Shown here piece after piece: positions 1 to 64,000 of a stretch of DNA of 64,000 bases. Under the pieces are notes generated by a model. That model was given only the letters and a program-made list of their open reading frames with translations. It ran no database searches and had not been told where the DNA came from. The stretch spans positions 11,136 to 75,135 of the forward strand of contig JACPHU010000029.1 of NCBI GenBank assembly GCA_016188495.1, given 5' to 3'. A program made the position numbers and the translations under genes. Within the stretch, counting starts at the first letter, position 1, and each line of letters begins with the position of its first letter. This DNA comes from Candidatus Uhrbacteria bacterium. Its GTDB lineage: Bacteria > Patescibacteriota > Patescibacteriia > UBA9934 > GWF2-40-263.

Positions 1-140
1 GCATGAATCAAACCTGTCGTGATGCCGGGATTACAGGCTATCCTACGTGGGAGTTTAAAGACGGATCGCGTTTAGGCGGAGAACAATCGTTTGAGACATT
101 GGCTGAAAAATCGGACTGCGACCTTCCTGTTTTACCATAA
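1..140 (+). CDS. thioredoxin-fold protein, C-terminal fragment (5' end cut by window)
   Basis: Frame 3 reads ...CRDAGITGYPTWEFKDGSRLGGEQSFETLAEKSDCDLPVLP with stop at 138-140. The GxPTW loop is typical of Trx/DsbA folds. It lies directly upstream of a VKOR-like gene. Confidence 0.45.
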   Translation, partial: MNQTCRDAGITGYPTWEFKDGSRLGGEQSFETLAEKSDCDLPVLP

Positions 141-143
141 CGT

Positions 144-590
144 ATGGATCATAAGTCATCCTCATACCCTCGTTGGATCATCTTTCTATCTATCGTAGGT
201 GTTCTTCTTTCTTTCTATTCTTTTCTCCACAAACAAGGATTTACCTCTGGGGCGTTTTGTAACCTGAATGCAACTTTTAATTGCGATGTGGTCAATCAAG
301 GGCCTTATTCTCAAATGTTTGGTATTCCTGTGGCATTGATTGGAATAATTGGATATCTGCTTCTTGCTTTCGGTGCAGGATTAAAAATAAAAAATCCCGA
401 AGATAACAGTCTTTCATTTTTCTTGTTTTTCGCATCATTTGGAGGATTTCTTTTTGCTCTGTATCTTTCAGGATTAGAAGCGTTTGTCTTACATGCTTGG
501 TGTATTGTTTGCCTGACGTCTCAAGGATTGATTACGGCTCTTCTGGTTCTTACTTTTTTAAATATGCTTGGAGAAAAAAGAAAAAACTGA
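144..590 (+). CDS. vitamin K epoxide reductase (VKOR)-family membrane protein
   Basis: 148 aa with multiple TM helices and paired Cys motifs (CNLNATFNCD; CIVC) as in VKOR/DsbB-like oxidoreductases. It abuts the thioredoxin-like fragment. Confidence 0.55.
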   Translation: MDHKSSSYPRWIIFLSIVGVLLSFYSFLHKQGFTSGAFCNLNATFNCDVVNQGPYSQMFGIPVALIGIIGYLLLAFGAGLKIKNPEDNSLSFFLFFASFGGFLFALYLSGLEAFVLHAWCIVCLTSQGLITALLVLTFLNMLGEKRKN

Positions 591-635
591 CAGGGACTTC
601 TGGAACATCTATTTAAAAATCTTTACATTCATCGT

Positions 636-2003
636 ATGAATATTTCTTTTCATGGGGCTGCACGGGAAGTAACGGGGTCTTGTCATCGTTTACAGGTCAC
701 TGACGCACGGGGAGTGCAACGTCAAGTGATGTTTGATTGCGGAATGTTTCAAGGTGAGTATATGTGCGGATCTAAAAACCAAGACGAGTTCGGATTTGAT
801 CCTTCAACGATTGATGCGGTTTTTATTTCCCATCCTCATGCCGATCATACAGGCCGGCTTCCAAAGCTGATTAAGGAAGGGTATCGCGGGGCTATTTATA
901 TGACGGAACCTTGTGCGAGTCTTGCTAAGCTGGTTCTTGAAGACGCTTACCACGTGATGAAGGAAGACGCTGAAAGATGCGGAAGTTCGGTTTTGTATGA
1001 GTTGGAAGATCTGACTCTGACTTTTAAACAAGTACAGAAGGTGAGTTATCACCAACAGATTGAAATCGTTCCTGGAGTTGTAGCGATGTTTCATGAAGCC
1101 GGACATGTCTTGGGATCAGCCTATATTTCTGTGGATGCGGAAGGAAAGAGAGTTGTTTTTTCTGGAGATATTGGAAACGATGATGTTCCTATTTTGCCAA
1201 ATACCGAAGCCATTTCACACGCGGATGTCGTTATTTGTGAATCCACTTACGGACATCGCGAACATGAACCTATGGAAACGCGCGGCAAGCTCCTCAAAGA
1301 TGCTATTGAAGGAATCATTCGCACACGCGGGGTTTTGATGATTCCAGCGTTTTCCATCGAGCGAACACAGGAATTATTGTTTGAGATTGATCGCCTACTT
1401 CTTCATGAATTGCAAACAAAAATTCCTATTTATCTTGATAGTCCTATGGCGATCAAGGCAACGGCTCTGTATCGGCAGTTTAAACAGTATTTGCGTTTTG
1501 ACGTTCCTATTACCAGTGAGCCGGATCAGGATTTTTTTAGTTTTCCAAATTTGCGAGAAACGCTTACCGTCCCTGAGTCAAAAAGCATTGCAGATGTTGC
1601 TGCCCCTAAAATTGTGATTGCCGGGTCTGGCATGATGTCAGGAGGACGGATCATGCATCATTTAATTCGTTATTTGCCTGATGCGAAAAACCAACTTCTT
1701 ATTATCGGTTATCAAGCTCACGGAACCATTGGTCGTCAATTGTTCGAGGGAGCAAAAAAGGTTCGTATTTTCAGACAAGAGATTGAGGTTCACGCCAAAG
1801 TTGAAGCCATCGGTGCCTTTTCGGCTCATGGAGACATGAATAAGCTGACCCGCTGGCTTAAACCGGAAGAGGGCCCAGTTCCTACAAAAATTTTTCTTGT
1901 TCACGGAGATCCGGAATCCAAAGAAGTATTTGCCACTCATTTGCGCCATGCCTTACGAACAGAAGTGATTATTCCTGAATATAAAAAGAGTTACGAAGTT
2001 TAG
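636..2003 (+). CDS. MBL-fold beta-CASP RNA-processing metallo-hydrolase (RNase J/CPSF-like)
   Basis: HPHADHTG (HxHxDH) metallo-beta-lactamase motif, 455 aa, with C-terminal beta-CASP-like region. Confidence 0.7.
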   Translation: MNISFHGAAREVTGSCHRLQVTDARGVQRQVMFDCGMFQGEYMCGSKNQDEFGFDPSTIDAVFISHPHADHTGRLPKLIKEGYRGAIYMTEPCASLAKLVLEDAYHVMKEDAERCGSSVLYELEDLTLTFKQVQKVSYHQQIEIVPGVVAMFHEAGHVLGSAYISVDAEGKRVVFSGDIGNDDVPILPNTEAISHADVVICESTYGHREHEPMETRGKLLKDAIEGIIRTRGVLMIPAFSIERTQELLFEIDRLLLHELQTKIPIYLDSPMAIKATALYRQFKQYLRFDVPITSEPDQDFFSFPNLRETLTVPESKSIADVAAPKIVIAGSGMMSGGRIMHHLIRYLPDAKNQLLIIGYQAHGTIGRQLFEGAKKVRIFRQEIEVHAKVEAIGAFSAHGDMNKLTRWLKPEEGPVPTKIFLVHGDPESKEVFATHLRHALRTEVIIPEYKKSYEV

Positions 2004-2079
2004 ATCATCAAACACTCATCACAAGATTCAATTTTCATAGGAAGCGTTTCCTTTTGCATTTTTGTGTTAATTTTTATTT

Positions 2080-2727
2080 TTGTTTATTTTTTTTAAAAAA
2101 GAAATTTCTATGCGTTATCGTATTATTCCTGTTGTTGATAACGATTTCTTTTTAAAGAAAGTAAATCAAGATCTTTTGAATATTTTTTTGAAGCGTAAAC
2201 CGGATACGATGCCCGAAAGTCTTTTAGGTCGATTGTTGATTGCCAACATGACACGTATACCTTCCCATCGACTCGATCAGTTTCTCATAGGGAGTCTCGA
2301 TAGTTACTATGACGAAAAAAATCATTTTTTTTGGTCCTTGTCCCACAAAGAGGGGACGTTAGCGGTTGCTGTGAATGATAGACCTGTCGGTATTGATATG
2401 GAAAAAATTTTTCCAAGAGACTCTAGTCTATTCCATCTTTTTACTCAGAGTGAGTGGTTAGTTCTTGGTCAGAAAGATTGGCTTAAATTTTATTCTGGTT
2501 GGACAGCAAAAGAAGCTGTTCTTAAAGTGTTGTCACTTGATTTGGCGTGCCAGAGCGGTGTTCGTATTGTTGAAAAAACTGATCGTGGGTTTGTGTTGAC
2601 ATACGGAACTCAGCACATAACCGTTGATGTTTTTCAAAAAAAGGATTTCATGGTCGCTCTGGCGCAAGTGGAAGTTTCATATTCTTTAGAATCTGATCCA
2701 GGTAACGCTCAAGAAGTGTCAGATTAG
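2080..2727 (+). CDS. 4'-phosphopantetheinyl transferase (Sfp-type); real start may be Met at 2110
   Basis: GIDMEKI and WTAKEAVLK motifs (GxD..E / WxxKEA) of PPTases. Its 3' end overlaps the NRPS-like gene convergently. Confidence 0.65.
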   Translation: MFIFFKKEISMRYRIIPVVDNDFFLKKVNQDLLNIFLKRKPDTMPESLLGRLLIANMTRIPSHRLDQFLIGSLDSYYDEKNHFFWSLSHKEGTLAVAVNDRPVGIDMEKIFPRDSSLFHLFTQSEWLVLGQKDWLKFYSGWTAKEAVLKVLSLDLACQSGVRIVEKTDRGFVLTYGTQHITVDVFQKKDFMVALAQVEVSYSLESDPGNAQEVSD

Positions 2728-5572
2728 GAGGAGGGATAACAATACCTGTGCCGCTTAAGGCGGTGTCTGTGTGTGTTGTATCGAAGAAAATATTCGTTGC
2801 TTGAAAGAGATCCATGTCTCGTAGTCGTTCAAATGACGTCTGATCAGGTAATAATCGACATAGCGCAGCAAAAGATGATGAAGCTTCACTATCTAGTGTT
2901 CGATCCTTCATTTTTTGAAGCCACGTATGTGAAGGTTCTTTCTTTATCACGAATCCACGTTTTTCAAGAACTTCAAGGATCATTTTTAATGTAAAACCAC
3001 CATGATTTGCGATGTGATAACAACCAGAAAGACTTGTTTGGCCTATAAAAGCCATTGCTCGTGCGGCAAAATCCACGGGTGTGACATCTAATCGTAAGGA
3101 TTCGTGGTTTCCCTCAGGTACGCAACCAAGAGTGATCAGTCCTCTAATAAAGAGTTCTAGATAGTCATGTGTTGAATGAACACCGGTTACGGAATCTCCT
3201 GTAATTAATCCAAAACGAAAAATATTGCATGATAAGGAGTCTGTTGAAAATTGACGCAGAAAACGTTCGGCAACCCATTTGCTTTGGGCGTATCCTCCAT
3301 AGATCTTATGAGTTTTCGATAAGTCATCATCTTCCATGGCAACGCCGGTATTTCGATCTGTTGCCACAAAAACCGATAGTGTCGACGCATAATTAAGTTT
3401 TTTCCGCACACCCGTCATGGCGAAAGAAACGATTTCCATGACCCCATTTACATTTGATTTTTTGAGATCTTCATAGGACATCACCATGTTGACTGTTGCG
3501 GCGCAATGATAGATTTCTGAAACAGTTAAGGTTAGTTTTTGCCAGGCACTCGCTGTTAAACCTAAATGCGGGGATGTTATGTCGCCTGTGAGGACTTCAA
3601 TCCGTTTGATGTCTTCTGCTGATAAATTAAATCCGTACAAGACACAGGTTCGCAGTATTTTTTCCAGTCCTTCTTTGGCTGAGGCAGCGCGAACAAGAAC
3701 GATGATAGGACGTTTAGTTTGAGAGAGTAATTCAGACAGTAATCGAGAACCCAAGAAACCCGTAGCTCCCGTGATAAAAAGACTTTCCCGTGTCTGAAGA
3801 GGAAGAGAGACGGCTGTTGAAGCCAGTTTTTTCCATGCAGACGTTAATTTAATATCAGAGGTAAAATCTGAAGCTAAACGTCCATTTGATTTTGTCTTAT
3901 CTGTGTGTGCACGAAGAATGGAAGCAAGGCTCCTGATCGTTACGTTTGGAGTCATCAGAGCGATAGGAATCGCCAATCCATTTTTTTCCGCCATGGCAAC
4001 TGTTTGGACAACTCCCAGCGAGTCGCCTCCTGAGGCGAAAAAGTTGTCATCAAGACCTACCTGACGGTTAAGAGTCACGTTCCATATTTCTAAAAGTTGA
4101 CGTTCAAGATCATCTGTTGTCTCTAGTGTCGTTTGATTGGTCGTTGATTCAACGATGAGTTTACGTAATTTCCCAAAATCTTTTTTCCCGCTTGTGTTGC
4201 GAGGCAAGATGTCAAGAAAGATAAACTGATAAGGGATCATCCACTCAGGAAGATGTTTCTTTAAATAGGAACGCAGATGTTCTTCTTGCAAGGGTTTTGA
4301 TGTCACTATAAATGCAATCAGTCTCGTTTTAGAATCAATGGCATTTTGTATCGAAATAACAGCGGCATCAATAATGGATTCATGCGCTTGAAGCTGTGCC
4401 TCGATTTCTTCCGGCGCGACGAGCTGGCCGCTTACTTTTACTTGACGGTCTATTCGGCCGATAAAATAAATCTTGCCCTTTTTTTCTCGCACGAGATCGC
4501 CTGTCCGATAGTAGCGTGTTCCTTCCTGAAAGATAAAACGTTCGCGGTTCAGCGTATCGTTATGAAGATAGCCTAAGGCTAAACCGGGCCCAGAAATCCA
4601 AAGCTCGCCCATGGAAGCGTTCTCACCATGTTCATCAACGACACGATAGCGCATGTTGTTGAGGGGCTTGCCTATATCCGTTTCATTTTCTGCAGCATCA
4701 CAAACGACAGCGCTCGTGCAAATGGTGGCTTCTGTGGGGCCGTAGACATTAATAAGGCGTACGCGTGAAGCAAACTTTTTTATCACCTCTTCACTGACGG
4801 CTTCGCCTCCAATCGTGATTGTGTGAAGGCAGGGCGGTAGATGATCCGGATCCAGAAGAACCAGAAGCGAAGGGGGAAGATCAACGTAAGTAATGGCGCG
4901 TTGCGTCATAATGTCTTGAATTCGCGCAGCGGTTTCAAGGCGGCTTCCTGTTTCAATGTAGAGAGTGGCACCGCAGAGCAATGCGGTTCCTATGTCCGAA
5001 AGAGAAGCATCAAAGGCAATGGATAATAAAAACAACGATCGGCTTTCCGGACCAAGATTAAATAAAGCAATCTGTTCTTTCAGAACCCCTAGAAGTCCTG
5101 CATGGGACACCATGACGCCTTTTGGACGACCGGTGCTTCCAGAGGTGTAAATAATGTAAGCAAGATCATCGGGATTTGGCCTAGACGGTAAAAATTCAAT
5201 ATTATCGGTTTTGTGTATGAACGTGCTTATGTCATCGATAATAATGTTTGGTTTGGCATCCGAGAGCTGGAACGCTCTGCGTTCTGGGGGAAGCCCTGGG
5301 GGAAGCGGCATGAAGGCCCCGCCAGCTGCCCAAGTTCCTAGAAGAGCCGCGATATACTCCCAGGATTTTTCCAGACTAATAGCCACAAGCGTTCCTGGGC
5401 CTATCCCTTTTGTTTTTAACGCAGCAGCGATGTTCATGACCAGGGCATCCAGTTGACGGTAGGTCATGTCCACACGACCATCCGTTACGATAGCGGGGTG
5501 ATTTGGATATTGCTGAACTATGTTTCTGAACGCGTGAATCACATCATTCTCCCTTTCAGATCGGTTGCTCAT
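2648..5572 (-). CDS. NRPS-like adenylation / peptidyl-carrier / thioester-reductase (A-T-R) enzyme
   Basis: AMP-binding motifs YTSGSTGRPKGV, YRTGDL and GRIDRQVKVSG. Carrier-protein motif GGDSLG. C-terminal NAD(P)-binding reductase motifs ITGATGFLGSRLL and YGGYAQSKW. Confidence 0.85.
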   Translation of the reverse strand: MSNRSERENDVIHAFRNIVQQYPNHPAIVTDGRVDMTYRQLDALVMNIAAALKTKGIGPGTLVAISLEKSWEYIAALLGTWAAGGAFMPLPPGLPPERRAFQLSDAKPNIIIDDISTFIHKTDNIEFLPSRPNPDDLAYIIYTSGSTGRPKGVMVSHAGLLGVLKEQIALFNLGPESRSLFLLSIAFDASLSDIGTALLCGATLYIETGSRLETAARIQDIMTQRAITYVDLPPSLLVLLDPDHLPPCLHTITIGGEAVSEEVIKKFASRVRLINVYGPTEATICTSAVVCDAAENETDIGKPLNNMRYRVVDEHGENASMGELWISGPGLALGYLHNDTLNRERFIFQEGTRYYRTGDLVREKKGKIYFIGRIDRQVKVSGQLVAPEEIEAQLQAHESIIDAAVISIQNAIDSKTRLIAFIVTSKPLQEEHLRSYLKKHLPEWMIPYQFIFLDILPRNTSGKKDFGKLRKLIVESTTNQTTLETTDDLERQLLEIWNVTLNRQVGLDDNFFASGGDSLGVVQTVAMAEKNGLAIPIALMTPNVTIRSLASILRAHTDKTKSNGRLASDFTSDIKLTSAWKKLASTAVSLPLQTRESLFITGATGFLGSRLLSELLSQTKRPIIVLVRAASAKEGLEKILRTCVLYGFNLSAEDIKRIEVLTGDITSPHLGLTASAWQKLTLTVSEIYHCAATVNMVMSYEDLKKSNVNGVMEIVSFAMTGVRKKLNYASTLSVFVATDRNTGVAMEDDDLSKTHKIYGGYAQSKWVAERFLRQFSTDSLSCNIFRFGLITGDSVTGVHSTHDYLELFIRGLITLGCVPEGNHESLRLDVTPVDFAARAMAFIGQTSLSGCYHIANHGGFTLKMILEVLEKRGFVIKKEPSHTWLQKMKDRTLDSEASSSFAALCRLLPDQTSFERLRDMDLFQATNIFFDTTHTDTALSGTGIVIPPPNLTLLERYLDQILKNMKLPLAPERP

Positions 5573-6330
5573 AATGGTTTGCGCCCAACAATAATGCAGC
5601 GCGGACTCTTTAGAGAAAGGGGCTGTTCATCCGTACCCCCAAAAAAACGAAGATCACGAAACCCTGCTTGGAGAAACATCTGTTTAAGTTCCGCAGGCAT
5701 GTATAAGCGTGTTGTTCCTGCACGTACGCGATCAGGTTCTCCTGGAAACGAATACGTCCATTCAGACGTGAGCGTTCCATGTTCCAAATTTACCCATGAA
5801 TGGCGTTTCACGCGAATCGTTTGTTTATTTATTTTTTTGATGTACGTGCGCACCGGCAGGCGGCCACGCAAAAGATAGAATGAATTATGAAAATCCAGTG
5901 CGAACCATTTTCCTTTTTTTAGAGATGCAAACGCCTGTTTCAGCATTTGCAGATTTTGTTCATCATCTAAATAATATCCAAAACTTGTATACCAATTGAA
6001 CGCGCCGTCCGCAGTTTCGCTTGGGAGAAAGCGTAAAGCATCTCCAGATATGAAAAGACAGTTTTTTAATTGTTCTTTTTTAGCTGTTTCTTGCGCTTCT
6101 TGAACATACCGACGACTTTGTTCGATCCCGATGGTTCTATATCCTTGTTCGGCTAAAGCATGTGAAATAGTTCCGATGCCGCTGCATTGATCAAATAAGA
6201 GATCATCTTTTTTGAGGTGAAGGTGCTTCATAAGAAAGCGGACGGTTTGTGTCACTTCACGAGGGTGACGCACAAGGAATAGACGAGCGAAGTCTTCCTC
6301 AAAGAATGTTTTCCACCAATGTTTTGGCAT
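5569..6330 (-). CDS. class I SAM-dependent methyltransferase
   Basis: Motif I LFDQCSGIGTISHALAEQG. 4-nt overlap with the downstream NRPS-like gene. Confidence 0.7.
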   Translation of the reverse strand: MPKHWWKTFFEEDFARLFLVRHPREVTQTVRFLMKHLHLKKDDLLFDQCSGIGTISHALAEQGYRTIGIEQSRRYVQEAQETAKKEQLKNCLFISGDALRFLPSETADGAFNWYTSFGYYLDDEQNLQMLKQAFASLKKGKWFALDFHNSFYLLRGRLPVRTYIKKINKQTIRVKRHSWVNLEHGTLTSEWTYSFPGEPDRVRAGTTRLYMPAELKQMFLQAGFRDLRFFGGTDEQPLSLKSPRCIIVGRKPL

Positions 6331-6332
6331 AG

Positions 6333-8237
6333 TTAAGGTCTGGCTAAATGAAAACGGTTTTGAATCAAATACGTGGAAAGCATCAGCATGATAATAGGTT
6401 CAATCGCAATTTGGTGTTCAATATCTATGTCACCAGTTGTTTCTAGAAGACGGACAGCTTTGGTTTGATCAAAGATATTCATATCAGCAAAGGATTGGCT
6501 ATGAAAAACATCATTGATAAATTCAAATCCAACCCGATTTTCAACCAAGCTTAAAGGGGGAGCCATAAAGGGCTGTTTAGGTTTCAGACAGACTTCCTCT
6601 GGCAAATAGTTACGAGCGACAACGCGCAGGATATGTTTTTGTATCCCATCCTTCATTTTGAGATTTGTTGGAATGCGTTTGGCCACGTCGAAAAAAAGAT
6701 GATCTAAAAACGGAACGCGGCCTTCAACGCTATGGGCCATCTCACAACCGTCGCCAAGCGTTTTGAGAATATAATTGGCCATGGCAAATTTTATCCAAAG
6801 ATAACTGGATTGGTTTACGTGGTCGCGTCCGGTGAGCTGATTCTCTACATCAATAGATTGGATAAAGTCCGTTATCATCTGTTCTGGAGAAAAATGGTGA
6901 ACCCACTCTTTAGAAAGCAAACCATTCATGACAAAACCAATAGAGGCTTTCGCTTTGAGAAATGTTGGAAGATACCCGAGCCGATGCATCACGGGATTCA
7001 GATCAAGGCCTGGGCCAATAGGGAAGTGAACACCCGAAGCCACTAAGTCCGCGTTACCCTGCCCAAGAACAGTATTTCCAAGCAGATCTTGTTTCAAATG
7101 AACGTAGCCTGCCAAGGCTTCGTCAGCACCTTCTCCTGTCAGAACAATGGTATAACCTGCTTCTCTAATTTTTTGATGCAAAATATATTTCGCAGCCAAA
7201 TGGCTATTGATCGCGAGTCCTTCGCTATAGTAAACGGCATCGGAAAGGGTATTCACCACATCTACTGCCCCAACAGGCACTGAGGTGAAATCCGCTCCAA
7301 TATGTTGAGCGACACGCGCGGCTGCTTGAGTTTCATCATAAGCGTTATGGGGAAAGGAAACAGTAAAACAATGAGTTTTTACATTCAAAGCTTCTGCCCC
7401 CATTGCTGCGACTATCGAAGAATCAATACCGCCGCTTACTTGAAAACACACTTTTGGTCCATCTGTTTGTAAACGCAAAGTTACTGCTTCTTTCAGCGCG
7501 CTTTCCAATGTTTTGGCCGCTAGATTTTCATCCGTAAGATTTGTTTTTTCGTCGTCTTTGGGAAAATCTACATCCCAATATTTTGTCACAACGACGTTCC
7601 TGCTGTCGTGCACCAGCATGTGACCAGGTTTCAATTGGTAAATATTTTTAAAGAGAGAATGATCTTGCGGAATGTATTGCAAACAAGAGGCGTGAAAGAG
7701 AGCGTACGTATCCCAAGCGGCTGGGACACCCAGTGCAAGCAAGGCCTTTGCTTCTGAAGCCACGGAAAATATTCCGTTACGACCTATAAAATAATGAAGC
7801 GGTTTGATTCCGAAACGATCGCGTACAGCAATCAGTCGTTTGAGTTTAAGATCATACAGAACAAAAGCAAATTCTCCCCGTAAATACTTTGTAAAATCAA
7901 GGCCGTATTCCTGATAAAGACCTATAACGATTTCACTATCTGACTCTGTTTTAAAATGATGTCCTTTTTGACGAAGCTCTTCACGAATTTTTTTATAACC
8001 ATAAAGCTCGCCATTCACGCTCGCGACGATGGTACCGTCTGCACTGACAAGGGGCTGATCACCACCGTTGATATCGGTGATCGCAAGACGCCGATGCGCT
8101 AAGCCAACCGTCTGATCTTGTGAGAGCCAAATTCCCGCATGATCTGGTCCGCGATGGCTCATCGATTTAGCGGCATTCAAAATAGTTTGGGCATGAAGCC
8201 GGCCGTTGGGATCGTACGTGGCAAGAATACCGCACAT
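6333..8237 (-). CDS. asnB: asparagine synthetase (glutamine-hydrolysing) family amidotransferase
   Basis: N-terminal MCGI (Cys2 nucleophile of class II glutamine amidotransferases) and SGGIDSS PP-loop. 634 aa. Confidence 0.85.
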   Translation of the reverse strand: MCGILATYDPNGRLHAQTILNAAKSMSHRGPDHAGIWLSQDQTVGLAHRRLAITDINGGDQPLVSADGTIVASVNGELYGYKKIREELRQKGHHFKTESDSEIVIGLYQEYGLDFTKYLRGEFAFVLYDLKLKRLIAVRDRFGIKPLHYFIGRNGIFSVASEAKALLALGVPAAWDTYALFHASCLQYIPQDHSLFKNIYQLKPGHMLVHDSRNVVVTKYWDVDFPKDDEKTNLTDENLAAKTLESALKEAVTLRLQTDGPKVCFQVSGGIDSSIVAAMGAEALNVKTHCFTVSFPHNAYDETQAAARVAQHIGADFTSVPVGAVDVVNTLSDAVYYSEGLAINSHLAAKYILHQKIREAGYTIVLTGEGADEALAGYVHLKQDLLGNTVLGQGNADLVASGVHFPIGPGLDLNPVMHRLGYLPTFLKAKASIGFVMNGLLSKEWVHHFSPEQMITDFIQSIDVENQLTGRDHVNQSSYLWIKFAMANYILKTLGDGCEMAHSVEGRVPFLDHLFFDVAKRIPTNLKMKDGIQKHILRVVARNYLPEEVCLKPKQPFMAPPLSLVENRVGFEFINDVFHSQSFADMNIFDQTKAVRLLETTGDIDIEHQIAIEPIIMLMLSTYLIQNRFHLARP

Positions 8238-8240
8238 AGA

Positions 8241-9134
8241 TTACGTCGCGCTAAAAAAAATTTTTCGGTTTCCATGTTCCCATTCAGTTCCTTTTAGAAG
8301 AGCGACACCCTCTTCAAGACTAAAGGTTTTGCCCAGAATATCGTCTACCTTGAGTTTCTTATTGGTTAACAAGGCAAGTGATTCTTTGAACGAACCATAG
8401 TTTGTGCCGCACAGAGTGAGATCTTTTTTCACCACAGTCGCCACAACCAATGGAGCGGGAGTATATTGGCGACTCTTGAGCACGATTGTTCCTTTTGGTT
8501 TAACAATGCGCACCATTTCATTGAGAATCTCATTGTTTATAAAAGTTTCAATGGCAAAATCACAAGAATCGTTTTTAATGGTTTGAAGACGTTCTGGCGT
8601 GATCATCCTGACAGACGTGAAACCGTAAAGACGCATAATTCGAAGTGTGAGAGTGGCGATGCGGCTTGTTCCAATAATGATGCCTCTTTGTTTCTTTTGA
8701 ATCGGTGCCTGTAATACTGCGAGGGAGGCAGCAACAGGTTCGGCATATGCAGCTTTTCGAAAATCCATTTTTTTAGGAATTTTAAAAACGAGTTGTGCCG
8801 GGACGCAGACAAATTCCGCAAAAGCCCCGTGAACGTTTATTCCTAACATGTCTCCAATGTAGTTTCCGTCTTTGTCTGGCATGATGGGCATGACGGCTAC
8901 ACGGTCACCAAGCTTAAATTGAAGAACGTTGCGACCGAGTTTTTCGATCGTGCCGGAAAATTCGTGACCAAGAATGGTTCCATCTTTTACTTTGATTTTT
9001 CCTGTTGCCGCGTAAATGTCTGTTCGACACAATCCCGTCAGTTGTATCTTAATGAGAACTTCATTTGCTTTTGGTTGTGGAATAGCTATCTCTGCGAGGG
9101 TGATTCCTTCAGGTGTTTTGATAATGGCTTTCAT
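8241..9134 (-). CDS. zinc-binding alcohol dehydrogenase (MDR superfamily)
   Basis: GLCRTD...GHEFSGTI catalytic-Zn signature and Rossmann GxGxxG-like segment. First gene of the 4-gene minus-strand operon. Confidence 0.75.
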   Translation of the reverse strand: MKAIIKTPEGITLAEIAIPQPKANEVLIKIQLTGLCRTDIYAATGKIKVKDGTILGHEFSGTIEKLGRNVLQFKLGDRVAVMPIMPDKDGNYIGDMLGINVHGAFAEFVCVPAQLVFKIPKKMDFRKAAYAEPVAASLAVLQAPIQKKQRGIIIGTSRIATLTLRIMRLYGFTSVRMITPERLQTIKNDSCDFAIETFINNEILNEMVRIVKPKGTIVLKSRQYTPAPLVVATVVKKDLTLCGTNYGSFKESLALLTNKKLKVDDILGKTFSLEEGVALLKGTEWEHGNRKIFFSAT

Positions 9135-9226
9135 AAAATAGTCTCATCATTATACTGTTTGTGTTTGTATAAAAAAAGTAAGCGACAGATCCGTCAGGGG
9201 ACAGATCGAACGCTTACTGTGAGATA

Positions 9227-10303
9227 TCAGATGTTGGGATGCAATATCCCCAACGACTTTACGGCCTCAATGGCCGTTTCAAGACGTTTCCTCCAATCGT
9301 TACCTTCGATGATAACGTAGGGTTCGTGATTTTTCTCCATCTCTTTCACGAACCAATCAAAGCACCTCTTTCGTTCCTCTAGATCCGGCATAGGACGCAG
9401 GTCATCCTTGATCCAGGGTACATCGGGAGACAGCAGAAGCGTAAGGGCATAACGACGATTCTTTGCTTCTTCTGCAATCCAGCCAGGACATCGGCCGAAA
9501 TAATAACAGGACCAGAAGACCGTTGTGCGCAGATCGGTATCGCAGAACAGAACCCGATTTGCCAGACGTGCCATGGTGTCTTCTGTGACCATCTGACCGC
9601 GAGCGATGTCTGGAATATCCGTGTAACGGACTTCACCTGCAGCGTAACGCTTGTGCTTAACGTACTCTTCCAGGAGTCGTCGAGCGTACTCGTCGACATG
9701 CACGGTATCGAAGTGCTCCGCTAACATCGTTGTTAGCGTGGATTTCCCAGCGGACTCTGGTCCGATGATCCGTACACGCTTGGCAAAGTAAGGGCGAGCA
9801 ACCTCGGGAATGTAGCGCCATTCCTTCATCGGATTCTCACGTACGGCTGTACCAGAGATCGGCACCAACGAACGCGAACGATTGACAGGAATATAGGAGA
9901 TACCCAGTTCCTCTGCCATACGCCATCCGTAATCTTCGGAACCGAAGAGAGCATCAAAATCCTTCTCTTCACAATGTTCCTGAATACTCTCCCGCCAGAT
10001 GTTCCAGAAGTTGGCATGTTCCTCTGGCTGCTGTGGCAGGATATCATCGTGGTGAATAACGATGGCATCAGGGAAGCAATCCTTCACCCACTGGTATCGA
10101 ATAGCCCCGGGAATGGGTTCATCCGGCAGAGTACAGACGATAATCGTCAAACGGTTACACGAGGCGCGTGCAAACCGGAGCAGATGCAAATGACCATTAT
10201 GCAATCCCAGAAACTTTCCAAACACGAGTCCGTGTTCGAAACTACGACCGGTGTTATGACCAGTCTTGCGTTGGCTCATCTGGTTCATCATTTCCAACCT
10301 CAT
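9227..10303 (-). CDS. nadR: NadR-like bifunctional NMN adenylyltransferase / ribosylnicotinamide kinase
   Basis: HNGH (HxGH) nucleotidyltransferase motif near the N-terminus and GPESAGKST Walker A in the C-terminal kinase-like half. Confidence 0.6.
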   Translation of the reverse strand: MRLEMMNQMSQRKTGHNTGRSFEHGLVFGKFLGLHNGHLHLLRFARASCNRLTIIVCTLPDEPIPGAIRYQWVKDCFPDAIVIHHDDILPQQPEEHANFWNIWRESIQEHCEEKDFDALFGSEDYGWRMAEELGISYIPVNRSRSLVPISGTAVRENPMKEWRYIPEVARPYFAKRVRIIGPESAGKSTLTTMLAEHFDTVHVDEYARRLLEEYVKHKRYAAGEVRYTDIPDIARGQMVTEDTMARLANRVLFCDTDLRTTVFWSCYYFGRCPGWIAEEAKNRRYALTLLLSPDVPWIKDDLRPMPDLEERKRCFDWFVKEMEKNHEPYVIIEGNDWRKRLETAIEAVKSLGILHPNI

Positions 10304-10539
10304 GAGGATCGTTGTACAACCCTCGTTATAGATTTCTGATTTTGTGTGCTTACTTAGTAACTAAAAAAATTTTGAGCACCAGACTTTTTACCAGAAAATT
10401 TCAATTTTGTCAATATTTAGAGACAAAATCCACATTTAAATTGCTAGATAAAATAAAACTTTCTACTTTTCAGATCATAATAGTTAAGTAGAAACAACGA
10501 ATTTTGTTATTTAGCTCTTTTAATGTTTCTGAGTATGTA

Positions 10540-10600
10540 TAGAATGGGGAACCATTATGACAACCATTATGAAACCATTATGAAACCATTGACAAAACCC
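10540..10600. repeat. short tandem repeat (aaccattatga x3) in AT-rich intergenic region
   Basis: gaaccattatgacaaccattatgaaaccattatgaaaccattgacaaaa read directly. Confidence 0.5.
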
Positions 10601-10639
10601 ATTTATTCTGATAGATTTATTTGTTCTTTTTAAGGATCA

Positions 10640-11155
10640 ATGGGTTTGGGCCGAATTTTTTCGATTAACGCTTTCGTTTATAGAGAGGGAAAAAGGATGC
10701 TTGGAAGACTGTTCCGTTTTGTGGCGGGTCTCTTCGTTGCTCTCTTGAATATTGGTACTCAGAAGAATGTCCGTGCCCGTCGCGTTCGTGCACTAACCCT
10801 CAAGTTGGAAGGGTTGGATAGTCTATCCAGGGAGTGGGCTGCCAGACGGTGGACAACAAGTATAGATGGTTCGACGTTTGTTCGGGCCTGCTATCTCCAA
10901 GAGGAATTGCCCACTGAACGCATTGCTCTGCAGAAGGCGGCTCGAGGATTCAATAGGATTAAGGGCCGTGGTCGTAAACTTCGATACAATGTAACCTTGG
11001 CGGATCCATTGGAGACCAGGTGTCTTGCAGATGATTCTGTATATTGCTATCCGCCACAGGTGTTGATCGTAAAAAATAATTTCGTAAGACCTCTGGAGGA
11101 TCACGAGGTTCAAATGGACCCTGATCATGTTCATGGGACATTAATGTCAGCATAG
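10640..11155 (+). CDS. hypothetical protein (GC-richer than surroundings)
   Basis: 171-aa ORF followed by an intrinsic terminator. No recognisable motifs. Confidence 0.4.
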   Translation: MGLGRIFSINAFVYREGKRMLGRLFRFVAGLFVALLNIGTQKNVRARRVRALTLKLEGLDSLSREWAARRWTTSIDGSTFVRACYLQEELPTERIALQKAARGFNRIKGRGRKLRYNVTLADPLETRCLADDSVYCYPPQVLIVKNNFVRPLEDHEVQMDPDHVHGTLMSA

Positions 11156-11174
11156 AGAAACTCGAACCCGTAGT

Positions 11175-11208
11175 TACGACAGCTGCGGGTTTTTATTTGT
11201 ATCCTTGA
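11175..11208 (+). terminator. rho-independent terminator
   Basis: aacccg...cgggtt stem followed by ttttatttg, 20 nt after the stop of 10640..11155. Confidence 0.6.
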
Positions 11209-11226
11209 CATCTAGTTATTTACAAT

Positions 11227-11266
11227 AAAAAAATCTCCGACCGTGTGTCGGAGATTTATTTTTTTC
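11227..11266. terminator. bidirectional intrinsic terminator
   Basis: aaaaaaa-tctccgac-cgtgtg-tcggaga-tttattttttt; A-tract and T-tract flank a perfect hairpin between convergent genes. Confidence 0.65.
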
Positions 11267-11276
11267 TCGTGGTCTC

Positions 11277-12123
11277 TTACCAACTATCCTTATTTGACGT
11301 GAGTCGACATGTCCGACCCATAGGACTGGTGATTTCTACAAAAAAACTTTTTTTCGATCCAAAAAAGGATGTCTGTTCGAACATGTAGATGTTATCGAAC
11401 GGGTAATTGAGCTCGGTGAGAATGCGTACCCGCACCTCTGCCTCATCCTTGGCGGAATTAGCGATCTCAACAAGTTTGCTTTCCACTTCCTTATGGTCAA
11501 GCTCTGTCCATTGCCAGTACTCATCGTAGATGGCGACGAACATCTGTTCGCCGGGACCGTAAGACTCTGAGAAATCGAGCTGATCGAACAACCGTTCAAA
11601 AATACGCACCCAGTCTTTGAAATCCTGAGAACGCTTGTTGGCACGCGCCCGCCACCAAGCCATCACCTTCAGGTTATTTACGTTTATGTCTGCCACTCCC
11701 AGGCCCGGCATATACCGTCGGTATTTCTGCACGTCTTCTTGGGTTGCCAAAGGCATCCGTTGTTCGATCGCTTTGTCGCACTGTTGAGTATCTTCTGGAT
11801 AGGCAACCGTGTAAACGAACCCGCCGTACCAGTTTTCTTCGCTGTCGAATGGGTACCTCTGATCACGAATGTAAGCAAAGACCATTCCGCTGGTATTTGT
11901 GAGTCTGAACCCTGTGAATTCCTGTTTCTGCCAGCCATTTTTTACCAGGATTTCTTGGACCCGTGTATTGAAATCATTAGAAGACTCCGTAACCGCATCG
12001 AGGATTTCTTTTTCCGGAAATTCGACACCGAAGAGTTCATGTGCCAAACGTAGAAAATCTACGAGGGTTAGACCCTTCATCTGTGTTTTCTGAAACTCGT
12101 GTACGATCGCGTTGGGATTCATC
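11277..12123 (-). CDS. hypothetical protein
   Basis: ORF with GGGAGG RBS 7 nt upstream of the ATG at 12123 (MNPNAIVHEF...). The longer ORF to 12188 is less likely. Confidence 0.45.
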
Positions 12124-12536
12124 CAACCTCCCTTATTAAGTAACCTTTTTGTCAGAATGTTCTTACTTTTCTGAAAACTGACCGTCAATAATCACAAAAT
12201 AGGCCTATTTTGTCAAATGATTCATCTTTGTGTCATCTTTGCTGGTCGACACGAGACCGTTGAAAAACTCGAATATCATGCCAAATTTTATTCCCTGAAC
12301 TGTTCGTCGTGAGCTAGTCGAACGATCGAAGGGGCAAAATTTGGCTAAATCATCTGCGGCCTTCGACGGATTCGACAAGCTCACGACAGACAGGCTCAGG
12401 CAATATGAGGAGTATTTCAACGGTCTGGACACATAGGTTGACAAATGAGTTTTTTTCTGATAAATAAAAAATGTTTCTATTGTAAACACGATCCGCACAC
12501 GTTTAAGACAAGTTGCGGAGATACCAGGAGAATTCC

Positions 12537-13247
12537 ATGAAACGATTCGGATTTTTTGTTTTTTTCTCAGCAATCTTTTTTCAAATCCTTGGAGTACAGC
12601 AATGTAGTGATGAGGACGCCGATGGGGACGGATGGACGGTGGAGGATGGGGATTGCGACGATACCAACTCATTCGTTCATCCTGGGGCACAGGAGGTTTG
12701 CGATTTGGCGGACAATGACTGTGACGGCACGGTCGATGAAGATATTCCTGATTGTGAGTTGACGGGTATTTGCACAGACCCGTCGGCAACAATCGACGAA
12801 TTTTCGTTTGATTGTGTCGATAACGACATTGTTTCGAGTCAGGAGAATATATTACCTCAAAATGTGTTTTTCTGTTTTTATAATGAGTCTGTACTCATCG
12901 CAAATCAGGATGTTCAGGTCCAGGGATATAACCTCTGGACTGAAGAGGTGACTGCAGGTAACGAAGACGAGGTTTCGTTATTTGTCTGGAAGGGATATTC
13001 TGCCTCTGTTGAGTTAAGTGAAGGATGGTACGGAACCAGTGTTGAGACAACGACTGACCTTTTTAGACTGGACATCGTGACTCCTCAAGAACCAGAGAAA
13101 TTTGATCAGCTATTCGCTACCGGTTTTGTTGAGTTTAGGGATACGGGAGAGGAGGTAGAACTGATAGCTGTTGCCGCCGCTTTCGATGTTCAGTGGGGGC
13201 AAGGAGAATCTGAAGAAGGGTGCATTGAGCACCTCCAGGATTTTTGA
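12537..13247 (+). CDS. secreted protein with MopE-like putative metal-binding motif
   Basis: Signal peptide MKRFGFFVFFSAIFFQILG with AGGAG RBS. DADGDGW..GDCDD.N..VHPGA.EVCD..DNDCDG..DE matches the Asp/Cys-rich 'putative metal-binding motif' repeat. Confidence 0.5.
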   Translation: MKRFGFFVFFSAIFFQILGVQQCSDEDADGDGWTVEDGDCDDTNSFVHPGAQEVCDLADNDCDGTVDEDIPDCELTGICTDPSATIDEFSFDCVDNDIVSSQENILPQNVFFCFYNESVLIANQDVQVQGYNLWTEEVTAGNEDEVSLFVWKGYSASVELSEGWYGTSVETTTDLFRLDIVTPQEPEKFDQLFATGFVEFRDTGEEVELIAVAAAFDVQWGQGESEEGCIEHLQDF

Positions 13248-13358
13248 TCTTTTTATCGCCTGTAGTTAATTCATCGTTTGACGATTCCCGGAGCCTTTGC
13301 AGGTTTTGGGAATTTTTTGTTTTCGTATTCCTTGATACGGAAATATGACAGTTCTACT

Positions 13359-14714
13359 TTAAATCGCTTTATTATTCTCCATATACTCAAAAAGATGACC
13401 TAACATTCCTTGTGGGGAAACCAAGAAAAAGAGGGTTGTTCCGTCATATGTTAAAAAAAGTTGTGTCGCAAGGAGTTGTCTTTCTCGTTCTCTTTCTTTT
13501 GCTTTTTTGAAAGCTTCGATAATGTCTGGTCGTTTTTCCGCAAGCGTTGCCATAAATGCTCGTTCCGCTTTCAGTCTCTTGATGAACGGCTTATCTTCAG
13601 ACGTATCTTGTTGTATATGGTGTTGGAGTTCTTCCAGTATGTTACGTATGGCATCTGCTCGTTTTTCGTCTGGGTAATAAGACGCAAAGGCATCTATATA
13701 CACGCCAAATTCTCGTACAAGATTTGCTTGTCTGTCTATTGCCAATGAAATGGCTTCATCTTCTTCTTTTAAGAGCCGTTCAAGAGCTTCCGAAAACTTC
13801 TTTTTTCGTTCAGCTTCTTTCTCTTTTTGGTCTGAGGAGGTCTCTGTTTTTGTATCTGACCGATCCTTTTTCACAGGTTCGATACGCGTCTTATCCATTT
13901 TTTGTTTTAGTTGATCAACTAAAAGCATCACACGATAGAGAGCCTCATTAGCAAACACAAGATCTTTTTTAAAAGTCTGCAGAGCGTTTGTTTCTATGTT
14001 TCCATTTAATCTAGCTTCCTCTGTGATCCATCCGTCATTTTGAAGTATGGTGCCATACTCGGACAATGTGCTGTTTAGTAGCAACATCAATTTATAGGGA
14101 TCCGTCTCTTTAAGAGTTGAAGCACCGCCTTGTTCTTGAATAAGTTCCATATGAACCTTGATCGTTTCACGAATCGTTCCAAGAACGGGACTTTCTGTAC
14201 GTTTCAATTTGTTTGTAATTATTTGAAGTTCTGTAGAAATTCTATCTAATGACACACGAACGTTGTCATAGATTTTTTCGCAACTTTGACGGAAAACTGT
14301 TTCTGCTTTTTTCGCGACCCTGTCTCTTTCCATTTGTTCTTTTTTGCTTTCTGTTTCTAGATGATCTGTATATTCTGATCCAAGAGTTACCATAACACCC
14401 AGCGTCTCCGTCATTGCTTCAGAAACTCTTGCTAATGAAATGGATTGAAGGGTTTCTGTATCTGCCAAAAGTGTTAATTCATTTCGCAGACGTCTATAAC
14501 GATTAGCCGTCATTTCTCCTTTCTCTCCATCTTGTTTCGCATGGTTCATTCTTGGATCAAAAAAATCATGCACTTCATCCTCAAACATCATGTCATGTTG
14601 AGTCAATTCAATAATTTCTTTAACGACGTGTGTTTTTGTTGGGCAATCCGGAGCATGTACATTTGTATGCTTTGGATATCCGCAATGTGAACAAATTGGT
14701 TTTTCGCCTTTCAT
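13359..14714 (-). CDS. hypothetical coiled-coil protein with N-terminal Cys/His cluster
   Basis: 451 aa. N-terminal CSHCGYPKHTNVHAPDCP and a long charged helical region. Confidence 0.45.
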   Translation of the reverse strand: MKGEKPICSHCGYPKHTNVHAPDCPTKTHVVKEIIELTQHDMMFEDEVHDFFDPRMNHAKQDGEKGEMTANRYRRLRNELTLLADTETLQSISLARVSEAMTETLGVMVTLGSEYTDHLETESKKEQMERDRVAKKAETVFRQSCEKIYDNVRVSLDRISTELQIITNKLKRTESPVLGTIRETIKVHMELIQEQGGASTLKETDPYKLMLLLNSTLSEYGTILQNDGWITEEARLNGNIETNALQTFKKDLVFANEALYRVMLLVDQLKQKMDKTRIEPVKKDRSDTKTETSSDQKEKEAERKKKFSEALERLLKEEDEAISLAIDRQANLVREFGVYIDAFASYYPDEKRADAIRNILEELQHHIQQDTSEDKPFIKRLKAERAFMATLAEKRPDIIEAFKKAKERERERQLLATQLFLTYDGTTLFFLVSPQGMLGHLFEYMENNKAI

Positions 14715-14929
14715 AAAAATGTCGATGTTTTTTTGAGCGAGAGCTACTCTTTAAGGTGTGAATGACGAAACTCGATGAGGCATTGTTCAATTTCCTGCCT
14801 GAGAATCAATGATGGATTTCAATTCTTCAAGACGTGATTGTTTGATTTATTTCAGCGGAGGTTTTTTGACTCGAATAGGGGACAGCTTTGGAACTGTTGA
14901 TTGGAAACAAGTGTTGAAGGGAAGGTTAT

Positions 14930-15577
14930 TTAATCTTTATGTTCACTAATTTTTAAAAGAGATTTTATTCGGATGATTCCATATCCAATAAGCAAAATAC
15001 CAACAATGAAATTGAGTATTTGGATGATAACCAACGGGACCACTTCTTTAACAAGCGAAAACACAATAACAGAAGTACCCATGAATAAGAATGTTGCCAG
15101 TCCAGTAGACAATCCAAAAATGACTAACTCAGGCTTTGTATAGCGGTATTCGATCGCTTTTGCAGAAAATAAACCAGTAAAGAAGACGATCGTCATCGGG
15201 CTAGAAATGGTAAGAAGAAAAACAGAGGTAAAGCTTGAAACAAAACTCGATGAGTTTACCGTTGCTAGATGAGAAAGATCTTTTCCTACAATTCCATTTA
15301 TCATGATTGTGCCAAACACGATCAAAATCAGAGAACTAAACAAGCCAAATATTTTTTTGAATTTCTTTTTTTCAAGAAGTTTCCCAACACCCAGTATGGC
15401 AAGAGCGATATAAAAATAATCCACGGTCGTTACAGCCAACACGCCTGCCAATCCATTCAAAAAAGATTTTTGCAGGGTGAGATTGACGATAAAGAAAAAA
15501 ACAGGCCCCACAGCCAATTGGAGAATTAATCCTGTGAATAATCCTTTTAAAAAAATTCCTACATTCATCATATTCAT
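14930..15577 (-). CDS. LysE/RhtB-type small membrane exporter (putative)
   Basis: About 210 aa with six predicted TM helices. The N-terminal LQLAVGPVFFF resembles the LysE family. Confidence 0.45.
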   Translation of the reverse strand: MNMMNVGIFLKGLFTGLILQLAVGPVFFFIVNLTLQKSFLNGLAGVLAVTTVDYFYIALAILGVGKLLEKKKFKKIFGLFSSLILIVFGTIMINGIVGKDLSHLATVNSSSFVSSFTSVFLLTISSPMTIVFFTGLFSAKAIEYRYTKPELVIFGLSTGLATFLFMGTSVIVFSLVKEVVPLVIIQILNFIVGILLIGYGIIRIKSLLKISEHKD

Positions 15578-16266
15578 TTTTTGGGAACGGCTACCCCACG
15601 ATAAGTATGCCCAATAATTTTGAGAGTTCCTGACACATCAAACTCCTCACATTCAACGATATCGAAACCATTTTGTTCTAAAAGTTCTCGTATATTTCTT
15701 TCCAGATGACACCCAAGACTTATCTTTTGCCAAAAAGGAGAAAGAAACGTTTGCCATTGTTTGATTTTTAGATTTTTTGATAACCCATGCTCAATAAAAA
15801 TAAGTTTTCCGTTTTGTTTGAGAACACGTTTTATTTCTATTAGAGCTTGTTTAACATCTTCAATACTACAAAGCGTCCAAGTGCTCACAACCGTATCGAA
15901 GCTGTTATCATCAAACGGCATGTCTTCAACAGAACCAACGTGATGATTTACTCTTATGGTTGATCTTTGCATTTGCTTCTGTGCCAAAGGATTCATTCCT
16001 GCATGAATATCAATCGTGGTAATCATCTCAATATTTTTTGGATAGGCAGAAAGATTTAATCCTGTTCCAAATCCAATTTCCAAAATATTTCCTTGTGCTA
16101 ATGCAAGTGTTTTACGTCGTTGTTCTGTCAAAAAAGGTTTTGACATGATTTTGTTCAAAAGAAAAGGAAAGATTTTTTGAGAGTAAAAGTTCATAGTAAA
16201 TGTGTATGCATATATATACGGATTCAACCTTGGGATTGGATGCATTATGGTTAGGGTTGAAGTCAA
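15574..16266 (-). CDS. class I SAM-dependent methyltransferase (start uncertain, possibly 16146)
   Basis: Motif I ILEIGFGTGLNL. Methyltransf_11-like. Confidence 0.6.
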   Translation of the reverse strand: MTSTLTIMHPIPRLNPYIYAYTFTMNFYSQKIFPFLLNKIMSKPFLTEQRRKTLALAQGNILEIGFGTGLNLSAYPKNIEMITTIDIHAGMNPLAQKQMQRSTIRVNHHVGSVEDMPFDDNSFDTVVSTWTLCSIEDVKQALIEIKRVLKQNGKLIFIEHGLSKNLKIKQWQTFLSPFWQKISLGCHLERNIRELLEQNGFDIVECEEFDVSGTLKIIGHTYRGVAVPKK

Positions 16267-16381
16267 TGATGATTCAGGGGTCGTTTCTCACCGTCTGTGT
16301 AGTCATACGGTTGTCGTGGTTCCAATTCCACGATGCACCAGATGAAATGATGAGTTTATTGGCTCGGCATCGTGGAGGATA

Positions 16382-17056
16382 TTAGAACTGCGATTCAAAA
16401 TCATGATGGGTTTCTTTTGATTCCGGTTTTGAATCGATAATCAATATCTCGTTAAGCAATTCAGGCAGTTCCTTGATCAGAAAGCTGAAATGCCCTCGAT
16501 TTTCAAGACTGATCACCGTGGCGTCCAGCTTCCGCTTGTAGTACTCAACGGCCCGGAGAATGAAATCCCAGTCGTTCGAGACAAAAACGGTCACCCCTTC
16601 GCTAATCTGCACCGTGAGTGCGGGCGGGATGTCATACGTGTAGAATTCTTCCTCGTACGGAAGTAACGGGCTGTCGTCGCGCTCCATTCCCGGTGCGCCC
16701 GGAGCAATGAGGATGACCTTTCGAACCTTCTTTCCAGTCTCCCCCAAGTATCGCAAAACCGCATAGCCACCCGCACTATGTCCGACGAAGATTGTCTCCT
16801 CGTTGATCTCCACACGATCCAGAGCCTCCTTCCATTCGTCCCATCGCGCCTTCCAGGCTTCCTTGACGATCGGACATACGACAACATACCCACGCATCTC
16901 CAGCTGATTCTTCGTCCACCCCATCCAATTTCCAGGATTGTTCGAATCGCACAGCGAGATGTCCGCGATCAACTTACCATCTATCTTCTCAGGCCATCTG
17001 CCGTGCAATAAAATAACGTTTTTCATACACGGGTAGTTTATCAGTTCGAACCCCAC
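16382..17056 (-). CDS. alpha/beta serine hydrolase (YdeN/RBBP9-like)
   Basis: ILLHGRW...GHSAGG nucleophile elbow. 224 aa. Confidence 0.6.
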   Translation of the reverse strand: MGFELINYPCMKNVILLHGRWPEKIDGKLIADISLCDSNNPGNWMGWTKNQLEMRGYVVVCPIVKEAWKARWDEWKEALDRVEINEETIFVGHSAGGYAVLRYLGETGKKVRKVILIAPGAPGMERDDSPLLPYEEEFYTYDIPPALTVQISEGVTVFVSNDWDFILRAVEYYKRKLDATVISLENRGHFSFLIKELPELLNEILIIDSKPESKETHHDFESQF

Positions 17057-17077
17057 CCTGTCTCGCTCAAAAACTAA

Positions 17078-17117
17078 AACAAAATCCCAGCATTTCTGCT
17101 GAGATTTTGTTGGCTCC
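17078..17117 (-). terminator. palindromic terminator-like element, copy 1 of a 40-bp repeat
   Basis: On minus strand caaaatctcagca-gaaa-tgctgggattttg followed by ttttagttttt. Identical 40 bp at 18127..18166. Confidence 0.55.
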
Positions 17118-17188
17118 GTATACTGAACGGATTCAGAACTACAAATTGGAGCCAGAGCTTTGAATTAGTATCTCGTTTATCGAGAACA

Positions 17189-18073
17189 TTAACGACCTCG
17201 AACATCTAAATACTCGCCAGTCTGATTATCTATAGCTATTGATTTTATCTCGTTCAGTACATCCCATTCATCAACGCCAATGTTCATTTTTTCGAGAATA
17301 TCTTTTAACTGAATGAGTGTATTTAAAGACGACATATCACCGCCAAATACCCTAACAGACTTAGCTCGAACTCCACCAATCAACTTCCGAACAACGTCTT
17401 CCATCGATGTAAAGGCATCAATATGGGTTAGTCCGCTAGCATGATTTTTAGGATTGTGTGCTCCTACAATCAAACATGGACCAGCACCTACAGTGACCAC
17501 ATATCTTTCGGGATAATTTTGATGAATTGTAGTAACGGCTCCCATGTGAACATCCAAAGCTTCTGCTTCAATATCGTCAAGATTTACCATTCTTCTTGGA
17601 TAATGTGGTTGTTCCAAAAACCATTTTTTTTGTTCCATTTTTTCTTGCACCTCTGCGTTAGATTTTGCTTTTAAATCCATTAAACGATCGTCATCTTCAC
17701 TAGTAGTTTTTGTTTTGATATTAAATACGTTTACTACTTGATGAAAAACTGGGTCTGCATCTGCTAATTGTCCAAAGGTATCTGGGGCCAATATGTCGTT
17801 ATCAATTTTGATACCAACTATCTTTCCATCGCTCAGCAAAAGTCTGGCGACTTGTTCAAAAATTGGGTAATAAGTTGAACGATCAGCATCAAAAACATCT
17901 CTTCTTGAAATGTAGATAGCATTTTTACCAATGCTTAGTTTGCAATCTTGTACAGGTGACGGAATCTCGTCCACGGAAGATTCATATTCCAAGTTTGATA
18001 ATTTTTCAGCCCAGACAGGGTTTAATGCAATGGGTTTAAAGACTTCCTGTTCTGATCTAAACTGCTCCTTCAT
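17189..18073 (-). CDS. hypothetical protein
   Basis: 294-aa ORF flanked on both sides by the 40-bp repeat element. Confidence 0.45.
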   Translation of the reverse strand: MKEQFRSEQEVFKPIALNPVWAEKLSNLEYESSVDEIPSPVQDCKLSIGKNAIYISRRDVFDADRSTYYPIFEQVARLLLSDGKIVGIKIDNDILAPDTFGQLADADPVFHQVVNVFNIKTKTTSEDDDRLMDLKAKSNAEVQEKMEQKKWFLEQPHYPRRMVNLDDIEAEALDVHMGAVTTIHQNYPERYVVTVGAGPCLIVGAHNPKNHASGLTHIDAFTSMEDVVRKLIGGVRAKSVRVFGGDMSSLNTLIQLKDILEKMNIGVDEWDVLNEIKSIAIDNQTGEYLDVRGR

Positions 18074-18126
18074 AATAAGGACAGGATACCAAATCTATAA
18101 CTAGTTCTGAAGTCCTACTTGTGTAT

Positions 18127-18166
18127 AACAAAATCCCAGCATTTCTGCTGAGATTTTGTTGGCTCC
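18127..18166 (-). terminator. palindromic terminator-like element, copy 2
   Basis: Same 40-bp sequence as 17078..17117, followed on the minus strand by ttttgttat. Confidence 0.55.
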
Positions 18167-18242
18167 CAGAGTTACGTGCTTTCCGAACTGGTGAACATCT
18201 ACCGTCCAGTGCAGTTGAGCATGGGAAGGGCACAGAGGTGGG

Positions 18243-18905
18243 CTATTGCTGGTTCCTTATGAGGTGTTTGTTGTAACCAGAATCAATGAGTCGTTGATAT
18301 GCTTCCATAATCTCAATCGGAATTTCTTGAGGAATTTGGAAGCCTTTGTTTGGATATTCAATGATCCGCTGGAGATCACCCACCATGATATTGATGAGAG
18401 CTTCCTGATTGATGGAACCATCTAAATAGGCCTCAAAATCTAGTTGGGGAGAGGCCAGAAAAAGCTCCTTATCGAGCCACTTCACCTTTGCTGTGGCATA
18501 GGCTCTTCGTTCCATGTACGGCTTGGTCACGACGATTACAGTAGAAAAATCGAAACCATTCCTATCCAGCAACTGCTTGCTGAGTGCAAAGTTATCACCT
18601 GTGTTTTGTGCCTCGGTTTCAAGTATGATGTTGTCAGCAGGTACACCTGCTTTTTTCATGACATCTGCAAATTCTTCTGCCTCGGTTTTTTTCCATCCCG
18701 TCTCAAGCAAATCACCGATGTGGGCCATACCACCTGAAATGATCACAAGTGGAGCGAGTCCACTATTGAAAAGTTCAGCCGCATATTCTGCAACACGTAA
18801 GTCGTGACTGCCTAATACTAAGATGAGATCAGCTTCATGAAGCGACTGATGCAGACGATGATATTCGTACAAGATTTTTGCGTCTTCTGAAAGACTCATG
18901 TGCAT
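18243..18905 (-). CDS. DUF218 / YdcF-SanA-ElyC family protein
   Basis: DLILVLGSHD...VIISGG pattern characteristic of DUF218. Confidence 0.6.
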   Translation of the reverse strand: MHMSLSEDAKILYEYHRLHQSLHEADLILVLGSHDLRVAEYAAELFNSGLAPLVIISGGMAHIGDLLETGWKKTEAEEFADVMKKAGVPADNIILETEAQNTGDNFALSKQLLDRNGFDFSTVIVVTKPYMERRAYATAKVKWLDKELFLASPQLDFEAYLDGSINQEALINIMVGDLQRIIEYPNKGFQIPQEIPIEIMEAYQRLIDSGYNKHLIRNQQ

Positions 18906-19060
18906 TGTCTAAAAATACCCGTAAAAAATGGTTGAAGGATTTCCGTCTTGATCCCGTAATCAATCTCCAGCTGTTCGCTAAACAGGCGAGATGACCTGAG
19001 CACGACACCCTCGGCGTCCCAAAAGATTGCTTTAATATTCGCTTTTACATCAGCGTTCAT
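18896..19060 (-). pseudogene. truncated duplicate of the N-terminus of the HAD hydrolase gene at 50001..50618
   Basis: Minus strand encodes MNADVKANIKAIFWDAEGVVLRSSRLFSEQLEIDYGIKTEILQPFFTGIFRQCT* (54 aa). About 85% nt identity to 50495..50630. Ends in a stop overlapping the DUF218 start. Confidence 0.5.
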
Positions 19061-19317
19061 ATTGAGGGGGATCATTTCATTTTTTCTTTGTCCTTTGGGT
19101 TGCTTTCGGCAATCAAAAGCGTAAGAACGGTGAGTGCTTCGGGGGACATGCGGTTTGTATTGAGTTTATTTACTCGACGTAAAAACCAAATGAACGAAAA
19201 GGTGCCTGAACGCTTGTTCCCATCTACGAGTGGGTGATTTTTTACCAGGAAATATAAAAAATGTGCGGATTTTTCTTCAATCAGAATCCTTTTTCACTTG
19301 CCGACTTATTGTTCTTT

Positions 19318-21513
<2,196 letters not shown>

Positions 21514-21537
21514 TCACCAGATGAACTGATGATTTTG

Positions 21538-21647
21538 TGCTGGCTCGGCGTACGGGTGTCGAACTCGGTTTTGATCAATGATTCAAGGGGTATTTCAGAC
21601 GGCTAGAATAGCACCCGGGTCTCATCGAAAATGAGACAAATGAGACA
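21538..21647 (-). repeat. modular conserved intergenic element, copy A (tRNA 3'-end-like motif + hairpin)
   Basis: Blocks tgctggctcggcgtacgggtgtcgaactc / tttgatcaatgatt / gggtctca..aaaatgagacaaatgagaca are shared with 26538..26645 and have a variable middle. Lies immediately upstream of the collagen-like gene. Confidence 0.6.
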
Positions 21648-21732
21648 ACGAGAATGGGGCCTGTGTCTCAAATCAGGAATACGATGGTTTCAAGGGCTTT
21701 TCACAATAATCCTATGTGCACCTTACGGCAAA

Positions 21733-22245
21733 TCATATCTTCCTGCTGTCATAAGCCCAGTGCAGAACAGCCTGTCTTTGTGCAGGACGACAGGTCAAAT
21801 CTTTCGCCCGACAATTCTTTCTGATTTGTGATGTGTGTCTGGCAATGGCTTTCCATCTCTTGATTTGTCGCTCGTCTTCGATGGGAAGTCGTCTGCCCAT
21901 GTAGTAGCGGCAATACCACTGGAACCAACCGCGAGGATCGTGCTCTTCGTTGATCCATCCTTTTTCCTGCCAAACCTTTAGTGATTGGCTGGCATGTTTG
22001 TGAAAAAAATTGATCGTATCATCGTGATGCTCCGGCGAAAGCTTGGCATGTGTGAACCAGTTTTTGGGAAACTCTTTTTGGCAGTCGGTCATGTACTTGC
22101 CGCCAAAGACGCCAAGTGCGAGCATTTCCTTTGGCGTAAGTTCCGGCTTGAAATCGGGATGGAAATTCCGTCCCACCGGTGCGGTGAGTTCGTATGTGTA
22201 ACCCTTCTGAAATGTATCGTTCACCTGGACAGACTTTTTTCTCAT
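21733..22245 (-). CDS. conserved hypothetical protein
   Basis: 170-aa ORF with no recognisable catalytic motif. Confidence 0.4.
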   Translation of the reverse strand: MRKKSVQVNDTFQKGYTYELTAPVGRNFHPDFKPELTPKEMLALGVFGGKYMTDCQKEFPKNWFTHAKLSPEHHDDTINFFHKHASQSLKVWQEKGWINEEHDPRGWFQWYCRYYMGRRLPIEDERQIKRWKAIARHTSQIRKNCRAKDLTCRPAQRQAVLHWAYDSRKI

Positions 22246-22439
22246 AGGTGTTTATCGGTCCACAAGATAGACGACCAGTAAAAATAATCCACCCCACCAG
22301 CCAATATCGGAGACAATGAGGCTTGCCATAATTTTTGGCGACTATCCCATAAAGTATAGTATAAAGTGAGGAGGGTGTCAAGGGAAAATGGTTATCAACA
22401 GTTTGACTATATCCTGAAATACAAAATCAGGATATACTT

Positions 22440-23375
22440 TTGTATATGAATGCAACCATGCTTCGAGATAAGGCTTGGGAAACCACAAACCGTATCCCTA
22501 GTTGGGTTCGTGGTCGTGAAATTTCTCTTGACCAATACAATACATTACCAAACATCGCTGAGTATTGTTGGGATTCTTTTCAAAAGTTTCTCAAGAGAGA
22601 AAAGGTAACTCTCGGCAACTATAAAATCATTGAACCAAGTGCTGGCACTGGTTCCTTTTATGATTTACTTCCAAAAAAACAGCGTATAGGTATCGACGTG
22701 GATAACATCCGTGATGATTATATTCAACATGATTTTTTAACATGGAATCCTGATATAGATGATCGACCATGTATTGCTGTTGGGAACCCACCTTTTGGGT
22801 ATCGCGGATGGCTCGCGCTCGCATTTATGAACAAGACTGCGGAGTTTTGTGATTATGTCGGATTCATTCTTCCGATGTCGTTTCAAAGTGATGGAAAAGG
22901 GAGTCCAAAAAATCGCGTTCAAGGTATGCGTTTGGTACACTCCGAAGAATTACCAAGCAATCTTTTTGCTCTCCCCGATGGGGAGATAAAACAAGTAAAC
23001 ACACTTTGGCAAATTTGGAAGAAAGGTGAAGCTCCACATTTACCTGATTTAAGCCTTTGCGATGAATACGTTGATCTATTTACTGTCGATCTCCGTAAGG
23101 AACGACTTTGTGGAATGAATAAAATAAATCAATGTGACTTTTTTTTGCAACGTACATATTTTGGCGATCATCCAACACCTGTGAAGTCGTTTAACGACGT
23201 GAAATACGGATGTGGATATGGCGTTCTTTTTAAGAATAAAAAGCGTGAAATCAAGAAGATACTAAATAACATTAACTGGAACAAATACAGCAACCTAGCC
23301 ACACATAATTGTCGGCATATTTCCATGTACCATATCAAGTTGGCAATTTTAGATAATCTATATGCCAAGTCCTGA
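22440..23375 (+). CDS. gamma-class N6-adenine DNA methyltransferase
   Basis: Motif I EPSAGTGSF precedes motif IV GNPPFG. Confidence 0.7.
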   Translation: MYMNATMLRDKAWETTNRIPSWVRGREISLDQYNTLPNIAEYCWDSFQKFLKREKVTLGNYKIIEPSAGTGSFYDLLPKKQRIGIDVDNIRDDYIQHDFLTWNPDIDDRPCIAVGNPPFGYRGWLALAFMNKTAEFCDYVGFILPMSFQSDGKGSPKNRVQGMRLVHSEELPSNLFALPDGEIKQVNTLWQIWKKGEAPHLPDLSLCDEYVDLFTVDLRKERLCGMNKINQCDFFLQRTYFGDHPTPVKSFNDVKYGCGYGVLFKNKKREIKKILNNINWNKYSNLATHNCRHISMYHIKLAILDNLYAKS

Positions 23376-23883
23376 TTTCAGAACACTGTTTCTTGAGGCA
23401 TTAGTGAAGAACGTGGATAATCCTAAATGGAAAGAGGGTGATTTTGTTGGAATTAAAACGGTATCAAATACTAAAGTTGGGAGCGTAGGACAAGATTTTA
23501 TTGAAGGGCTTTGTAGCGCGTTGTCTATTCAGTGTAACTTCCCATTGAGGGGTGACGGCACAAGAAAGACGCAAAACTCTTGGGATATTGAAATAAATGG
23601 TATCAAGTTTGAGTTAAAAACAGCCACTGAAGATGTAAGCGGAAGTTTTCAATTCAATCACTTGCGTTATCACAGACCCTATGACGCAGTGCTGTGCCTA
23701 GGTGTAACTCCAAACGAATTATACTTTGGGTTGTGGTCAAAAGCTGACGTAGCGACTGGAAAGGCTGGGAGCCTTGTCTCTATGGAAAAAGGAGCAAATG
23801 CTTCTTATAAACTGACCAAAAAATCACGCGATCTTTTCCCTATTGTAGAATTTGAGCAAAGAATAAAAGGGTTTACTGTATGA
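23362..23883 (+). CDS. putative cognate Type II restriction endonuclease (PD-(D/E)xK-like)
   Basis: 14-nt overlap with the methyltransferase gene. WDIEINGIKFELK resembles a D..E.K core. No database support available. Confidence 0.35.
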   Translation: MPSPDFRTLFLEALVKNVDNPKWKEGDFVGIKTVSNTKVGSVGQDFIEGLCSALSIQCNFPLRGDGTRKTQNSWDIEINGIKFELKTATEDVSGSFQFNHLRYHRPYDAVLCLGVTPNELYFGLWSKADVATGKAGSLVSMEKGANASYKLTKKSRDLFPIVEFEQRIKGFTV

Positions 23884-23889
23884 ATAAAG

Positions 23890-24830
23890 ACAACAAAAAA
23901 ACGACCGATAAAGTCGCTTTCTTCTCCCTTCTCAACAAGGCTATGCGGACACCACCTGCAAAAGCAAGTGGAAAAGATGTTCGTCCGCAGTCCGCAGATT
24001 CCATCTCCAAACGTGTTCATCGAGATACTTCTGCAAGTGTTTAGGAGAGATTGAGTGGTGCGTGCCGTCAATGGAACGCTTTAGCTGGCTCCAAAAGCCC
24101 TCGATTGTGTTTGTGTGTGCTTCTCCTTTCACATACTCCTTGCGTCCGTGATTGACTGTCTCGTGCTTGTAGCCCATTTTAGACGCTTTGCCGTAGCTTT
24201 GATATTCGTCCGTCATAAGCGTTGCGCCGACTTGCACGTTTTCACGCACGATTGCCATGACTGTTGACGCTTTCGTGTTTACTGTCGCTTTTGCGTAAAC
24301 TCCACCGCCTCGCTTGTGAAGTCCAACGACTGGTGTTTTACCTTCTGCTCCACGTCCTCGTTTTCCTTTACGCTTGCCTCCGATGTACGTTTCGTCGGCT
24401 TCCACGATACCACCGAATATGTCAGGCATTTGCTCCATGAGCTGACGAATCTGATATGCCATGCGCCATGCACACTTGTAGGTGACACCTAGCTGTCGCT
24501 CTAGCTCCTTAGCTGATACTCCATTCTTCGCTGTTGAAAACAAGTACATAGCAAAGAACCATTTATAAAGATCGGTGCTTGACTTTTCAAAGATTGTTCC
24601 TTGTTTAGGGCTGATCTGATGACCACCACAAGAACACACGAAATGGCTTGTAAACGCTTGAAGGTGGTATTTACCAGATTGCTTGCACGTTGGGCATACA
24701 GCGTCCTTGTGAAGTGATTCAAAGAGGTATTTCAAACACGCCTCGTTGTTAGGGAATTGCTTATTAAATGATTGGATTGTGTACTTCGCTTGCTTCATAT
24801 AGACACACCTTAGCAGGTATGCTACTATAT
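23890..24830 (-). mobile_element. IS1595-like insertion sequence (boundaries approximate; inverted repeats not resolved)
   Basis: Single transposase gene with short flanks. Confidence 0.4.
23941..24798 (-). CDS. IS1595-family (ISXO2-like) DDE transposase
   Basis: N-terminal Zn-finger CPTC...CSCGGHQ, DDE region with ADETYIGGK and TNTIEGFWSQLKR signatures. Confidence 0.8.
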   Translation of the reverse strand: MKQAKYTIQSFNKQFPNNEACLKYLFESLHKDAVCPTCKQSGKYHLQAFTSHFVCSCGGHQISPKQGTIFEKSSTDLYKWFFAMYLFSTAKNGVSAKELERQLGVTYKCAWRMAYQIRQLMEQMPDIFGGIVEADETYIGGKRKGKRGRGAEGKTPVVGLHKRGGGVYAKATVNTKASTVMAIVRENVQVGATLMTDEYQSYGKASKMGYKHETVNHGRKEYVKGEAHTNTIEGFWSQLKRSIDGTHHSISPKHLQKYLDEHVWRWNLRTADEHLFHLLLQVVSA

Positions 24831-25229
24831 GTCAAGGGATAGTCGCCTAATTTTTTTTTGCCAAGAAGCTGGCAAAAGTTCTCCGGAACGTCCCTCTTTC
24901 TCACGCCTGAGCAAGAAAGGGCTCACGCTGAAAGAGAGAAAGGAGCCGTTAACGATGAGGGTCAACGCGATGAGCGCATGCATGAGCGGAATGCCGGAAA
25001 AATCGTGTGTGCGGTAGAAAATTAAACCGCCGACAACGGCAAGAGTAACGCCAGCCCAGATCATGGGCTTTGTGACTTTGTGCGTTCGGGTGGTGGCTTC
25101 AGTCCAGTACGATGACGTTCGGCCGAGAAAGCCGTGGATGTCTATCACGGTCACTGCTCCCAGACCGATAACAAAACCGGCGAGAAGTAAAAATAATCCT
25201 ATAACGTCAAGCCACTCGACGAAGCTCAT
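24825..25229 (-). CDS. hypothetical membrane protein
   Basis: 134 aa with four predicted TM segments. Confidence 0.4.
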   Translation of the reverse strand: MSFVEWLDVIGLFLLLAGFVIGLGAVTVIDIHGFLGRTSSYWTEATTRTHKVTKPMIWAGVTLAVVGGLIFYRTHDFSGIPLMHALIALTLIVNGSFLSFSVSPFLLRREKEGRSGELLPASWQKKIRRLSLDI

Positions 25230-25238
25230 AGAAACAAA

Positions 25239-25724
25239 TTAGTTGAGAATCCAAATCGAATAGTTAAGATACGCGGCGAAACTGACCCAAAGAATGTACG
25301 GCGTAAGAATCCACGCGGCTGGTTTGGAGACTTTTGCAAAAGTGATGATGGTTGCCACAATCGCAAGCCAGAGGAACATGATCTCCACAAGCGCACCGCC
25401 TGGGCTATGCAGACCGAAGAAGATCATTGACCAAAGCGTGTTTAAAACCAATTGTCCAATAAAAATACTGAGTGCGATTTTTACATCCTTGCGTTCCAAC
25501 CCTTTCCTCCATACCAAAAATGCGGCAATGCCCATAAGGACGAAGAGCGTCGTCCAGACTGGTCCGAACACCCATGCCGGAGGATTGATGGCTGGCTTCG
25601 CAATTTCCGCGTACCACCCAACGATAGACCCTGTCGTGAATACCGATCCAATGATGCCCGCGAGCTCAGAGATGACGATGGTGATAACGAGTTTGGATCG
25701 GTTGTTTATTTTCATGTGATTCAT
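25239..25724 (-). CDS. tspO: TspO/MBR family tryptophan-rich sensory protein
   Basis: WYAEIAKPAINPPAWVFGPVWTTLFVLMGIAAFLVW matches the TspO signature. Confidence 0.8.
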   Translation of the reverse strand: MNHMKINNRSKLVITIVISELAGIIGSVFTTGSIVGWYAEIAKPAINPPAWVFGPVWTTLFVLMGIAAFLVWRKGLERKDVKIALSIFIGQLVLNTLWSMIFFGLHSPGGALVEIMFLWLAIVATIITFAKVSKPAAWILTPYILWVSFAAYLNYSIWILN

Positions 25725-25820
25725 TAAAGCCTTTTCATCTCGTGCTGATATTTTAGCAAATTTTGTGGTTTAGTTCGAGTAATTACTGAGAAATAATGAC
25801 TCGCTTTTCGTTCTGGCTTT

Positions 25821-25897
25821 AAACAAAAAATCACCATTTTTTAATGACGATTTTTTGACAAAGCATGTGGGTCTACTCACACGCCTTCTCATGGCTC
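25821..25897. repeat. ~80-bp direct repeat, distal copy of the tRNA-Asn 3' flank (includes terminator hairpin)
   Basis: aaacaaaaaatcaccattttttaatgacgattttttgacaaagcatgtgggtc.actcacacgc.ttctcatggctc is nearly identical to 51408..51496. Confidence 0.7.
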
Positions 25898-25989
25898 CGC
25901 GTCGTGGGCGATGTTAGGACTGCGATACAGGAATATGATGGGTACATTTCGATTCCGAAACTTACAGCGGTTGATTTGGTTTATTCAAA

Positions 25990-26451
25990 CTAGAATATCT
26001 TTGCAGAAAGTGAAAGGAGTGGTTTACATTCTTCTCTCATAAATTCAGGATACAATTCTAATTTTGGATCGCCAGCAGCTATAACATTTGCAGCAGGAAT
26101 CATGACTCTCCATTTGCTTTCATCTGTTCGATCTTCTCGACTTGCTCCGTAAACGATTCCTTCCAGACGTGCCCAGATACAGGAGGATGCGCACATGGGA
26201 CAGGGTTCATACGTTGTATATAAATAACATCCTTTGAGTTTTGTAGACTGTAATTTTTGTGCAGCAAGACGAATGACATTAATTTCTGCGTGTGCTGTCG
26301 GATCAAGGTCGCGACGAACGGATGTGAATGCTTCCGCGATCACTTCGCCGTCTTTTACGATCAAAGCTGCGACAGCATGTCCGCCTTCCTGATATTTCGC
26401 TCGAGCAAGATCAATGATTCGTTGCATGAGTTCTTTTGAAGGTTGAATCAT
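25990..26451 (-). CDS. CMP/dCMP-type zinc deaminase (TadA-like)
   Basis: HAEINVI...PCPMCASS zinc-binding signature. 153 aa. Confidence 0.7.
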   Translation of the reverse strand: MIQPSKELMQRIIDLARAKYQEGGHAVAALIVKDGEVIAEAFTSVRRDLDPTAHAEINVIRLAAQKLQSTKLKGCYLYTTYEPCPMCASSCIWARLEGIVYGASREDRTDESKWRVMIPAANVIAAGDPKLELYPEFMREECKPLLSLSAKIF

Positions 26452-26537
26452 AAAAGCAATTTAATTTTCAATTACATTCTACCAGTTCCCATTCCCACTT
26501 GGGTATAACAAAAAAACACCATATACATGATGTTTTT

Positions 26538-26645
26538 TGCTGGCTCGGCGTACGGGTGTCGAACTCAAATTTGATCAATGATTTAGGGGTTAATTCGCAG
26601 GACAAAACGAGCATGAGGGTCTCAGAAAATGAGACAAATGAGACA
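26538..26645 (-). repeat. modular conserved intergenic element, copy B
   Basis: Same conserved blocks as 21538..21647. Lies immediately upstream of the deaminase gene. Confidence 0.6.
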
Positions 26646-26686
26646 GTACAAGGGGTTTCTACGAGTAAGTAGAAATAACAGGATAT

Positions 26687-27751
26687 TCAAGCATTTTTCG
26701 AATTTTCTTGCTCAGAAAGTCGGCGAATCTCGTGATTGTCTACGTAGCCACGGAGTACTCCGATTAACGCTCCCAGCGTCGAATGAACGGATGATTTTAC
26801 GATTCTCCAGTTCGTTTCTTGAAGCGCTGTTTTGAGAACGGAATTTGCAACCTTTGTTGCAGTTATGTCGGATCGATCTTTGTTTGTGTCAAAAGCTGAC
26901 AACTGAATACGCAGACCGTTTGAAGTTGAAGGGTTCTTAATATGAACCTGTGTAAACCCAACGTCCTGTAGGGTTTTGACAAGTAGCTCTTGAAGTTCGA
27001 TAACGCGCAACTTTCGAATGTTTTGAATGTGTTCTGTGGTTTTTGATTCTTCTTCATTGGATTTCATTCGTTTCACGAATTCTCCCATCTGCTTCATGCT
27101 TTCTCTGGATTCAAGATACACTTTAAGCTCTTGATCATCGATACAATATTTCATCCGGTCCTCTGAAAAGTGCTCATCGATTGGTTTGATTTTGGGTGAA
27201 AAATCCATCTCTTCATGATCATTATTTCCACAGCTCTCGCATACTGAATCGAAAGTGACGATGTTGTCCGTACGAGTCGAGGTTTGTTTCACAACGGCAT
27301 TACATTTTGTGCATGTGTGTGGCTTGATTCGATACTCATTTCCATCATTAAAAAACGCACGTCGAGGAAGGCATCCGTTTGGACATTCATAAAACAAAAT
27401 GACTCTTTCTTGATCGCTTGAGGAATCAAAATGCTTATCCATGAAATTCATTTTTGAATAACAGCGTAAACAAGAAATATCATTTCGTGGCTCAGTGTCA
27501 TCAACCAACTTCTGATGTCTGAGATCGCGTTCTATCCATTCACGAATACGAGCATGCTTCATTGCTGCCCGTTCACCTTTTTTCATCCAAAGTAATAGTT
27601 TGTTTGCCGCAACCAGTAGCCTCACTTTTTCATCTCGATCAGGTTCATCCGACGGAATTTCATTCAACCGTTTTTTATGGGCTTCTTCATACCACCGACA
27701 CTCCTTCACAGTCAGACGATCATAAAAATCAGAGTACTCAAGTTCGTTCAT
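26687..27751 (-). CDS. hypothetical protein with Cys-rich zinc-ribbon-like segments
   Basis: 354 aa. CLRCYS...CPNGC and CTKCNA...CESCG. Confidence 0.4.
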   Translation of the reverse strand: MNELEYSDFYDRLTVKECRWYEEAHKKRLNEIPSDEPDRDEKVRLLVAANKLLLWMKKGERAAMKHARIREWIERDLRHQKLVDDTEPRNDISCLRCYSKMNFMDKHFDSSSDQERVILFYECPNGCLPRRAFFNDGNEYRIKPHTCTKCNAVVKQTSTRTDNIVTFDSVCESCGNNDHEEMDFSPKIKPIDEHFSEDRMKYCIDDQELKVYLESRESMKQMGEFVKRMKSNEEESKTTEHIQNIRKLRVIELQELLVKTLQDVGFTQVHIKNPSTSNGLRIQLSAFDTNKDRSDITATKVANSVLKTALQETNWRIVKSSVHSTLGALIGVLRGYVDNHEIRRLSEQENSKNA

Positions 27752-27849
27752 ATTTCAATCACGTATTCTCTTGACCGAGAATCAATAGACGATAAAATAA
27801 TCTATATAAAAACAAACCCATTTTTAAAGGTTTGTTTATTTTTACTAGT

Positions 27850-28689
27850 TTACTTTGCCAAATCCACGCTCATCTCCTGACCATCAGGAAGTTTGAGATG
27901 AACCGTACTTGGCGAATCCCAACCTGAGATAGAATTTCTGAAAGAAAAATCAGGAGAAGGATCGCTTGGTATCTTCATGGTAAGCGCCTTTTGTTCTTTC
28001 ACCGTCTGAGTTATCGGATCAATAGCGAATAAGGTTCCATGAAGATATTCTGGATCTTGAGCGCTTTGAGACTCGTCATAAGCAACAACCGCAATAACAC
28101 GACCATCCGGTGAATAAGCAAGATCGCTTACATAGACGGTTCCCGTGTGAGAGGCTTGCAGAGGCAGGGGAATGGTTACATCAGGATTAAGGATCGTTGG
28201 ATCCTCATAGCGTCCAATGTTGTAAAGATCAATGTTTACAGAAAGTTTTTGCGTTTCATTGTCTAAAGACAGATCAGAAAAAGCGAAGGAGACGTTGTCT
28301 GGGGAAGTTGCCCAAAAGGTTCCATCACGTTTCACATAACTGACTGCACCCGTTTCGCGAGAAATGCGATACATGGCCCCAGAATTTAATCGCAATGCAT
28401 GGATTCCAGTAATAATGTCTATATACTGGCTACTGATACGAGCAATTTTTACCGTGTCTTCGGTTAAAACTTCTCCAACAACGGCTAATACATGATCACT
28501 ATCTACAACATAAAATTCTTTTTCTCCTCCATAAAGAGAAATCTCTTGTTCTGTTTGGATCAGATTTCCATGGGGGAGTGTCTTTTGTGAAGACGTGTTT
28601 TTAGGAGAAATCATTGAAAAAATAAAAAATGTTGTAAGACAACCCAAAAGGAATACGGAAAGAATAAAGATATTTTTTTTAAAAATCAT
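27850..28689 (-). CDS. secreted hypothetical protein
   Basis: N-terminal hydrophobic signal/anchor (IFILSVFLLGCLTTFFIF). 279 aa. Confidence 0.4.
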   Translation of the reverse strand: MIFKKNIFILSVFLLGCLTTFFIFSMISPKNTSSQKTLPHGNLIQTEQEISLYGGEKEFYVVDSDHVLAVVGEVLTEDTVKIARISSQYIDIITGIHALRLNSGAMYRISRETGAVSYVKRDGTFWATSPDNVSFAFSDLSLDNETQKLSVNIDLYNIGRYEDPTILNPDVTIPLPLQASHTGTVYVSDLAYSPDGRVIAVVAYDESQSAQDPEYLHGTLFAIDPITQTVKEQKALTMKIPSDPSPDFSFRNSISGWDSPSTVHLKLPDGQEMSVDLAK

Positions 28690-28751
28690 ATGTAGAAAAA
28701 AGGGCAGTCTAGCTTGTAACTCGACTGCCCATGAGGTTGGTGTTCTTATGA

Positions 28752-30068
28752 TCAGCTACCCTGATAGCACTGGGCTGTCGTGCTGTAGATACAGTTCAGA
28801 TCGTAGTAATTTCCCAGATTTTTGATCCCATCTCCCGAGAAACTCATTGTATGGCTTCCGATATATTCATTCCCGTCTGCAACGATCCAGTTAGAATCGA
28901 CTACGCGATAGGTTGAACCGCTTACATAGACAACGATGGCAGAGTGTCCATACGTCTGACGCAAAACATCTCCGGCACTAATTGTACTGCTTGTAAGCAG
29001 AGAAATGGAATACTTCGTCCTGTAATCAGAAGAGTTGAGATTTGTATCACTTGGCAGGATACGCCATGATCCTGAACCAATTGAACTTGATCCTGAATGA
29101 AACACTCCGCTGCGATAAGCAAGGAGATTAGAGAACGCTTTGCATTGCGCGCCGCGTGGGCGAGTGGAAGTGGTGCAGGAAGAGGCCTGACAAGTATATT
29201 TAGTCGCCCCATTTGTTGCCCCATACGTCGGAACAGTACAAGGGGTGTAACCACCTGTGCGACAAGAAACGTAGTAAGCAGTTACGCTATCCGTACTATA
29301 TCCTCCGGTACTTGAGGTAAGGTATCCCCATGCCGTCGGATCATAATCGATATAGGAATAATACTTCGAACCGCTTGGGTTTGTCTTGCCGGCTGTGGCC
29401 TTGGCATAGTAACTCGTCGATCCGCTTGAAATCGCTGTGCCATACCAACACGATTGACCCGATGTACAGTTGGAAGAAGAAGAGTAATCTCCGCTCATGG
29501 CAAAGGACGCTTCCCAGATAAGACGAGAGCGTGCGGATGCTTCAGAAGCGAAGCTATGCATTTCAGGACTCACCTTGTAAGCGACGTTTTCGTTTTGTTG
29601 AATTTCTTCCATTCCCAATTGTTCAGCCCAGGGAAGTAAAGTTTTATCATCATTTCGAATTCGTTCGCTCAACCGCGCATTTCCCTCAAGAACGGGATCA
29701 ACAGCGACTTCCCAAAGATAGAGTCCGAGATCTTCTACATAGACACGATCAATCGGAGTGGCGCCTTCCGTCATGGGTGCAAAAGCCAGACGTCCGTCGT
29801 CCATGAAGGAGTGAAGGCTACTTTCATCCACGAAATCCATGAGGTAGTAACCATTTTCCAAGACTTCTTGAAAATCCACGGAATGATCGATCCTTTGAAG
29901 AAACTCTCCGGTCTCGTTGTAAACATCGACGTAACCCAGATTCACAAATGCGGCTCCAAAAGCCACATAGGATTGAGTCGTCTCGTTTTCCTCACCGGCA
30001 CAGCCGATCCAGAAACTCGAGGTGACGGCTACCAACAAGAAAAGAACCAAGCTCAGGTTATGTCGCAT
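28752..30068 (-). CDS. lipoprotein, possible CHAP/NlpC-like hydrolase C-terminal domain
   Basis: Signal plus lipobox (FWIGCAG). Ser/Thr/Tyr-rich middle. C-terminal GDV...GHSAIVV resembles CHAP. Confidence 0.4.
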   Translation of the reverse strand: MRHNLSLVLFLLVAVTSSFWIGCAGEENETTQSYVAFGAAFVNLGYVDVYNETGEFLQRIDHSVDFQEVLENGYYLMDFVDESSLHSFMDDGRLAFAPMTEGATPIDRVYVEDLGLYLWEVAVDPVLEGNARLSERIRNDDKTLLPWAEQLGMEEIQQNENVAYKVSPEMHSFASEASARSRLIWEASFAMSGDYSSSSNCTSGQSCWYGTAISSGSTSYYAKATAGKTNPSGSKYYSYIDYDPTAWGYLTSSTGGYSTDSVTAYYVSCRTGGYTPCTVPTYGATNGATKYTCQASSCTTSTRPRGAQCKAFSNLLAYRSGVFHSGSSSIGSGSWRILPSDTNLNSSDYRTKYSISLLTSSTISAGDVLRQTYGHSAIVVYVSGSTYRVVDSNWIVADGNEYIGSHTMSFSGDGIKNLGNYYDLNCIYSTTAQCYQGS

Positions 30069-30281
30069 CGTACTTCTCCTTGTGTTTCAATCGTCCTCAT
30101 TTCTGTTTTGAAGTAAAGATCAAAGAGAAAACAGAACGATCGGGGGCTATGTTAAGGGTTGTGGCAAATGATTGTCAAACCGTTAAAAATTCTGCTTTAT
30201 TCCAATATAAATCTGAACGTGAGAATTTTCGTTGATACTAGGTATTGTCGAAGGAGGAAAACGAAACACCTGCTCAAATGA

Positions 30282-30836
30282 CTAGGAAATGGGGGGAATT
30301 AAAAAATTCCATTGTACGATAAGAAAGTTTTTTGGCTTCAGTCCGGTCTGCAGAGCAGCTTGAAGCCAATTGTTTTGAGAGGAACGAACAGAATCTTTTT
30401 TGTTGCGTTTGGATTCAATGAAAAGTAACTCCTCGCCTTTCCACGCGAGAACATCCCAACAACCATCGTAGGTATTATGGTTCTGTTGAGCTATTACAGT
30501 AAGTTTTTCCAAAATCCACGGTTCATCAATGTCACAATTGGTCTGCTCTTTGTACGGTCTGTTTTGCCAATCCAAAAGAAACATCGGCGGTTTATTGCCT
30601 CTGGCATATGTTTCAACCCAATAAGCCGTATATCCAAGTTGTTGAAATGTTCTTGCGATCGCTAGCTCAGCAAATATGGGAACACCATCGAAATCAATAA
30701 AGGGTTTTCCTCCGAAACTGTTTGGCTTGGCTCCGTGCCATTCTTTAAATGAAATGATTGCTTTGGGTACTTCAACAGAACTATCTTGTAGGTGAAAAGT
30801 TTCGAGACTTGTTGGGTTTAGAAATTCAGAGTTCAT
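30282..30836 (-). CDS. PD-(D/E)xK nuclease-fold protein (putative)
   Basis: CWDVLAWKGEELLFIESK fits a D...E.K core. Confidence 0.35.
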   Translation of the reverse strand: MNSEFLNPTSLETFHLQDSSVEVPKAIISFKEWHGAKPNSFGGKPFIDFDGVPIFAELAIARTFQQLGYTAYWVETYARGNKPPMFLLDWQNRPYKEQTNCDIDEPWILEKLTVIAQQNHNTYDGCWDVLAWKGEELLFIESKRNKKDSVRSSQNNWLQAALQTGLKPKNFLIVQWNFLIPPIS

Positions 30837-31183
30837 ACGTTACTCTTGTCTAAATACTTGAACCATTTCATCTTTACAGCCTCTTCAACATTTATTCCAA
30901 CATGGTCAGCGAAAAGAAGAATGTAGCTAAACGTGTCCGCGATCTCTTCCGCGAGCGCGGCTCGTGCTTCTGCTTCTGAATCAGGTTTACGACGCGTCCG
31001 GTTCGTCATGATGAGGTACTTCTGCGTCATTTCCCCGAGTTCCTCTTGAAGCTTAAGCAGAAACCAATCGCCGTCGTACTTCACGTTGAAATTTTGTGCG
31101 TACCGATCAGCAACTTTTTTAACAGTTTCGGTCATTTGTTTTAACTCCATAAATTTTGTTTTACATTTTACAAAAATGATCAT
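30833..31183 (-). CDS. MazG-like nucleotide pyrophosphohydrolase domain protein
   Basis: LQEELGEM...ALAEEIADTFSYILLFADHVGINVEEAV matches the MazG helical-core pattern. Confidence 0.55.
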   Translation of the reverse strand: MIIFVKCKTKFMELKQMTETVKKVADRYAQNFNVKYDGDWFLLKLQEELGEMTQKYLIMTNRTRRKPDSEAEARAALAEEIADTFSYILLFADHVGINVEEAVKMKWFKYLDKSNV

Positions 31184-31562
31184 TCCAAAAATTCATTAAG
31201 TCCTGATCAAAATTAACTGATGCACCCTTTCTGTATTTTTCATGTGTATATCGTTTTTTTGCGGCGGAATCAAAGAGTTCGCGCACTTTTTCGTATTGTT
31301 CCTTTGTGGGAGGCGATTTAAAAAATTCATGTGCCACTTTGTTCCGTTCCTCTGGTTCTTCTTCTGAGCACACCTCTACCAATAACTGAGAAAATAAGAG
31401 TATGCCAGCAACGAAAAATTCCTGCTTTGCAGACATAACGGCTTCCTCTACGGCATCGTGTAACAATGGAAATTCAATTAATTTTTCCATCAAGCGAATG
31501 GACGAAGCGCAAAAGCACGAAGCCTGTGGTCCTCCAATGTTGATATAAGAAATCGTTGACAT
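31161..31562 (-). CDS. hypothetical protein
   Basis: 133-aa ORF within a minus-strand gene string. Confidence 0.35.
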   Translation of the reverse strand: MSTISYINIGGPQASCFCASSIRLMEKLIEFPLLHDAVEEAVMSAKQEFFVAGILLFSQLLVEVCSEEEPEERNKVAHEFFKSPPTKEQYEKVRELFDSAAKKRYTHEKYRKGASVNFDQDLMNFWNDHFCKM

Positions 31563-31568
31563 AAAACT

Positions 31569-31814
31569 TCAGTACTTCTTATCAACTGGTGGACACGGGT
31601 CTTTTCCAGGAAAGACGGTGTCTTTATCTCGAATTGGTCCGCCGTTTGGTTTATGAATTACAACTTCGCCTCCACCATTATTTCCTGAAAGTTCCTTAGC
31701 GATTTTTTCAGCTTGAGCTTGAGTCTTTGCAATAGCAGAAGCTCGGTTGGCCCCTTCCTTTACCACTCTCCAATCTTTGGAGGCTTTTTTGTTTGTTACG
31801 TGATAATTAGACAT
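31569..31814 (-). CDS. DUF2188 family small protein
   Basis: YHVTNKKASKDWRVVKEGANRASAIAKTQAQAEKIAKEL pattern. Confidence 0.5.
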   Translation of the reverse strand: MSNYHVTNKKASKDWRVVKEGANRASAIAKTQAQAEKIAKELSGNNGGGEVVIHKPNGGPIRDKDTVFPGKDPCPPVDKKY

Positions 31815-31826
31815 ATACCTAAATGA

Positions 31827-32465
31827 TTATGAATTTTTAACAACTTTAATGACCACACCGTTTACTAAATATCCTGACGTGTTCAGATCTTCCTCGTGCA
31901 ACACGATAGGAGGAATTGGTGAAGTAGATTCTGAAACAAGACGAATCTCGTGTTTAGCTTTGTCTTTATAGAAACGTTTAAAGTTTGCTGCTTCATCAAT
32001 GATGGAGATAACGTAGTTTCCATCCTGAGGCGCTTTCTTTGTATCAACGATGACGTAGTCACCATTTTCGATTGATTCTCCTTCTACGTCTGCCTTGTTC
32101 AGTGAATTACCAATGGCACGAACAGCAATGAGACCGTTTGGACGTGAGACCCCTAGAGATCGCTGAGAAATCTTGAGGAATCCTTCAATGTCCTCACGGG
32201 CAAATTCCAAAGCTGGACCACAGTTTGCAGATCCGACGATTGGGATGTTGAAAAGGTTATCCACAACGTACGCAAGTGGTTTGGCAATTCGATGTTGTTT
32301 CTTGGTGTCGACATAGAACAACCCCTTTTTCTTGAGTTGTTCCAAGTGGTAAATGACGGTTTGAGGATTTTCGATATCAAGTTCGCGTGCGATTTCACGA
32401 AAACTCATCTTCGATAGATCCTTATTCTCTGCCAATTCAAGCAGTTTTTGTTGATTCTCATGCAT
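31827..32465 (-). CDS. LexA/CI-like repressor (HTH + S24 peptidase domain)
   Basis: N-terminal HTH (FREIARELDIENPQTVIYHLEQLKKKGL). C-terminal AVRAIGNSLNKADVEGESIENGDYVIVD...KRF with S24 Ser/Lys dyad spacing. Confidence 0.6.
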   Translation of the reverse strand: MHENQQKLLELAENKDLSKMSFREIARELDIENPQTVIYHLEQLKKKGLFYVDTKKQHRIAKPLAYVVDNLFNIPIVGSANCGPALEFAREDIEGFLKISQRSLGVSRPNGLIAVRAIGNSLNKADVEGESIENGDYVIVDTKKAPQDGNYVISIIDEAANFKRFYKDKAKHEIRLVSESTSPIPPIVLHEEDLNTSGYLVNGVVIKVVKNS

Positions 32466-32631
32466 AAAAAGTTGGTGATTGAAAAGTGACTGATGGTATG
32501 AAGATGTACTTCGACACGCACTCATTGAAAATCATCTGAAGCTTATCAATCATTTATAATTTCGTCAATAATTTCCTTTACGGCATTGACACCATTGACA
32601 CAGAAAACAAGCCTGTATATACTTTTACTAT

Positions 32632-32880
32632 ATGCAAAGGAGTGCACATATCAACCATATCGAAAAATGTAATTGTGGTGAGCCAATAGTCAAACGATTA
32701 AATAGTAGGATATTTGAGTTTCGTAAGAAGCAAGGCGGAAACGTAATAAATATTATTACAGAATATTTAGGCGATAGCTGTAAAGTTACATGTAGTACAT
32801 GTGGAAAGACTATCTCTTTTTTGACCAATCAGGTTGAATTGGGTCTGTGTTATGAAGTAGCTAAACCGCCTGAAAAGTAA
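32632..32880 (+). CDS. small Cys-rich hypothetical protein (divergent from the repressor gene)
   Basis: CNCGEP...CSTCGK zinc-ribbon-like pairs. 82 aa. Confidence 0.3.
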   Translation: MQRSAHINHIEKCNCGEPIVKRLNSRIFEFRKKQGGNVINIITEYLGDSCKVTCSTCGKTISFLTNQVELGLCYEVAKPPEK

Positions 32881-33059
32881 CCATAGAGAACAATTAAATC
32901 GAGCATCGTTCGGAACGCCCGGACATTCGTTTGTACCAATCAGGTACAAGCGCGTGTCTGGGCGTTTTTATTTATATCACTATTTTTTATGTGCATTCAC
33001 ATCCATTCACCACCTTAAGAAATATTTAGCAATTTTATTTATTCTTAATTTTTATTTTT

Positions 33060-34379
33060 ATGAACGATCTCAACATTATTCATGTCCCCGTCGTGGATCT
33101 CAAACCCGCGGAGTACAATCCGCGTAAGCATTCGCAGGAGCAGATGACCCAACTACAGGAATCCATTAAACGTTTTGGGTTGGTAGATCCGATTATTTGT
33201 AACAACGCTTCCGAGCGCAGCAACATCGTCATTGGCGGCCACTTTCGTTTGGAGGCTGCTAAAGCTCTTGGCTATACAACAATTCCGGTCGTGTACGTTC
33301 ATATCCCCGAGATTGAAAAGGAAAAGGAACTCAATGTCCGGCTCAACAAAAACACAGGGGAGTTTGATCTGGACCTGCTCGCCCAGTTTGATGAGTCATT
33401 TCTGCAAGACATAGGTTTTGATTCAGAAGAACTTGATGACATCTTTCCAGCCGAGGAGAACCCGGAAGTCTTTGATCTAAAAAAAGAACTCGAGAAGCTC
33501 AACATTAGTGAAGTCACTGTGCAAAAAGGAGATGTCTATGAACTGGATGGATCCAGGCTTATGTGCGGCGACTCCACGATAGAAGAAGACATGCTCAAAC
33601 TGCTTGGTGAACACCAGGCTGATATGTGCCTCACGGATCCGCCATACATCCTCGATTACCTCAAAGGAAAAAAGAAGAACGGTGAACCTACTGAAGGATT
33701 TGGGTATAAAAGGGATCGTAAGTATCTGGAGACGGATGTTCTTCCACCAGATTTCACAGAGAAATGGATGGACAACGTCGCGAAAGTTGCTAAACCTGAC
33801 TTCTCTATTATCTGCTATGAAAATTGGAAAAATCTGCGGGTCATTTGGGGTGAAATGGAAAAACATTGGAAGGTAAAAAATATGATCGTCTGGCATCTCC
33901 CTAATCGTCATCAAGGATATTCGGCGAAAAATAAGTTTTTCAACAAGCATGATATTGCTGTGGTCGGTGCTTCGGGTGACATTCCCTACAACATCGATGA
34001 GGAAGAGCAACCGTTGCAAGAGGAGTACGAAACAGCACTCTTTGCCACAGAAGGTAAACCGCATTGGGAAACGTACGAGAAAGGGAAAAAAGATTGTCCG
34101 ACAGATTTCATTGAGTTTATGGCTTCAGACGAGAAACATTCCGGCCAAGGGGTGGTATTTGGCACCAAGCCAATCGACATCCTTATTCCGTACATCAAAG
34201 TCCTTACCAAACGCGACAGTCTGATCCTTGAACCCTTCGGCGGATCTGGATCAACACTCATCGCCGCTGTCCATATGAAACGCCGATGTTTCCTCATGGA
34301 AAAGTGTCCGACCTATGCTCAAGTTATTCTCCAAAGATGGGAAAAACAAACCGGGCAAAAGCCTTTTAAAATTACATGA
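33060..34379 (+). CDS. ParB-like nuclease domain fused to beta-class N6A/N4C DNA methyltransferase
   Basis: ParB N-terminal region (IICNN...GGHFRLEAAKALG). Motif IV CLTDPPYIL precedes motif I EPFGGSGSTLIAA. Confidence 0.8.
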   Translation: MNDLNIIHVPVVDLKPAEYNPRKHSQEQMTQLQESIKRFGLVDPIICNNASERSNIVIGGHFRLEAAKALGYTTIPVVYVHIPEIEKEKELNVRLNKNTGEFDLDLLAQFDESFLQDIGFDSEELDDIFPAEENPEVFDLKKELEKLNISEVTVQKGDVYELDGSRLMCGDSTIEEDMLKLLGEHQADMCLTDPPYILDYLKGKKKNGEPTEGFGYKRDRKYLETDVLPPDFTEKWMDNVAKVAKPDFSIICYENWKNLRVIWGEMEKHWKVKNMIVWHLPNRHQGYSAKNKFFNKHDIAVVGASGDIPYNIDEEEQPLQEEYETALFATEGKPHWETYEKGKKDCPTDFIEFMASDEKHSGQGVVFGTKPIDILIPYIKVLTKRDSLILEPFGGSGSTLIAAVHMKRRCFLMEKCPTYAQVILQRWEKQTGQKPFKIT

Positions 34380-34861
34380 TTGACCCTGAAGTCAAAATTA
34401 AGTTTCTTGAAGAAGTCGCGCAAACCGGCAACATCTGTGTATCTTGCCGGAAGGTTAACATTGTCAGATCGACCATCTATCGTTGGAAGAAAGGGGATAA
34501 GGAGTTTGCAAAGAAGTTAAGAGAGGCTGAAAAATTAGGAAGAGAAAACCTCTGCGATCTAGCCGAACACAGCCTCGCCCTTCTTGTTAAGGAAAAGAAT
34601 CTTCAGGCCATTAAGTACGTTCTCACTCATAACTCGAAACGTTATCGTCCAAGATATGATAGTAAGGTTATTTTGGAACACAGGAGCCCTGATCGGGATA
34701 AAGACAAAGGACCTGCCTTTACGCTTGAAGACATGATAGATCGAATGTACGGAAATTCTACAGAAAATTTCCAACCATACCCACAAAAGAATAGAGATAA
34801 CCAGAATGTGATGCCACCCGATCAGGTACAGACATCGAATGGGGAATCAGAGGAGCATTAA
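34376..34861 (+). CDS. HTH protein, phage terminase small-subunit-like
   Basis: KFLEEVAQTGNICVSCRKVNIVRSTIYRWKK HTH. 4-nt overlap with the upstream methyltransferase gene. Confidence 0.4.
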   Translation: MIDPEVKIKFLEEVAQTGNICVSCRKVNIVRSTIYRWKKGDKEFAKKLREAEKLGRENLCDLAEHSLALLVKEKNLQAIKYVLTHNSKRYRPRYDSKVILEHRSPDRDKDKGPAFTLEDMIDRMYGNSTENFQPYPQKNRDNQNVMPPDQVQTSNGESEEH

Positions 34862-35637
34862 ACTGTCGGTGCATCTTCGCTTTCGGTTGGGTGTTCCTTC
34901 AGTCCTTCCTCTTTTTTGTCTCTCACATCTTTCTTTATCCGTGAAAGGCTAACTGATCCTTTGGGCTTTTGCGACTCGATCTTGTTCACAATAATCTCGT
35001 GGATGGAGTCCAGAATATCTGATTCCGAAAAAGAAAGGTGAGCGTCACGCTTCAAAATTCTCCGCAAAAATCGAATGATGTCGGTAGAATAAAGATACTT
35101 GCACAGATTGTTCGGTTCCAAGGCTTGGAAACGTTTCCAGAAAGCATCAAGCTCTCCATGGGTCAGAAATTTCTTGTGAAGAAGCATGAGGCCTTCTGAG
35201 GCCTCATTGAGAATGGAGATGTCTCGCAGATCAAAGGCAAACAATCGTTTGTATGTGACGGGTTTCTTGAAGATCACCCGGTACACCTCAAAGGATCGGC
35301 CGTTGGTAAGCAGTACCCAGTCAATCCCTTCGTTTGCGGCATATCCTATAGCCTGACGAAGATGATTCTCGGAAAGATCAATCTGAATGGCTTTGACTTC
35401 AACGACCAGATGTTTTTTCCGATCAACCTGGATGACATAATCGGCATAGGCTCCGCTGATCATGTGTTCGGTACGAATTTCTTCCAGTTCCGCGTATCCC
35501 AGGAGATCCGTCAGAAACGTGTTAATCATGAGTCTCGTGGCAGATTCATCCAGGTCAGCATACTTGGCTTTAAGATATTTGTTGCGGTATTCCCGGAGTT
35601 TTGCAAGGAACGCTTTGTGTTGTATTTGGGTGGGCAT
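34858..35637 (-). CDS. HsdR_N/Mrr-like restriction endonuclease-fold protein
   Basis: ADYVIQVDRKKHLVVEVK matches the D-x-(D/E)VK PD-(D/E)xK core of the HsdR N-terminal family. Confidence 0.45.
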   Translation of the reverse strand: MPTQIQHKAFLAKLREYRNKYLKAKYADLDESATRLMINTFLTDLLGYAELEEIRTEHMISGAYADYVIQVDRKKHLVVEVKAIQIDLSENHLRQAIGYAANEGIDWVLLTNGRSFEVYRVIFKKPVTYKRLFAFDLRDISILNEASEGLMLLHKKFLTHGELDAFWKRFQALEPNNLCKYLYSTDIIRFLRRILKRDAHLSFSESDILDSIHEIIVNKIESQKPKGSVSLSRIKKDVRDKKEEGLKEHPTESEDAPTV

Positions 35638-35662
35638 AAAGATTTATAGATGGTCTATCTCT

Positions 35663-36664
35663 TTAAAATGTGTCTTTATTCCCATCGACGTAAACGATTG
35701 TCGAAACGTTCCATTTGTATTTCAAATTTTTCAATTCAGTATTTTTTAACTTCACGTCTTCATCCATGAACTGATTGTAATCGATTCCTGATTCCCAAAT
35801 TTTGCTCTCTTTTGCAGGAATTTCCTTATCGTAACTTATGCTCTTTGTAGAAATTTCGTTGTCAAAAATATCATAAAAAGTCAGAGTGCCCTCAACACCT
35901 CTTATTTCTTTATCTGTGTTGTTGGTAAATTTCAGGCTCATCGTAATTTGATCCTGATAACTGCCAGACATATAGTCAGCCTGATGGAATCCTTTGTCTG
36001 TAATTTCGAGAGTGACTTTTTGCAGTTCTATTTTTGCTTGTTCAGTATTGGCTGGAACCATCTGGTTTGCGCCACCTTGTTGGAGGCTGCTTTCCAATTG
36101 CTTCTTTTCCTGAGTTGGTTGTTGCGTATTTTGAGTATTGGACGTGGAACCAAGGACAAGAGCCAGGACAATCAAGGCAAAAATTGAGAGGATAACGCCA
36201 TGTTTTGCCGCAAGCGTTTCTGGTTGTTTGGCGTGTTCCGTATCTACCTTCTTTGCATAACTTCCACAAACAAGATGCATGATGATTCCCATCGTAAGAC
36301 CAACGACACACGCGATGACGACAACGAAGGTTCCTCCAATTGCTGTTCCGATGGCGGCTCCGGCCTGCTCGCCCGCGCTGGTTGTGGAACTCACAGCTTG
36401 GGCTCCCAGAACAAACGTCATGATAATGGCAGAAATAGGCATGAAGAAAAAGGCTACTTCCATCAAACGAAAGTATCGTTCAAAAACAGCATTCTTGCTT
36501 TCAAAGGACCAGGAGGTCCAGACAACGAACACAAATAAAAGAATGAATGCAAGCCCCATGGATTTATTGGCGGTCATCCATGAATAATTGATGAAAAAAA
36601 TGAAGGTTGGTAAAAGAGCGACCAAAAGTTTGAGAAGCAGATGCTTCTTTGGTGTTTTCTCCAT
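35663..36664 (-). CDS. hypothetical membrane protein with extracytoplasmic C-terminal domain
   Basis: Multiple TM helices in the first 170 aa, then a soluble C-terminal half. Confidence 0.45.
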   Translation of the reverse strand: MEKTPKKHLLLKLLVALLPTFIFFINYSWMTANKSMGLAFILLFVFVVWTSWSFESKNAVFERYFRLMEVAFFFMPISAIIMTFVLGAQAVSSTTSAGEQAGAAIGTAIGGTFVVVIACVVGLTMGIIMHLVCGSYAKKVDTEHAKQPETLAAKHGVILSIFALIVLALVLGSTSNTQNTQQPTQEKKQLESSLQQGGANQMVPANTEQAKIELQKVTLEITDKGFHQADYMSGSYQDQITMSLKFTNNTDKEIRGVEGTLTFYDIFDNEISTKSISYDKEIPAKESKIWESGIDYNQFMDEDVKLKNTELKNLKYKWNVSTIVYVDGNKDTF

Positions 36665-36712
36665 AGGATGAAAAAGAGATAAGAATAATAGATGATTTAA
36701 ACCTCATTTATA

Positions 36713-36868
36713 AAAACAAAAAGGACACCCCTGAGGTGTCTAGACCCAAGTAACAGGACCGGAGTCGCTGCTGCTTGTTTTATCAGGAGTGCCCGTTATG
36801 ACGCATCAACGGACTCCTGAATAGCAAAGCAAAGCCCTGCTGCGGGTCTCTGTTACTTGAATCTAGAC
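36713..36868 (-). ncRNA. candidate structured RNA / riboswitch-like leader with intrinsic terminator (class not identified)
   Basis: On the minus strand a 19-23 bp closing stem (gtctagattcaagtaacag / ctgttacttgggtctagac) encloses the hairpin caggagtccgtt...aacgggcactcctg. A gacacc-tcagg-ggtgtc hairpin followed by ctttttgttttt lies 40 nt upstream of the 36664 start codon. Confidence 0.35.
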
Positions 36869-36950
36869 GTTTAAAGTTTAACATAAAACCCCTTGAAGTA
36901 AAGGGGTTTAATGAAAGTTACTCACTTCGAGATTTGAGGGCTTTAAAGCA

Positions 36951-38420
36951 TTATTCGCTCAAATTGTTGTGTAACCAATTACGTAAAAACTCTGTCGCGC
37001 GCACATCGTCTTCATTATAATTAACAATGTCGTTCAAAATACTTCTGTCATTTTTTTCCAACCATTCTTCATACCAAAAGATTGACTGTGCCCCTCCTGC
37101 TTTTACATGACGCCATTTGAAGTTGAGGAACTTGGATTTGGCGATATCTTTGATGGAGTAAAAATACAAAGGAAAAATAACCGAGTCTCTGACAACGATT
37201 TCCAAATCTACAAAATGAGACATGAACCTTCGCAGAGGATCTGAATCTCCATAGAGCTTGGCTAATTTTTCGCATTGTACCCGCTCGTATTTATTGTAAT
37301 GCCAAACGGTAAACTTCTCTTGAGGTAAAATCTCCAACCATTGCAAAAAAAGTTTCCACATTTCTCGTTCGTCCTCTGGCTGCTCGGCCAGAAAATAAAC
37401 GAAGTAACGCCCATCCTCCTGTTTTCGCACGTGACCTATTTGCGCATATACACCATCAGGATCACCTGAAACCCAAAAACCCCAAAGATACTGCACATCG
37501 ATGAGAGGATCGCCCTCGATGTCAAAATAAATATTGAGTGCCGTTTCGGGGAGTACTGGATGTCCGACCCATTTCAATTCACCGCTCAAAAGCGATTGTG
37601 CCTGGAGTCTCACACGACGAAGGGTATCAATTCCTGCATAAGGAACTTTTGGAAGTGTATCAACATCCATCTCTGCCGCATCTGTTACGGTATTGATACC
37701 GCACTCACGCAAGACTTCATGAGATCGAGAATCCAGACGATATAACAAGGCAATATCATGTGCCTTCTCCGCTTCGGCGACACATTGCGAATACCAAGGA
37801 CTGTATTTACATGAAGAAGAAAGCTTGAGTGGCGGTTTTTTTCCTTTCATTACAGAAAGAATCACATCGATACGATCAAACGTTTTGATTCGATGTTTTT
37901 CTTCAATTGAAAAAGCAATACGCCCATGATCTCGATTGATAATACTAACGTCCTGCGGAAACACTTTTTGAAGTTCCTCAAGAATTTTTGCGTACAGTGT
38001 CAACTGCATCCATTGCTCGGGTTTGATATCAGTCGAGCTTTTGATGTCGCAGGGAGCGTAGTAATAATCACCGAATTCAGACTCTTTATCGTACCTCTTC
38101 TCAAGAAGATCGGGTCGACCGCGATAAAGGACTCCGTTCATTTCAGATTCAATTTCTCCTTGGTAGATAAGCTCAACTCCTTCGCGCATAAGCATCATAG
38201 TGTGAGCAAAGGCATCCGCAGGTTTTCTTTCTTCGACCTCAACAAACGAAAGACCTTTCACATATTTTTCCTCATGCAAAATACCTTTCTCAAGAAGTTT
38301 CTCCATGAGCGCCGGTGTTTCTCCCTTCTTGGATAAATCAGAAAAACGATCATGCCACAACCAATGTGGGCATGTTGCGTATTGAAAAAAGAGGGATGGG
38401 GTGAAAACGAGACGAGGCAT
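36951..38420 (-). CDS. TM0106-family RecB-like nuclease (Cas4-like N-terminal domain + RNase H-like C-terminal domain)
   Basis: N-terminal CPHWLW Cys motif. YFDIEGDP in the C-terminal half. Confidence 0.55.
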   Translation of the reverse strand: MPRLVFTPSLFFQYATCPHWLWHDRFSDLSKKGETPALMEKLLEKGILHEEKYVKGLSFVEVEERKPADAFAHTMMLMREGVELIYQGEIESEMNGVLYRGRPDLLEKRYDKESEFGDYYYAPCDIKSSTDIKPEQWMQLTLYAKILEELQKVFPQDVSIINRDHGRIAFSIEEKHRIKTFDRIDVILSVMKGKKPPLKLSSSCKYSPWYSQCVAEAEKAHDIALLYRLDSRSHEVLRECGINTVTDAAEMDVDTLPKVPYAGIDTLRRVRLQAQSLLSGELKWVGHPVLPETALNIYFDIEGDPLIDVQYLWGFWVSGDPDGVYAQIGHVRKQEDGRYFVYFLAEQPEDEREMWKLFLQWLEILPQEKFTVWHYNKYERVQCEKLAKLYGDSDPLRRFMSHFVDLEIVVRDSVIFPLYFYSIKDIAKSKFLNFKWRHVKAGGAQSIFWYEEWLEKNDRSILNDIVNYNEDDVRATEFLRNWLHNNLSE

Positions 38421-38434
38421 AATTTACCGATTCT

Positions 38435-39391
38435 TTGACAGAATTACATAACAAAGGTAGCATGTCTAATGTAAATAAGTCAAGATTTTATTACATTGTG
38501 AAGTGGACAATAGAAAACCAAACCGAGTTACAATCCGCATTCCTTGCGGGGTCTTTGGGTGCCTGGCGAGAAGCTTTTGAAGATTTTCAGGCTCCGACAA
38601 ATCTCCTACTTACTCATGAAGCACTTCTAGCCTTCACTGCCGAGACCATCGCAGACGATGATGATCCTACGGTTGTGTGTGCTAAGCGATACGCGAGTTT
38701 TCTTACGTCTATGCGAGCTCCGAATGACATTACTATTCAAGTATTGATCGAATGGCATAAGACACTTTTCGACAATCCCAGTGGATATCGCTTCAAACCA
38801 GGCGAGCTTAAGTCCAAGGAAGTTTCCATTCAACTTATTGAATTATTAGGTGAACTGAACCAGGAGTGGGTAGACCCGTTCACGAACATGCATCTGATTT
38901 ATACGGCGTTTATTAAGCTCTCACCGTTTCACGCTGGCAACGAAATAATGGCAAACGCTCTTCTTCACCTCATGCTCATGCATTTCAAGCTAACCACAAC
39001 GCCATCACTCCTACTTTCAAAGTTCGTCCCCGTGCAGGAGGACCTGACTTACGACAATTTTCTGCAGGGACTTCTAGAAGCACAGGAACACCTTCAGTCC
39101 ATTTATCAATCCGTAAGGATATTACAAAAACAATATCGAGATCGTGTAATGACTCTTGAGACCAGGCCAAAAAAGTTAGCTAATGACCTACTGTCATTCT
39201 TTCTTGAGCGGAAATCGTTCACTGTTCGCGAGATCGAATCCGCCTACGGCAAAAAGTATAAAATCACCTACCACACGCTTAACAAGCTTATGACGCAACT
39301 GGCCGAAGACCTCCATCTACTTGAAATCATCAGCTGGGGCGAGCGAAACCGCATGTTCTCACTCAAAGGATATCGAAAATTTTTTACCTAA
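38435..39391 (+). CDS. Fic/DOC-family protein (degenerate Fic motif)
   Basis: LSPFHAGNEIMANALL resembles HPFx(D/E)GNGR. First gene of the Type I R-M operon (3-nt gap to hsdM). Confidence 0.45.
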   Translation: MTELHNKGSMSNVNKSRFYYIVKWTIENQTELQSAFLAGSLGAWREAFEDFQAPTNLLLTHEALLAFTAETIADDDDPTVVCAKRYASFLTSMRAPNDITIQVLIEWHKTLFDNPSGYRFKPGELKSKEVSIQLIELLGELNQEWVDPFTNMHLIYTAFIKLSPFHAGNEIMANALLHLMLMHFKLTTTPSLLLSKFVPVQEDLTYDNFLQGLLEAQEHLQSIYQSVRILQKQYRDRVMTLETRPKKLANDLLSFFLERKSFTVREIESAYGKKYKITYHTLNKLMTQLAEDLHLLEIISWGERNRMFSLKGYRKFFT

Positions 39392-39393
39392 AT

Positions 39394-41433
39394 ATGACAA
39401 ACAACTTTCGAGAAAAAGCACAGCTCATCTGGAACATTGCCGACGTCCTACGTGGAAGTTGGAAACAACACGAGTATCAAGACGTTATTCTCCCGCTTGT
39501 GGTTGTGAAGCGACTGGATTCTATTTTGGCACCAACGAAACCCAAGGTGCTTCAGCAGTACAACGAACTGAAATCTAAGATCGATATTGATCCTGTGTTG
39601 AAATCAACATCGAAAGTCGGATTTTATAACGTATCCGAGTACGACTTTGAAAAGCTCCTCGAAGACCCGGATCATATTTCAGGAAACTTCAAGCATTATC
39701 TAAATGGGTTCAGTGAGAACATTCAGGACATTGTCGAAAAGTTTGAATTTGACCGCCAGCTCTCGAGACTTGAAGGAGGTAACCTTCTCTATCTCATCAT
39801 TAAAGAGCTTAATAAAGTGGATCTGCACCCAGATGTTGTCGATAACCATGAGATGGGATCGATCTTCGAAGAGCTGATTCGCCGATTCTCTGAGCAGTCC
39901 AACGAAACAGCTGGTGAGCATTATTCTCCGCGTGATGTTGTAAGACTTGCGGTAGAGATCCTGCTTGCACCGGACAAGGCACGTTTGGAAAAAGAACACA
40001 TCATTAAAACAGTTTACGATTGCGCGTGTGGTACAGGTGGAATGTTGTCTATTGCGAAAGAATATATTCAAAAAGAAGTGAATGATAAGGCAAACATCTA
40101 TTTGTATGGCCAGGAGCTCAACCCGGTCACATACGCCATGTGCAAGTCTGACATGCTAATTAAGGGCGAGAACCCAGACAACATTAAGGGCGGAGAAAAA
40201 GACCATTCACTTGCCAGCACGCTTTCCAACGATCAATTTTTTGGCACGCACTTCGACTACATGTTGACGAACCCACCTTTTGGAGTGGACTGGAAGAAGG
40301 ATATGGACGTGGTAGAGCGCGAAGCTGAACGCGGATACGCAGGGCGTTTTGGTGCAGGACTTCCACGGTCTTCTGATGGTCAGCTTCTCTTCCTACAGCA
40401 TCTTCTTTCAAAAATGCGACCCGAGAGCGAAGGCGGATCCCGTATTGGAATTGTCTTTAACGGGTCTCCTCTCTTTACAGGAAATGCTGGACAAGGTGAA
40501 AGCGAAATCCGTCGCTGGATTCTGGAACATGATTGGCTTGAAGCTATTGTCGCGCTTCCTGATCAACTCTTTTTCAACACTGGAATTCCAACTTACCTTT
40601 GGTTTATAACCAATCGAAAGTCAGATGAACGCAAAGACAAAGTCCAAATCATCGACGCGCGTGCATTCTCTGAGAAGATGCGAAAGAGTCTTGGCAACAA
40701 ACGCAACTTCATCACGGAAGAATTTAGAAAAAAGGTTTTAGAGGTTTACGCAGATTTCAGTGAAAACGAATACTCGAAGATCTTTAGCAATGAAGAGTTT
40801 GGGTACCGACAAATAACCGTTGAGCGTCCACTAAAGCTCAATTTTCAGGTATCACCGGAGCGGATCGCGGCACTTAAAGAGGAGTCAACATTCCAGAAAT
40901 TAGCAACATCCAAAAAGAAAGGAGAGAAAGGAAAAGAAGAGATTGAAGCCGGGCTGAAGCTTCAACAGCAGGTCATCACAACATTCAATGAAATGCCGAG
41001 TGAATTGTTTAAGAATGGAAATGAATTCGTGAAACTCCTTGAGGGGGTTTGGAAGAATAACGATCTCAAGCTACCTGCTCCACTGAAAAAAGTAGTGATA
41101 GATGCCTTATCTGAACAGGATGAATCCGCCAACGTATTTTTAGACAGCAAAGGTAAACAGCAAGCAGACACGAATTTGCGCGACACAGAAAACGTGCCGT
41201 TGAATCAGGATGTTTACGACTACTTTGCAAAAGAGGTAAAGCCCTATGTTCCTGATGCATGGATTGATGAAAGTAAGACAGACCACAAAGATAACAAGGT
41301 TGGAAAAGTTGGCTATGAAATTCTCGTCACTCGATTCTTCTACAAGTACGAGGCACCACGGTCACTGGATCAGATTCAGAAGGATATTGAGCAGGTTGAG
41401 AGTGAGTTAGATTCACTGATTAAGCAGATGTAG
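39394..41433 (+). CDS. hsdM: Type I restriction-modification N6-adenine methyltransferase subunit
   Basis: N-terminal HsdM domain (LWNIADVLRG). Motif IV LTNPPFGVDW. 679 aa. Confidence 0.9.
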   Translation: MTNNFREKAQLIWNIADVLRGSWKQHEYQDVILPLVVVKRLDSILAPTKPKVLQQYNELKSKIDIDPVLKSTSKVGFYNVSEYDFEKLLEDPDHISGNFKHYLNGFSENIQDIVEKFEFDRQLSRLEGGNLLYLIIKELNKVDLHPDVVDNHEMGSIFEELIRRFSEQSNETAGEHYSPRDVVRLAVEILLAPDKARLEKEHIIKTVYDCACGTGGMLSIAKEYIQKEVNDKANIYLYGQELNPVTYAMCKSDMLIKGENPDNIKGGEKDHSLASTLSNDQFFGTHFDYMLTNPPFGVDWKKDMDVVEREAERGYAGRFGAGLPRSSDGQLLFLQHLLSKMRPESEGGSRIGIVFNGSPLFTGNAGQGESEIRRWILEHDWLEAIVALPDQLFFNTGIPTYLWFITNRKSDERKDKVQIIDARAFSEKMRKSLGNKRNFITEEFRKKVLEVYADFSENEYSKIFSNEEFGYRQITVERPLKLNFQVSPERIAALKEESTFQKLATSKKKGEKGKEEIEAGLKLQQQVITTFNEMPSELFKNGNEFVKLLEGVWKNNDLKLPAPLKKVVIDALSEQDESANVFLDSKGKQQADTNLRDTENVPLNQDVYDYFAKEVKPYVPDAWIDESKTDHKDNKVGKVGYEILVTRFFYKYEAPRSLDQIQKDIEQVESELDSLIKQM

Positions 41434-41435
41434 AT

Positions 41436-42272
41436 ATGAATCGTGAACAAGAACAAAAGGCTAAAGAAGTCATGGGGCACGAAGACGTGTTTAGTGCTCT
41501 TGTTGAGATTTGTAAAAATCGTGAAACAGAATCGGTCGGAAATTATGGATATGAAATCTACATTCCACGAGTTATAGATAAATGGTGTCTAGCAAACATG
41601 GAGCAACTGGGAATCACAAGATGTGATTCAAATGAAACTGAGAAATGGAAAGAGCCTTTGTCTCCATACTTCTACAACGCTGCTTGGGAGCTTTGTCGAT
41701 TGGGTGTCCTTCGACCAGGTGTAACACATCACCATGCACAAGCTACCGATGACGGAAACGCAGGTAATGGATATTCTGTTACGCCATTTGGCGAACAATG
41801 GCTTCAGGAGTCAGGACCAGAATACGTTCCGACAGAACCGGGTCGTTTCGCTACACTTCTTGAACCGTTTGCAAAAGCATTTGGTCCTGGATTTCACGAA
41901 CGAGCCCAACAAGCTATTCGTTGTTACAACGCCCATGCGTATCTTGCCGCCTGTGTTATGTGCGGAGCGGCTGCAGAGTCTATTCTGCTTCAACTCGCCA
42001 TTACGAAGAATGGTGACGAGGGTGCAACACTCAACCTTTATCGTCGATCTGATGGAAGAAAGAAGATCGAGGATTTGATCATTGGCCAGCAGAAGGGTGG
42101 TGTAAAAGCTGACTTCGAAGTGTGCTTCGCTCTTCTGAAGTATTGGCGTGACGAAAGTGCGCATGGTCGAAGGTCTGAAATTGGTGAGGCGGAAGCATTC
42201 ACGTCGCTTGCATTGTTATTGAGAGCCGCACAGTTCGCTCACGATAATTTTCAGATGTTAACGGCTAAATGA
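41436..42272 (+). CDS. HEPN-like (DUF4145-type) protein inserted between hsdM and hsdS
   Basis: C-terminal helical domain ending in KYWRDESAHG (Rx4H HEPN motif). 3-nt gap upstream and 4-nt overlap downstream. Confidence 0.4.
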   Translation: MNREQEQKAKEVMGHEDVFSALVEICKNRETESVGNYGYEIYIPRVIDKWCLANMEQLGITRCDSNETEKWKEPLSPYFYNAAWELCRLGVLRPGVTHHHAQATDDGNAGNGYSVTPFGEQWLQESGPEYVPTEPGRFATLLEPFAKAFGPGFHERAQQAIRCYNAHAYLAACVMCGAAAESILLQLAITKNGDEGATLNLYRRSDGRKKIEDLIIGQQKGGVKADFEVCFALLKYWRDESAHGRRSEIGEAEAFTSLALLLRAAQFAHDNFQMLTAK

Positions 42273-43603
42273 ATATGAAATACGCATTACGAGACAAAAA
42301 AGAGATGAAAGATACAGACCTCACGGGCATCAATTGGATCCCGCGTGGCTGGTCGGTCTTGAAACTAAAACAGTTGACCGATCGACCCTTCCAATATGGT
42401 CTAAACGAATCGGCTATTGATAATGTAGACGGGGATCCCCGCTACATCAGAATTACAGACATCACAACCAGCGGATCGCTTAGAAAAGATACTGTTAAAA
42501 CAATGTCTTCTGAAAAAGCTCGTGGATATATTTTGCAGGATGGCGATTTATTGTTCGCCCGCTCAGGAGCCACGGCAGGAAAACCTTTCATGTATCGTGA
42601 ATTCGACGGTGTAAGTTGTTTTGCGGGATACTTGATTCGCTTCGTCCCGAATAAAGACAAACTATTTCCCCGTTTCCTAGATTTTGTGTCACAGTCTGCT
42701 TATTACGAGAGCTGGAAAAATAGCATTTTTATTCAGGCGACCATTCAAAACATTAGTGCGGACAAGTATAAAGAATTTCTAATTCCCATTCCTTCAACCG
42801 ACGACCAAAAACGTATTGCTGACTTCCTCGATGAAAAAACGGTGGTGATTGATGAGGTGGTGAAGAAGAAAAAGAAGCAGATTGAACTACTAAAAGAAAA
42901 ACGCGATGCACTTATTACTCAGGCTGTGACGAAGGGTCTTAATTCGAATGTGAAGATGAAAGATTCGGGTGTTGAGTGGATTGGCGAGATTCCAGAGGGG
43001 TGGAATTTAGTTAGACTTCGTAGAGTTGTTTCACTAAATCCTTCAAAGCAAGAGTCTAAACATATTTCAGAAGATAGTGACGTTACATTTCTGCCGATGA
43101 CAAAGGTATCTTCTAAAGGCACATTCGATAAAGAAGTTGTTTCAAAAAAGAATGATGTTGCGACTGGTTTCACCTATTTTCGTAACGGTGATGTTATTAC
43201 TGCCAAGATCACGCCTTGTTTTGAAAACGGAAAAGGAGCGTTGGTAAATGATTTAGTAAATGGCATTGGTTTTGGATCGACTGAATTCACTGTTATTCGG
43301 CCAAGCTCTTCAATTAATGGTACGTATCTGTACTACCTAGTGCATTCAGAGATGTTTAGAAAATCTGGTGGGCCGTGGATGTATGGTTCCGCTGGACAAC
43401 AACGCGTGCCCGACAGGTTCATTAAAGAGTTTCAAGCACCGCTACCATCGATTGAGGAACAGGAGAAAATTGTAATGCAACTGGATAGAGGGCTGAACTT
43501 ACTAGACAGATCAATAAAAACGATTCAAAAATCAATAAAACTAATTCAAGAATACCGTTCGTCGCTCATCTCACATGTGGTGACTGGGAAGATTGTTGTA
43601 TGA
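42269..43603 (+). CDS. hsdS: Type I restriction-modification specificity subunit
   Basis: Two target-recognition domains separated by the conserved central coiled-coil EFLIPIPSTDDQKRIADFLDEKT and a C-terminal repeat of it. Confidence 0.85.
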   Translation: MNMKYALRDKKEMKDTDLTGINWIPRGWSVLKLKQLTDRPFQYGLNESAIDNVDGDPRYIRITDITTSGSLRKDTVKTMSSEKARGYILQDGDLLFARSGATAGKPFMYREFDGVSCFAGYLIRFVPNKDKLFPRFLDFVSQSAYYESWKNSIFIQATIQNISADKYKEFLIPIPSTDDQKRIADFLDEKTVVIDEVVKKKKKQIELLKEKRDALITQAVTKGLNSNVKMKDSGVEWIGEIPEGWNLVRLRRVVSLNPSKQESKHISEDSDVTFLPMTKVSSKGTFDKEVVSKKNDVATGFTYFRNGDVITAKITPCFENGKGALVNDLVNGIGFGSTEFTVIRPSSSINGTYLYYLVHSEMFRKSGGPWMYGSAGQQRVPDRFIKEFQAPLPSIEEQEKIVMQLDRGLNLLDRSIKTIQKSIKLIQEYRSSLISHVVTGKIVV

Positions 43604-44427
43604 AGAACTTTCTTGAAACATATCCTTTGTACAAATGGATTGAATTCCAAGCAACCGAGGATCACGAAAAGTATAAAGATGTAAAAGTCCATCCCCCTGC
43701 AGTCAATTTAGATTGTTCTATATGTGAATCAAAGCAAACATATCGAGTTTATGAAGATGGATCGCTAGCTAATTTTGGTGGACATCACGATAACAACATT
43801 TATCGTCTTGAATATGTTTGCGCAGGATGCAAATCTGCAAATATAGAGTTTTTACTTTTCGTCCATCGGAGTAACGGCCACGATGCAAAGAGCAAGAAAT
43901 ATCTCTACAAAATGAAAATTCAAAAAATTGGTCAGTTTCCTGCTTGGTCCATTAATCCAGACCCGGGGATATCCAAATTGTTAGGTGAGCATGTAGATAC
44001 GTATAAAAAGGGGTTGGTTTGCGAATCTCAAGGTTACGGTATAGGGGCATTTGCGTATTACCGAAGGATCGTCGAAGATAACGTCGAGTCGTTACTGAAT
44101 CAAATCAAAGAATTAGTCGAGGATGAAACTGATGTAGTAAAAGGCATTGAAGAAGTGAAGGCTGAACATAATACAGAGCAAAGAATCAGGATTGCATCGA
44201 CCGTACTTCCAGAGTCGCTACAAGTGGCCGGGAACAATCCTCTTTCGGTAATTTATAGTGCTTTGAGTGAAGGGTTACACGTACAAGATGATGAGACCTG
44301 TCTAAATTTGGCGCACAATATCCGTGAAGCGCTGACATATTTAGTGCATCAAATTAATCTACAAACACAAGGTAAAAGACAATTTACGGAGAGTTTAAAA
44401 CAGATTGTAATCGCTAAAACTAAATAG
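43600..44427 (+). CDS. hypothetical Zn-ribbon protein embedded in the Type I R-M operon
   Basis: CSIC...CAGC Zn-ribbon then about 170-aa helical domain. Translationally coupled (4-nt overlap with hsdS). Confidence 0.45.
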   Translation: MKNFLETYPLYKWIEFQATEDHEKYKDVKVHPPAVNLDCSICESKQTYRVYEDGSLANFGGHHDNNIYRLEYVCAGCKSANIEFLLFVHRSNGHDAKSKKYLYKMKIQKIGQFPAWSINPDPGISKLLGEHVDTYKKGLVCESQGYGIGAFAYYRRIVEDNVESLLNQIKELVEDETDVVKGIEEVKAEHNTEQRIRIASTVLPESLQVAGNNPLSVIYSALSEGLHVQDDETCLNLAHNIREALTYLVHQINLQTQGKRQFTESLKQIVIAKTK

Positions 44428-44428
44428 T

Positions 44429-44689
44429 ATGCCATTGCCAGATAATTATAAAGATCTAATTCTTGAGAAACTCAAGGAAAAAGGTGCGATACCTCTGTGT
44501 GAGATTTGTCAGCACAATGACTGGGCAGTTGTGGATCAGGCTATTAGTGCACCAATTTCAGATTTGACTGGAGGAATGAGGATCCCGCAACCGCAGATCC
44601 CTTGTGCTGGTCTCATTTGCAACAACTGCGGAAATTTAAGACTTTTCGCTCTTGGTGCGTTGGGTATTGATGTTAATCCGAAAAAGTAG
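44429..44689 (+). CDS. small Zn-ribbon protein (86 aa)
   Basis: CEIC...CNNCG. Starts 2 nt after the previous stop. Confidence 0.4.
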   Translation: MPLPDNYKDLILEKLKEKGAIPLCEICQHNDWAVVDQAISAPISDLTGGMRIPQPQIPCAGLICNNCGNLRLFALGALGIDVNPKK

Positions 44690-44692
44690 GAT

Positions 44693-45106
44693 ATGCCTGA
44701 CTATATTCATCATGATCCTGATCGCATTCTCTATTCGTTATCTGAAGATGAACTGGAGAATCTTTCAAATCAAGCACAATCACTTTGGAAGGACGTATGT
44801 CTCGTATCATTTTCGGTTGGGATCCCAACTGTAATTAATGCCATTGCAGAATTAAGTAATCAAGAAACATTTCAAATAACGATAACCATTTTCTTAAATA
44901 TATTGATTGGCATCATGGGGATTGCACTTGGAATAGTTTTTGCTATTGCTTGGCACCGATCACATAAGTCAATTAAAAATGTTATGGATAATATAAAAGC
45001 GAGACCAAAGATTGAATTGAATCCTACTACCTCCAATGTTGGAGCTCTGGAGGATCTCCGAGGAGAACTCAAAAAGATTGCGAATCAGCCTGCAAGATGG
45101 GGGTAA
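44693..45106 (+). CDS. small 2-TM membrane protein (137 aa)
   Basis: Two strong hydrophobic helices (VCLVSFSVGIPTVINAIAEL; ITIFLNILIGIMGIALGIVFAIAW). Starts 4 nt after the previous stop. 10 nt before hsdR. Confidence 0.4.
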   Translation: MPDYIHHDPDRILYSLSEDELENLSNQAQSLWKDVCLVSFSVGIPTVINAIAELSNQETFQITITIFLNILIGIMGIALGIVFAIAWHRSHKSIKNVMDNIKARPKIELNPTTSNVGALEDLRGELKKIANQPARWG

Positions 45107-45115
45107 ATAATATAT

Positions 45116-48070
45116 ATGAAAATCACGAATACGAAAGAAATCGGCTTTGAGGAATATATCGAGAAACAGCTCGTCGAAGTTAATGGATACAAGAAACAGT
45201 CCAATACTGCCTATCAACGGAATCTTTGTTTAGATCCGGAGATGGTCTTGGAGTTTATTAATGTCACTCAGGCTGATGCGTGGGGTGAACTTCTCAAGAT
45301 GCATGGTGAAGATATTAACGAGAAGTTCTTTAAGCGGTTATCGGATGAGGTTCGTGACCGCGGGGTGCTTGATGTTCTTCGGAATGGTTTTGCGGATCAT
45401 GGCGTAAATTTCAAGATGGCATATTATCCTCCCAACTCGGGGATGAATGAGGAGACGATTCGTTTGTTCGAGTCGAACGTACTTAGTGCCATGCGACAGG
45501 TTCACTACAGTGAAAAAGATGTTGATTTGTCTTTGGACACGGTTATTTTCCTCAACGGTCTTCCTATCTTTACTATTGAATTGAAAAACCAGCTCACTGG
45601 TCAAAGTGTTCAAAATGCCATTCGCCAATATCGAACAGATAGAGACCCTAAGGAACCTTTGTTTGTGTTTAAGCGATGTTTGGCGCATTTTGCCGTAGAT
45701 ACTAAGCAGGTCTACATGACGACAAAGCTGGCGGGGCTCAAAACGTATTTCTTGCCATTTAATAAGGGATACAATAGCGGCGCGGGAAATCCTCCAAATG
45801 CAGATGGATACATGACCTCTTATCTTTGGGAAGATATTTGGACAAAGAAAAGCGTGCTCGAGCTCGTAGGGAAATTTATCACGCTGCAAAAAGAAAAAGA
45901 TGTTGACAGTAAAGGGCGTGAGATTATTAAAGAGAAACTCATCTTTCCCCGTTACCATCAACGCGACACGGTTCAGCGTTTGATAGCTGACGCACGTGAT
46001 AATAGTGCCGGACAGAACAATTATCTGATTCAACATAGCGCAGGGAGTGGAAAGAGCAATACGATCGGATGGACGGCACATCGATTGTCTGAACTTTATA
46101 ATGCAGATGACAAAAAGGTGTTTGACACGGTTTTGGTTATTACAGACCGGCGTGTTCTCGATCGGCAATTGCGAGACACTGTTACGCAGTTTGAACAGCG
46201 TGCGGGTGTTGTAAAAGCGATCACGGAAGGATCAAAGGAATTGCAAGAAGCATTGGAGGGCGGTGAGAAAATCATCATCACAACTTTGCAGAAGTTTCCA
46301 TTCATCGTTGACTCCATCGGAAATCTTCCCGGTAAGAACTTTGCGGTCATTATTGACGAAGCGCATTCTTCACAATCCGGAGAAGGTGCCGCAAACTTGC
46401 GGGAAGCTTTGACAACGAATGATTTGAGCGATGCAGAGAAACAGGAGTCAGATGAACCTGAGACGACGGAAGACATGGTGTTGCGCAAGCTTCGCAGTCG
46501 AAAGATTAAGACAGACAACATCAGCTTCTTTGCGTTTACAGCCACACCCAAGCAAAAGACGTTGGAGTTGTTTGGGACAAAAAGCCCAATTGATGGCAAG
46601 TATTATCCATTTAGCCTTTACTCGATGAAGCAGGCTATCGAAGAGCGTTTTATTCTTGATGTGCTGAAGAATTACACAACGTATCAGGCGTATTTTGCTT
46701 TGTTGAAAAAAGTTGAAGACGACCCGGAGTTTGATAAGAAAAAGGCACAAAGACTGCTTATTGGATATGTTGAGAAACATGAGCATGCGATAGCGAAAAA
46801 AGTGGAGATCATGGCCGAGCACTTCAGAGCTCGTATTGCTAAAGAGATACATGGCAAAGCAAAGGCGATGATCGTCACAAAATCTCGGCTGCACGCTGTT
46901 CGTTACAAGCAAGCGATGGATGTCTATCTACGCGAACATAACTATCCGTTCAAGGCATTGGTCGCATTCTCCGGAGTCGTAAAGGATGGTGTGAGTGAAT
47001 ATTCTGAGGGGGGAATGAATGGTGTTTCAGAAAAGCAAACGGCGGAGACATTTAAGCAAGATGATTATCGGTTCTTGATTGTTGCTGAGAAGTTTCAAAC
47101 GGGATTTGATCAGCCGTTGCTAGGTGCTATGTACGTTGATAAAAAGCTCGGAGGAGTGAACGCCGTACAAACATTGAGTCGTTTGAACCGTACGACATCC
47201 GATAAGGAAGAAGTGCTCGTGTTGGATTTTGTGAATGACATGGATGATATCAAGGAAGCGTTCCAGCCATATTACACAACGACTGTTTTGTCGGAGGGTA
47301 CTGACCCAAATATTCTTCATGACTTGGAGCGAGATCTCTATGCCTTTAAGTTATTTACACAGCATGAGGTTGATGGATTTGTACATGAGTTATTTCACAA
47401 TGCATCTCCAGCAACCATTAATGCAATCCTAGATAAGGTTATTGAGCAATACCATGAAGGTCTTCCACAAGAACAGGAGGACTTTCGTAAAAAGTGCACA
47501 GATTTTGTGCGTCGATATGCGTTTGCAGCTCAAATTATTCCATACGAAAGTTCTGAACTTGAAAAGCTATACACATTCACACGTCTTCTCTTGAAAAAGA
47601 TTCCACGTGTAAAAGAAGCTTTGCCAACAGATGTATTGGATAGCGTCGACATGGAATCATATAAGCTCGTACATCGTGGACAGGATGCTATTCGCTTGGA
47701 GGATGAGCTTGGAAAGCTTGATCCAATGCAGAGTGGACAAAAGGGTGAAGATATAAAAGAGCATGACCGTCTCTCAAAAATTATCAATGATATAAACGAC
47801 CGGTTCGGCACAGAGTTTTCTGTTGAAGATGTTGTGATCACAAATCAGCTTGGAGAACGTTTGGTGAATAACCCAATGCTTCAGGGATCAATCAAAAACA
47901 ACACCCGCGATGCCGCGAAGATCAAGTTTGACGAAGTTCTCGGACAAGAGTTGGTTGAAATGTTAAACCGTCATTTCGACTTTTATAAAAAACTCGATAA
48001 AAATCCTGACTTGAAGACCTACTTCGGTGAAAAAATGTTCGATCATGTTGTAAATGCGGTAAAAAAATAA
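45116..48070 (+). CDS. hsdR: Type I restriction enzyme endonuclease/translocase subunit
   Basis: N-terminal PD-(D/E)xK (DTVIFLNGLPIFTIELKNQ). SF2 helicase motifs (AGSGKSNT; DEAH in VIIDEAHSSQ). 984 aa. Confidence 0.9.
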   Translation: MKITNTKEIGFEEYIEKQLVEVNGYKKQSNTAYQRNLCLDPEMVLEFINVTQADAWGELLKMHGEDINEKFFKRLSDEVRDRGVLDVLRNGFADHGVNFKMAYYPPNSGMNEETIRLFESNVLSAMRQVHYSEKDVDLSLDTVIFLNGLPIFTIELKNQLTGQSVQNAIRQYRTDRDPKEPLFVFKRCLAHFAVDTKQVYMTTKLAGLKTYFLPFNKGYNSGAGNPPNADGYMTSYLWEDIWTKKSVLELVGKFITLQKEKDVDSKGREIIKEKLIFPRYHQRDTVQRLIADARDNSAGQNNYLIQHSAGSGKSNTIGWTAHRLSELYNADDKKVFDTVLVITDRRVLDRQLRDTVTQFEQRAGVVKAITEGSKELQEALEGGEKIIITTLQKFPFIVDSIGNLPGKNFAVIIDEAHSSQSGEGAANLREALTTNDLSDAEKQESDEPETTEDMVLRKLRSRKIKTDNISFFAFTATPKQKTLELFGTKSPIDGKYYPFSLYSMKQAIEERFILDVLKNYTTYQAYFALLKKVEDDPEFDKKKAQRLLIGYVEKHEHAIAKKVEIMAEHFRARIAKEIHGKAKAMIVTKSRLHAVRYKQAMDVYLREHNYPFKALVAFSGVVKDGVSEYSEGGMNGVSEKQTAETFKQDDYRFLIVAEKFQTGFDQPLLGAMYVDKKLGGVNAVQTLSRLNRTTSDKEEVLVLDFVNDMDDIKEAFQPYYTTTVLSEGTDPNILHDLERDLYAFKLFTQHEVDGFVHELFHNASPATINAILDKVIEQYHEGLPQEQEDFRKKCTDFVRRYAFAAQIIPYESSELEKLYTFTRLLLKKIPRVKEALPTDVLDSVDMESYKLVHRGQDAIRLEDELGKLDPMQSGQKGEDIKEHDRLSKIINDINDRFGTEFSVEDVVITNQLGERLVNNPMLQGSIKNNTRDAAKIKFDEVLGQELVEMLNRHFDFYKKLDKNPDLKTYFGEKMFDHVVNAVKK

Positions 48071-48082
48071 TAATCAAATATA

Positions 48083-48112
48083 AAAAAACTGTCGTACCCA
48101 CGACGGTTTTTT
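48083..48112. terminator. bidirectional intrinsic terminator
   Basis: aaaaaaa-ctgtcgt-accc-acgacgg-tttttt, 13 nt after the hsdR stop. Confidence 0.65.
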
Positions 48113-48207
48113 ATGTCCACAATGTTACCTACAAGTTACCTACTCCTCCTACTAGGCACCCGGGACAGACGCGGTAATGTGTGGGTCATAAGGAGTAAAC
48201 AATTCTT

Positions 48208-49542
48208 ATGTACGCACAAAACACGAACAACGATCCCGGCAAAGCCATACCAATCCGCTACTGCCTTTACGCGAGAAAATCGTCCGAGGATGACGAACGC
48301 CAGGCATTATCAATCGAGAGTCAGGTTAAGGAGGCACTTGAACTTGCTACGAGAGATGGCTTGAATGTTGTCGAAGTTCGCCGTGAAAGTCATTCTGCGA
48401 AAAGCTCCGGGTCACGCCCGGAGTTTAATCGTTTAATTGGGGACATTCGGGAAAAGAAATTCGACGGAATCCTAACATGGGCGGCGGATCGCATAAGTCG
48501 TAACGCCGGTGATCTTGGAACCGTTATCGATCTCATGGATCAAGGACTGCTTCGAGAAATTCTTACGCATGGCACAAAGTTCACCAACTCACCGAGCGAC
48601 AAGTTCATGCTCATGATGATGTGTGGTCAGGCAAAGCTGGAGAACGATAACAAGGGTGTGAACGTGAAGCGTGGGTTTCGGGCAAAGATCGAGATGGGTT
48701 TTCGACCAAACATGTCACCACTCGGATACCTCCACGATAAATATGCAGAAAAAGGAACATGTAAAATCTTTATGGATCCTGTTCGTGGACCAATTATCAA
48801 AGAAGTATTTCATAAAGTTGCCTACGAAGGTTGGACTGGGCGCAGCGTAAAACGCTGGCTCGATGATGAAATGAAGCTCACGACGCGCAAAGGTAAACAG
48901 GTATCGCTCAGCATGATCTACCGCATGATGGATAATTCGTTCTACACGGGTCGCTACGAGTTCCCGCAAGGAAGTGGAAAATGGTACGACGGTAAGCACG
49001 AGGCACTCATCACGAAGGATATATTTGATCGTGTGCAAGAAGTCATGAAATGCGCTCCGAAGGCGTTACCGGGAACTCACGAATTCGCCTTCACAAGAGT
49101 CTTCAAGTGCGGTGAGTGTGGATCCGGTATCAGCGCAGACCAAAAAGTGAAACGACTGAAAGACGGAACGACAAAACGATACGTCTACTATGGATGTATG
49201 AAGCGTTGGATGACAGGATGCAAACAGCCGTACATTCGCGAGGAGGAGTTGCTCGACCAGCTCTACAAAATCATCGATAAGGTAAACATCAATGAACTTG
49301 CAGCTATCGAGCGAATCAAACAAGAAATTGAGCGACTGACGAAGATGATCTCAAGCCTCGGCGGTCACATCGCGACCGCAAAAGTCGCCGAAATCATGCC
49401 GGACATCGATGTCTACGCTTGCGCGAAATACATCTTGAAAGAAGGCACCAAAGACGAGAAACGTGATCTGCTTAATCACATCAATACTGAATTGTTGATC
49501 TCTGACGGAAAGATAAGCTTCAAGGGTAAGGCTAAACGCTAA
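48208..49542 (+). CDS. large serine recombinase (resolvase/invertase catalytic domain + recombinase domain + zinc ribbon)
   Basis: YARKSSEDDERQALSIESQ with catalytic Ser, resolvase fold. CGECGSGISADQ zinc ribbon. AGGAG RBS. Confidence 0.85.
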   Translation: MYAQNTNNDPGKAIPIRYCLYARKSSEDDERQALSIESQVKEALELATRDGLNVVEVRRESHSAKSSGSRPEFNRLIGDIREKKFDGILTWAADRISRNAGDLGTVIDLMDQGLLREILTHGTKFTNSPSDKFMLMMMCGQAKLENDNKGVNVKRGFRAKIEMGFRPNMSPLGYLHDKYAEKGTCKIFMDPVRGPIIKEVFHKVAYEGWTGRSVKRWLDDEMKLTTRKGKQVSLSMIYRMMDNSFYTGRYEFPQGSGKWYDGKHEALITKDIFDRVQEVMKCAPKALPGTHEFAFTRVFKCGECGSGISADQKVKRLKDGTTKRYVYYGCMKRWMTGCKQPYIREEELLDQLYKIIDKVNINELAAIERIKQEIERLTKMISSLGGHIATAKVAEIMPDIDVYACAKYILKEGTKDEKRDLLNHINTELLISDGKISFKGKAKR

Positions 49543-49999
49543 GTTCGCTTCTCAGTACCGACGCATAATCAACCCTATCCTCAGGATTAGATTTCTGCGC
49601 CTTCCACAGCTCTTCTGAGAAACGATCTCCTACAAAGCGTGGCACAAGATGGAGATGATAGTGGAATGCGTGTTGGTCGCCAGCGGGTTCGTTGTTTTGA
49701 AGAACAGTTACTCCATCGCATTGTCTGATCGCCTTCATCGTCAGCGTCACCTTTTTTGAAACTTCAAATATCCGATGACCATAATCATCGGGCAACTCAT
49801 AGAGATTTTCGAAATGTTTGATTGGAACAATGAGAGGATGGCCTTCATTCCCTTTAATAGCCTTTGAGCTTATAAATCCCATCACGAGTTCGTCTTTGTA
49901 AAAAATATCCGCCTGTTTAATCCATGTACTCTCATTCTCAACCCCTTCAATCGCAAGGCAGATGGGACATTGGTAATTTTCAGGGGCATGATTATACAT
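49532..49999 (-). CDS. HIT-family (histidine triad) hydrolase
   Basis: HAFHYHLHLVPR histidine-triad motif. Start taken at the Met that abuts the HAD gene stop. Confidence 0.7.
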   Translation of the reverse strand: MYNHAPENYQCPICLAIEGVENESTWIKQADIFYKDELVMGFISSKAIKGNEGHPLIVPIKHFENLYELPDDYGHRIFEVSKKVTLTMKAIRQCDGVTVLQNNEPAGDQHAFHYHLHLVPRFVGDRFSEELWKAQKSNPEDRVDYASVLRSELSV

Positions 50000-50000
50000 A

Positions 50001-50618
50001 TTATTCGGCAAGAAATCGCTTAAAACTTTCGAGGTTGGTGTAAAAATACGTTTCAAAACCTAGCTCTCTCGCCGTTTCAATGTTCTTTTCACCATCGTCG
50101 ACAACGAGGATGTCTTTCTTCGCGATAAGTTCACTAAACGGTGCGTGTGATGCCTGATTTAGGGCATCATAAACGTGCTCGTAATACATCGGATCTTTCT
50201 TAACCGCTCCAATTTGTCCCGAATAAAAAACACGTTCAAAAGGTTTACGATTGCCAAGAAGATTTTGTAAGTATCCTCCACGATACTTTTCTTGATCCGT
50301 CGTCATAAAACAACGAACACCCATATCACAAAACGTCTGTACGCAATCGAGAACCGTCTGATCAATCTGGGTGCCTTTCGTAAACCAGTATTCCATCAAC
50401 TCCTCAACCGTCCCTTTCCAGCCCCATCCAGCGATAACCTTGGAAAGCTCCTCTTTGAGGTCGGCTTTACCGATGGAACACTGCCTAAAAATACCCGTAA
50501 AGAAGGGTTGAAGGATTTCCGTCTTGATTCCGTGATCAATCTCTAGCTGTTCGCTAAACAGGCGAGATGACTTGAGTACTACGCCATCGGCATCCCAAAA
50601 AATTGCTTTATAGCCCAT
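50001..50618 (-). CDS. HAD-superfamily hydrolase (subfamily IA-like)
   Basis: Motif I IFWDADGVV. 205 aa. Confidence 0.7.
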   Translation of the reverse strand: MGYKAIFWDADGVVLKSSRLFSEQLEIDHGIKTEILQPFFTGIFRQCSIGKADLKEELSKVIAGWGWKGTVEELMEYWFTKGTQIDQTVLDCVQTFCDMGVRCFMTTDQEKYRGGYLQNLLGNRKPFERVFYSGQIGAVKKDPMYYEHVYDALNQASHAPFSELIAKKDILVVDDGEKNIETARELGFETYFYTNLESFKRFLAE

Positions 50619-51228
50619 AGATATTTTCTGTTCGGTATTCCTTGTCGGTTAATCTCACGAACGTCAATTGTTCGCCGTACTGTTTAATAATCTTGTCATG
50701 CTCCGCCGAAAACTGTTCAACCTGGTCATGAGGCAACACGACATAATCAACAAGACGAAGACACGACGGATTCGTTAGGACGAAATCCTTCGGCAACTCT
50801 GCAAGATCTTCGGTCACAAAAGGCTCAACTGTCGGACCAGCAAGAATCGATCCCGCACTTGAACCAATGTACATTTTTTCATTTCCAAGAAGTCTCCTGA
50901 CTACGGATGAAAAACCGGAGACATGGGCTTGTTCGACAAGATAAGTTGTGTTGCCACCGGCGACGAAAATAATATCGTGGTTGGATAGCTCTTTTTCAAG
51001 CGATTCCGCTGACCCACCCTTTAAATCGATATCCGTTACGTTGTATCCAAGTTCGACGAGAGCTTTTCGATCCGCGTCGATCCATGGCCGTTCTGGATAC
51101 GGATTACCAGCCGTTGGGATAAAGGCAACCGATGCCGCTTTTGGTAGCAGGGATTTTTCTCGAAGCTCTCCAGCGACGGTATTGAAGCTGGAAGTGAGAA
51201 TGAGATTGTATTTCGGACTATCGCTCAT
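50608..51228 (-). CDS. pepE: peptidase E / S51-family (class I glutamine-amidotransferase-like) dipeptidase
   Basis: FVAGGNT and GSSAGS motifs at S51 positions. Confidence 0.7.
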   Translation of the reverse strand: MSDSPKYNLILTSSFNTVAGELREKSLLPKAASVAFIPTAGNPYPERPWIDADRKALVELGYNVTDIDLKGGSAESLEKELSNHDIIFVAGGNTTYLVEQAHVSGFSSVVRRLLGNEKMYIGSSAGSILAGPTVEPFVTEDLAELPKDFVLTNPSCLRLVDYVVLPHDQVEQFSAEHDKIIKQYGEQLTFVRLTDKEYRTENIYGL

Positions 51229-51407
51229 AGTGCCTGAATGATAGCAACTTTTGATAAATTCCCACAGTCTGGCGGAATCGAACCTTGTCTGGGGATCGAA
51301 CCGAAAAAATAAGGCAAATTTCTTCTTTTGGGCATTTGAGAAAAATTCGATCAGTTTGCGTCCCAGATACTTCGGCTTTTTGGTCGGGCTACAAGAGTCG
51401 CTATTTG

Positions 51408-51496
51408 CTCAAAGACTAAACAAAAAATCGCCATTTTTTAATGACGATTTTTTGACAAAGCATGTGGGTCACTTCACACGCTTTCTCATGGCTCGG
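51408..51496. repeat. ~85-bp direct repeat, tRNA-proximal copy (tRNA 3' end + terminator hairpin + flank)
   Basis: Near-identical to 25821..25897. Overlaps the last 8 nt (GAGCCA...) of tRNA-Asn. Confidence 0.7.
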
Positions 51497-51563
51497 GGGG
51501 CGGGATTCGAACCCGCGACCAATTGGTTAACAGCCAACTGCTCTGCCACTGAGCTACCCCCGA
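51489..51563 (-). tRNA. tRNA-Asn (anticodon GTT), CCA encoded
   Basis: Minus-strand cloverleaf folds by hand. Acceptor TCGGGGG/CCCCCGA. D-arm GCTCAGTGGCAGAGC. Anticodon loop CTGTTAA. T-arm GCGGGTTCGAATCCCGC. Discriminator G then CCA. Confidence 0.85.
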
Positions 51564-51800
51564 ATACGTTTCTTTTTAGAAAAAGAACGAGTGGATCATA
51601 ACAACTCTATTGGGAGTTTGCAACCGTTTGTTATCCAGATGGGGTACTGTTCCCTAATGAGATGAGATTGTCACGTTCGGGCTGGCATCGCTGAAGACGT
51701 ACTTAAATGTACGTTGAAGTGATGTCTGGGTGCCTGAACGTGGCAAGATTGCTCATTTGGGAACAGTCCAGATATAGAAAAACCCTGGTTGAACCCAGGG

Positions 51801-52484
51801 TTAAGAAGAGCGTTTAGCTTTATAGGCCAACCAACCGTTGTGAGCGTGTGCCGCAAAGGATGCGACAGCGAGAATGAGGGCTCCTGTCAGCGAAAGAAGG
51901 GTGATCCCGTTTATGAAGGGGATCAGATGAAGGGTGTTTTCCCCTCCAAACAAAGGTCGGGTTGTTAAAACCAGCAGGGCCATGGAGATGACTTCCAAAT
52001 GCATTTTTCGTTTCCCAAAACTGTTAGCAGCCCCATCGCCCAGCTCAAGCATTCTCAGAATAGGACGCACAAGGGTCAGTAGGCCGGCCATCACCGTAAG
52101 ACTGATCGTCATCCATGAGGGTGAATGACCGACAACCCACAGCAAACCGATGAAGCGAATCTTGTCTATGAGAGGATCCAACCAGCGACCCAAGTGAGTG
52201 ATACCCAGGTGATTGAACCGTTCCCACCAGCTAAGATTTGATTCCTCCTTGAGCGTAAGAGGGGAGAGGTCCGCTGCTCGACGCAGCGATTCGTGATATC
52301 TGCTTACCAACCCGTCAAATGAGTCGCTTAGAAAACTGATAGTCAGCACCAGGATGGCGAGCCAATCATGATCGACGGTAAAAAGGTAGATCCCTAACAG
52401 CGCCAGCAGTCCTCCAAAGAGCGTGATCCAATTTGCGGCAACAACCCCCAAGGTTCTGCTAATGTTTCTGGATAGGTTTTCCAT
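51801..52484 (-). CDS. CDP-alcohol phosphatidyltransferase family protein
   Basis: DSFDGLVSR...GRWLDPLID matches D-x2-DG-x2-AR...G-x3-D-x3-D. Start chosen at the Met with a perfect GGAGG RBS. Confidence 0.6.
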   Translation of the reverse strand: MENLSRNISRTLGVVAANWITLFGGLLALLGIYLFTVDHDWLAILVLTISFLSDSFDGLVSRYHESLRRAADLSPLTLKEESNLSWWERFNHLGITHLGRWLDPLIDKIRFIGLLWVVGHSPSWMTISLTVMAGLLTLVRPILRMLELGDGAANSFGKRKMHLEVISMALLVLTTRPLFGGENTLHLIPFINGITLLSLTGALILAVASFAAHAHNGWLAYKAKRSS

Positions 52485-52570
52485 GTTTCCTCCTTGTCCG
52501 GGCTTTTTATAACATAAGCCTTTTGAATTTAAAAGACGACCATCGTTTTGGCCGTCCGTTTGATATTCCT

Positions 52571-53650
52571 CTACTGAACTTCTCGGGTATTGAGTCCCCA
52601 ATGTTCCCGACGAATGATCTTGGCTTGATCTGGTGCCCAGGGAAGGACTTCCATTAAACCAGCATCAACCAGTTGTTGAACTTCTGGTCTTGTGTCGATC
52701 GGAACTGTATCGGCGACGACAAATCGATCAATCAATTGCTGACCGAAGGCCGTCCTCTGATCCAAAAACCGTTCAGGAGCTCCGCCGCACATGATGCAGT
52801 GTGGTGCTTCTGCCCATACGGTTTGAGCATTGTATTCTTTTCTTAAGAGTAAAGACATATTGCACATGGATGTTCCTCGTGCAATTTCGTCATCTACCAT
52901 GACAGCGATCGAATCTGGTAACAGATGGGTATCCCCATAAACACCCACAAGCTCCGTTTTAAAGGAATCTGTTCGTCTCTTGATTCCTACCACGTTAGGA
53001 AAATGGATGCCAATCTTTTTTTCTACCTGGATGACAGCATCTTTATATGCATCTGCCGCACTTGCGTCAGGGTACACAAGGAGAATGGGTTTTTTTGTTC
53101 CAGACCGTTCAATAAGATCAAGAGTGTGATTCAGTAAACGTCGTTTGAAGGAGATGGAGAAAATGACCCCGTCCCCCACGTCACTGATATTCGCATGTGG
53201 ATCAACGCAGATAATCCGCGTGACACCGCAACGTCCAGCGGCAGCCTGCATGAGCTTAACTAAGAATCCAGGTTTTGGAAGGGCTAAGTCTTTTTCTGGT
53301 TTCTCGCTACGAGACCAGGGAAAATATCCAAAAACAACAGTGATCCTAGATGCTCTTCTTCCGGCAATCATGTTGAGTGTGTCATACAACATTCCTAGAG
53401 ATTTATAAGTCGCTGGACCGCTTGCAATGACAAACACATCATGATCGCCAATATGGTCTTTCTTGAGGTATGAATACGGTTCTCCATTATCATGGTTCCC
53501 GTATGTGACCGTGGCGATATCAACCGGGGTCTTATAATCCTTATCCCCGTTTTTTTCCTCGATTAATACCTTGAGTTTTTCTGCAACCCTCTCTAATCCT
53601 GGTAGAGGAACGAGAGTAAGTCCACCGTGTTTATTGTAAGGTGCATCCAT
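52571..53650 (-). CDS. ribose-phosphate pyrophosphokinase-like (PRTase-fold) protein
   Basis: C-terminal PRT motif VMVDDEIARGTSM. N-terminal Pribosyltran_N-like half. Confidence 0.5.
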   Translation of the reverse strand: MDAPYNKHGGLTLVPLPGLERVAEKLKVLIEEKNGDKDYKTPVDIATVTYGNHDNGEPYSYLKKDHIGDHDVFVIASGPATYKSLGMLYDTLNMIAGRRASRITVVFGYFPWSRSEKPEKDLALPKPGFLVKLMQAAAGRCGVTRIICVDPHANISDVGDGVIFSISFKRRLLNHTLDLIERSGTKKPILLVYPDASAADAYKDAVIQVEKKIGIHFPNVVGIKRRTDSFKTELVGVYGDTHLLPDSIAVMVDDEIARGTSMCNMSLLLRKEYNAQTVWAEAPHCIMCGGAPERFLDQRTAFGQQLIDRFVVADTVPIDTRPEVQQLVDAGLMEVLPWAPDQAKIIRREHWGLNTREVQ

Positions 53651-53760
53651 CTTTTATCTCCTTTTCGATACATTTACACACTAAGAAGACCGCTAAAGAT
53701 AAACAAAAACAGCTTTTTTGTCAAGAAATGAACCTAACTTGAAATGAACCTAACTTGAAC

Positions 53761-54129
53761 CTAACTTTCCTCTTCTTCTGGTTCGCCAGAGAGGGGATCC
53801 CAAGCGTCTCTTGGCTGGCGCATTTGGTGCCTCCAAGCATCTCGCAACTGTTCTTGCTTTTTTGTTTTGTTCCTTTGGACTAACGCTTCTGCAAGATCCC
53901 TTTGCTCTTTTTTCCTTTTCTGCTCCCGCTTATTCAGTTCTTTGCGAATTTCTCCGAAGATCAGGTCCCGTTCTCTTCCTTCAGGGATTCCTTGCAGGGC
54001 TTTGGTAATGTGAAGAGAAGGAGATATCCTTAAATCAAGTTGTTTGGCATATGCCTCAGCTGCATCTGCTAGTTTTTTGATTCTTTGCATGTGCTCGCCC
54101 TCGTTTGTAGAAAAGGATTCAGATTTCAT
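53761..54129 (-). CDS. hypothetical highly charged protein
   Basis: 122 aa, Lys/Glu/Arg-rich. Confidence 0.35.
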   Translation of the reverse strand: MKSESFSTNEGEHMQRIKKLADAAEAYAKQLDLRISPSLHITKALQGIPEGRERDLIFGEIRKELNKREQKRKKEQRDLAEALVQRNKTKKQEQLRDAWRHQMRQPRDAWDPLSGEPEEEES

Positions 54130-54150
54130 ATCTGATATAATAACGTATAT

Positions 54151-54792
54151 ATGTGTTTCTCTGCCACGGCAAGTTTTACCGCCAGTGCGGTGTTAGTCGC
54201 AACAGGAGCTGCTTCCCTTACGCAGGTAAAGAAAAAACAGGATTATTTTCTTGCCAGTATCCCATTTTTGTTCGGGATTCAACAATTTTTAGAAGGGTTG
54301 ATCTGGATTTTTCCAGATAGGGGACTGTTAACGCTTATTTTAGGATACGGATTTTTATTTTTCGCTTTTCTTTTATGGCCTGCGTATGTTCCATTGGCGA
54401 CCTGGGCTCACGAACCTAATCTAAAACGTCGACGTATCCTTCGTTCCGTAGCTGTATTGGGAGCCTTTGGGATGTTCTATTTGTTGGTTACGCTTCTTAC
54501 TCAACCCCTTGTTGTAGATATTATTGGTCGTCATGTGTGTTATCTCGTCGACGTGTCTTATGAACTTCCCGGCGTTATTTTATACGTTGCCGTAACAACC
54601 AGTTCGTTCTTCTTTTCCTCAAAAAAATTTTTACAGCTTTTCGGACTGTTGATTTTGTTTTCTGCTGGAATCTCTTGGATATTTTATGAGCGGGCCTTCA
54701 CATCCGTTTGGTGTTTTTTTGCCGCAGGTTTGAGTGTTCTTCTTTTCTTTTATCTTCGTTTTTTGAAAAAGAGAATGTCATTCTTGAAATAA
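54151..54792 (+). CDS. hypothetical polytopic membrane protein
   Basis: 213 aa with about six hydrophobic helices. Confidence 0.4.
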   Translation: MCFSATASFTASAVLVATGAASLTQVKKKQDYFLASIPFLFGIQQFLEGLIWIFPDRGLLTLILGYGFLFFAFLLWPAYVPLATWAHEPNLKRRRILRSVAVLGAFGMFYLLVTLLTQPLVVDIIGRHVCYLVDVSYELPGVILYVAVTTSSFFFSSKKFLQLFGLLILFSAGISWIFYERAFTSVWCFFAAGLSVLLFFYLRFLKKRMSFLK

Positions 54793-54816
54793 AAAAGATC
54801 GTTGAGAATAACGACC

Positions 54817-55389
54817 TTATTTCGTCAGAGTGAGTGCTTCTTTTTTCTTTTTGAACGTTGCCAGAGCGTCGTCTCCGTGTTCACGTTTGATTTTTTTCTC
54901 GATGGCCTCTTGCGTCCAAGAGTCAAAACTTACCATCCCGCACTCATAGGGTTGGGTGAGTCTATAGAGCATTCCTCTCCAAAGGCTGCAAGGGATCACT
55001 CCTCCGAGTCGCATCATTTTTTCAAGCCCGTCACTAAATGGACAGGCTGAACAGATCATTTTTTCGTAGTCGGCTTTGTATGCCAACTCCTTCATTTTCT
55101 GATACCAGTTCCAGTAGTAGATTTTTCCTTCCGGTGCTGGAGGCGGTTTCTGACCCATTTCAACAGGAGGGACATCGCTTGGGTGAATGACCCCAAATTT
55201 TTCATCCAGTTCTCTGACCAAACTATCAGAGATTTTTTGAGCGGATACCACCTCTTTGGAAAGTTCTCCTGTTGGGTCATCGATACGTCCATGACCCAAC
55301 TCGTGATTGATGCGCCAGATGAAGCCACCGAGACTTTCGATCGTCTCCCAATACTCCATTTCCGTTTCCGGTTGTTTTTTCAGTTCCAT
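54817..55389 (-). CDS. hypothetical protein
   Basis: 190-aa ORF with a Cys-containing C-terminal half. Confidence 0.4.
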   Translation of the reverse strand: MELKKQPETEMEYWETIESLGGFIWRINHELGHGRIDDPTGELSKEVVSAQKISDSLVRELDEKFGVIHPSDVPPVEMGQKPPPAPEGKIYYWNWYQKMKELAYKADYEKMICSACPFSDGLEKMMRLGGVIPCSLWRGMLYRLTQPYECGMVSFDSWTQEAIEKKIKREHGDDALATFKKKKEALTLTK

Positions 55390-55550
55390 TCTTTTCTTTC
55401 TCCTTTTTTAAACATTTACGTATCACTATCGAGTACTCCAGGACTGACTAAACTTTCATAAATTAAGAAGTTTGTCAATACTTATTACATTTTTCTCTTG
55501 ACAAACACCATAAAAAATAATGTAGGTGTGAATCACATTTGGTACCATAG

Positions 55551-56816
55551 ATGTCTATGGATCTTTTTGAGCATCAGCGACAACAACATAAAAGCCTAAC
55601 GGCGCCTTTGGCAGATCGTCTGCGGCCAAAGACGTTTGATGATTATGTGGGACAGGAACATCTCATTGGGGAAGGAAAGATGCTGCGACGGTTGATCGTC
55701 CAAGACCAGATTCCTTCGATGATTTTTTGGGGACCTCCGGGAACAGGAAAGACGACGCTTGCGCATATCATTGCCCAGATGACTGGCTGCTACTTTGTAA
55801 AATTTAGCGCGGTGGAACAGGGAGTGAAAGATGTCCGTCAAATGGTGCTACAGGCGGCAGAACGCGAAAAATTCCAAAAGAAGCGCACGATTCTTTTTAT
55901 TGATGAAATCCATCGCTTCAATAAGCTTCAGCAGGATGCTTTTTTGCCGCATGTGGAAAATGGAACGATTATTCTCATCGGGGCTACGACCGAAAATCCA
56001 AGTTTTGAAGTCAATTCGGCGTTGCTCTCCCGTTGCCGTGTTTTTGTGCTCAATGCGCTTGAGGCTTCAGACATTCAAAAGCTTATTGAGCGGGCATTGA
56101 TCGATCCTATTTATGGATTAGGGACAAAAGAAATTCACATAGATCAAGAAACCATTTCTTATTTGTCGCAAATAGCCAATGGGGATGCACGCACAGCGTT
56201 AAATGCCCTTGAAGCAGCGGTTCAGGCATTTCAAGAAAACGAAAGGATTATATTGAATAACGAAGTTATTCAAGAGGCTCTACAACGTTCTTCTCTGTTG
56301 TACGATCAAACAGGAGAGCAGCATTACAATATTATTTCTGCCTTGCATAAATCGATGCGAGGGCATGACGCCAACGCGGCGTTGTATTGGATGGCACGTA
56401 TGTTAGAGGCAGGGGAGGATCCTCTTTATATTGCCAGACGCCTTGTTCGCTTCGCTTCGGAGGATATTGGATTAGCGGATCCTCGCGCTTTGGAACAAGC
56501 GGTTGCTGTTTACCAAGCCTGTCATATGATCGGCGTTCCAGAATGCAATGTGATTCTTGCTCAGGCGGTTGTTTACTTAGCCAAAGCTCCTAAGTCTAAT
56601 ACCCTTTACACTGCCTACAGCAAAGTCGCTCAAGATATCCGTGAATGTCCAAATGAACCCGTTCCGCTGCATCTTCGCAACGCCCCGACAGCGCTCATGA
56701 AAAAATTGAACTACGGAAAAGGGTATAAATACACTCCTGCTTTTGAAGATCCTGAGGCTGCCCAACAAACGTTTCTCCCTCCTTCTCTTGAAGGAAAGAA
56801 GTATCTTTCTTTCTGA
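55551..56816 (+). CDS. rarA: replication-associated recombination protein A (AAA+ ATPase)
   Basis: [11 protein letters not shown] Walker A, DEIHRFN Walker B/sensor. MgsA/RarA C-terminal lid. Confidence 0.85.
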
Positions 56817-56835
56817 TTTGATAGAATAAGAGTCT

Positions 56836-57231
56836 ATGGATAAAGAAAAATCAGAAGAAGAATGGAAAAAAGAATTAACTCCAGAGCAATATAGGATTCT
56901 GCGAGAAAAAGGGACGGAAGCTCCTTTTAGCGGAGCTTTTTATCAAGAGACACAGAATGGTCTGTATTATTGCGGAGCCTGTCATGCTCCTTTGTTTGCA
57001 TCCCAAGATAAATTCGATTCCGGATCCGGATGGCCAAGTTTTGATCGTGTTGTTAATTCGGATTCCGTAAAACTGATTGAAGATTATTCTCATGGAATGA
57101 GTCGTACAGAAGTTCAGTGTGCCGCCTGTGGAGGACACCTCGGACATCTTTTTGATGACGGGCCTACGCCAACCGGTCAACGGTTTTGTATCAATTCAGC
57201 CTCGCTTGATTTTAAAAAGAAAGACGTATGA
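56836..57231 (+). CDS. msrB: peptide-methionine (R)-S-oxide reductase
   Basis: CGACHAPLF...[21 protein letters not shown] with the SelR Zn-Cys pairs. Confidence 0.85.
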
Positions 57232-58226
57232 TCGAGTCGGTATCCATTATCTTTATCGCGTTTAGCGGATTTTTTCTTGCCGCCTATCTCTTCCACAAAA
57301 AACGTCGAAAGCACGAACCCTTTATTTGTCCGTTGCGTGCGAACTGTTCTGAGGTGATGCAAAGCAATTACTCGAAATTTTTAGGAATCCCTGTTGAGGT
57401 TTTGGGGTTGTGTTATTACGCCGTGCTGGCTTTGGTTCACGGGCTTGTGTTGATGCAGGAATCACTGCGCTGGCTTGATGTCTATTTGTTGATCGTTTCC
57501 TCTATCGCTTTACTGTTTTCTCTGTATCTGACAGCTATCCAAATTGTGGCCTTGCGAAAGTTTTGTACTTGGTGCTTGCTTTCGGCGAGCTTTTGTCTGG
57601 CGATCTTTGCTCTTTCTATTGTGGGATCTCTTGAAATCGTTCTCCCGTTTCTTGCTGGCTACCAGATGAGTATTTTAGGTCTTCACCTTCTTGTCACAGG
57701 GATTGGAACAGGTACGGCGACAATCACTACGCTCTTTTTTTATAAATTTCTTAAAGATGGACGTCTTTCCGAAGACGAGACTGGTGTTCTTTCGACGCTT
57801 TTTGAATTTGGATGGTTGTCTTTGTGTCTTCTGTTGATTTCGGGTTCAGCTTTTTATTTGTCGTTTTCCGAAGGGCTTTTTTCTTCTTCGTTGTGGATGT
57901 TGGAATTGATCGCTGTGTCGGTTGTCATTATCATCAGCGGCTTTTTGACGTTGCGCGTGATGCCGCGTTTGGTCAAAATTTCCAGCGGACAAGAGCACGA
58001 ACATCTGGCAGGGGAGCTCTTACGGGCTCGTAAGATTGTGTTTACATTGGGACCTATGGCTCTTCTTTCTTGGTACGTTGCCTTTGTGTTCGGGTCCCTT
58101 TCAGATAGGCTTCCTTTTTCATTTCAACAATTATTGAGCACCTATGTTCTGCTCCTGCTGGTGGCTTTTCTGATCGGCCGTATGGCGTATCATCGTGTTG
58201 TGAGCAGACCAGAGAAAATAATTTAA
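57228..58226 (+). CDS. VKOR-domain integral membrane protein
   Basis: [10 protein letters not shown] and KFCTWC motifs in the N-terminal VKOR-like core. Extra C-terminal TM helices. Confidence 0.55.
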
Positions 58227-58231
58227 GGATT

Positions 58232-59002
58232 ATGACAGCATCTCTTATCATCCCGGCTTTTATCGCGGGGATTCTGACGTTTTTAGCCCCCTGTACCTTG
58301 CCTCTGGTACCAGCTTATTTGGGATTTATTAGCGGGGCGTCTGCTAAAGACTTACAAAACGCTGCTCATCACCCAAACATTCGACGCAAGGTCATGTTAA
58401 ATGGTCTTTTTTATGTTTTTGGATTTAGTACGGTGTTTGTTCTTTTAGGAACTCTTTTTGGGATCGGTGGAGTAGTTTTGGCAAAGTATCAATTTATTTT
58501 CACTAAGATAGGAGGGGTTTTTATTTTTTTCTTCGCATTGTATCTGATGGGGGTTTTTGAAAAAATTCCCCAATTACGTTCTCTTCTTTATTCTGATCAC
58601 CGTTTTAAACTTCCTGCGTCTTTGAAACCAGGACACGTTTGGAGTTCTTTTATTTTCGGCGCCACGTTTGCCTTTAGTTGGACTCCTTGTGTAGGACCGA
58701 TTTTAGGTTCTGTATTGTTATTAGCTTCCTCCAGTGCCACAGTGGGACAGGGAGCGTTTCTCTTAGTTATTTTTGCCTTGGGTCTTGCTCTTCCTTTCTT
58801 GCTTATTGCTGCTGGTGTGGCTCATGCCTCCGAAACGATCAAAACACTTTCTCGTCTATTGCCCTATATTTCTTTTGTCGGAGGCCTGTTTTTATTGTTT
58901 CTTTCCGTCCTTCTTTTAACGGATTCCCTTTCTCTTTGGCTTGGATGGTTTTATAGGATTTTTTCATTTATCAATGAAGATAAAATATTGGATTATCTTT
59001 GA
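58232..59002 (+). CDS. ccdA: cytochrome c-type biogenesis / thiol-disulfide transporter CcdA (DsbD membrane domain)
   Basis: FLAPCTLPLVPAYLGFI and WTPCVGP motifs. Confidence 0.75.
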   Translation: MTASLIIPAFIAGILTFLAPCTLPLVPAYLGFISGASAKDLQNAAHHPNIRRKVMLNGLFYVFGFSTVFVLLGTLFGIGGVVLAKYQFIFTKIGGVFIFFFALYLMGVFEKIPQLRSLLYSDHRFKLPASLKPGHVWSSFIFGATFAFSWTPCVGPILGSVLLLASSSATVGQGAFLLVIFALGLALPFLLIAAGVAHASETIKTLSRLLPYISFVGGLFLLFLSVLLLTDSLSLWLGWFYRIFSFINEDKILDYL

Positions 59003-59053
59003 TTTTTTCTCCTCTCGCTTCGGAAATATTCCTATGTTATACTGCCGATCATT

Positions 59054-59641
59054 ATGAAAAGAATCGTCATTTTTCCTTTGATTACGCTTTTATTGGTAGG
59101 AGGTGGTTGTCTAAAGGGTAAGGAAACGTTATCCACAGAGACTGTTTCTGATACGATTGATCGCGGTTCTATTCTTATTGAGGCGAAAGAAAACGGTCTC
59201 ATCATGAAGGATGAGGAAATAGCCAAAATGAAAGCACAACCGCTTGAATCAGATGCAGGAACGATTTTTACGGACGTTTCAAGTTATGAGGATGTTGCCG
59301 TCAAAGGATGGATTTCTGCTGCACTTGCGGATGTAACCGGAGGCGACAGCTTTGGACTCGCCTATGCTCATTTTGAAGATGGAACCTACACGATTATTAG
59401 CAAAATGGGGAATCTTCCTGAGCCCGCCCAAGGCTATTTTTATGAAGGATGGCTCGTCCGACGAGGAGATGATTTTTCTGTGTTGAGCATCGGCCATGCG
59501 GTGAAAACAGAAAAAGGATATATGAACGTCTATCAATCACCGACAGATTTGTCTGATCATGCCTTTTACGTTTTGACGCTTGAACCCGAAGACGGAAATA
59601 CTGCTCCTGAAGAACATATCTTGGAAGGATCATTCCGATAA
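59054..59641 (+). CDS. hypothetical lipoprotein
   Basis: Signal plus lipobox LLVGGGC. Confidence 0.4.
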   Translation: MKRIVIFPLITLLLVGGGCLKGKETLSTETVSDTIDRGSILIEAKENGLIMKDEEIAKMKAQPLESDAGTIFTDVSSYEDVAVKGWISAALADVTGGDSFGLAYAHFEDGTYTIISKMGNLPEPAQGYFYEGWLVRRGDDFSVLSIGHAVKTEKGYMNVYQSPTDLSDHAFYVLTLEPEDGNTAPEEHILEGSFR

Positions 59642-59755
59642 AAACACCCAATCGGGTGTTTTTTGTTTCTTCAAATATTTTCCACAGATCTTTTATTTTT
59701 ATTTGTTAGAATAGAAGAGTAGTTCTATTTTGTTCTAAACCCATTTTTTATTCGT

Positions 59756-61321
59756 ATGCGGCGTTTGTGGATTTTTTTTGTTCTTTTTTGTTTATTTCCA
59801 GTTACTCTTCAGGCCGAAACGGGTGTTTTTTTGCAACCAAAGATTTTGGACGTTAAAAAATCTGTTGTGTGTTCAAATTCAGAAGGTCGTTGTCATAGCC
59901 TTTTTCTTATTTCAGGGAAAAATTTTCTTAATAGTAATGGAACGTTGGGTGTGCGGGTTGGAAACGAATGGGCACAGGTGATTCGTCGCACCAATACATC
60001 CCTTGTTGCCGCGGCTTCTGAAGAAGCTTATGAAAAGACTCCTATTGTTTCGGTTGATACCACGATTACGCGTCCGCAGCTTTTTTCTTCGGATCCCGTT
60101 CTGGTTTCCTTATTTGAAGAATCCGTGGATGTTGCCATCGATTCCATCGGCATAACCTCCAATGGGACAAGATACCTTAGAGCCGGACCTAAATATGATT
60201 CGCCTGAACGTGTCTATTATCGCGACAGCTACTGGGCCTCTGGGATGGTTCTGATGATTGAACCTTATGTGATTCGCGACCAGATTGAGCTGCTTGCTTC
60301 AGGAGTAGAGCCAAATGGAAGCACTCCCAGTGCTATTCCCGTGAATCCGAAAGATACCAAGATTCCCTTGTGGGTTGATCATTTTGATTCCGGCCCTTAT
60401 TTTGTCATGCTGGTTTATGATTACGTTCGATGGACAGGAGATCTTTCAATTTTGGATGAACGCGTGAACGGTCGGACGATTTTTGCGATCATGGAAGACA
60501 TCGTTTCTTATTTGTCTAGCAAGGATTCCAATGGAAATCAGCTTCCTGAAAAACCCAAAGACTCCTTACAGGACTGGTTGGATAATATTCCCAGAAGCGG
60601 GGAAGTATTTTCAAACGAAGTGCTTTACTACAGGGCTCTACGTAATCTGATGGATTTAGCAAACGCGTTTGGAGAACCTCAGCACGCGCAATCTTTTCGA
60701 CGCCAGTCTTTATTGGTCCGCTATCAGATCAATAAACTTTTTTGGAATCAAAAAGGCGGATATTATTATGAAAGCTGCTACAAAGGCGTGTGTGAGGACC
60801 GTATCACCAATGAATCAGCTCTTGCTATTCTTTACGATGTCGCTACGCCACAGCAACGAGACTCTTTGTTCAAACAACTTAAAACGTTGGAGAGTGTAAA
60901 TAATCCAGATATCGCTTATGGAGATTGGGGAGTGTTAAACGCTTGGCCGTTGTATAAAGGGTTTCCTGCCTATCACTATCAAAATGGAACAGATTGGGCT
61001 TTTTTGGATGGAATCAATGCTGGTGCTCGATTAAAATATACCAATACAGATTGGTATTATCCGCTTACTCGCTGGTGGACTTATCACAAAGAAACCGACA
61101 GTGAAACATTTTTGCCTGAATATGTTTCGCCTGTTGATAAGCAGGCCGGCAATCAGCAAGCTTGGTCGGTAAATCCTATGGTGAGTTTCGTCCGATACGG
61201 CATGGGCATTGATCCTGATCTGGGCGGTTCTTACACTATTACTGATTTTCCCAATGTTGACGCTCGTATTGAAGGAATGGTTTTAAGAGGGAAACGAGTA
61301 GAGATCGATACGAATCGATAG
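59756..61321 (+). CDS. secreted (alpha/alpha)6-barrel glycoside hydrolase-like protein (GDE_C/GH63-like)
   Basis: Signal peptide. Central region rich in W/Y with Asp/Glu acid-pair context typical of six-hairpin glycosidases. Low-confidence family call. Confidence 0.4.
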   Translation: MRRLWIFFVLFCLFPVTLQAETGVFLQPKILDVKKSVVCSNSEGRCHSLFLISGKNFLNSNGTLGVRVGNEWAQVIRRTNTSLVAAASEEAYEKTPIVSVDTTITRPQLFSSDPVLVSLFEESVDVAIDSIGITSNGTRYLRAGPKYDSPERVYYRDSYWASGMVLMIEPYVIRDQIELLASGVEPNGSTPSAIPVNPKDTKIPLWVDHFDSGPYFVMLVYDYVRWTGDLSILDERVNGRTIFAIMEDIVSYLSSKDSNGNQLPEKPKDSLQDWLDNIPRSGEVFSNEVLYYRALRNLMDLANAFGEPQHAQSFRRQSLLVRYQINKLFWNQKGGYYYESCYKGVCEDRITNESALAILYDVATPQQRDSLFKQLKTLESVNNPDIAYGDWGVLNAWPLYKGFPAYHYQNGTDWAFLDGINAGARLKYTNTDWYYPLTRWWTYHKETDSETFLPEYVSPVDKQAGNQQAWSVNPMVSFVRYGMGIDPDLGGSYTITDFPNVDARIEGMVLRGKRVEIDTNR

Positions 61322-61365
61322 GAATAAAAATAAAACCCCAGCGAGCTAAACTGACAGAATATAAG

Positions 61366-61472
61366 AGTGTATATTCCCTGAGCGGAGGTTCATTCGATGA
61401 ACCGGAGTCGAAGGGGGTATTTACTGATTTTGACCCTTCGACTCCGCTCCCTTGGGTCGCTTCGCTCAGGGG
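61366..61472. other. nested inverted-repeat structured region (candidate small RNA or regulatory hairpin cluster)
   Basis: ccctgagcg/cgctcaggg closing pair encloses ggttcat-tcg-atgaacc and ggagtcgaaggg...cccttcgactcc hairpins. Lies in a 400-nt intergenic gap. Confidence 0.3.
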
Positions 61473-61505
61473 ATATAAGAATGAAACAAAGAAAAACCAC
61501 AGCTG

Positions 61506-61625
61506 TTATGCTGCGGTTTTTTTACTCTTTACGATACGGATGGCTTTGGCTTTTCGGCTGTTCGCAAGTTGAACTTTACGTTGTGCTTTCCAAGCTGTAC
61601 GGACTTGTTTTCGCTTACCAGGCAT
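61506..61625 (-). CDS. possible small basic protein (39 aa), not in the ORF track
   Basis: MPGKRKQVRTAWKAQRKVQLANSRKAKAIRIVKSKKTAA. Lys/Arg-rich like small ribosome-associated proteins. No clear RBS. Confidence 0.2.
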   Translation of the reverse strand: MPGKRKQVRTAWKAQRKVQLANSRKAKAIRIVKSKKTAA

Positions 61626-61720
61626 AGAAGTAATATAATTTCAGAGAAATCATAGTGTATTTAACGACAATCCGTCAAGTTATCCAATATGTAAATATAA
61701 ATAGGGTACAATAAGAGTAT

Positions 61721-62155
61721 ATGGATACAGCGTTCTTTCTTCAGGTTATTCACCCAGGGCAATTATTGTTCGCATTGGTGGTATTGCTTTTCGGTTCAGC
61801 GTTTACATTGAGCTTTCTGATCGCTTCTAAAGCTCAGGTCATAAAGCCTTTGATCGCTGTTCTTTTTGTTATTCTTTTTTTACTTCTGGGAACCGTAGCG
61901 ATTGAATTTAGTGCTGCACAAACTCCTTCTTATACGTACGGAGTGTTTGCTTCGTTATCAGAAGCCCTCTCAACCCATCGTTGGCTGTTGTTCCAGCTTC
62001 CTCTTGTGCTGACCATGAGTTCGCTTTTTATTCTTATGGTGTATCAGGAACGGATAAAAGAAAAACACGCGTTTATTTATCGAGGAACGATCCTGATTTC
62101 TATAGGGATCAGTTTTGCCAGCGTTGCCGTCATTATTTTTGAATCCATGCTTTAA
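61721..62155 (+). CDS. hypothetical membrane protein
   Basis: 144 aa, four hydrophobic helices. Confidence 0.4.
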   Translation: MDTAFFLQVIHPGQLLFALVVLLFGSAFTLSFLIASKAQVIKPLIAVLFVILFLLLGTVAIEFSAAQTPSYTYGVFASLSEALSTHRWLLFQLPLVLTMSSLFILMVYQERIKEKHAFIYRGTILISIGISFASVAVIIFESML

Positions 62156-62157
62156 CT

Positions 62158-62499
62158 ATGTTTACGTTTTTTAAAGAAAGAATCCATGAGTCTTTTGCCC
62201 TTGCTAGCGTTTTGGCTGCGTCCGTTGCTCTACACGTGGCTTGGATCGATAATTTGTTGATTACACGCTCGTCGGTCATTGGCGACTGGGTTACGCTTAA
62301 TCCCGCAATTGGTCCTATCTCAGGCTTGTATGTGGATACCTTAGGAGCTTTTTTTATGACGCTTCTTCTTGCCACGGCGTTTTGGAGAGGAAAAGATGTG
62401 AGTCATTGGCGAGATCGTGTGTTTTGGTTTTTTATTTTTTCGATCGTCATGTTCTTGTTGATGACATTGCCGTTTGTTTATGGGTTTGTTATTAGTTAG
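62158..62499 (+). CDS. hypothetical membrane protein
   Basis: 113 aa, three hydrophobic helices. Starts 2 nt after the previous ORF. Confidence 0.4.
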   Translation: MFTFFKERIHESFALASVLAASVALHVAWIDNLLITRSSVIGDWVTLNPAIGPISGLYVDTLGAFFMTLLLATAFWRGKDVSHWRDRVFWFFIFSIVMFLLMTLPFVYGFVIS

Positions 62500-62553
62500 T
62501 GCGTACGGTAAACTTTGATTCTTATTGTTTTTAGAATTAAGTTTTTTATTGCT

Positions 62554-64000
62554 ATGGATATTTCTGTACGAAAGGAAGATTTGACTAAGTATGCGTGCGA
62601 TCTTCTTGTCTTAGGAGCTTTTTTAAAAGAGAAAGAATCGAGCCTTGAATTTGCCCAGGTTAACGAAGCGCTTGAAGGGAAACTTGCGACCTTCATGAAG
62701 GAAGATAAATTTAAAGCAAAAGAGGGGAGCACTTTTCTCATGCGTACTCACGGGAAGATCGCAGCCAAAAGAATTTTGGTTGTGGGATTGGGTGAAAAAG
62801 AATCGTGCACACTCGAATCTGTCCGACAGGCAACGGCAACCTCATTGGGGATTGCCAAGGGTTTGGGATTGAAATCTATCGCCTCTGTTTTGCACGCAAC
62901 AGGAATAGAGGGTCTGACTGCTGCAGATTGCGCCCAAGCCATGGTAGAAGGATCTGAGCTGGCTATGTATTCCTTTGATGTTTATAAAAAACCGAAAAAA
63001 ATATCGCCTGTTCGTTTTGATTTGATTTCTGTGCCTGCGGCACAATTGCGCCAGATCCAAAAAGGTATTCAGATAGGAGAACTGATGGCTCGCGGGACGC
63101 TTCTTGCGCGAGATCTTGTGAATACCCCTGCTCAAGATATGTACCCTGGAAAATTGGTTGAGCATGCTCGTGCGATTGCGAAGGGAAAGGGAACGATTCG
63201 AGTAAAAGTGTACGATACTCAGGCTCTTGTTCGTATGGGTGCAGGAGGAATTTTGGGTGTCGCCCGCGGATCTGATCACCCTCCTTTTTTGGTTCATATG
63301 GTGTATAAGCCCAAAAAAGCTACAAAAAAACGTGTCGCATTGGTTGGAAAAGCCGTCACGTTTGATTCAGGCGGATTGTCATTGAAACCTGCCGATTACA
63401 TGACAACCATGAAAGTAGACATGGCAGGAGCGGCGGCTGTATTAGGAGTCTTTGATGTGATTGATGAATTAGCTCCTGAGTGCGAAGTGCATGGAATTTT
63501 CGGCGCCGTTGAAAACATGCCTTCAGGCAAAGCCATGCGGCCGGGAGATGTGCTCATCGCGATGAATAAGAAAAGTATCGAAGTGCTTAATACCGATGCA
63601 GAAGGACGTTTGACTCTTGCTGATACCTTGAACTTTGCTGTGAAACAAAAACCTCAAGCGATTATTGATCTGGCAACCCTTACGGGTGCTTGTATGGTGG
63701 CACTGGGTGAGGAAATTACAGGACTGATGTCTAATAACGATGATCTTGCCGGTCAGGTTTCAAGTGCTGCAGAAACGGCTGGAGAAAAAGTATGGCGTCT
63801 TCCACTTGAAAAGAATTATAAAAAATTAGTGAAATCCCATGTAGCTGACTTGCAAAACGTAGGAAGTCGATGGGGCGGGGCATTGACGGCCGGACTGTTT
63901 TTAGAAGAGTTTGTCGAAAAAACACCTTGGGTTCATCTTGATATTGCAGGTCCTGCCTATGCGGAACGCGATATCGATCCTTATACCAAAAAAGGCGCAA
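62554..64000 (+). CDS. pepA: leucyl aminopeptidase (M17), 3' end beyond window
   Basis: Hand translation from ATG 62554 gives MDISVRKEDL...NTDAEGRLTLADTL (M17 signature) and the KPADYMTTMKVDMAGAA metal site. Open to the window end. Confidence 0.85.
   Translation, partial: MDISVRKEDLTKYACDLLVLGAFLKEKESSLEFAQVNEALEGKLATFMKEDKFKAKEGSTFLMRTHGKIAAKRILVVGLGEKESCTLESVRQATATSLGIAKGLGLKSIASVLHATGIEGLTAADCAQAMVEGSELAMYSFDVYKKPKKISPVRFDLISVPAAQLRQIQKGIQIGELMARGTLLARDLVNTPAQDMYPGKLVEHARAIAKGKGTIRVKVYDTQALVRMGAGGILGVARGSDHPPFLVHMVYKPKKATKKRVALVGKAVTFDSGGLSLKPADYMTTMKVDMAGAAAVLGVFDVIDELAPECEVHGIFGAVENMPSGKAMRPGDVLIAMNKKSIEVLNTDAEGRLTLADTLNFAVKQKPQAIIDLATLTGACMVALGEEITGLMSNNDDLAGQVSSAAETAGEKVWRLPLEKNYKKLVKSHVADLQNVGSRWGGALTAGLFLEEFVEKTPWVHLDIAGPAYAERDIDPYTKKGA

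Follow-up and report, generated by a model that had tools for sequence, protein, structure and literature searches.

Introduction

The embedding of accessory genes in restriction-modification (R-M) loci has been published (bioRxiv 10.1101/2024.01.29.577857; PMC11411939; PMC3710099); in Type I systems such genes are frequent, and in 96.7% of cases they are co-oriented (10.1101/2024.01.29.577857). Examples of this 'guilt-by-embedding' include the operons described by Payne et al. 2024 (bioRxiv 10.1101/2024.01.29.577857), V. cholerae VPI-2 TgvAB (PMC11411939), the C. jejuni rlo genes and prrC, the last belonging to the EcoprrI-PrrC anticodon-nuclease system, in which the gene of a latent RNase lies inside a Type I R-M operon. 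HEPN proteins of the DUF4145 type are given as 'in operon with R-M' (Anantharaman et al. 2013, PMC3710099), and a zinc finger joined to a DUF4145 RNase makes up the abortive-infection system RAZR, or PD-T7-4 (ring-activated zinc-finger RNase; PMC13017515).

We have analysed a stretch of 64,000 nucleotides (the window) from the genome of Candidatus Uhrbacteria, one of the CPR bacteria, in which a Type I R-M operon with embedded genes sits on a mobile island. CPR bacteria have small genomes and are thought to be poor in defences. As in the embedded operons already described, candidate defence/toxin genes lie co-oriented between hsdM, hsdS and hsdR, the cargo varies among relatives, and HEPN effectors, predicted RNases, are part of it. 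The window departs from those operons in its CPR host, in having both slots filled with what appear to be three cassettes, and in that none of the inserted proteins (P3, P5, P6, P7) matches a PADLOC model, HEC models included. Unlike EcoprrI-PrrC, its inserts have no PrrC homology and are found also away from R-M; the PrrC/RloC domains (ABC-ATPase N-domain plus C-terminal ACNase) were found in none of them.

Anatomy of the locus

The features of the operon and its flanks are as follows.

38307..38461, no strand: intergenic region of 155 nt between a divergent RNase_H_2/DUF2779 gene and the operon, from gene calls on identical contigs
38462..39391, + strand: degenerate Fic-fold protein of 309 aa with a C-terminal wHTH-like region (Pfam, PADLOC, alignment)
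39394..41433, + strand: hsdM, Type I m6A methyltransferase subunit, 679 aa (Pfam, PADLOC, motifs)
41436..42272, + strand: P3, cargo of the hsdM-hsdS slot, with a wHTH-like N-domain and a HEPN (DUF4145-like) C-domain, R238-x4-H243
42269..43603, + strand: hsdS, specificity subunit with two target-recognition domains (TRDs), 444 aa (Pfam, PADLOC)
43600..44427, + strand: P5, first cargo of the hsdS-hsdR slot, 275 aa, with a Cys4 zinc-ribbon/beta N-domain and a helical HEPN-like C-domain
44429..44689, + strand: P6, small Cys4 zinc-ribbon protein of 86 aa, first gene of the P6-P7 pair
44693..45106, + strand: P7, two-TM membrane protein of 137 aa, partner of P6
45116..48070, + strand: hsdR, restriction/translocase subunit, 984 aa (Pfam, NCBIfam, PADLOC, motifs)
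about 48078..48116, no strand: intrinsic-terminator-like hairpin of the bidirectional type, with an A-run before it and a U-run after it
48208..49542, + strand: large serine recombinase with Resolvase, Recombinase and Zn_ribbon_recom domains

All eight ORFs were confirmed; as the initial annotation had it, they are co-oriented on the + strand and end at a terminator-like hairpin 3' of hsdR. The extent of 38435-48070 that it gave to the operon holds at the end and not at the start: a TTG start of the first gene at 38435 was dropped for the ATG at 38462, which is most likely where the gene begins and agrees with the 309 aa of public gene calls. Identical contigs are present in the source samples SRR12113418, SRR12113419 and SRR12113422. 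The description of the junctions as 3-nt gaps or 4-nt overlaps in the initial annotation was likewise right only in part, the junctions being, in order, 2, 2, -4, -4, 1, 3 and 9 nt.

The R-M backbone and its Fic partner

The assignment of canonical hsdM, hsdS and hsdR is confirmed by Pfam, NCBIfam and PADLOC together with the motifs. HsdM scores 1.8e-60 with N6_Mtase, 3.7e-22 with HsdM_N and 8.5e-274 with PADLOC MTase_I, and carries DCACGTG at 209 and NPPF at 293. HsdS matches Methylase_S in two stretches (4.6e-21) and PADLOC Specificity_I over residues 12-444 (2.7e-95); between the window and the sister locus L008 its identity is 36%, against 75% for hsdM, as expected because TRDs are variable. 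HsdR has HSDR_N, ResIII, SWI2_SNF2 and T1R_D3-like domains, a PADLOC REase_I match (3.5e-38) and a match to TIGR00348 of 9e-62 (209.5 bits, under the curated cut-off of 284.55), and the D..ELK nuclease, GSGKS, DEAH and TAT motifs are all present. Judged by these features, the three subunits look intact and the Type I R-M operon functional.

The gene upstream of hsdM, named Fic family protein by NCBI (MBI2473996.1), had been proposed as a Fic-like candidate toxin. Its similarity to the Fic fold is borderline (Pfam Fic at 21.4 bits, under the 24-bit cut-off; PADLOC SoFic at 6e-14; marginal Fic matches only among PDB sequences); the toxin role is unsupported, because the catalytic motif is destroyed. 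The Fic/Fido active-site motif HxFx(D/E)GNGRxxR is absent from the protein: SPFHAGNEIMAN aligns with HPFPDGNGRMSR, and in the comparison with Fido/SoFic chains it stands opposite HPFxDGNGRxxR, so that the catalytic His is lost. The likeness to SoFic and other defence-associated Fic AMPylases extends to the C-terminal wHTH and to the hsdM-adjacent position (in the related locus L012 the Fic gene lies between hsdM and hsdS), whereas it has neither the catalytic His nor the GNGRxxR anion hole of those enzymes.

A Fic gene is linked to hsdM in 39 of 70 loci, and 36 of these 39 genes have the canonical motif; the degenerate form was seen in that scan only in L008, L033 and L034, which belong to the sub-lineage of the window, and the Fic of L113, fetched separately, is likewise without the His. 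The protein of the window is homologous to the canonical Fic proteins encoded at the same position in related loci, and is shortened to 309 aa from the approximately 380 aa of the canonical members of the clade. From these comparisons we take the Fic gene directly 5' of hsdM to be the ancestral partner of the clade and no insert, and the Fic of the window's sub-lineage to be a catalytically dead pseudoenzyme, an ancestral partner caught in the course of decay. Any function that it retains is probably exerted through the wHTH/scaffold part.

Turnover of the embedded genes

Among 50 related loci, counted as those with hsdM and hsdR on one strand, 44 carry embedded co-oriented ORFs and six are bare M-S-R; since embedding is in addition a published phenomenon, the architecture is not the unusual one that had been supposed at first. 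The layout is normal for this enzyme lineage, but several of the cargo genes belong to uncharacterised families; the understanding of Type I R-M and of embedded defences is left unchanged. The embedded cargo of the relatives amounts to 93 distinct proteins, which BLAST groups into roughly 55 clusters, and includes OLD/GajA/AriA (OLD/Gabija-type) ATPase-TOPRIM, NYN, Shedu, GmrSD, RhuM, MazF, HigB-like, AbiEii and DUF3644-HEPN proteins and a DRT UG13b RT. The idea of a composite defence locus fits these data, as known defence genes occupy the same two slots (hsdM-hsdS, slot 1; hsdS-hsdR, slot 2) of relatives.

Turnover of the cassettes is plain within this one R-M lineage: six sister loci, the window included, hold six different combinations of cargo.

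Window: slot 1, P3; slot 2, P5, P6 and P7
L113: slot 1, P3 (86% identical); slot 2, three unrelated small genes
L008: slot 1, X179; slot 2, P6 and P7
L034: slot 1, u141; slot 2, P6 and P7
L118: slot 1, beyond coverage; slot 2, P5
L033: slot 1, none; slot 2, DRT

P5, P6 and P7 had been regarded as a three-gene module. They do not form a single one, because P5 and P6-P7 each occur apart, in sister loci and elsewhere: P5 is found without P6-P7 in L118, L040, L004, L005 and L006, and P6-P7 without P5 in L008, L034 and 10 loci of other phyla. Moreover, P3, P5 and P6-P7 each also stand alone outside R-M loci.

The shared orientation, the 4-nt overlaps and the one terminator at the end could be taken to mean that the eight genes together encode a new defence machine of many subunits, each of them obligate. 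This reading is already contradicted by the comparative data, given that the R-M backbone is intact in relatives lacking each of the inserts, that every sister locus has its own cargo set and that the bare relatives have none; we consider it extremely improbable, and it is unlikely that the cassettes serve as subunits of a single eight-protein complex. The explanation that we favour, and regard as likely, is that independent defence/toxin cassettes occupy two recombination-prone slots of an intact R-M operon on a serine-recombinase island, where they would be expressed together with restriction. The cargo slots of this R-M lineage would be the two junctions hsdM-hsdS and hsdS-hsdR, and small autonomous cassettes would be swapped in and out of both, an exchange that probably proceeds by homologous recombination between the conserved hsd genes on either side. 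The window would thus hold three independent cassettes, P3 in the first slot and P5 and P6-P7 in the second, most likely with separate, second-layer abortive-infection or toxin functions, and the tight, translationally coupled layout would co-express them with restriction. Embedding nominates the wHTH-HEPN protein P3, the zinc-ribbon protein P5 and the P6-P7 pair as defence/toxin candidates.

The HEPN-like cargo proteins P3 and P5

P3 had been described as a HEPN-like (Rx4H) protein, and rightly so: all 56 homologues keep R238 and H243, and the structure agrees with the HEPN four-helix fold. Its score with Pfam DUF4145 is 17.9 bits, under the gathering score of 23.1 (23 of the 56 relatives match at E<=0.01); it is therefore a DUF4145-like relative and not a curated member of the family. 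In its motif, its fold, its weak DUF4145 matches and its R-M operon context P3 resembles the DUF4145-type HEPN proteins linked to R-M (PMC3710099), from which it differs by the score just mentioned and by a distinctive conserved wHTH-like N-domain, WELCRRGILRPG...GNGYSITPFG. P3 is described here as a predicted RNase of wHTH-HEPN architecture. Its profile gave nothing significant against PDB sequences, and two matches in the plasmid collection are both annotated as hypothetical protein.

In P5 the four cysteines C39, C42, C74 and C77 are invariant and form part of a domain modelled with a beta-ribbon. The helical domain that follows has an invariant H227, with no Arg 4-7 residues before it and no conserved one 4-8 residues before it (LSEGLH), so that the Arg of an Rx4-6H motif is missing; R155 is also invariant but lies elsewhere in the protein, and the score of the HEPN-like fold exceeds that of generic helical bundles by no wide margin. 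The architecture of P5 appears RAZR-like (PMC13017515), in that an N-terminal Cys4 zinc ribbon precedes a HEPN-like helical domain whose His is invariant, and in that P5 forms a unit of one gene and occurs in both prophage and defence contexts. It is unlike RAZR in being larger (275 aa), with an extended beta-sheet N-domain, and in lacking a PADLOC model match (E<=0.01), the catalytic Arg...His pair and any match to Pfam DUF4145 (0 of 53 family members). One match in the phage collection is annotated as hypothetical protein. P3 and P5 were also considered as paralogues; no similarity between them was detected by BLASTP or hhalign.

Either protein could in principle be held latent on the Type I enzyme and released as an RNase when a phage anti-restriction protein disables that enzyme, which would make the locus a wired two-tier system of the PrrC type. 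The placement between hsd genes mirrors that of prrC, HEPN RNase chemistry is common to PrrC (PMC3710099; PMC2610378), P3 is found in the same slot of two diverged backbones (in L113 it is 86% identical, against 73% for hsdM), and P5 turns up repeatedly between the subunit genes of R-M systems, Type I and Type III alike. However, members of both families are often found as lone genes with no R-M in the vicinity, P3 is missing from all 80 hsdM-clade loci scanned, and neither protein has the ABC-ATPase domain of PrrC. Such coupling appears unlikely to us, and we retain the reading of independent cassettes.

The P6-P7 pair

P6-P7 is the freshest lead in the locus: the pair is conserved across phyla, and neither protein matches a Pfam family or a PADLOC model. 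P6 has invariant C24, C27, C64 and C67, and its identity is 83% in L008 and 78% in L009; 434 clusters of homologues at 50% identity reach E<=1e-3, and no match was found in the phage and plasmid collections. As the broad P6 alignment has no conserved stretch, the locus scan used the closer sequences: in 10 of 10 such loci, from nine phyla, a P7 homologue lies directly 3' of P6. A word-indexed search returned 3 homologues of P7, while tblastn on the P6-derived loci shows the family to be wider; conserved in it are a cytosolic N-region, YIHxDPDR...LWKD, and a C-region, IKxKPK. The pair extends from CPR bacteria as far as Planctomycetota and a Nanoarchaeota MAG, and is found in the hsdS-hsdR slot of three sister islands (window, L008 and L034).

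With gaps of -8 to +6 nt and a patchy cross-phylum spread, these two small, tightly coupled genes are toxin-antitoxin (TA)-like in organization. Outside this R-M lineage their annotatable neighbours are housekeeping genes (FtsK, UvrB/UvrC, MacB, def/PriA), with no defence islands. The isolation of the pair in such surroundings would suit a different explanation, namely that the cassettes are selfish, addiction/TA-like or otherwise, hitch-hiking in permissive, highly transferred loci with no anti-phage benefit to the host. The same can be said of the patchy spread across phyla at high identity (>50% for P3), of the MazF, HigB and AbiEii-type TA genes in the same slots of relatives, and of the mobile island itself. 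On the other hand, those slots also hold the experimentally validated defence families DRT, Shedu, GmrSD and Gabija/OLD-type, embedding has predicted working defences (10.1101/2024.01.29.577857), and a TA role does not rule out one in abortive infection. We judge purely selfish cassettes to be improbable, too, and prefer second-layer defence or toxin cassettes as the explanation. More speculatively, P6-P7 may be a previously undescribed two-gene abortive-infection/membrane-effector system, in which the zinc ribbon would be the sensor and the membrane protein the effector, and the His-less Fic may have been kept to regulate the R-M operon by non-enzymatic means; this combined proposal is a tentative one.

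Transcription signals and the mobile island

Genes are generally packed closely in CPR genomes, and tight spacing alone is therefore weak evidence for an operon. The divergent RNase_H_2/DUF2779 gene upstream (- strand, called as 451 aa) ends at 38306, and the operon promoter presumably lies within 38307..38461; TTGACA-17-TAGCAT at 38435-38463 is a consensus match only. No terminator-like site was found on the + strand within the operon, and promoter-like sites are rarer there than in shuffled sequences (19 vs 26.8 +/- 5.1). One promoter-like site, at 42219-42248, precedes hsdS. The bidirectional terminator proposed for the operon end was upheld: the hairpin, flanked by A- and U-runs, has a dG of -15.3 kcal/mol (z -4.5), and none of 200 shuffled sequences folds equally well.

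The serine recombinase downstream is likely, from its domains, to be the integrase of the island that bears the operon. Searches for att sites and hsdS inversion repeats (repeat search) and an Rfam scan returned nothing relevant. A homologue of the recombinase, 50% identical, is present in the sister island L008. Within the operon, GC3 is 0.30-0.38 in the cargo genes vs 0.445-0.47 in Fic, hsdM and hsdR.

Operon anatomy and transcription signals

Eight consecutive genes lie on the + strand between 38435 and 48070 in the ORF listing, the gene set and orientation of the initial annotation; its start at 38435 gives way to the ATG at 38462, the most likely start of a first gene of 309 aa and the one used in the gene calls of identical public contigs. 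Because the divergent RNase_H_2/DUF2779 gene (451 aa in the same gene calls) ends at 38306, the intergenic region is 155 nt. The junctions measure, in order, 2, 2, −4, −4, 1, 3 and 9 nt, not only the "3-nt gaps or 4-nt overlaps" first described. The proposed terminator is borne out by a hairpin at about 48078-48116 with an A-run on one side and a U-run on the other (−15.3 kcal/mol, z −4.5). As for the internal signals that the initial annotation proposed looking for, no terminator-like site was found on the + strand inside the operon, and promoter-like matches there were rarer than in shuffled sequence. From the ORF, junction and hairpin data, only the start codon and the precise spacings of the description therefore need correction, and the genes are probably co-transcribed. 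MBI2473996-MBI2474002, from a Candidatus Uhrbacteria MAG, match the operon proteins exactly, and identical contigs are present in three Logan runs. Among internal promoter-like matches the best (42219-42248, TTGAGA-18-GATAAT, 10/12) falls within the 3' end of P3, 20 nt before the hsdS start, and from it hsdS and the genes behind it could be transcribed separately.

The R-M core and its Fic partner

Canonical hsdM, hsdS and hsdR are present as annotated, with domain matches, PADLOC models and motifs in all three, and all look intact:
hsdM, Type I methyltransferase: N6_Mtase 1.8e-60; PADLOC MTase_I 8.5e-274; motifs DCACGTG, NPPF
hsdS: Methylase_S in two stretches; PADLOC Specificity_I 2.7e-95
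hsdR: domains HSDR_N, ResIII, SWI2_SNF2, T1R_D3-like; motifs D..ELK, GSGKS, DEAH, TAT

Gene 1 scores slightly under the Pfam Fic cut-off and matches PADLOC SoFic at 6e-14. Aligned to solved Fido/SoFic chains, its SPFHAGNEIMAN faces HPFxDGNGRxxR, so that neither the catalytic His nor the anion-hole residues remain. A metagenome scan with hsdM gave 80 loci (47-81% identity), 70 of them with enough upstream DNA for a Fic count; in 39 of the 70 a Fic-motif ORF ends ≤60 nt from hsdM, and 36 of these 39 ORFs, coding for proteins of ~380 aa, have the canonical HPF[LDE]DGNGRxGR. The short His-less form occurs only in the window sub-lineage (the window, sister loci L008, L033 and L034, and L113, fetched separately). 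Its GC3 (0.47) is like that of hsdM and hsdR. From this linkage, the canonical relatives and the backbone-like GC3, Fic is thus an ancestral partner of this R-M clade; judged from its sequence, the window copy is a degenerated pseudoenzyme, not the inserted candidate toxin first supposed.

Turnover of the embedded genes

In 44 of the 50 related loci where hsdM and hsdR share a strand, one or more additional co-oriented ORFs lie between the two genes; only six loci are bare M-S-R. The embedded proteins (93 distinct, in roughly 55 clusters) include OLD/GajA/AriA/HEC-01A-type ATPases with TOPRIM, NYN, Shedu SduA, GmrSD, RhuM, DUF3644-HEPN, MazF, HigB-like, AbiEii and canonical Fic families, and a DRT UG13b reverse transcriptase in L033. 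In GC3 the cargo (0.30-0.38) falls well short of the backbone (0.445-0.47).

Genes or labelled cargo in the two junctions of the window lineage
Locus; hsdM-hsdS slot; hsdS-hsdR slot
Window; P3; P5, P6, P7
L113; P3; three unrelated small genes
L008; X179; P6, P7
L034; u141; P6, P7
L118; outside contig; P5
L033; none; DRT

The L113 hsdS-hsdR cargo (L113:8614-9673) includes one protein of 163 aa that recalls HEPN/Abi proteins by an N..AH-type motif (NKQIAHLTYDR) and one of 111 aa with a TM helix.

Such variable content contradicts a single eight-part machine, which we regard as highly improbable. The data show the anatomy of the locus, its folds and motifs and the turnover of its cargo. We consider it likely that this is an active Type I R-M system whose two inter-subunit junctions are exchange slots for autonomous cassettes. 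These would be co-expressed with restriction, each as an independent second layer of putative phage defence with predicted enzymatic or toxic activity: P3 a predicted HEPN RNase, P5 a predicted zinc-ribbon sensor with a HEPN-like effector domain, and P6-P7 a zinc-ribbon/membrane pair. Homologous recombination in the conserved hsd flanks would be the route of exchange. That the inserts are purely selfish or TA hitch-hikers seems quite unlikely. What draws attention to the locus are three candidate families, the P6-P7 pair foremost, along with the decay of its Fic partner and its CPR host.

Embedded genes are common in Type I R-M, BREX, DISARM and Hma systems, and 96.7% of these genes are co-oriented; the window locus follows this "guilt-by-embedding" pattern (10.1101/2024.01.29.577857); TgvAB is a worked case of defence genes embedded in R-M (PMC11411939). 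Contrary to the initial annotation, the architecture is not unusual; of that annotation the amended observation stands, and the interpretation in part.

The embedded families

41436-42272, +, P3, hsdM-hsdS slot
43600-44427, +, P5, hsdS-hsdR slot
44429-45106, +, P6-P7, hsdS-hsdR slot

P3 has at least 1,094 homologues, with identity >50% across phyla. YWRDxxxHG, containing R238-x4-H243, is invariant in 56 P3 sequences, in agreement with the HEPN-like Rx4H protein first reported. P3 was not found in any of the 80 loci of the hsdM scan; L113 has it in the same slot, 86% identical, hsdM being just 73%. Elsewhere the family is solitary (L010), lies behind prophage holin/amidase genes (L011), or has an hsdM-Fic-hsdS locus and an MNT-HepT pair in its vicinity (L012). 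In Parcubacteria (L114-L117, e.g. L114:5780-7270) only 6 nt separate a 60%-identical homologue from its partner, an HNH-repeat nuclease gene; HTH genes and one with a RelA_SpoT domain lie alongside. This arrangement may be a distinct P3-containing system.

P5 has at least 767 homologues and matches phrog_25239 (1e-49); C39, C42, C74, C77 and H227 are invariant in the family, the His lacking a preceding Arg. Its architecture is similar to that of RAZR/PD-T7-4, an abortive-infection system with a zinc finger and a DUF4145 RNase (PMC13017515), beside which we set it by architecture, membership not being established. The hsdS-hsdR junction holds P5 in L040 and in L118, the L118 copy being 75% identical and having no P6-P7 with it; the gene is solitary in L005 and L006, and in L004:5375-10397 a 45%-identical homologue separates mod from res in a Type III-like R-M. 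HI_1054, DUF2779 and RmuC genes neighbour the latter; a DUF2779 gene also flanks the window operon and L008.

prrC is another worked case of a gene embedded in R-M. A PrrC-type physical coupling of the inserts to the Type I enzyme is weakened because P3 and P5 are commonly found apart from R-M, and we hold it to be unlikely.

P6 is a Cys4 zinc-ribbon protein with homologues in 434 clusters (50% identity) at E≤1e-3 and no Pfam family match; P7 is a two-TM protein whose cytosolic motifs YIHxDPDR, LWKD and IKxKPK are invariant. A P7 homologue directly follows P6 in all ten closer loci (Gammaproteobacteria, Chthonomonas, Thermodesulfobacteriota, Acidobacteria, Bacteroidales, a Nanoarchaeota MAG, Desulfosarcina, Chthoniobacter, Planctomycetota and one unclassified MAG), in which no hsd, Fic, P3 or P5 homologue was found and the annotatable neighbours are housekeeping genes (FtsK, UvrB/UvrC, MacB, def/PriA). 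Behind remoter P6 homologues in several loci (e.g. L024, L032) lie genes for other small membrane proteins. In the R-M lineage the pair occupies the hsdS-hsdR slot of the window and, at 83% and 66% identity, of L008, as well as of L034 at 64% and 61%, each time without requiring P5; the supposed three-gene module therefore resolves into two independent cassettes.

Among other P6 relatives, an Acidobacteria protein (L018:2624-3181, P0258) is a fusion in which a GIY-YIG-like segment (…GCYGLF…VYIGKG…R…) precedes the zinc ribbon, and others have N-terminal glyoxalase domains or TM segments. P6-P7 adjoins DNA-repair genes repeatedly: uvrB and uvrC flank it in a Thermodesulfobacteriota MAG (L017:2788-7748), and it is beside uvrC in a Planctomycetota MAG (L023:2874-5678). 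In the Desulfosarcina MAG (L021:5276-9065) a ~3.4 kb insertion splits the P7 homologue, and a Transposase_29 gene is just upstream of the P6 homologue.

The mobile island and other genes

The operon lies inside a phage-like mobile island spanning about 31800-49542, whose flanking genes also include an S24 repressor:
33060-34379, ParB-N6/N4 methylase
34376-34861, terminase-small-like HTH gene
34858-35637, −, HSDR_N_2 protein
36951-38306, −, DUF2779/RNase_H_2 gene
48208-49542, large serine recombinase, 3' of the terminator

L008 has an island of like kind. From the serine recombinase, the phage-like flanks and the L008 island, the operon is therefore mobile-element cargo. The island ends were not found. 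A 16-nt inverted repeat (31040-31055 and 49514-49529, 88% complementary), possibly of chance origin, has one arm at the recombinase 3' end and the other near a possible left edge; tRNA-Asn (51489-51563, −) is near the island.

Apart from the island, 2648-5572 (−) and 6333-8237 (−) hold a single-module NRPS-like protein (adenylation domain matching gramicidin synthase at 4e-153, C-terminal domain resembling MxaA reductase) and, two genes away across one 253-aa ORF, an asparagine-synthetase-like gene. These are, by their sequence matches, a putative small biosynthetic cluster, uncommon in CPR such as Uhrbacteria.

Follow-up and report, generated by a model that had tools for sequence, protein, structure and literature searches.

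A two-domain protein with a divergent HEPN-like domain encoded between hsdM and hsdS in a Type I restriction-modification operon of Candidatus Uhrbacteria

The Type I restriction-modification (R-M) operon of Candidatus Uhrbacteria in the window analysed here (the whole stretch of DNA, 64,000 nucleotides) holds an ATG-initiated ORF between hsdM and hsdS that encodes a 278-aa protein, the C-terminal half of which forms a divergent HEPN domain that most resembles DUF4145 and HEPN_MAE_28990. On balance, and with moderate confidence, we take this protein to be a self-contained accessory RNase of the abortive-infection type, carried as optional cargo and co-expressed with the R-M enzyme. The features of the operon are collected in Table 1. 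The placement of the ORF between hsdM and hsdS, as given in a preliminary description of this DNA, is borne out by the Pfam domains of its flanks (HsdM_N and N6_Mtase on one side, Methylase_S on the other). The same description had the protein ending in ...GRRSE; this is not the C-terminus, as 30 more residues follow and form the last helix (residues 251-270 in the AF2 model). The stop codon of hsdM (TAG, 41431-41433) is separated by 2 nt from the ATG of the 278-aa ORF, whose own TGA (42270-42272) overlaps the first ATG of hsdS (42269). Since the gene is thus translationally coupled to both neighbours, its product is synthesised alongside the R-M enzyme. Promoter and terminator signals that might part it from hsdM or hsdS did not rise above shuffle expectation, no plus-strand terminator was found within the operon, and separate transcription was dropped as an option. 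The gene is under purifying selection, with a dN/dS of 0.035-0.054 in comparison with the two relatives that sit in operons on long contigs (dS being saturated). Its homologues, its dN/dS and the all-helical C-terminal half of its model mark it as real and functional.

Table 1. Features of the hsd operon and of the gene at the hsdM-hsdS junction (positions in the window).
Feature	Position	Strand	Evidence or remark
Fic/SoFic-like gene, 318 aa, first of operon	38435..39391	+	PADLOC SoFic E 6.3e-14
hsdM, Type I methyltransferase subunit, 679 aa	39394..41433	+	HsdM_N E 3.7e-22, N6_Mtase E 1.8e-60
Gene for 278-aa two-domain protein (N-domain and divergent HEPN)	41436..42272	+	slot 1, hsdM-hsdS
N-terminal domain (aa 1-140)	41436..41855	+	conserved; winged-helix-like secondary-structure order
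C-terminal HEPN-like helical domain (aa ~144-278)	41865..42272	+	DUF4145/HEPN_MAE_28990 sub-threshold, Foldseek
R238-D-E-S-A-H243 codons, candidate HEPN catalytic Rx4H	42147..42164	+	conservation, n=236
hsdS, specificity subunit, 444 aa	42269..43603	+	Methylase_S E 4.6e-21, two stretches
Cargo slot 2, hsdS-hsdR	43600..45106	+	ORF275, ORF86, ORF137; no Pfam/PADLOC family
ORF275, Cys4 zinc ribbon and helical domain	43600-44427	+	phrog_25239 E 1.2e-49
ORF86, CxxC...CxxC	44429-44689	+	slot 2
ORF137, apparently hydrophobic	44693-45106	+	slot 2
hsdR, restriction subunit, 984 aa	45116..48070	+	Pfam HSDR_N, ResIII, SWI2_SNF2, T1R_D3-like

The 278-aa protein has 1,094 homologues in many phyla and, judged from these sequence matches, belongs to a large and widespread family that carries no name. 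Its match to the DUF4145 model (PF13643; E 0.0032, residues 159-253 aligned to profile positions 2-79 of 88) scores 17.9 bits against a gathering threshold of 23.1 bits. Among 40 family members, DUF4145 is matched by 25 (best E 2.1e-4) and HEPN_MAE_28990 (PF18737) by 17 (best E 6e-4), all below threshold, and all 40 fall short of the DUF4145 gathering score. No match of the 278-aa protein itself passes a curated Pfam cut-off, and Pfam Abi and AbiJ models do not match it at all. Zero matches were returned by NCBIfam, PADLOC (E<=1) and PHROGs, and none of the homologues listed has a Pfam domain assigned by precomputation. Searching PDB sequences with the single protein gave nothing relevant; with the family profile the search gave no HEPN protein and just spurious DOCK10 matches (E ~0.5). 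Foldseek against viral structures (BFVD) gave no match with E <1. By tblastn the protein was found in no phage records and in two plasmid records, both of them stand-alone genes annotated as 'hypothetical protein'.

Structure comparison points in the same direction as the sub-threshold profile matches. The AF2 model has a mean pLDDT of 86.7, and its C-terminal half is all-helical (144-165, 169-192, 222-243 and 251-270), forming the all-alpha up-down bundle of the HEPN superfamily (Pfam clan CL0291). The four best Foldseek matches in the PDB are all HEPN proteins (1ufb, 2hsb, 1wol and 2q00), with probabilities of 0.99-1.00 and TM-scores on target of 0.61-0.70, at weak E-values of 0.13-0.76. The earlier suggestion of a HEPN protein of the DUF4145 type thus holds for the HEPN fold, the HEPN models being the best-matching ones in the profile search that it had proposed; none of them exceeds its Pfam threshold. 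Because the DUF4145 threshold is not reached, we call the family a divergent relative of DUF4145 (PF13643, also of clan CL0291) and not a member. It shares with DUF4145, its best-matching curated model, the helical bundle, the conserved R...H near the C-terminal end of the domain and the occurrence in R-M operons, DUF4145 being a HEPN family found 'in operon with R-M' (PMC3710099). HEPN_MAE_28990 is the second HEPN model to recur in the family; here too the matches stay sub-threshold, and the ParB-methylase gene is not directly adjacent in the window.

The presence of an Rx4H motif had been offered as the HEPN signature. By itself it is no evidence: such a motif occurs in 38% of composition-preserving shuffles of the 278-aa protein, which contains three (R93/H98, R162/H167 and R238/H243) in addition to an Rx5H at R263. 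R238/H243 stands out from chance through its conservation alone. The motif KYWRDESAHG spans residues 235-244, with the R238 codon at 42147-42149 and the H243 codon at 42162-42164, and takes the form K-Y-W-R-D-x3-H-G in the family. Among 236 full-length members R238 is kept in 230, H243 in 227, W237 in 233 and D239 in 223; RxxxxH is present in all 120 homologues examined among those listed, with the trailing G in 119 of them. Loss of conservation among homologues had been named as the result that would overturn the HEPN assignment; the pair is conserved, and it stands in the C-terminal part of the domain, where HEPN proteins have their Rx4-6H. Two further residues of the C-terminal half are nearly invariant (E181 in 235 and R156 in 234 of the 236). 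H98 is not conserved. R162 (190/236) and H167 (167/236) were rejected as the catalytic motif, being missing in divergent members that retain W-R-[DN]-x3-H-G.

The N-terminal 150 aa had been described as unassigned. They do lack a family name, and no Pfam match was found in the N-domain among 40 family members; yet this is a strongly conserved domain, with YGY, W84, R88, R93-P-G, Q102, T104, G112, T116, G119, W122 and P132-x-E-P invariant. It has neither a Cys4 pattern nor a zinc-ribbon Pfam match. Its AF2 model (pLDDT 84, pTM 0.78) is possibly winged-helix-like. A profile search with the N-domain against 1.84 billion representatives matched 507 of them. The best 150 of these 507 all look, by length, like the same protein or its fragments, and the few long proteins inspected share the identical two-domain core, have tails of low complexity and contain no Pfam domain. 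In the matches inspected, the N-domain is therefore paired only with this HEPN domain, and the idea of a promiscuous module borne by other effectors was dropped.

Some HEPN families are non-catalytic regulators, and the 278-aa protein might be another, its winged-helix-like N-domain binding DNA and its HEPN-like domain serving as a ligand-binding or oligomerisation module. Such a protein might regulate how the R-M operon or neighbouring genes are expressed. We regard this reading as decidedly unlikely. The secondary-structure order of the N-domain is compatible with a winged helix, and the Foldseek list for this domain in the PDB is made up mostly of PadR, MarR and other winged-helix regulators; none of these matches is significant, however (best E 1.3, probability <=0.23). 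Families without a conserved Rx4-6H exist within HEPN ('No' entries in Table 1 of PMC3710099), but the near-invariance of R238, H243, W237 and D239 is what is expected of a catalytic motif. Moreover, the gene lies within operons and not upstream of them, and its neighbours differ in almost every genome, so that there is no conserved regulatory target.

Returning to an RNase, the best experimental model for how the protein may act is, by analogy, RAZR/PD-T7-4, a DUF4145 protein shown experimentally to be an abortive-infection RNase (Nature 2026, PMC13017515). Both are single proteins in which a non-catalytic N-terminal domain is followed, on the C-terminal side, by a divergent HEPN domain bearing a conserved R and H; in RAZR the N-terminal domain is a sensor, the R and H are essential, and the distribution across phyla is wide as well (PMC13017515). 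They differ in that RAZR has a Cys4 zinc finger, absent from the 278-aa protein, which also gives no match to the PADLOC PD-T7-4 model at E<=1, and in the spacing of the two residues (R146/H154 in RAZR against the Rx4H inside W-R-D-x3-H-G). The AbiJ-type and other Abi HEPN proteins likewise pair a varying N-terminal domain with a HEPN effector at the C-terminus, and some of them lie in R-M operons (PMC3710099). Whereas the AbiJ N-terminal domains are promiscuous and occur on many effectors (PMC3710099), the N-domain described here goes with one HEPN domain only in the matches inspected, and none of the reported fusion partners of DUF4145 (zinc ribbon, REase, AbiJ-NTD1, DpnII-NTD and others; PMC3710099) corresponds to it.

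We infer for the 278-aa protein an RNase activity, dimerisation, a role in defence, an infection trigger and autonomy, in the following manner. The HEPN half would most likely be a metal-independent RNase using R238 and H243. Other HEPN RNases work as dimers with a composite active site, and by analogy this domain is probably dimeric in the same way. The N-domain would be the likely sensor or regulatory part. The protein would most likely stay latent until an infection signal arrives and then serve as a second-line RNase of the abortive-infection type.

The gene is an optional element of its operon. In sister operons, whose HsdM is 70-79% identical, the M-S junction (slot 1) holds the 278-aa gene in two cases besides the window (L070 and L084) and an unrelated 120-aa ORF in another (L083); it is empty in L085 and in the P0396 locus. 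A slot that is empty or differently filled in related hsd operons is what accessory cargo should show, and the 278-aa gene is optional cargo in the hsdM-hsdS junction of this Uhrbacteria lineage. Homologues between hsdM and hsdS are confined to a close clade (83-90% identity), in which the arrangement is found in at least three diverged operons and on two short contigs (L081 and L082) with partial flanking genes. In this R-M-embedded clade dN is 0.07-0.10 for the 278-aa gene, compared with 0.10-0.18 for HsdM and 0.11-0.25 for HsdR. The gene has thus been retained for long in the clade, with dS saturated.

These same observations bear on a closer tie to the R-M enzyme. In the order prrA-B-C-D, prrC is found between hsdS and hsdR. 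The M-S slot had been likened to that of PrrC/RloC-type anticodon nucleases, a comparison that does not stand for PrrC, whose gene is embedded in prrABD (PMC3874165). The mechanism could nevertheless be PrrC-like, with a latent RNase bound to the HsdM/HsdS (M2S) core and freed or activated upon a phage anti-restriction attack, although we deem this unlikely. The PrrC/EcoprrI precedent (PMC3874165), the tight translational coupling of the gene between hsdM and hsdS and the maintenance of the M-S arrangement in the operons and contigs just named argue for it, and conservation above that of HsdM and HsdR (again with dS saturated) would also fit a functional coupling to the R-M enzyme. PrrC and RloC further resemble the present case in that an RNase-type gene is embedded in, or linked to, a Type I system, as a latent backup at the RNA level to DNA restriction. 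Against it, sister operons function with nothing in the slot or with unrelated genes there, and operons that have the 278-aa gene in common differ widely in HsdS, at only 34-37% identity. The protein also lacks the large NTPase (ABC or Rad50-like) N-domain of PrrC or RloC and has no ATPase family in Pfam or NCBIfam; and most of its relatives, unlike PrrC, have no R-M linkage, which was seen in the window, L070, L084, L081 and L082. A variant that we consider quite unlikely is that of a PrrC-analogous guard of different build, namely a HEPN RNase equipped with a novel N-terminal sensor and parked on HsdM2-HsdS. The RNase would then fire once the Type I enzyme came under attack by anti-restriction proteins of a phage. 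Such a guard would explain the exact M-S position and the conservation above HsdM and HsdR; if true, the M-S junction of Type I operons in CPR would be a dedicated docking site for 'guard' effectors.

Other genomes speak for autonomy. At 69 other genome loci, beyond the 83-90% identity clade, no neighbour is conserved next to the family gene. Two of these loci have an hsdM or hsdS homologue less than 10 kb away, and in none is it adjacent. The 113 immediate neighbours belong to 97 different Pfam families, each seen in at most three loci, and running PADLOC on them revealed no recurrent system. When all ORFs of 70 aa or more lying up to 6 kb from the 69 loci were clustered, no conserved partner gene emerged, be it an antitoxin or an R-M gene; the recurrent clusters that overlap the family gene are shadow ORFs in other frames or strands. 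Many neighbours are housekeeping genes (for instance ubiD and ubiA in L039), so a defence-island setting is not general. The family is thus mostly solo and outside R-M operons, and the view of it as a general rider of R-M systems has to be given up. Without an adjacent Type I gene in any of these 69 loci, the family must be able to stay latent and to function without R-M; and because most members have no R-M neighbour, the 278-aa protein probably acts alone and not via the R-M complex.

A wide and patchy spread, with several copies split or truncated, is also what a selfish toxin cassette might leave behind, that is, a mobile single-gene element (for addiction, homing or hitch-hiking) that enters operon junctions and brings no phage-defence benefit. 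Insertion into unrelated operons would agree with this (ubiD and ubiA, for example, flank the gene at gaps of 41 and 1 nt), as would an HNH endonuclease gene that directly adjoins it in L001/L071-78 (with homing-endonuclease repeats), L034 and L022. We nonetheless find the cassette highly improbable: HNH adjacency is seen in just 3 of ~60 loci, repeats, an integrase or a partner antitoxin are not consistently associated with the family, some of the split copies come from long-read MAGs and may be sequencing errors, and in the R-M clade the gene has long been retained and is under strong purifying selection.

If the reading as an autonomous accessory RNase is right, a widespread family (>1,000 homologues in many phyla) joins the single-protein HEPN defence RNases, with a new N-terminal domain as a candidate infection sensor. 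Since HEPN genes in R-M operons have been known since 2013, the 278-aa gene extends this picture rather than surprises. The Type I R-M operons of CPR (Uhrbacteria and relatives) would then have two swap-in slots, M-S and S-R, holding alternative Abi-like genes (for the 278-aa HEPN protein, a reverse transcriptase, an AAA ATPase or DUF6119), and the slots would be a practical site for mining the defence genes of unculturable organisms.

The remaining genes of the operon vary likewise. Across the operons compared, slot 2 (S-R) contains ORF275 with ORF86 and ORF137, a set of 163, 73 and 111 aa, an AAA_21 ATPase, a 233-aa protein, RVT_1 or DUF6119. ORF275 has 767 homologues. It was rejected as a second DUF4145 protein, as 0/31 of its members match DUF4145 in Pfam, and as a paralogue of the 278-aa protein, since hhalign against the 278-aa family gave a probability of 0.3%. 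The Fic/SoFic-like gene at the head of the operon matches Pfam Fic sub-threshold (E 5e-4) and stops 2 nt ahead of the hsdM start. Its position is taken in the L083, L084, L085 and P0396 sister operons by a 284-295-aa gene, which has a faint or weak Fic match in L083 and L085 only. About 7 kb upstream of the 278-aa gene in the window lies a ParB-like/methylase-like ORF (33060-34379), assigned by analogy with the P0396 locus.

The 278-aa protein is encoded between hsdM and hsdS in a Type I R-M operon headed by a Fic/SoFic-like gene (see the table below). Its ATG lies only 2 nt past the hsdM stop codon, and its TGA overlaps the first ATG of hsdS. No terminator-like sites were found on the + strand within the hsd operon, and promoter-like matches there were fewer than expected from shuffles. 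On these grounds we expect co-transcription of the gene with its two neighbours and translational coupling to both. A protein named as from Candidatus Uhrbacteria is 100% identical to the window's HsdM, which marks the window as DNA of a CPR bacterium.

Positions and contents of the features discussed, in the window and in the compared loci (slot 1, hsdM-hsdS junction; slot 2, hsdS-hsdR junction)
Locus	Feature	Position	Strand	Details
Window	439-aa ORF	33060-34379		upstream of operon
Window	Fic/SoFic-like gene	38435-39391	+	PADLOC SoFic E 6e-14; operon head, stop 2 nt before hsdM start
Window	hsdM	39394-41433	+	Pfam HsdM_N E 3.7e-22, N6_Mtase E 1.8e-60
Window	slot 1: 278-aa ORF	41436-42272	+	ATG start, TGA stop
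Window	R162-H167	41919-41936		within 278-aa ORF
Window	hsdS	42269-43603	+	Pfam Methylase_S E 4.6e-21
Window	slot 2: ORF275	43600-44427
Window	slot 2: ORF86 + ORF137	44429-45106
Window	hsdR	45116-48070	+	distal to hsdS
Window	444-aa ORF	48208-49542		downstream of operon
L070	slot 1: 278-aa relative
L070	slot 2: ORFs of 163, 73, 111 aa	8614-9105		position of 163-aa ORF
L083	upstream gene	6150-7004
L083	slot 1: unrelated 120-aa ORF
L083	slot 2: 233-aa ORF	10765-11466
L084	upstream gene	6123-7004
L084	slot 1: 278-aa relative
L084	slot 2: 516-aa AAA_21/SMC-like ATPase	11196-12746
L085	upstream gene	6123-7004
L085	slot 1: empty			hsdM, hsdS overlap
L085	slot 2: 585-aa DUF6119	10284-12041
P0396 locus	slot 1: empty
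P0396 locus	slot 2: 456-aa reverse transcriptase			RVT_1

The ORF call, the Pfam-named flanks and the 1,094 homologues found among 5.8 billion proteins (E<=1e-3) bear out the preliminary description in that this is a real gene. Against two operon-embedded relatives on long contigs (86-88% identity) its dN/dS is 0.035-0.054 with dS saturated at 1.4-2.7, which indicates long-lasting, strong purifying selection. Among the matches listed, homologues measure 219-290 aa (mostly >255), are nearly all full length, mostly share 50-60% identity with the protein, and have no precomputed Pfam domain; searches of NCBIfam, PADLOC, PHROG, and PDB sequences with the protein itself gave no match. Scanning one genome per species yielded 69 loci, from Patescibacteria, Ignavibacteria, Campylobacterota, Chloroflexi, Planctomycetes, Acidobacteria, Deinococcales, Legionella, Alphaproteobacteria, and others, a wide and patchy distribution. 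The family is new: widespread, without annotation, and endowed with a private N-terminal domain. At eight loci (L049, L055, L057, L059, L061, L064, L065, and L066) the copy is split or truncated, and two adjoining ORFs both match the family; either a toxic gene could be turning into a pseudogene there, or the long-read MAGs could contain frameshift errors.

The C-terminal half has, with high probability, a divergent HEPN fold, and its Rx4H motif is near-invariant. Against Pfam DUF4145 the protein scores 17.9 bits (E 0.0032; aa 159-253 on profile positions 2-79 of 88), below the cut-off of 23.1 bits. In a set of 40 family members HEPN-type profiles were matched, all sub-threshold: DUF4145 by 25 (best E 2e-4), HEPN_MAE_28990 by 17, and HEPN_Swt1 by two. 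The AlphaFold2 model built from an alignment of 40 sequences (mean pLDDT 86.7) is all-helical from residue 136 onward, and its four best Foldseek matches in the PDB are the HEPN proteins 1ufb, 2hsb, 1wol, and 2q00 (prob 0.99-1.00; TM on target 0.61-0.70; E 0.13-0.76); lower-ranked matches (4nqf, sacsin HEPN, Csx1, Csm6) are HEPN as well. The motif, K235-Y-W-R238-D-E-S-A-H243-G, had been described as the end of the protein; it is present, with 30 residues following it. By itself an Rx4H is within chance, since 38% of composition shuffles contain at least one and the sequence itself contains three, besides an Rx5H. As to conservation, an alignment of 236 full-length members retains W237 in 233, R238 in 230, D239 in 223, H243 in 227, and G244 in 218, besides E181 in 235 and R156 in 234. 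Another Rx4H consists of R162, retained in only 190 of the 236, and H167, retained in 167 (C163 in 226); it reads I-R-C-Y-N-A-H, sits where the first two HEPN helices meet, and is well conserved in the core family but lost from divergent members that retain W-R-[DN]-x3-H-G. The earlier HEPN reading has withstood the refuting conditions named with it and is right in substance: the protein belongs to the superfamily by fold and motif, and its family is a divergent relative of DUF4145, below the Pfam threshold and so not a called member.

The N-terminal half (140 aa) is conserved to the same degree, with invariant YGY 37-39, W84, R88, R93-P-G, Q102, T104, G112, T116 (236 of 236 members), G119, W122, and P132-x-E-P. 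As noted previously it has no assigned family (0 of 40 members match Pfam). Modelled separately (pLDDT 84, pTM 0.78), it shows helix 15-27, short strands within 35-41, helix 43-53, a long helix 65-88, strand 92-94, a low-confidence loop, strand 112-115, and helix 117-125, which in the model is the element order expected of a winged helix. That the whole protein is a non-catalytic wHTH regulator seems improbable to us. Searching 1.84 billion representatives with a profile of this domain gave 507 proteins, 303 of them at E<=1e-10, and judged by length the best 150 all resemble the same two-domain protein or pieces of it. Five long ones that we read (331-671 aa) have the same core with Ala/Pro/Ser-rich tails, and none of the eight exceeding 300 aa has a Pfam domain. 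We therefore reject the idea of a promiscuous module, as the inspected matches pair this domain with the HEPN domain of the family. Low-complexity Ala/Pro/Ser-rich C-terminal tails of 60-400 aa occur in the homologous proteins P0349, P0367, P0371, P0361, and P0347; in two tailed members the motif is altered, to YWRDETSHN in one and, with a G in place of R, to YWGDASSHN in the other.

Across the wider family the gene is independent of any fixed partner. Homologues of the window's HsdM, HsdS, or HsdR lie within 10 kb at two of the 69 loci and are adjacent in none; ORF clustering found no recurrent partner at these loci, nor did PADLOC find a recurrent defence system among the neighbours. The 113 immediate neighbours match 97 Pfam families in all, and no family recurs at over three loci; abutting genes include an N6_N4 methylase (L004), a TIR-pentapeptide protein (L053), and a WYL protein (L045). 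An HNH endonuclease gene adjoins the member in three lineages (L001, 4771-5430, with L071-L078; L034, 1317-2000; L022, 1728-2843) at gaps of -4 to 23 nt, an adjacency that may point to mobility or may be coincidental. That the gene is selfish toxin or homing cargo and nothing more we consider very improbable. The HNH protein of L001 and L071-L078 has 'homing endonuclease associated repeats'. On plasmids the gene occurs twice (Pseudanabaena, Deinococcus), each time standing alone and annotated as encoding a hypothetical protein, and no phage records with the gene were found. At L039 (8415-11600) a member lies between ubiD and ubiA on the same strand, at gaps of 41 and 1 nt, so the gene can occupy housekeeping as well as R-M operons.

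In the sister operons, whose HsdM is 70-79% identical to that of the window, the gene is one of several interchangeable cargo genes, which CPR Type I operons carry in two slots. The common frame of these operons is a 284-295-aa upstream gene, hsdM, slot 1, hsdS, slot 2, and hsdR; the upstream gene is Fic-like in the window and has a faint or weak Fic match in L083 and L085 only, which suggests a conserved Fic-like-hsdMSR unit. L070 and L084 are complete operons, and close relatives in the same position share 83-90% identity. The short contigs L081 and L082 have the gene order of the window, with a called Methylase_S gene downstream in L082 and flanks without annotation in L081. In sister operons such slots hold other Abi-like genes. 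Slot 1 had been equated with the site of PrrC/RloC-type nucleases; by the order prrA-B-C-D, prrC lies between hsdS and hsdR, so that claim is one slot off. PrrC and RloC moreover contain an NTPase domain, whereas the 278-aa protein has none. A PrrC-like coupling to the HsdM2S core would fit the exact junction position and the low dN (0.07-0.10, versus 0.10-0.18 for HsdM and 0.11-0.25 for HsdR in the same operons), but most of the family lacks R-M and some sister operons have slot 1 empty, and we regard this main rival reading as unlikely. prrC itself is described as 'embedded' in prrABD (PMC3874165).

The computations establish a conserved, selected two-domain protein, which in this lineage is expected to be made together with the Type I R-M enzyme. 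For its working we lean, by a small margin over even chances, towards a latent abortive-infection RNase. The HEPN domain would be a predicted RNase using R238 and H243, probably as a dimer with a composite active site, the general HEPN rule (PMC13017515). The N-terminal domain would keep it latent and sense a trigger, and activation would arrest translation in infected cells. HEPN genes in R-M operons have been predicted to act as suicide or dormancy back-up (Anantharaman et al. 2013, PMC3710099). The protein would resemble single-protein HEPN Abi effectors (RAZR, AbiJ-type) in its working. By analogy, the closest experimental model is RAZR/PD-T7-4, a zinc-finger sensor joined to a DUF4145 HEPN RNase with essential R146 and H154 (PMC13017515); unlike RAZR, the 278-aa protein has no zinc finger and no PADLOC match.

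The cargo in slot 2 varies among the sister operons, and the site may repay mining for defence genes. The 163-aa protein of L070 contains ENKRNKQIAHLTYDR, an R-x5-H with HEPN-like RN...AH flavour, and on this basis L070 may carry two HEPN-type genes. ORF275 in the window has an invariant Cys4 (C39, C42, C74, C77) and, after it, a helical domain in which Y153, R155, E159, S223, G225, and H227 are invariant, an architecture reminiscent of RAZR (zinc ribbon plus HEPN). It has no arginine beside the conserved histidine; none of 31 family members matches Pfam DUF4145, and one of its 767 homologues is named 'DUF4145 domain-containing' by UniRef. Homologues lie directly upstream of an N6_N4 methylase and ResIII pair (L088) and beside RelA_SpoT and reverse-transcriptase genes (L089/L090). 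The small ORF86 (CxxC...CxxC, zinc ribbon-like) and ORF137 (apparent hydrophobic segments; weak NCBIfam 'tandem five-TM protein' match, E 2.7e-6) abut ORF275 and finish the slot; the three may form a cassette. Outside the operon, the 439-aa ORF looks by eye ParB-like and DNA methylase-like, and the 444-aa ORF serine recombinase-like, in positions matching the flanks of the P0396 locus (ParB-methylase, Pfam ParB_N + N6_N4_Mtase; serine recombinase, Resolvase/Recombinase). By this analogy the whole R-M region of the window may lie on an integrative island.

Follow-up and report, generated by a model that had tools for sequence, protein, structure and literature searches.

Which functions are carried by genes that lie between the subunits of a Type I restriction-modification (R-M) operon, and do adjacent inserts belong together? 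This question is raised by a 64,000-nucleotide stretch of DNA from a Candidatus Uhrbacteria bacterium (the window) in which three genes, all annotated by NCBI as hypothetical proteins, separate the gene for the specificity subunit (hsdS) from the gene for the restriction subunit (hsdR). The explanation that we favor, and think probable, is that the hsdS-hsdR junction is a slot with two units, that is, a putative backup RNase (ORF275) and an autonomous gene pair (ORF86 and ORF137).

The operon and its junctions

The operon is located on the + strand and begins with a Fic/DOC-like gene (38435..39391; Pfam Fic, E = 5e-4, under the curated cut-off; PADLOC SoFic, 6e-14), followed by the Type I methyltransferase gene hsdM (39394..41433; Pfam N6_Mtase, 1.8e-60, and HsdM_N, 3.7e-22; PADLOC MTase_I, 8.5e-274), ORF278 (41436..42272), and hsdS (42269..43603; Pfam Methylase_S twice, 4.6e-21; PADLOC Specificity_I, 2.7e-95). 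The three cargo genes are ORF275 (43600..44427; HYV70_05615), ORF86 (44429..44689; HYV70_05620), and ORF137 (44693..45106; HYV70_05625), with hsdR (45116..48070; Pfam HSDR_N, SWI2_SNF2, ResIII, and T1R_D3-like; PADLOC REase_I, 3.5e-38) directly after them. The Type I R-M set is complete, with HsdM, HsdS, and HsdR encoded together and matched well over the cut-offs by both Pfam and PADLOC, in agreement with the identities that a sequence-only reading had given to hsdS and hsdR. A large serine recombinase (48208..49542, + strand; Pfam Resolvase, Recombinase, and Zn_ribbon_recom) is encoded 3′ of the operon. A homolog of this recombinase (E = 9e-143) is also found 3′ of the orthologous operon in locus L081, and a Fic-like gene 5′ of hsdM recurs in L081, L094, L010, L031, and L039.

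The spacings in the sequence-only reading match the ORF list and the sequence exactly: −4 nt for hsdS/ORF275 (an ATGA overlap), +1 nt for ORF275/ORF86, +3 nt for ORF86/ORF137, and +9 nt for ORF137/hsdR. The interior of the operon contains no + strand terminator-like site, so it is compatible with co-transcription; its promoter-like sites are not in excess over those in shuffled sequences. As judged by sequence comparison, ORF275, ORF86, and ORF137 are real genes and not chance ORFs, because ORF275 has at least 767 homologs (E ≤ 1e-3; spread across bacteria, archaea, and some phages), ORF86 is matched by 1021 cluster representatives, and an ORF137 homolog is located directly behind the ORF86 homolog in 29 of 29 close loci. 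ORF86 and ORF137 share a frame in the window, with TAG GAT between them; a fusion by stop-codon read-through was considered and rejected because the two genes of homologous pairs are in different frames, with overlaps of 4 or 8 nt.

ORF278, a further and separate cargo gene between hsdM and hsdS, encodes a candidate DUF4145/HEPN protein: its Pfam DUF4145 match (E = 0.0032) scores 17.9 bits against a cut-off of 23.1 bits, its translation contains an RDESAH (Rx4H) motif, and it has no matches among PDB sequences. Orthologous operons have different genes, or none, at this position. Paralogy of ORF278 and ORF275 is not supported, both BLASTP and hhalign being negative.

Two independent inserts between hsdS and hsdR

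We compared the window with orthologous operons in which HsdR is 58–82% and HsdM 63–75% identical. In some of these (L136, L137, L010, L031, L039, and L007) the gene order is hsdS-ORF275-hsdR; in others (L081 and L094) it is hsdS-ORF86-ORF137-hsdR, and ORF275 is absent. The nearest homologs of ORF275 (75–79% identity) are encoded directly between hsdS and hsdR without ORF86/ORF137, and the ORF86/ORF137 cassette is located directly 5′ of hsdR in three orthologous operons (the window, L081, and L094). Neither an ORF86 nor an ORF137 homolog is found at any of 80 ORF275 loci, and none of 54 ORF86 loci contains an ORF275 homolog; among all of these, the full trio is seen in the window only. ORF275 and ORF86/ORF137 are two independent, unrelated inserts, and we regard the region between hsdS and hsdR in this Patescibacteria Type I operon as a slot whose cargo varies. 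The earlier suggestion of accessory cargo inside a Type I operon is supported; the suggestion that the three genes are one module is not, since orthologous operons hold either ORF275 alone or ORF86 and ORF137 alone.

The ORF86/ORF137 pair

ORF86 is a soluble Cys4 zinc-ribbon miniprotein, as had been read from the sequence; its four cysteines (C24, C27, C64, and C67) are invariant in the family. Its fold is predicted with confidence and is without a match; the ORF86-type family has no counterpart in Pfam, PADLOC, or the PDB. A profile of ORF86 identifies 1021 cluster representatives (clusters at 50% identity) that are stand-alone small proteins. ORF137 is a predicted two-TM hairpin, in agreement with the two-helix membrane protein of the sequence-only reading: hydropathy places TM segments at residues ∼34–54 and 58–90, followed by a K/R-rich C-terminal tail, and the family has conserved motifs (YIHYDPxR, WKD, FLN, IAW, IKxKPK, and NVGxL), with those of the N- and C-terminal regions predicted to be cytoplasmic. 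In the 29 close loci (21 distinct), the gene directly 3′ of the ORF86 homolog is always an ORF137 homolog; in 16 of the 21 distinct loci the two genes overlap by 4 or 8 nt, and in one locus ORF137 is cut to 30 amino acids. The next gene also often encodes a small membrane protein in relatives of ORF86 at 28–33% identity, and some distant relatives are paired with a DoxX membrane protein.

We propose that ORF86 and ORF137 constitute an autonomous two-gene cassette, mobile independently of both ORF275 and the R-M genes, in which the soluble ORF86 and the two-TM ORF137 probably form a membrane-associated complex. Our best guess, offered tentatively, is that ORF86 would be a regulator or sensor and ORF137 an effector that acts on the membrane, an arrangement like that of toxin-antitoxin or Abi systems; as in Type II-like toxin-antitoxin and Abi pairs, the genes are small, adjacent, overlapping, and co-inherited. 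SLATT proteins and the 2TM effectors of CBASS, Pycsar, and retron systems are two-TM proteins of conflict systems. ORF137 resembles them in architecture only, that is, a small TM hairpin with cytoplasmic flanks (predicted) and an adjoining gene for a small putative sensor/regulator; it differs in that a Pfam scan of 26 partner proteins (ORF137 and 25 others) identified neither SLATT nor any other recurring family, PADLOC gave no 2TM effector match for ORF137 and no defense-family match for either protein, and the annotated neighbors include no nucleotide-signal-generating enzyme.

The genome neighborhoods also accommodate a serious, if tentative, alternative, that is, that the pair is a non-defense membrane module inserted here by chance, for example, a zinc-binding regulator in envelope or metal homeostasis. 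The neighbors are heterogeneous and mostly non-defense, often with housekeeping functions (def/priA, tRNA_edit, and TipAS/MerR; MutS and ETF-QO for distant ORF86 relatives). ORF86 is highly conserved across differing contexts (66–87% identity, unusually high for a defense gene), its superfamily is large, some of its distant members have DoxX partners, the pair has no PADLOC match, and ORF86 is present in none of 2.9 million viral contigs. The sequence-only reading had anticipated linkage to R-M genes or defense islands, and for this pair the mixed or housekeeping contexts go part of the way against it. However, the cassette is present in some and absent from other orthologous R-M operons; integrases adjoin it in L084 and one is nearby in L083, and in several loci it is beside genes for PLD/SNF2 helicase, N6_Mtase/Eco57I, and Fic proteins. 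Presence or absence together with such neighbors is a pattern typical of accessory mobile cargo. The cassette is a well-conserved and widely distributed pair without functional annotation.

ORF275, a zinc-ribbon protein with a HEPN-like domain

ORF275 is divided into an N-terminal zinc-ribbon/beta domain (residues ∼1–113) and a C-terminal HEPN-like helical bundle (residues ∼122–275). The AF2 model (pLDDT 82.8) contains beta strands to residue 113 and six helices thereafter, and all 28 aligned sequences retain the four cysteines of the zinc ribbon first recognized in the sequence (C39, C42, C74, and C77). In the model, the four-helix up-down HEPN core is present, with extra helices inserted between helices 2 and 3; the invariant H227 is at the junction of helices 3 and 4, and the invariant S223-x-G225-x-H227 spans the end of helix 214–223 and the loop before helix 231–274. 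A survey of HEPN proteins assigns the same places to Rx4-6H, where helix 3 ends, and to the usual insert between helices 2 and 3 (PMC3710099). On the basis of the predicted structure, then, ORF275 is HEPN-like at the level of the fold, and the earlier statement that no motif in it could be assigned to a known family needs revision.

The Rx4-6H motif is incomplete: the His is present, and the Arg is absent in 28 of 28 aligned members (in ORF275 the stretch Y-S-A-L-S-E-G-L-H contains no Arg 4–8 residues before H227). Without this Arg, the domain may lack RNase activity; it may also be that R155/R156 in helix 2, which are invariant or nearly so, replace it. The invariant polar residues are E142, S143, R155, E159, N213, S223, and H227. 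The mean column identity in the family is 0.45 for the N-terminal domain and 0.70 for the HEPN-like domain.

Scans of ORF275, ORF86, and ORF137 against Pfam, NCBIfam, PHROGs, and PADLOC place none of them in a curated family; the only strong match is that of ORF275 to phrog_25239, of unknown function. The ORF275 family of at least 767 proteins is unannotated in current domain and defense databases; one family member in UniRef is labeled as a DUF4145 domain-containing protein. ORF275 and 28 family members have no match to Pfam DUF4145/HEPN models at E ≤ 0.1, ORF275 matches no named defense protein in PADLOC, and none of the 28 members matches PD-T7-4 at E ≤ 1 in PADLOC-DB v2, which presumably includes a model for that system. 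Pfam and NCBIfam identify no ATPase domain in ORF275. Against PDB sequences (E up to 10) the family profile has chance-level matches only, and Foldseek of the model against the PDB gives none at E ≤ 0.001.

The plan of the protein, a zinc finger joined to a HEPN domain, was recently shown to be that of a phage-sensing RNase. RAZR (PD-T7-4), a ring-activated zinc-finger RNase (Nature 2026; PMC13017515), forms higher-order oligomers, is activated by ring-shaped phage proteins, and cleaves ssRNA; its zinc-finger domain is its most variable part and sets its specificity, its catalytic residues are R146 and H154, and its C-terminal DUF4145 (PF13643) was found by HHpred (PMC13017515). Compared with RAZR as described, ORF275 likewise has an N-terminal Cys4 zinc ribbon and a HEPN-like C-terminus, and its N-terminal domain is also the more variable. 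The two differ in that the N-terminal beta structure of ORF275 (∼113 residues) replaces a zinc finger of ∼65 residues; ORF275 lacks a DUF4145 profile match, a PADLOC match, and the motif Arg, and is often embedded within R-M operons. DS-38, a validated defense protein from DefensePredictor, also contains HEPN and zinc-finger domains, the latter unlike that of PD-T7-4 according to the authors (bioRxiv 10.1101/2025.01.08.631726). By its description, DS-38 has this plan in common with ORF275.

Several families in the survey of Anantharaman et al. (2013; PMC3710099), that is, the DUF4145-like, Ymh, and c2405 HEPN families, also include members fused to zinc ribbons and are found in R-M operons, often with Fic/DOC toxins; HEPN genes within R-M operons that begin with Fic/DOC were already noted there. 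Of these families, c2405 keeps the His and lacks the Arg, as does ORF275, and HEPN-T is also Arg-less (PMC3710099). However, the current Pfam models of these families miss the ORF275 family, and ORF275 has no profile similarity to the DUF4145-like ORF278 of its own operon. The position within the locus invites comparison with PrrC: in EcoprrI (Type IC) the gene order is hsdM-hsdS-prrC-hsdR, and ORF275 occupies the position of prrC. PrrC has an ABC-type ATPase as its N-terminal domain, whereas ORF275 has a zinc-ribbon/beta domain; PrrC also has the canonical HEPN motif, in contrast to the Arg-less motif of ORF275, and the ORF275 family mostly occurs without R-M genes. Encoded as an accessory gene within a Type I R-M locus, the toxic RNase PrrC serves as a guardian in case restriction is inhibited (PMC12707154), and PrrC-like proteins are treated alongside R-M-linked HEPN proteins in the survey (PMC3710099).

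By analogy with RAZR/PD-T7-4, DS-38, and PrrC, we propose that ORF275 is a self-contained, one-gene system in which the variable Cys4 zinc-ribbon/beta domain would be the sensor and the conserved HEPN-like four-helix domain the effector; it would most likely be a toxic RNase that is triggered by phage and serves as a backup to restriction, through abortive infection or growth arrest. The PrrC-type analogy that the sequence-only reading had drawn for all three genes is reasonable for this one, a zinc-ribbon and HEPN-like protein whose family recurs in unrelated Type I hsdS-hsdR slots and beside Type III-like genes. If ORF275 is active, the RAZR-type class would widen to include a protein with an Arg-less motif and a larger sensor domain.

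The genome neighborhoods and the incomplete motif bear on another reading, that is, that ORF275 is an inactive HEPN-like regulator or adaptor of the R-M complex (in assembly, restriction alleviation, or target sensing) and no toxic RNase. The absence of the Arg throughout the alignment speaks for this reading, as do the directly adjacent R-M-type genes in 14 of the 80 loci. Such genes are within 5 kb in 18 loci; hsdM, hsdS, or hsdR surrounds the ORF275 homolog in 11, the R-M neighbors include two further Type I lineages in Gammaproteobacteria as well as Type III-like genes (N6_N4 methyltransferase and ResIII). In 62 of the 80 loci, no recognized R-M gene is nearby. Some members are alone on phages or plasmids, which favors a self-sufficient function: a temperate Rhizobium phage has one as a lone opposite-strand gene amid its structural genes, and four IMG/VR contigs each carry a member. 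The invariant polar residues also resemble an active site, and Arg-less HEPN families with other conserved basic residues are possibly active (PMC3710099). We consider an inactive ORF275 unlikely. A broader proposal, that ORF86 and its two-TM partner are a new, widespread membrane-acting conflict module (immune or toxin-antitoxin-like) and, separately, that the ORF275 family constitutes a lineage of HEPN RNases that have no motif Arg, carry a new sensor domain, and guard R-M systems of both Type I and Type III, is speculative and doubtful.

Readings that join the inserts to each other or to the restriction enzyme

According to the sequence-only reading, a zinc-ribbon sensor, a tiny partner, and a membrane effector act together; in its explicit form, ORF275 as sensor and ORF86 would control ORF137 as membrane effector when restriction is blocked, so that the trio is one abortive-infection module. 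The tight spacing within a single operon with no internal + strand terminator-like site fits this model, and HEPN, zinc ribbon, and two TMs are fused in Plim_2023 (PMC3710099), so such parts can be combined. However, comparative genomics contradicts it because the parts do not travel together: the closest ORF275 homologs lack the pair, the pair in L081 and L094 lacks ORF275, and the two do not co-occur at any of the 80 and 54 loci beyond the window; we judge a single module to be very improbable. A role of ORF86/ORF137 as a membrane tether for the Type I enzyme or for incoming DNA, with restriction acting where DNA enters, is scarcely credible: the pair directly precedes hsdR in the three orthologous operons and membrane-localized nucleases active during genome injection are known (SNIPE; PMC13190303), but an R-M gene is not near most cassettes.

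With two independent units, the hsdS-hsdR junction of Type I operons in these small Patescibacteria genomes is a swap-in slot for accessory units and, therefore, a practical place to search for new defense cargo in an under-studied phylum. The GC content of the cargo genes (0.37–0.43) is close to that of the window (0.43) and gives no clear mark of recent acquisition; a search for island-boundary repeats flanking the operon identified only short pairs that are compatible with chance. In L031, the hsdS-hsdR slot holds a Ymh gene together with the ORF275 homolog.

Gene content of the hsdS–hsdR junction

In the Candidatus Uhrbacteria (Patescibacteria) MAG, the Type I R-M operon forms a single tight gene array on the + strand (38.4–48.1 kb of the window) that contains a Fic-like gene (38435–39391; PADLOC SoFic, 6e-14), hsdM (39394–41433), ORF278 (41436–42272; a weak Pfam DUF4145 match, E = 0.0032, below the cut-off), hsdS (42269–43603), ORF275 (43600–44427; hypothetical protein HYV70_05615), ORF86 (44429–44689; hypothetical protein HYV70_05620), ORF137 (44693–45106; hypothetical protein HYV70_05625), and hsdR (45116–48070); the hsd genes are identified by both Pfam and PADLOC, and a large serine recombinase gene (48208–49542, +) is located 3' of hsdR. 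The sequence-only reading had described ORF275, ORF86, and ORF137 as three genes spaced by −4, +1, +3, and +9 nt, and both points hold: the spacings are the same, and these are real genes, each with conserved homologues. Its Zn-ribbon assignments for ORF275 and ORF86 are borne out by four invariant Cys in each protein, and its two-TM assignment for ORF137 by hydropathy. A sequence scan of the array interior found no terminator-like sites on the + strand and no excess of promoter-like sites.

The proposal that the three genes constitute one effector module is, however, contradicted by comparative genomics. The ORF275-family alignment, run against 185,579 species genomes, identified 80 loci (numbered here with the prefix L, as are all homologous loci), none of which contains an ORF86 or ORF137 homologue; none of the 54 ORF86 loci, collected from context look-ups and a metagenome scan, contains an ORF275 homologue. 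The orthologous operons (HsdR 58–82% and HsdM 63–75% identical to those in the window) provide the decisive comparison. The closest relatives of ORF275 (L136, 79% identity; L137, 75%) are found in the arrangement hsdS-ORF275-hsdR, with gaps of 1–2 nt and no other gene in the slot; in L010, L031, L039, and L007 (Saccharibacteria and other Patescibacteria) the slot also holds ORF275 without ORF86 or ORF137. In L081 and L094 the arrangement is hsdS-ORF86-ORF137-hsdR, and ORF275 is absent. Because the orthologous operons carry either unit and, among those compared, only the window carries both, the hsdS–hsdR junction is a variable cargo slot that here contains two independent units. The hsdM–hsdS junction behaves in the same way: ORF278 fills it in the window and an unrelated 179-aa gene does so in L081, and it is empty in L010 and L039. 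This behavior does not overturn current concepts but is worth a simple experiment.

ORF275 as a probable zinc-ribbon–HEPN variant

The ORF275 family (767 matches at E ≤ 1e-3) is found in Patescibacteria, Proteobacteria, Bacteroidota, Planctomycetota, Cyanobacteria, Chloroflexota, and several archaeal lineages. ORF275 matches phrog_25239 (function not given; 1.2e-49); neither it nor any of the 28 aligned members matches a Pfam, NCBIfam, or PADLOC family. The alignment contains invariant C39, C42, C74, and C77 and two conserved blocks, CESQGYGIGAxxYxRR and LSxGxH. In the AF2 model (pLDDT 82.8), the residues up to 113 are beta-rich and are followed by helices 122–143, 147–170, 177–188, 192–202, 214–223, and 231–274; the invariant S223-x-G225-x-H227 is located at the end of helix 214–223 (helix 3 of the HEPN core) and in the loop after it, the exact position of the HEPN motif in the published survey (Anantharaman et al., 2013; PMC3710099), and the extra helices at 177–202 would be the HEPN-type insert. 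The canonical motif Arg is missing from ORF275, but an invariant R155 and a nearly invariant R156 are present; Arg-less HEPN families exist (e.g., c2405), and other conserved basic residues may substitute (PMC3710099). ORF275 probably has a HEPN-like fold; that it is an active RNase is possible, at somewhat less than an even chance. The earlier statement that ORF275 has no assignable family does not hold: its predicted fold is recognizably HEPN-like, and its domain plan is a known one.

The zinc finger + HEPN plan is that of RAZR (PD-T7-4; PMC13017515), and the conservation pattern is the same: mean column identity is 0.45 in the N-terminal domain and 0.70 in the HEPN-like domain of ORF275. 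DS-38 is a validated HEPN + zinc-finger protein with a zinc finger of a different type (10.1101/2025.01.08.631726). By analogy, ORF275 may work like the known zinc-finger/HEPN kind; however, because it fails sequence-level membership tests for RAZR and DUF4145 and lacks the motif Arg, it is a variant rather than a member of these families. The classic guardian within a Type I locus is PrrC (PMC12707154), and the 2013 survey put forward the HEPN genes (DUF4145, Ymh) of R-M operons, where Fic/DOC toxins are often present as well, as PrrC-like second-line effectors (PMC3710099). The PrrC-like accessory role that had been suggested for the trio fits ORF275, but not a three-gene module. This unannotated, Arg-less zinc-ribbon–HEPN family overturns no current concept and is worth a simple experiment.

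Using seeds from several R-M lineages, an R-M-type gene was found within 5 kb in 18/80 ORF275 loci (adjacent in 14). The homologue occupies the same hsdS-X-hsdR position in Gammaproteobacteria whose Type I systems are unrelated (L003, L021, L026), and in five loci (L002, L013, L014, L035, L073) it adjoins Type III-like N6_N4 methyltransferase and ResIII genes. Among 143 immediate neighbors, obtained with crude gene calling, the top Pfam families are ResIII, SWI2_SNF2, Methylase_S, HSDR_N, and N6_N4_Mtase; integrases, resolvases, Ymh, Fic, and AAA_15/AAA_21 come next. The remaining loci show no recurrent partner gene, so ORF275 is a self-sufficient single-gene unit. Two family members are carried by Leptospira plasmids, four by IMG/VR contigs, and one (L091, 4851–5720) by the temperate Rhizobium phage vB_RleA_TRX32-1 (MW023914.1, Autographiviridae); the last is the sole opposite-strand gene in ~10.7 kb, in a moron-like placement between the major capsid and other head genes. 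In L031 (Saccharibacteria) the hsdS–hsdR slot contains two HEPN-type cargo genes in tandem, a Ymh-family gene (9157–10002) and the ORF275 homologue (9992–10879).

The ORF86/ORF137 cassette

ORF86 has 16 close homologues (66–87% identity), and its profile retrieves 1021 cluster representatives. Most of these are stand-alone proteins of 80–110 aa, with the four Cys and a CxxCG...ALGxLG block at the C-terminus in common. An ORF137 homologue is directly 3' of the close ORF86 homologue in 29/29 loci (21 distinct), and in most cases the two genes overlap, by either 4 or 8 nt. These partners share YIHYDPxR, WKD, FLN, IAW, IKxKPK, and NVGxL motifs on either side of the TM hairpin and match no Pfam family, SLATT included. 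ORF86 relatives at 28–33% identity often have a ~90–135-aa membrane protein (1–2 predicted TM) directly 3'; in L114 (5965–6626) and L117 (3477–4138), a distant ORF86-like gene (~38–40% identity over part) is followed at −1 nt by a DoxX-family multi-TM gene in place of one for the two-TM protein. Partnership with small membrane proteins thus seems to be general in the zinc-ribbon miniprotein family. In L088–L090 an intact ORF86 homologue precedes an ORF137 homologue truncated to 30 aa (L088, 2691–2783), perhaps a decaying cassette. In the window, ORF86 and ORF137 share a reading frame, separated by TAG GAT (44687–44695); in other loci most pairs overlap, by 4 or 8 nt, and lie in different frames, which makes a conserved read-through fusion unlikely.

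The cassette contexts are mixed, and some are defense-like or mobile. Besides the orthologous R-M slot (window, L081, L094), these include an N6_Mtase/Eco57I gene ~0.7 kb downstream (L097/L100), a nearby integrase (L083), and Fic and HATPase_c_3 neighbors; in L084 (4803–10207) the cassette has an integrase on one side and a 1068-aa PLD + SNF2 helicase protein on the other, with another protein of >800 aa beyond the latter, in a region that looks like a defense-type island. Other neighbors are housekeeping (priA-def, tRNA_edit, TipAS/MerR; MutS and ETF-QO for distant ORF86 relatives), and no ORF86-type gene was found in viral contigs. The cassette has no specific tie to R-M; it is accessory and mobile, because it is present or absent among orthologous operons. 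Our preferred guess, a doubtful one, is a zinc-ribbon regulator/sensor with a membrane-acting partner; a non-defense membrane function is about as likely. This conserved, uncharacterized orphan zinc-ribbon/2TM pair likewise merits a simple experiment, with no current concept overturned.

Other genes in and beside the operon

ORF278 is a candidate second HEPN-type cargo gene; close to the C-terminus its product carries the Rx4H motif in canonical form (RDESAH), and BLASTP and hhalign detect no relation to ORF275. The window serine recombinase has a close homologue (E = 9e-143) 3' of the orthologous operon in L081 (17642–18949), with ParB/N6_N4 methyltransferase and GIY-YIG genes in between. The R-M island may be mobile as a whole. 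No convincing repeats flanking the island were found. The Fic-like gene upstream of hsdM is conserved in L081, L094, L010, L031, and L039. The canonical Fic motif is HxFx(D/E)GNGRxxR; the window gene has SPFHAGNEIMAN in its place and, given this departure, looks catalytically degenerate. Divergent from the adjoining operon, a gene at 36951–38420 (−) encodes a 489-aa protein with a Cas4-like PD-(D/E)XK N-terminal region and RNase_H_2/DUF2779, and a DUF2779 protein is encoded at the same position in L081.
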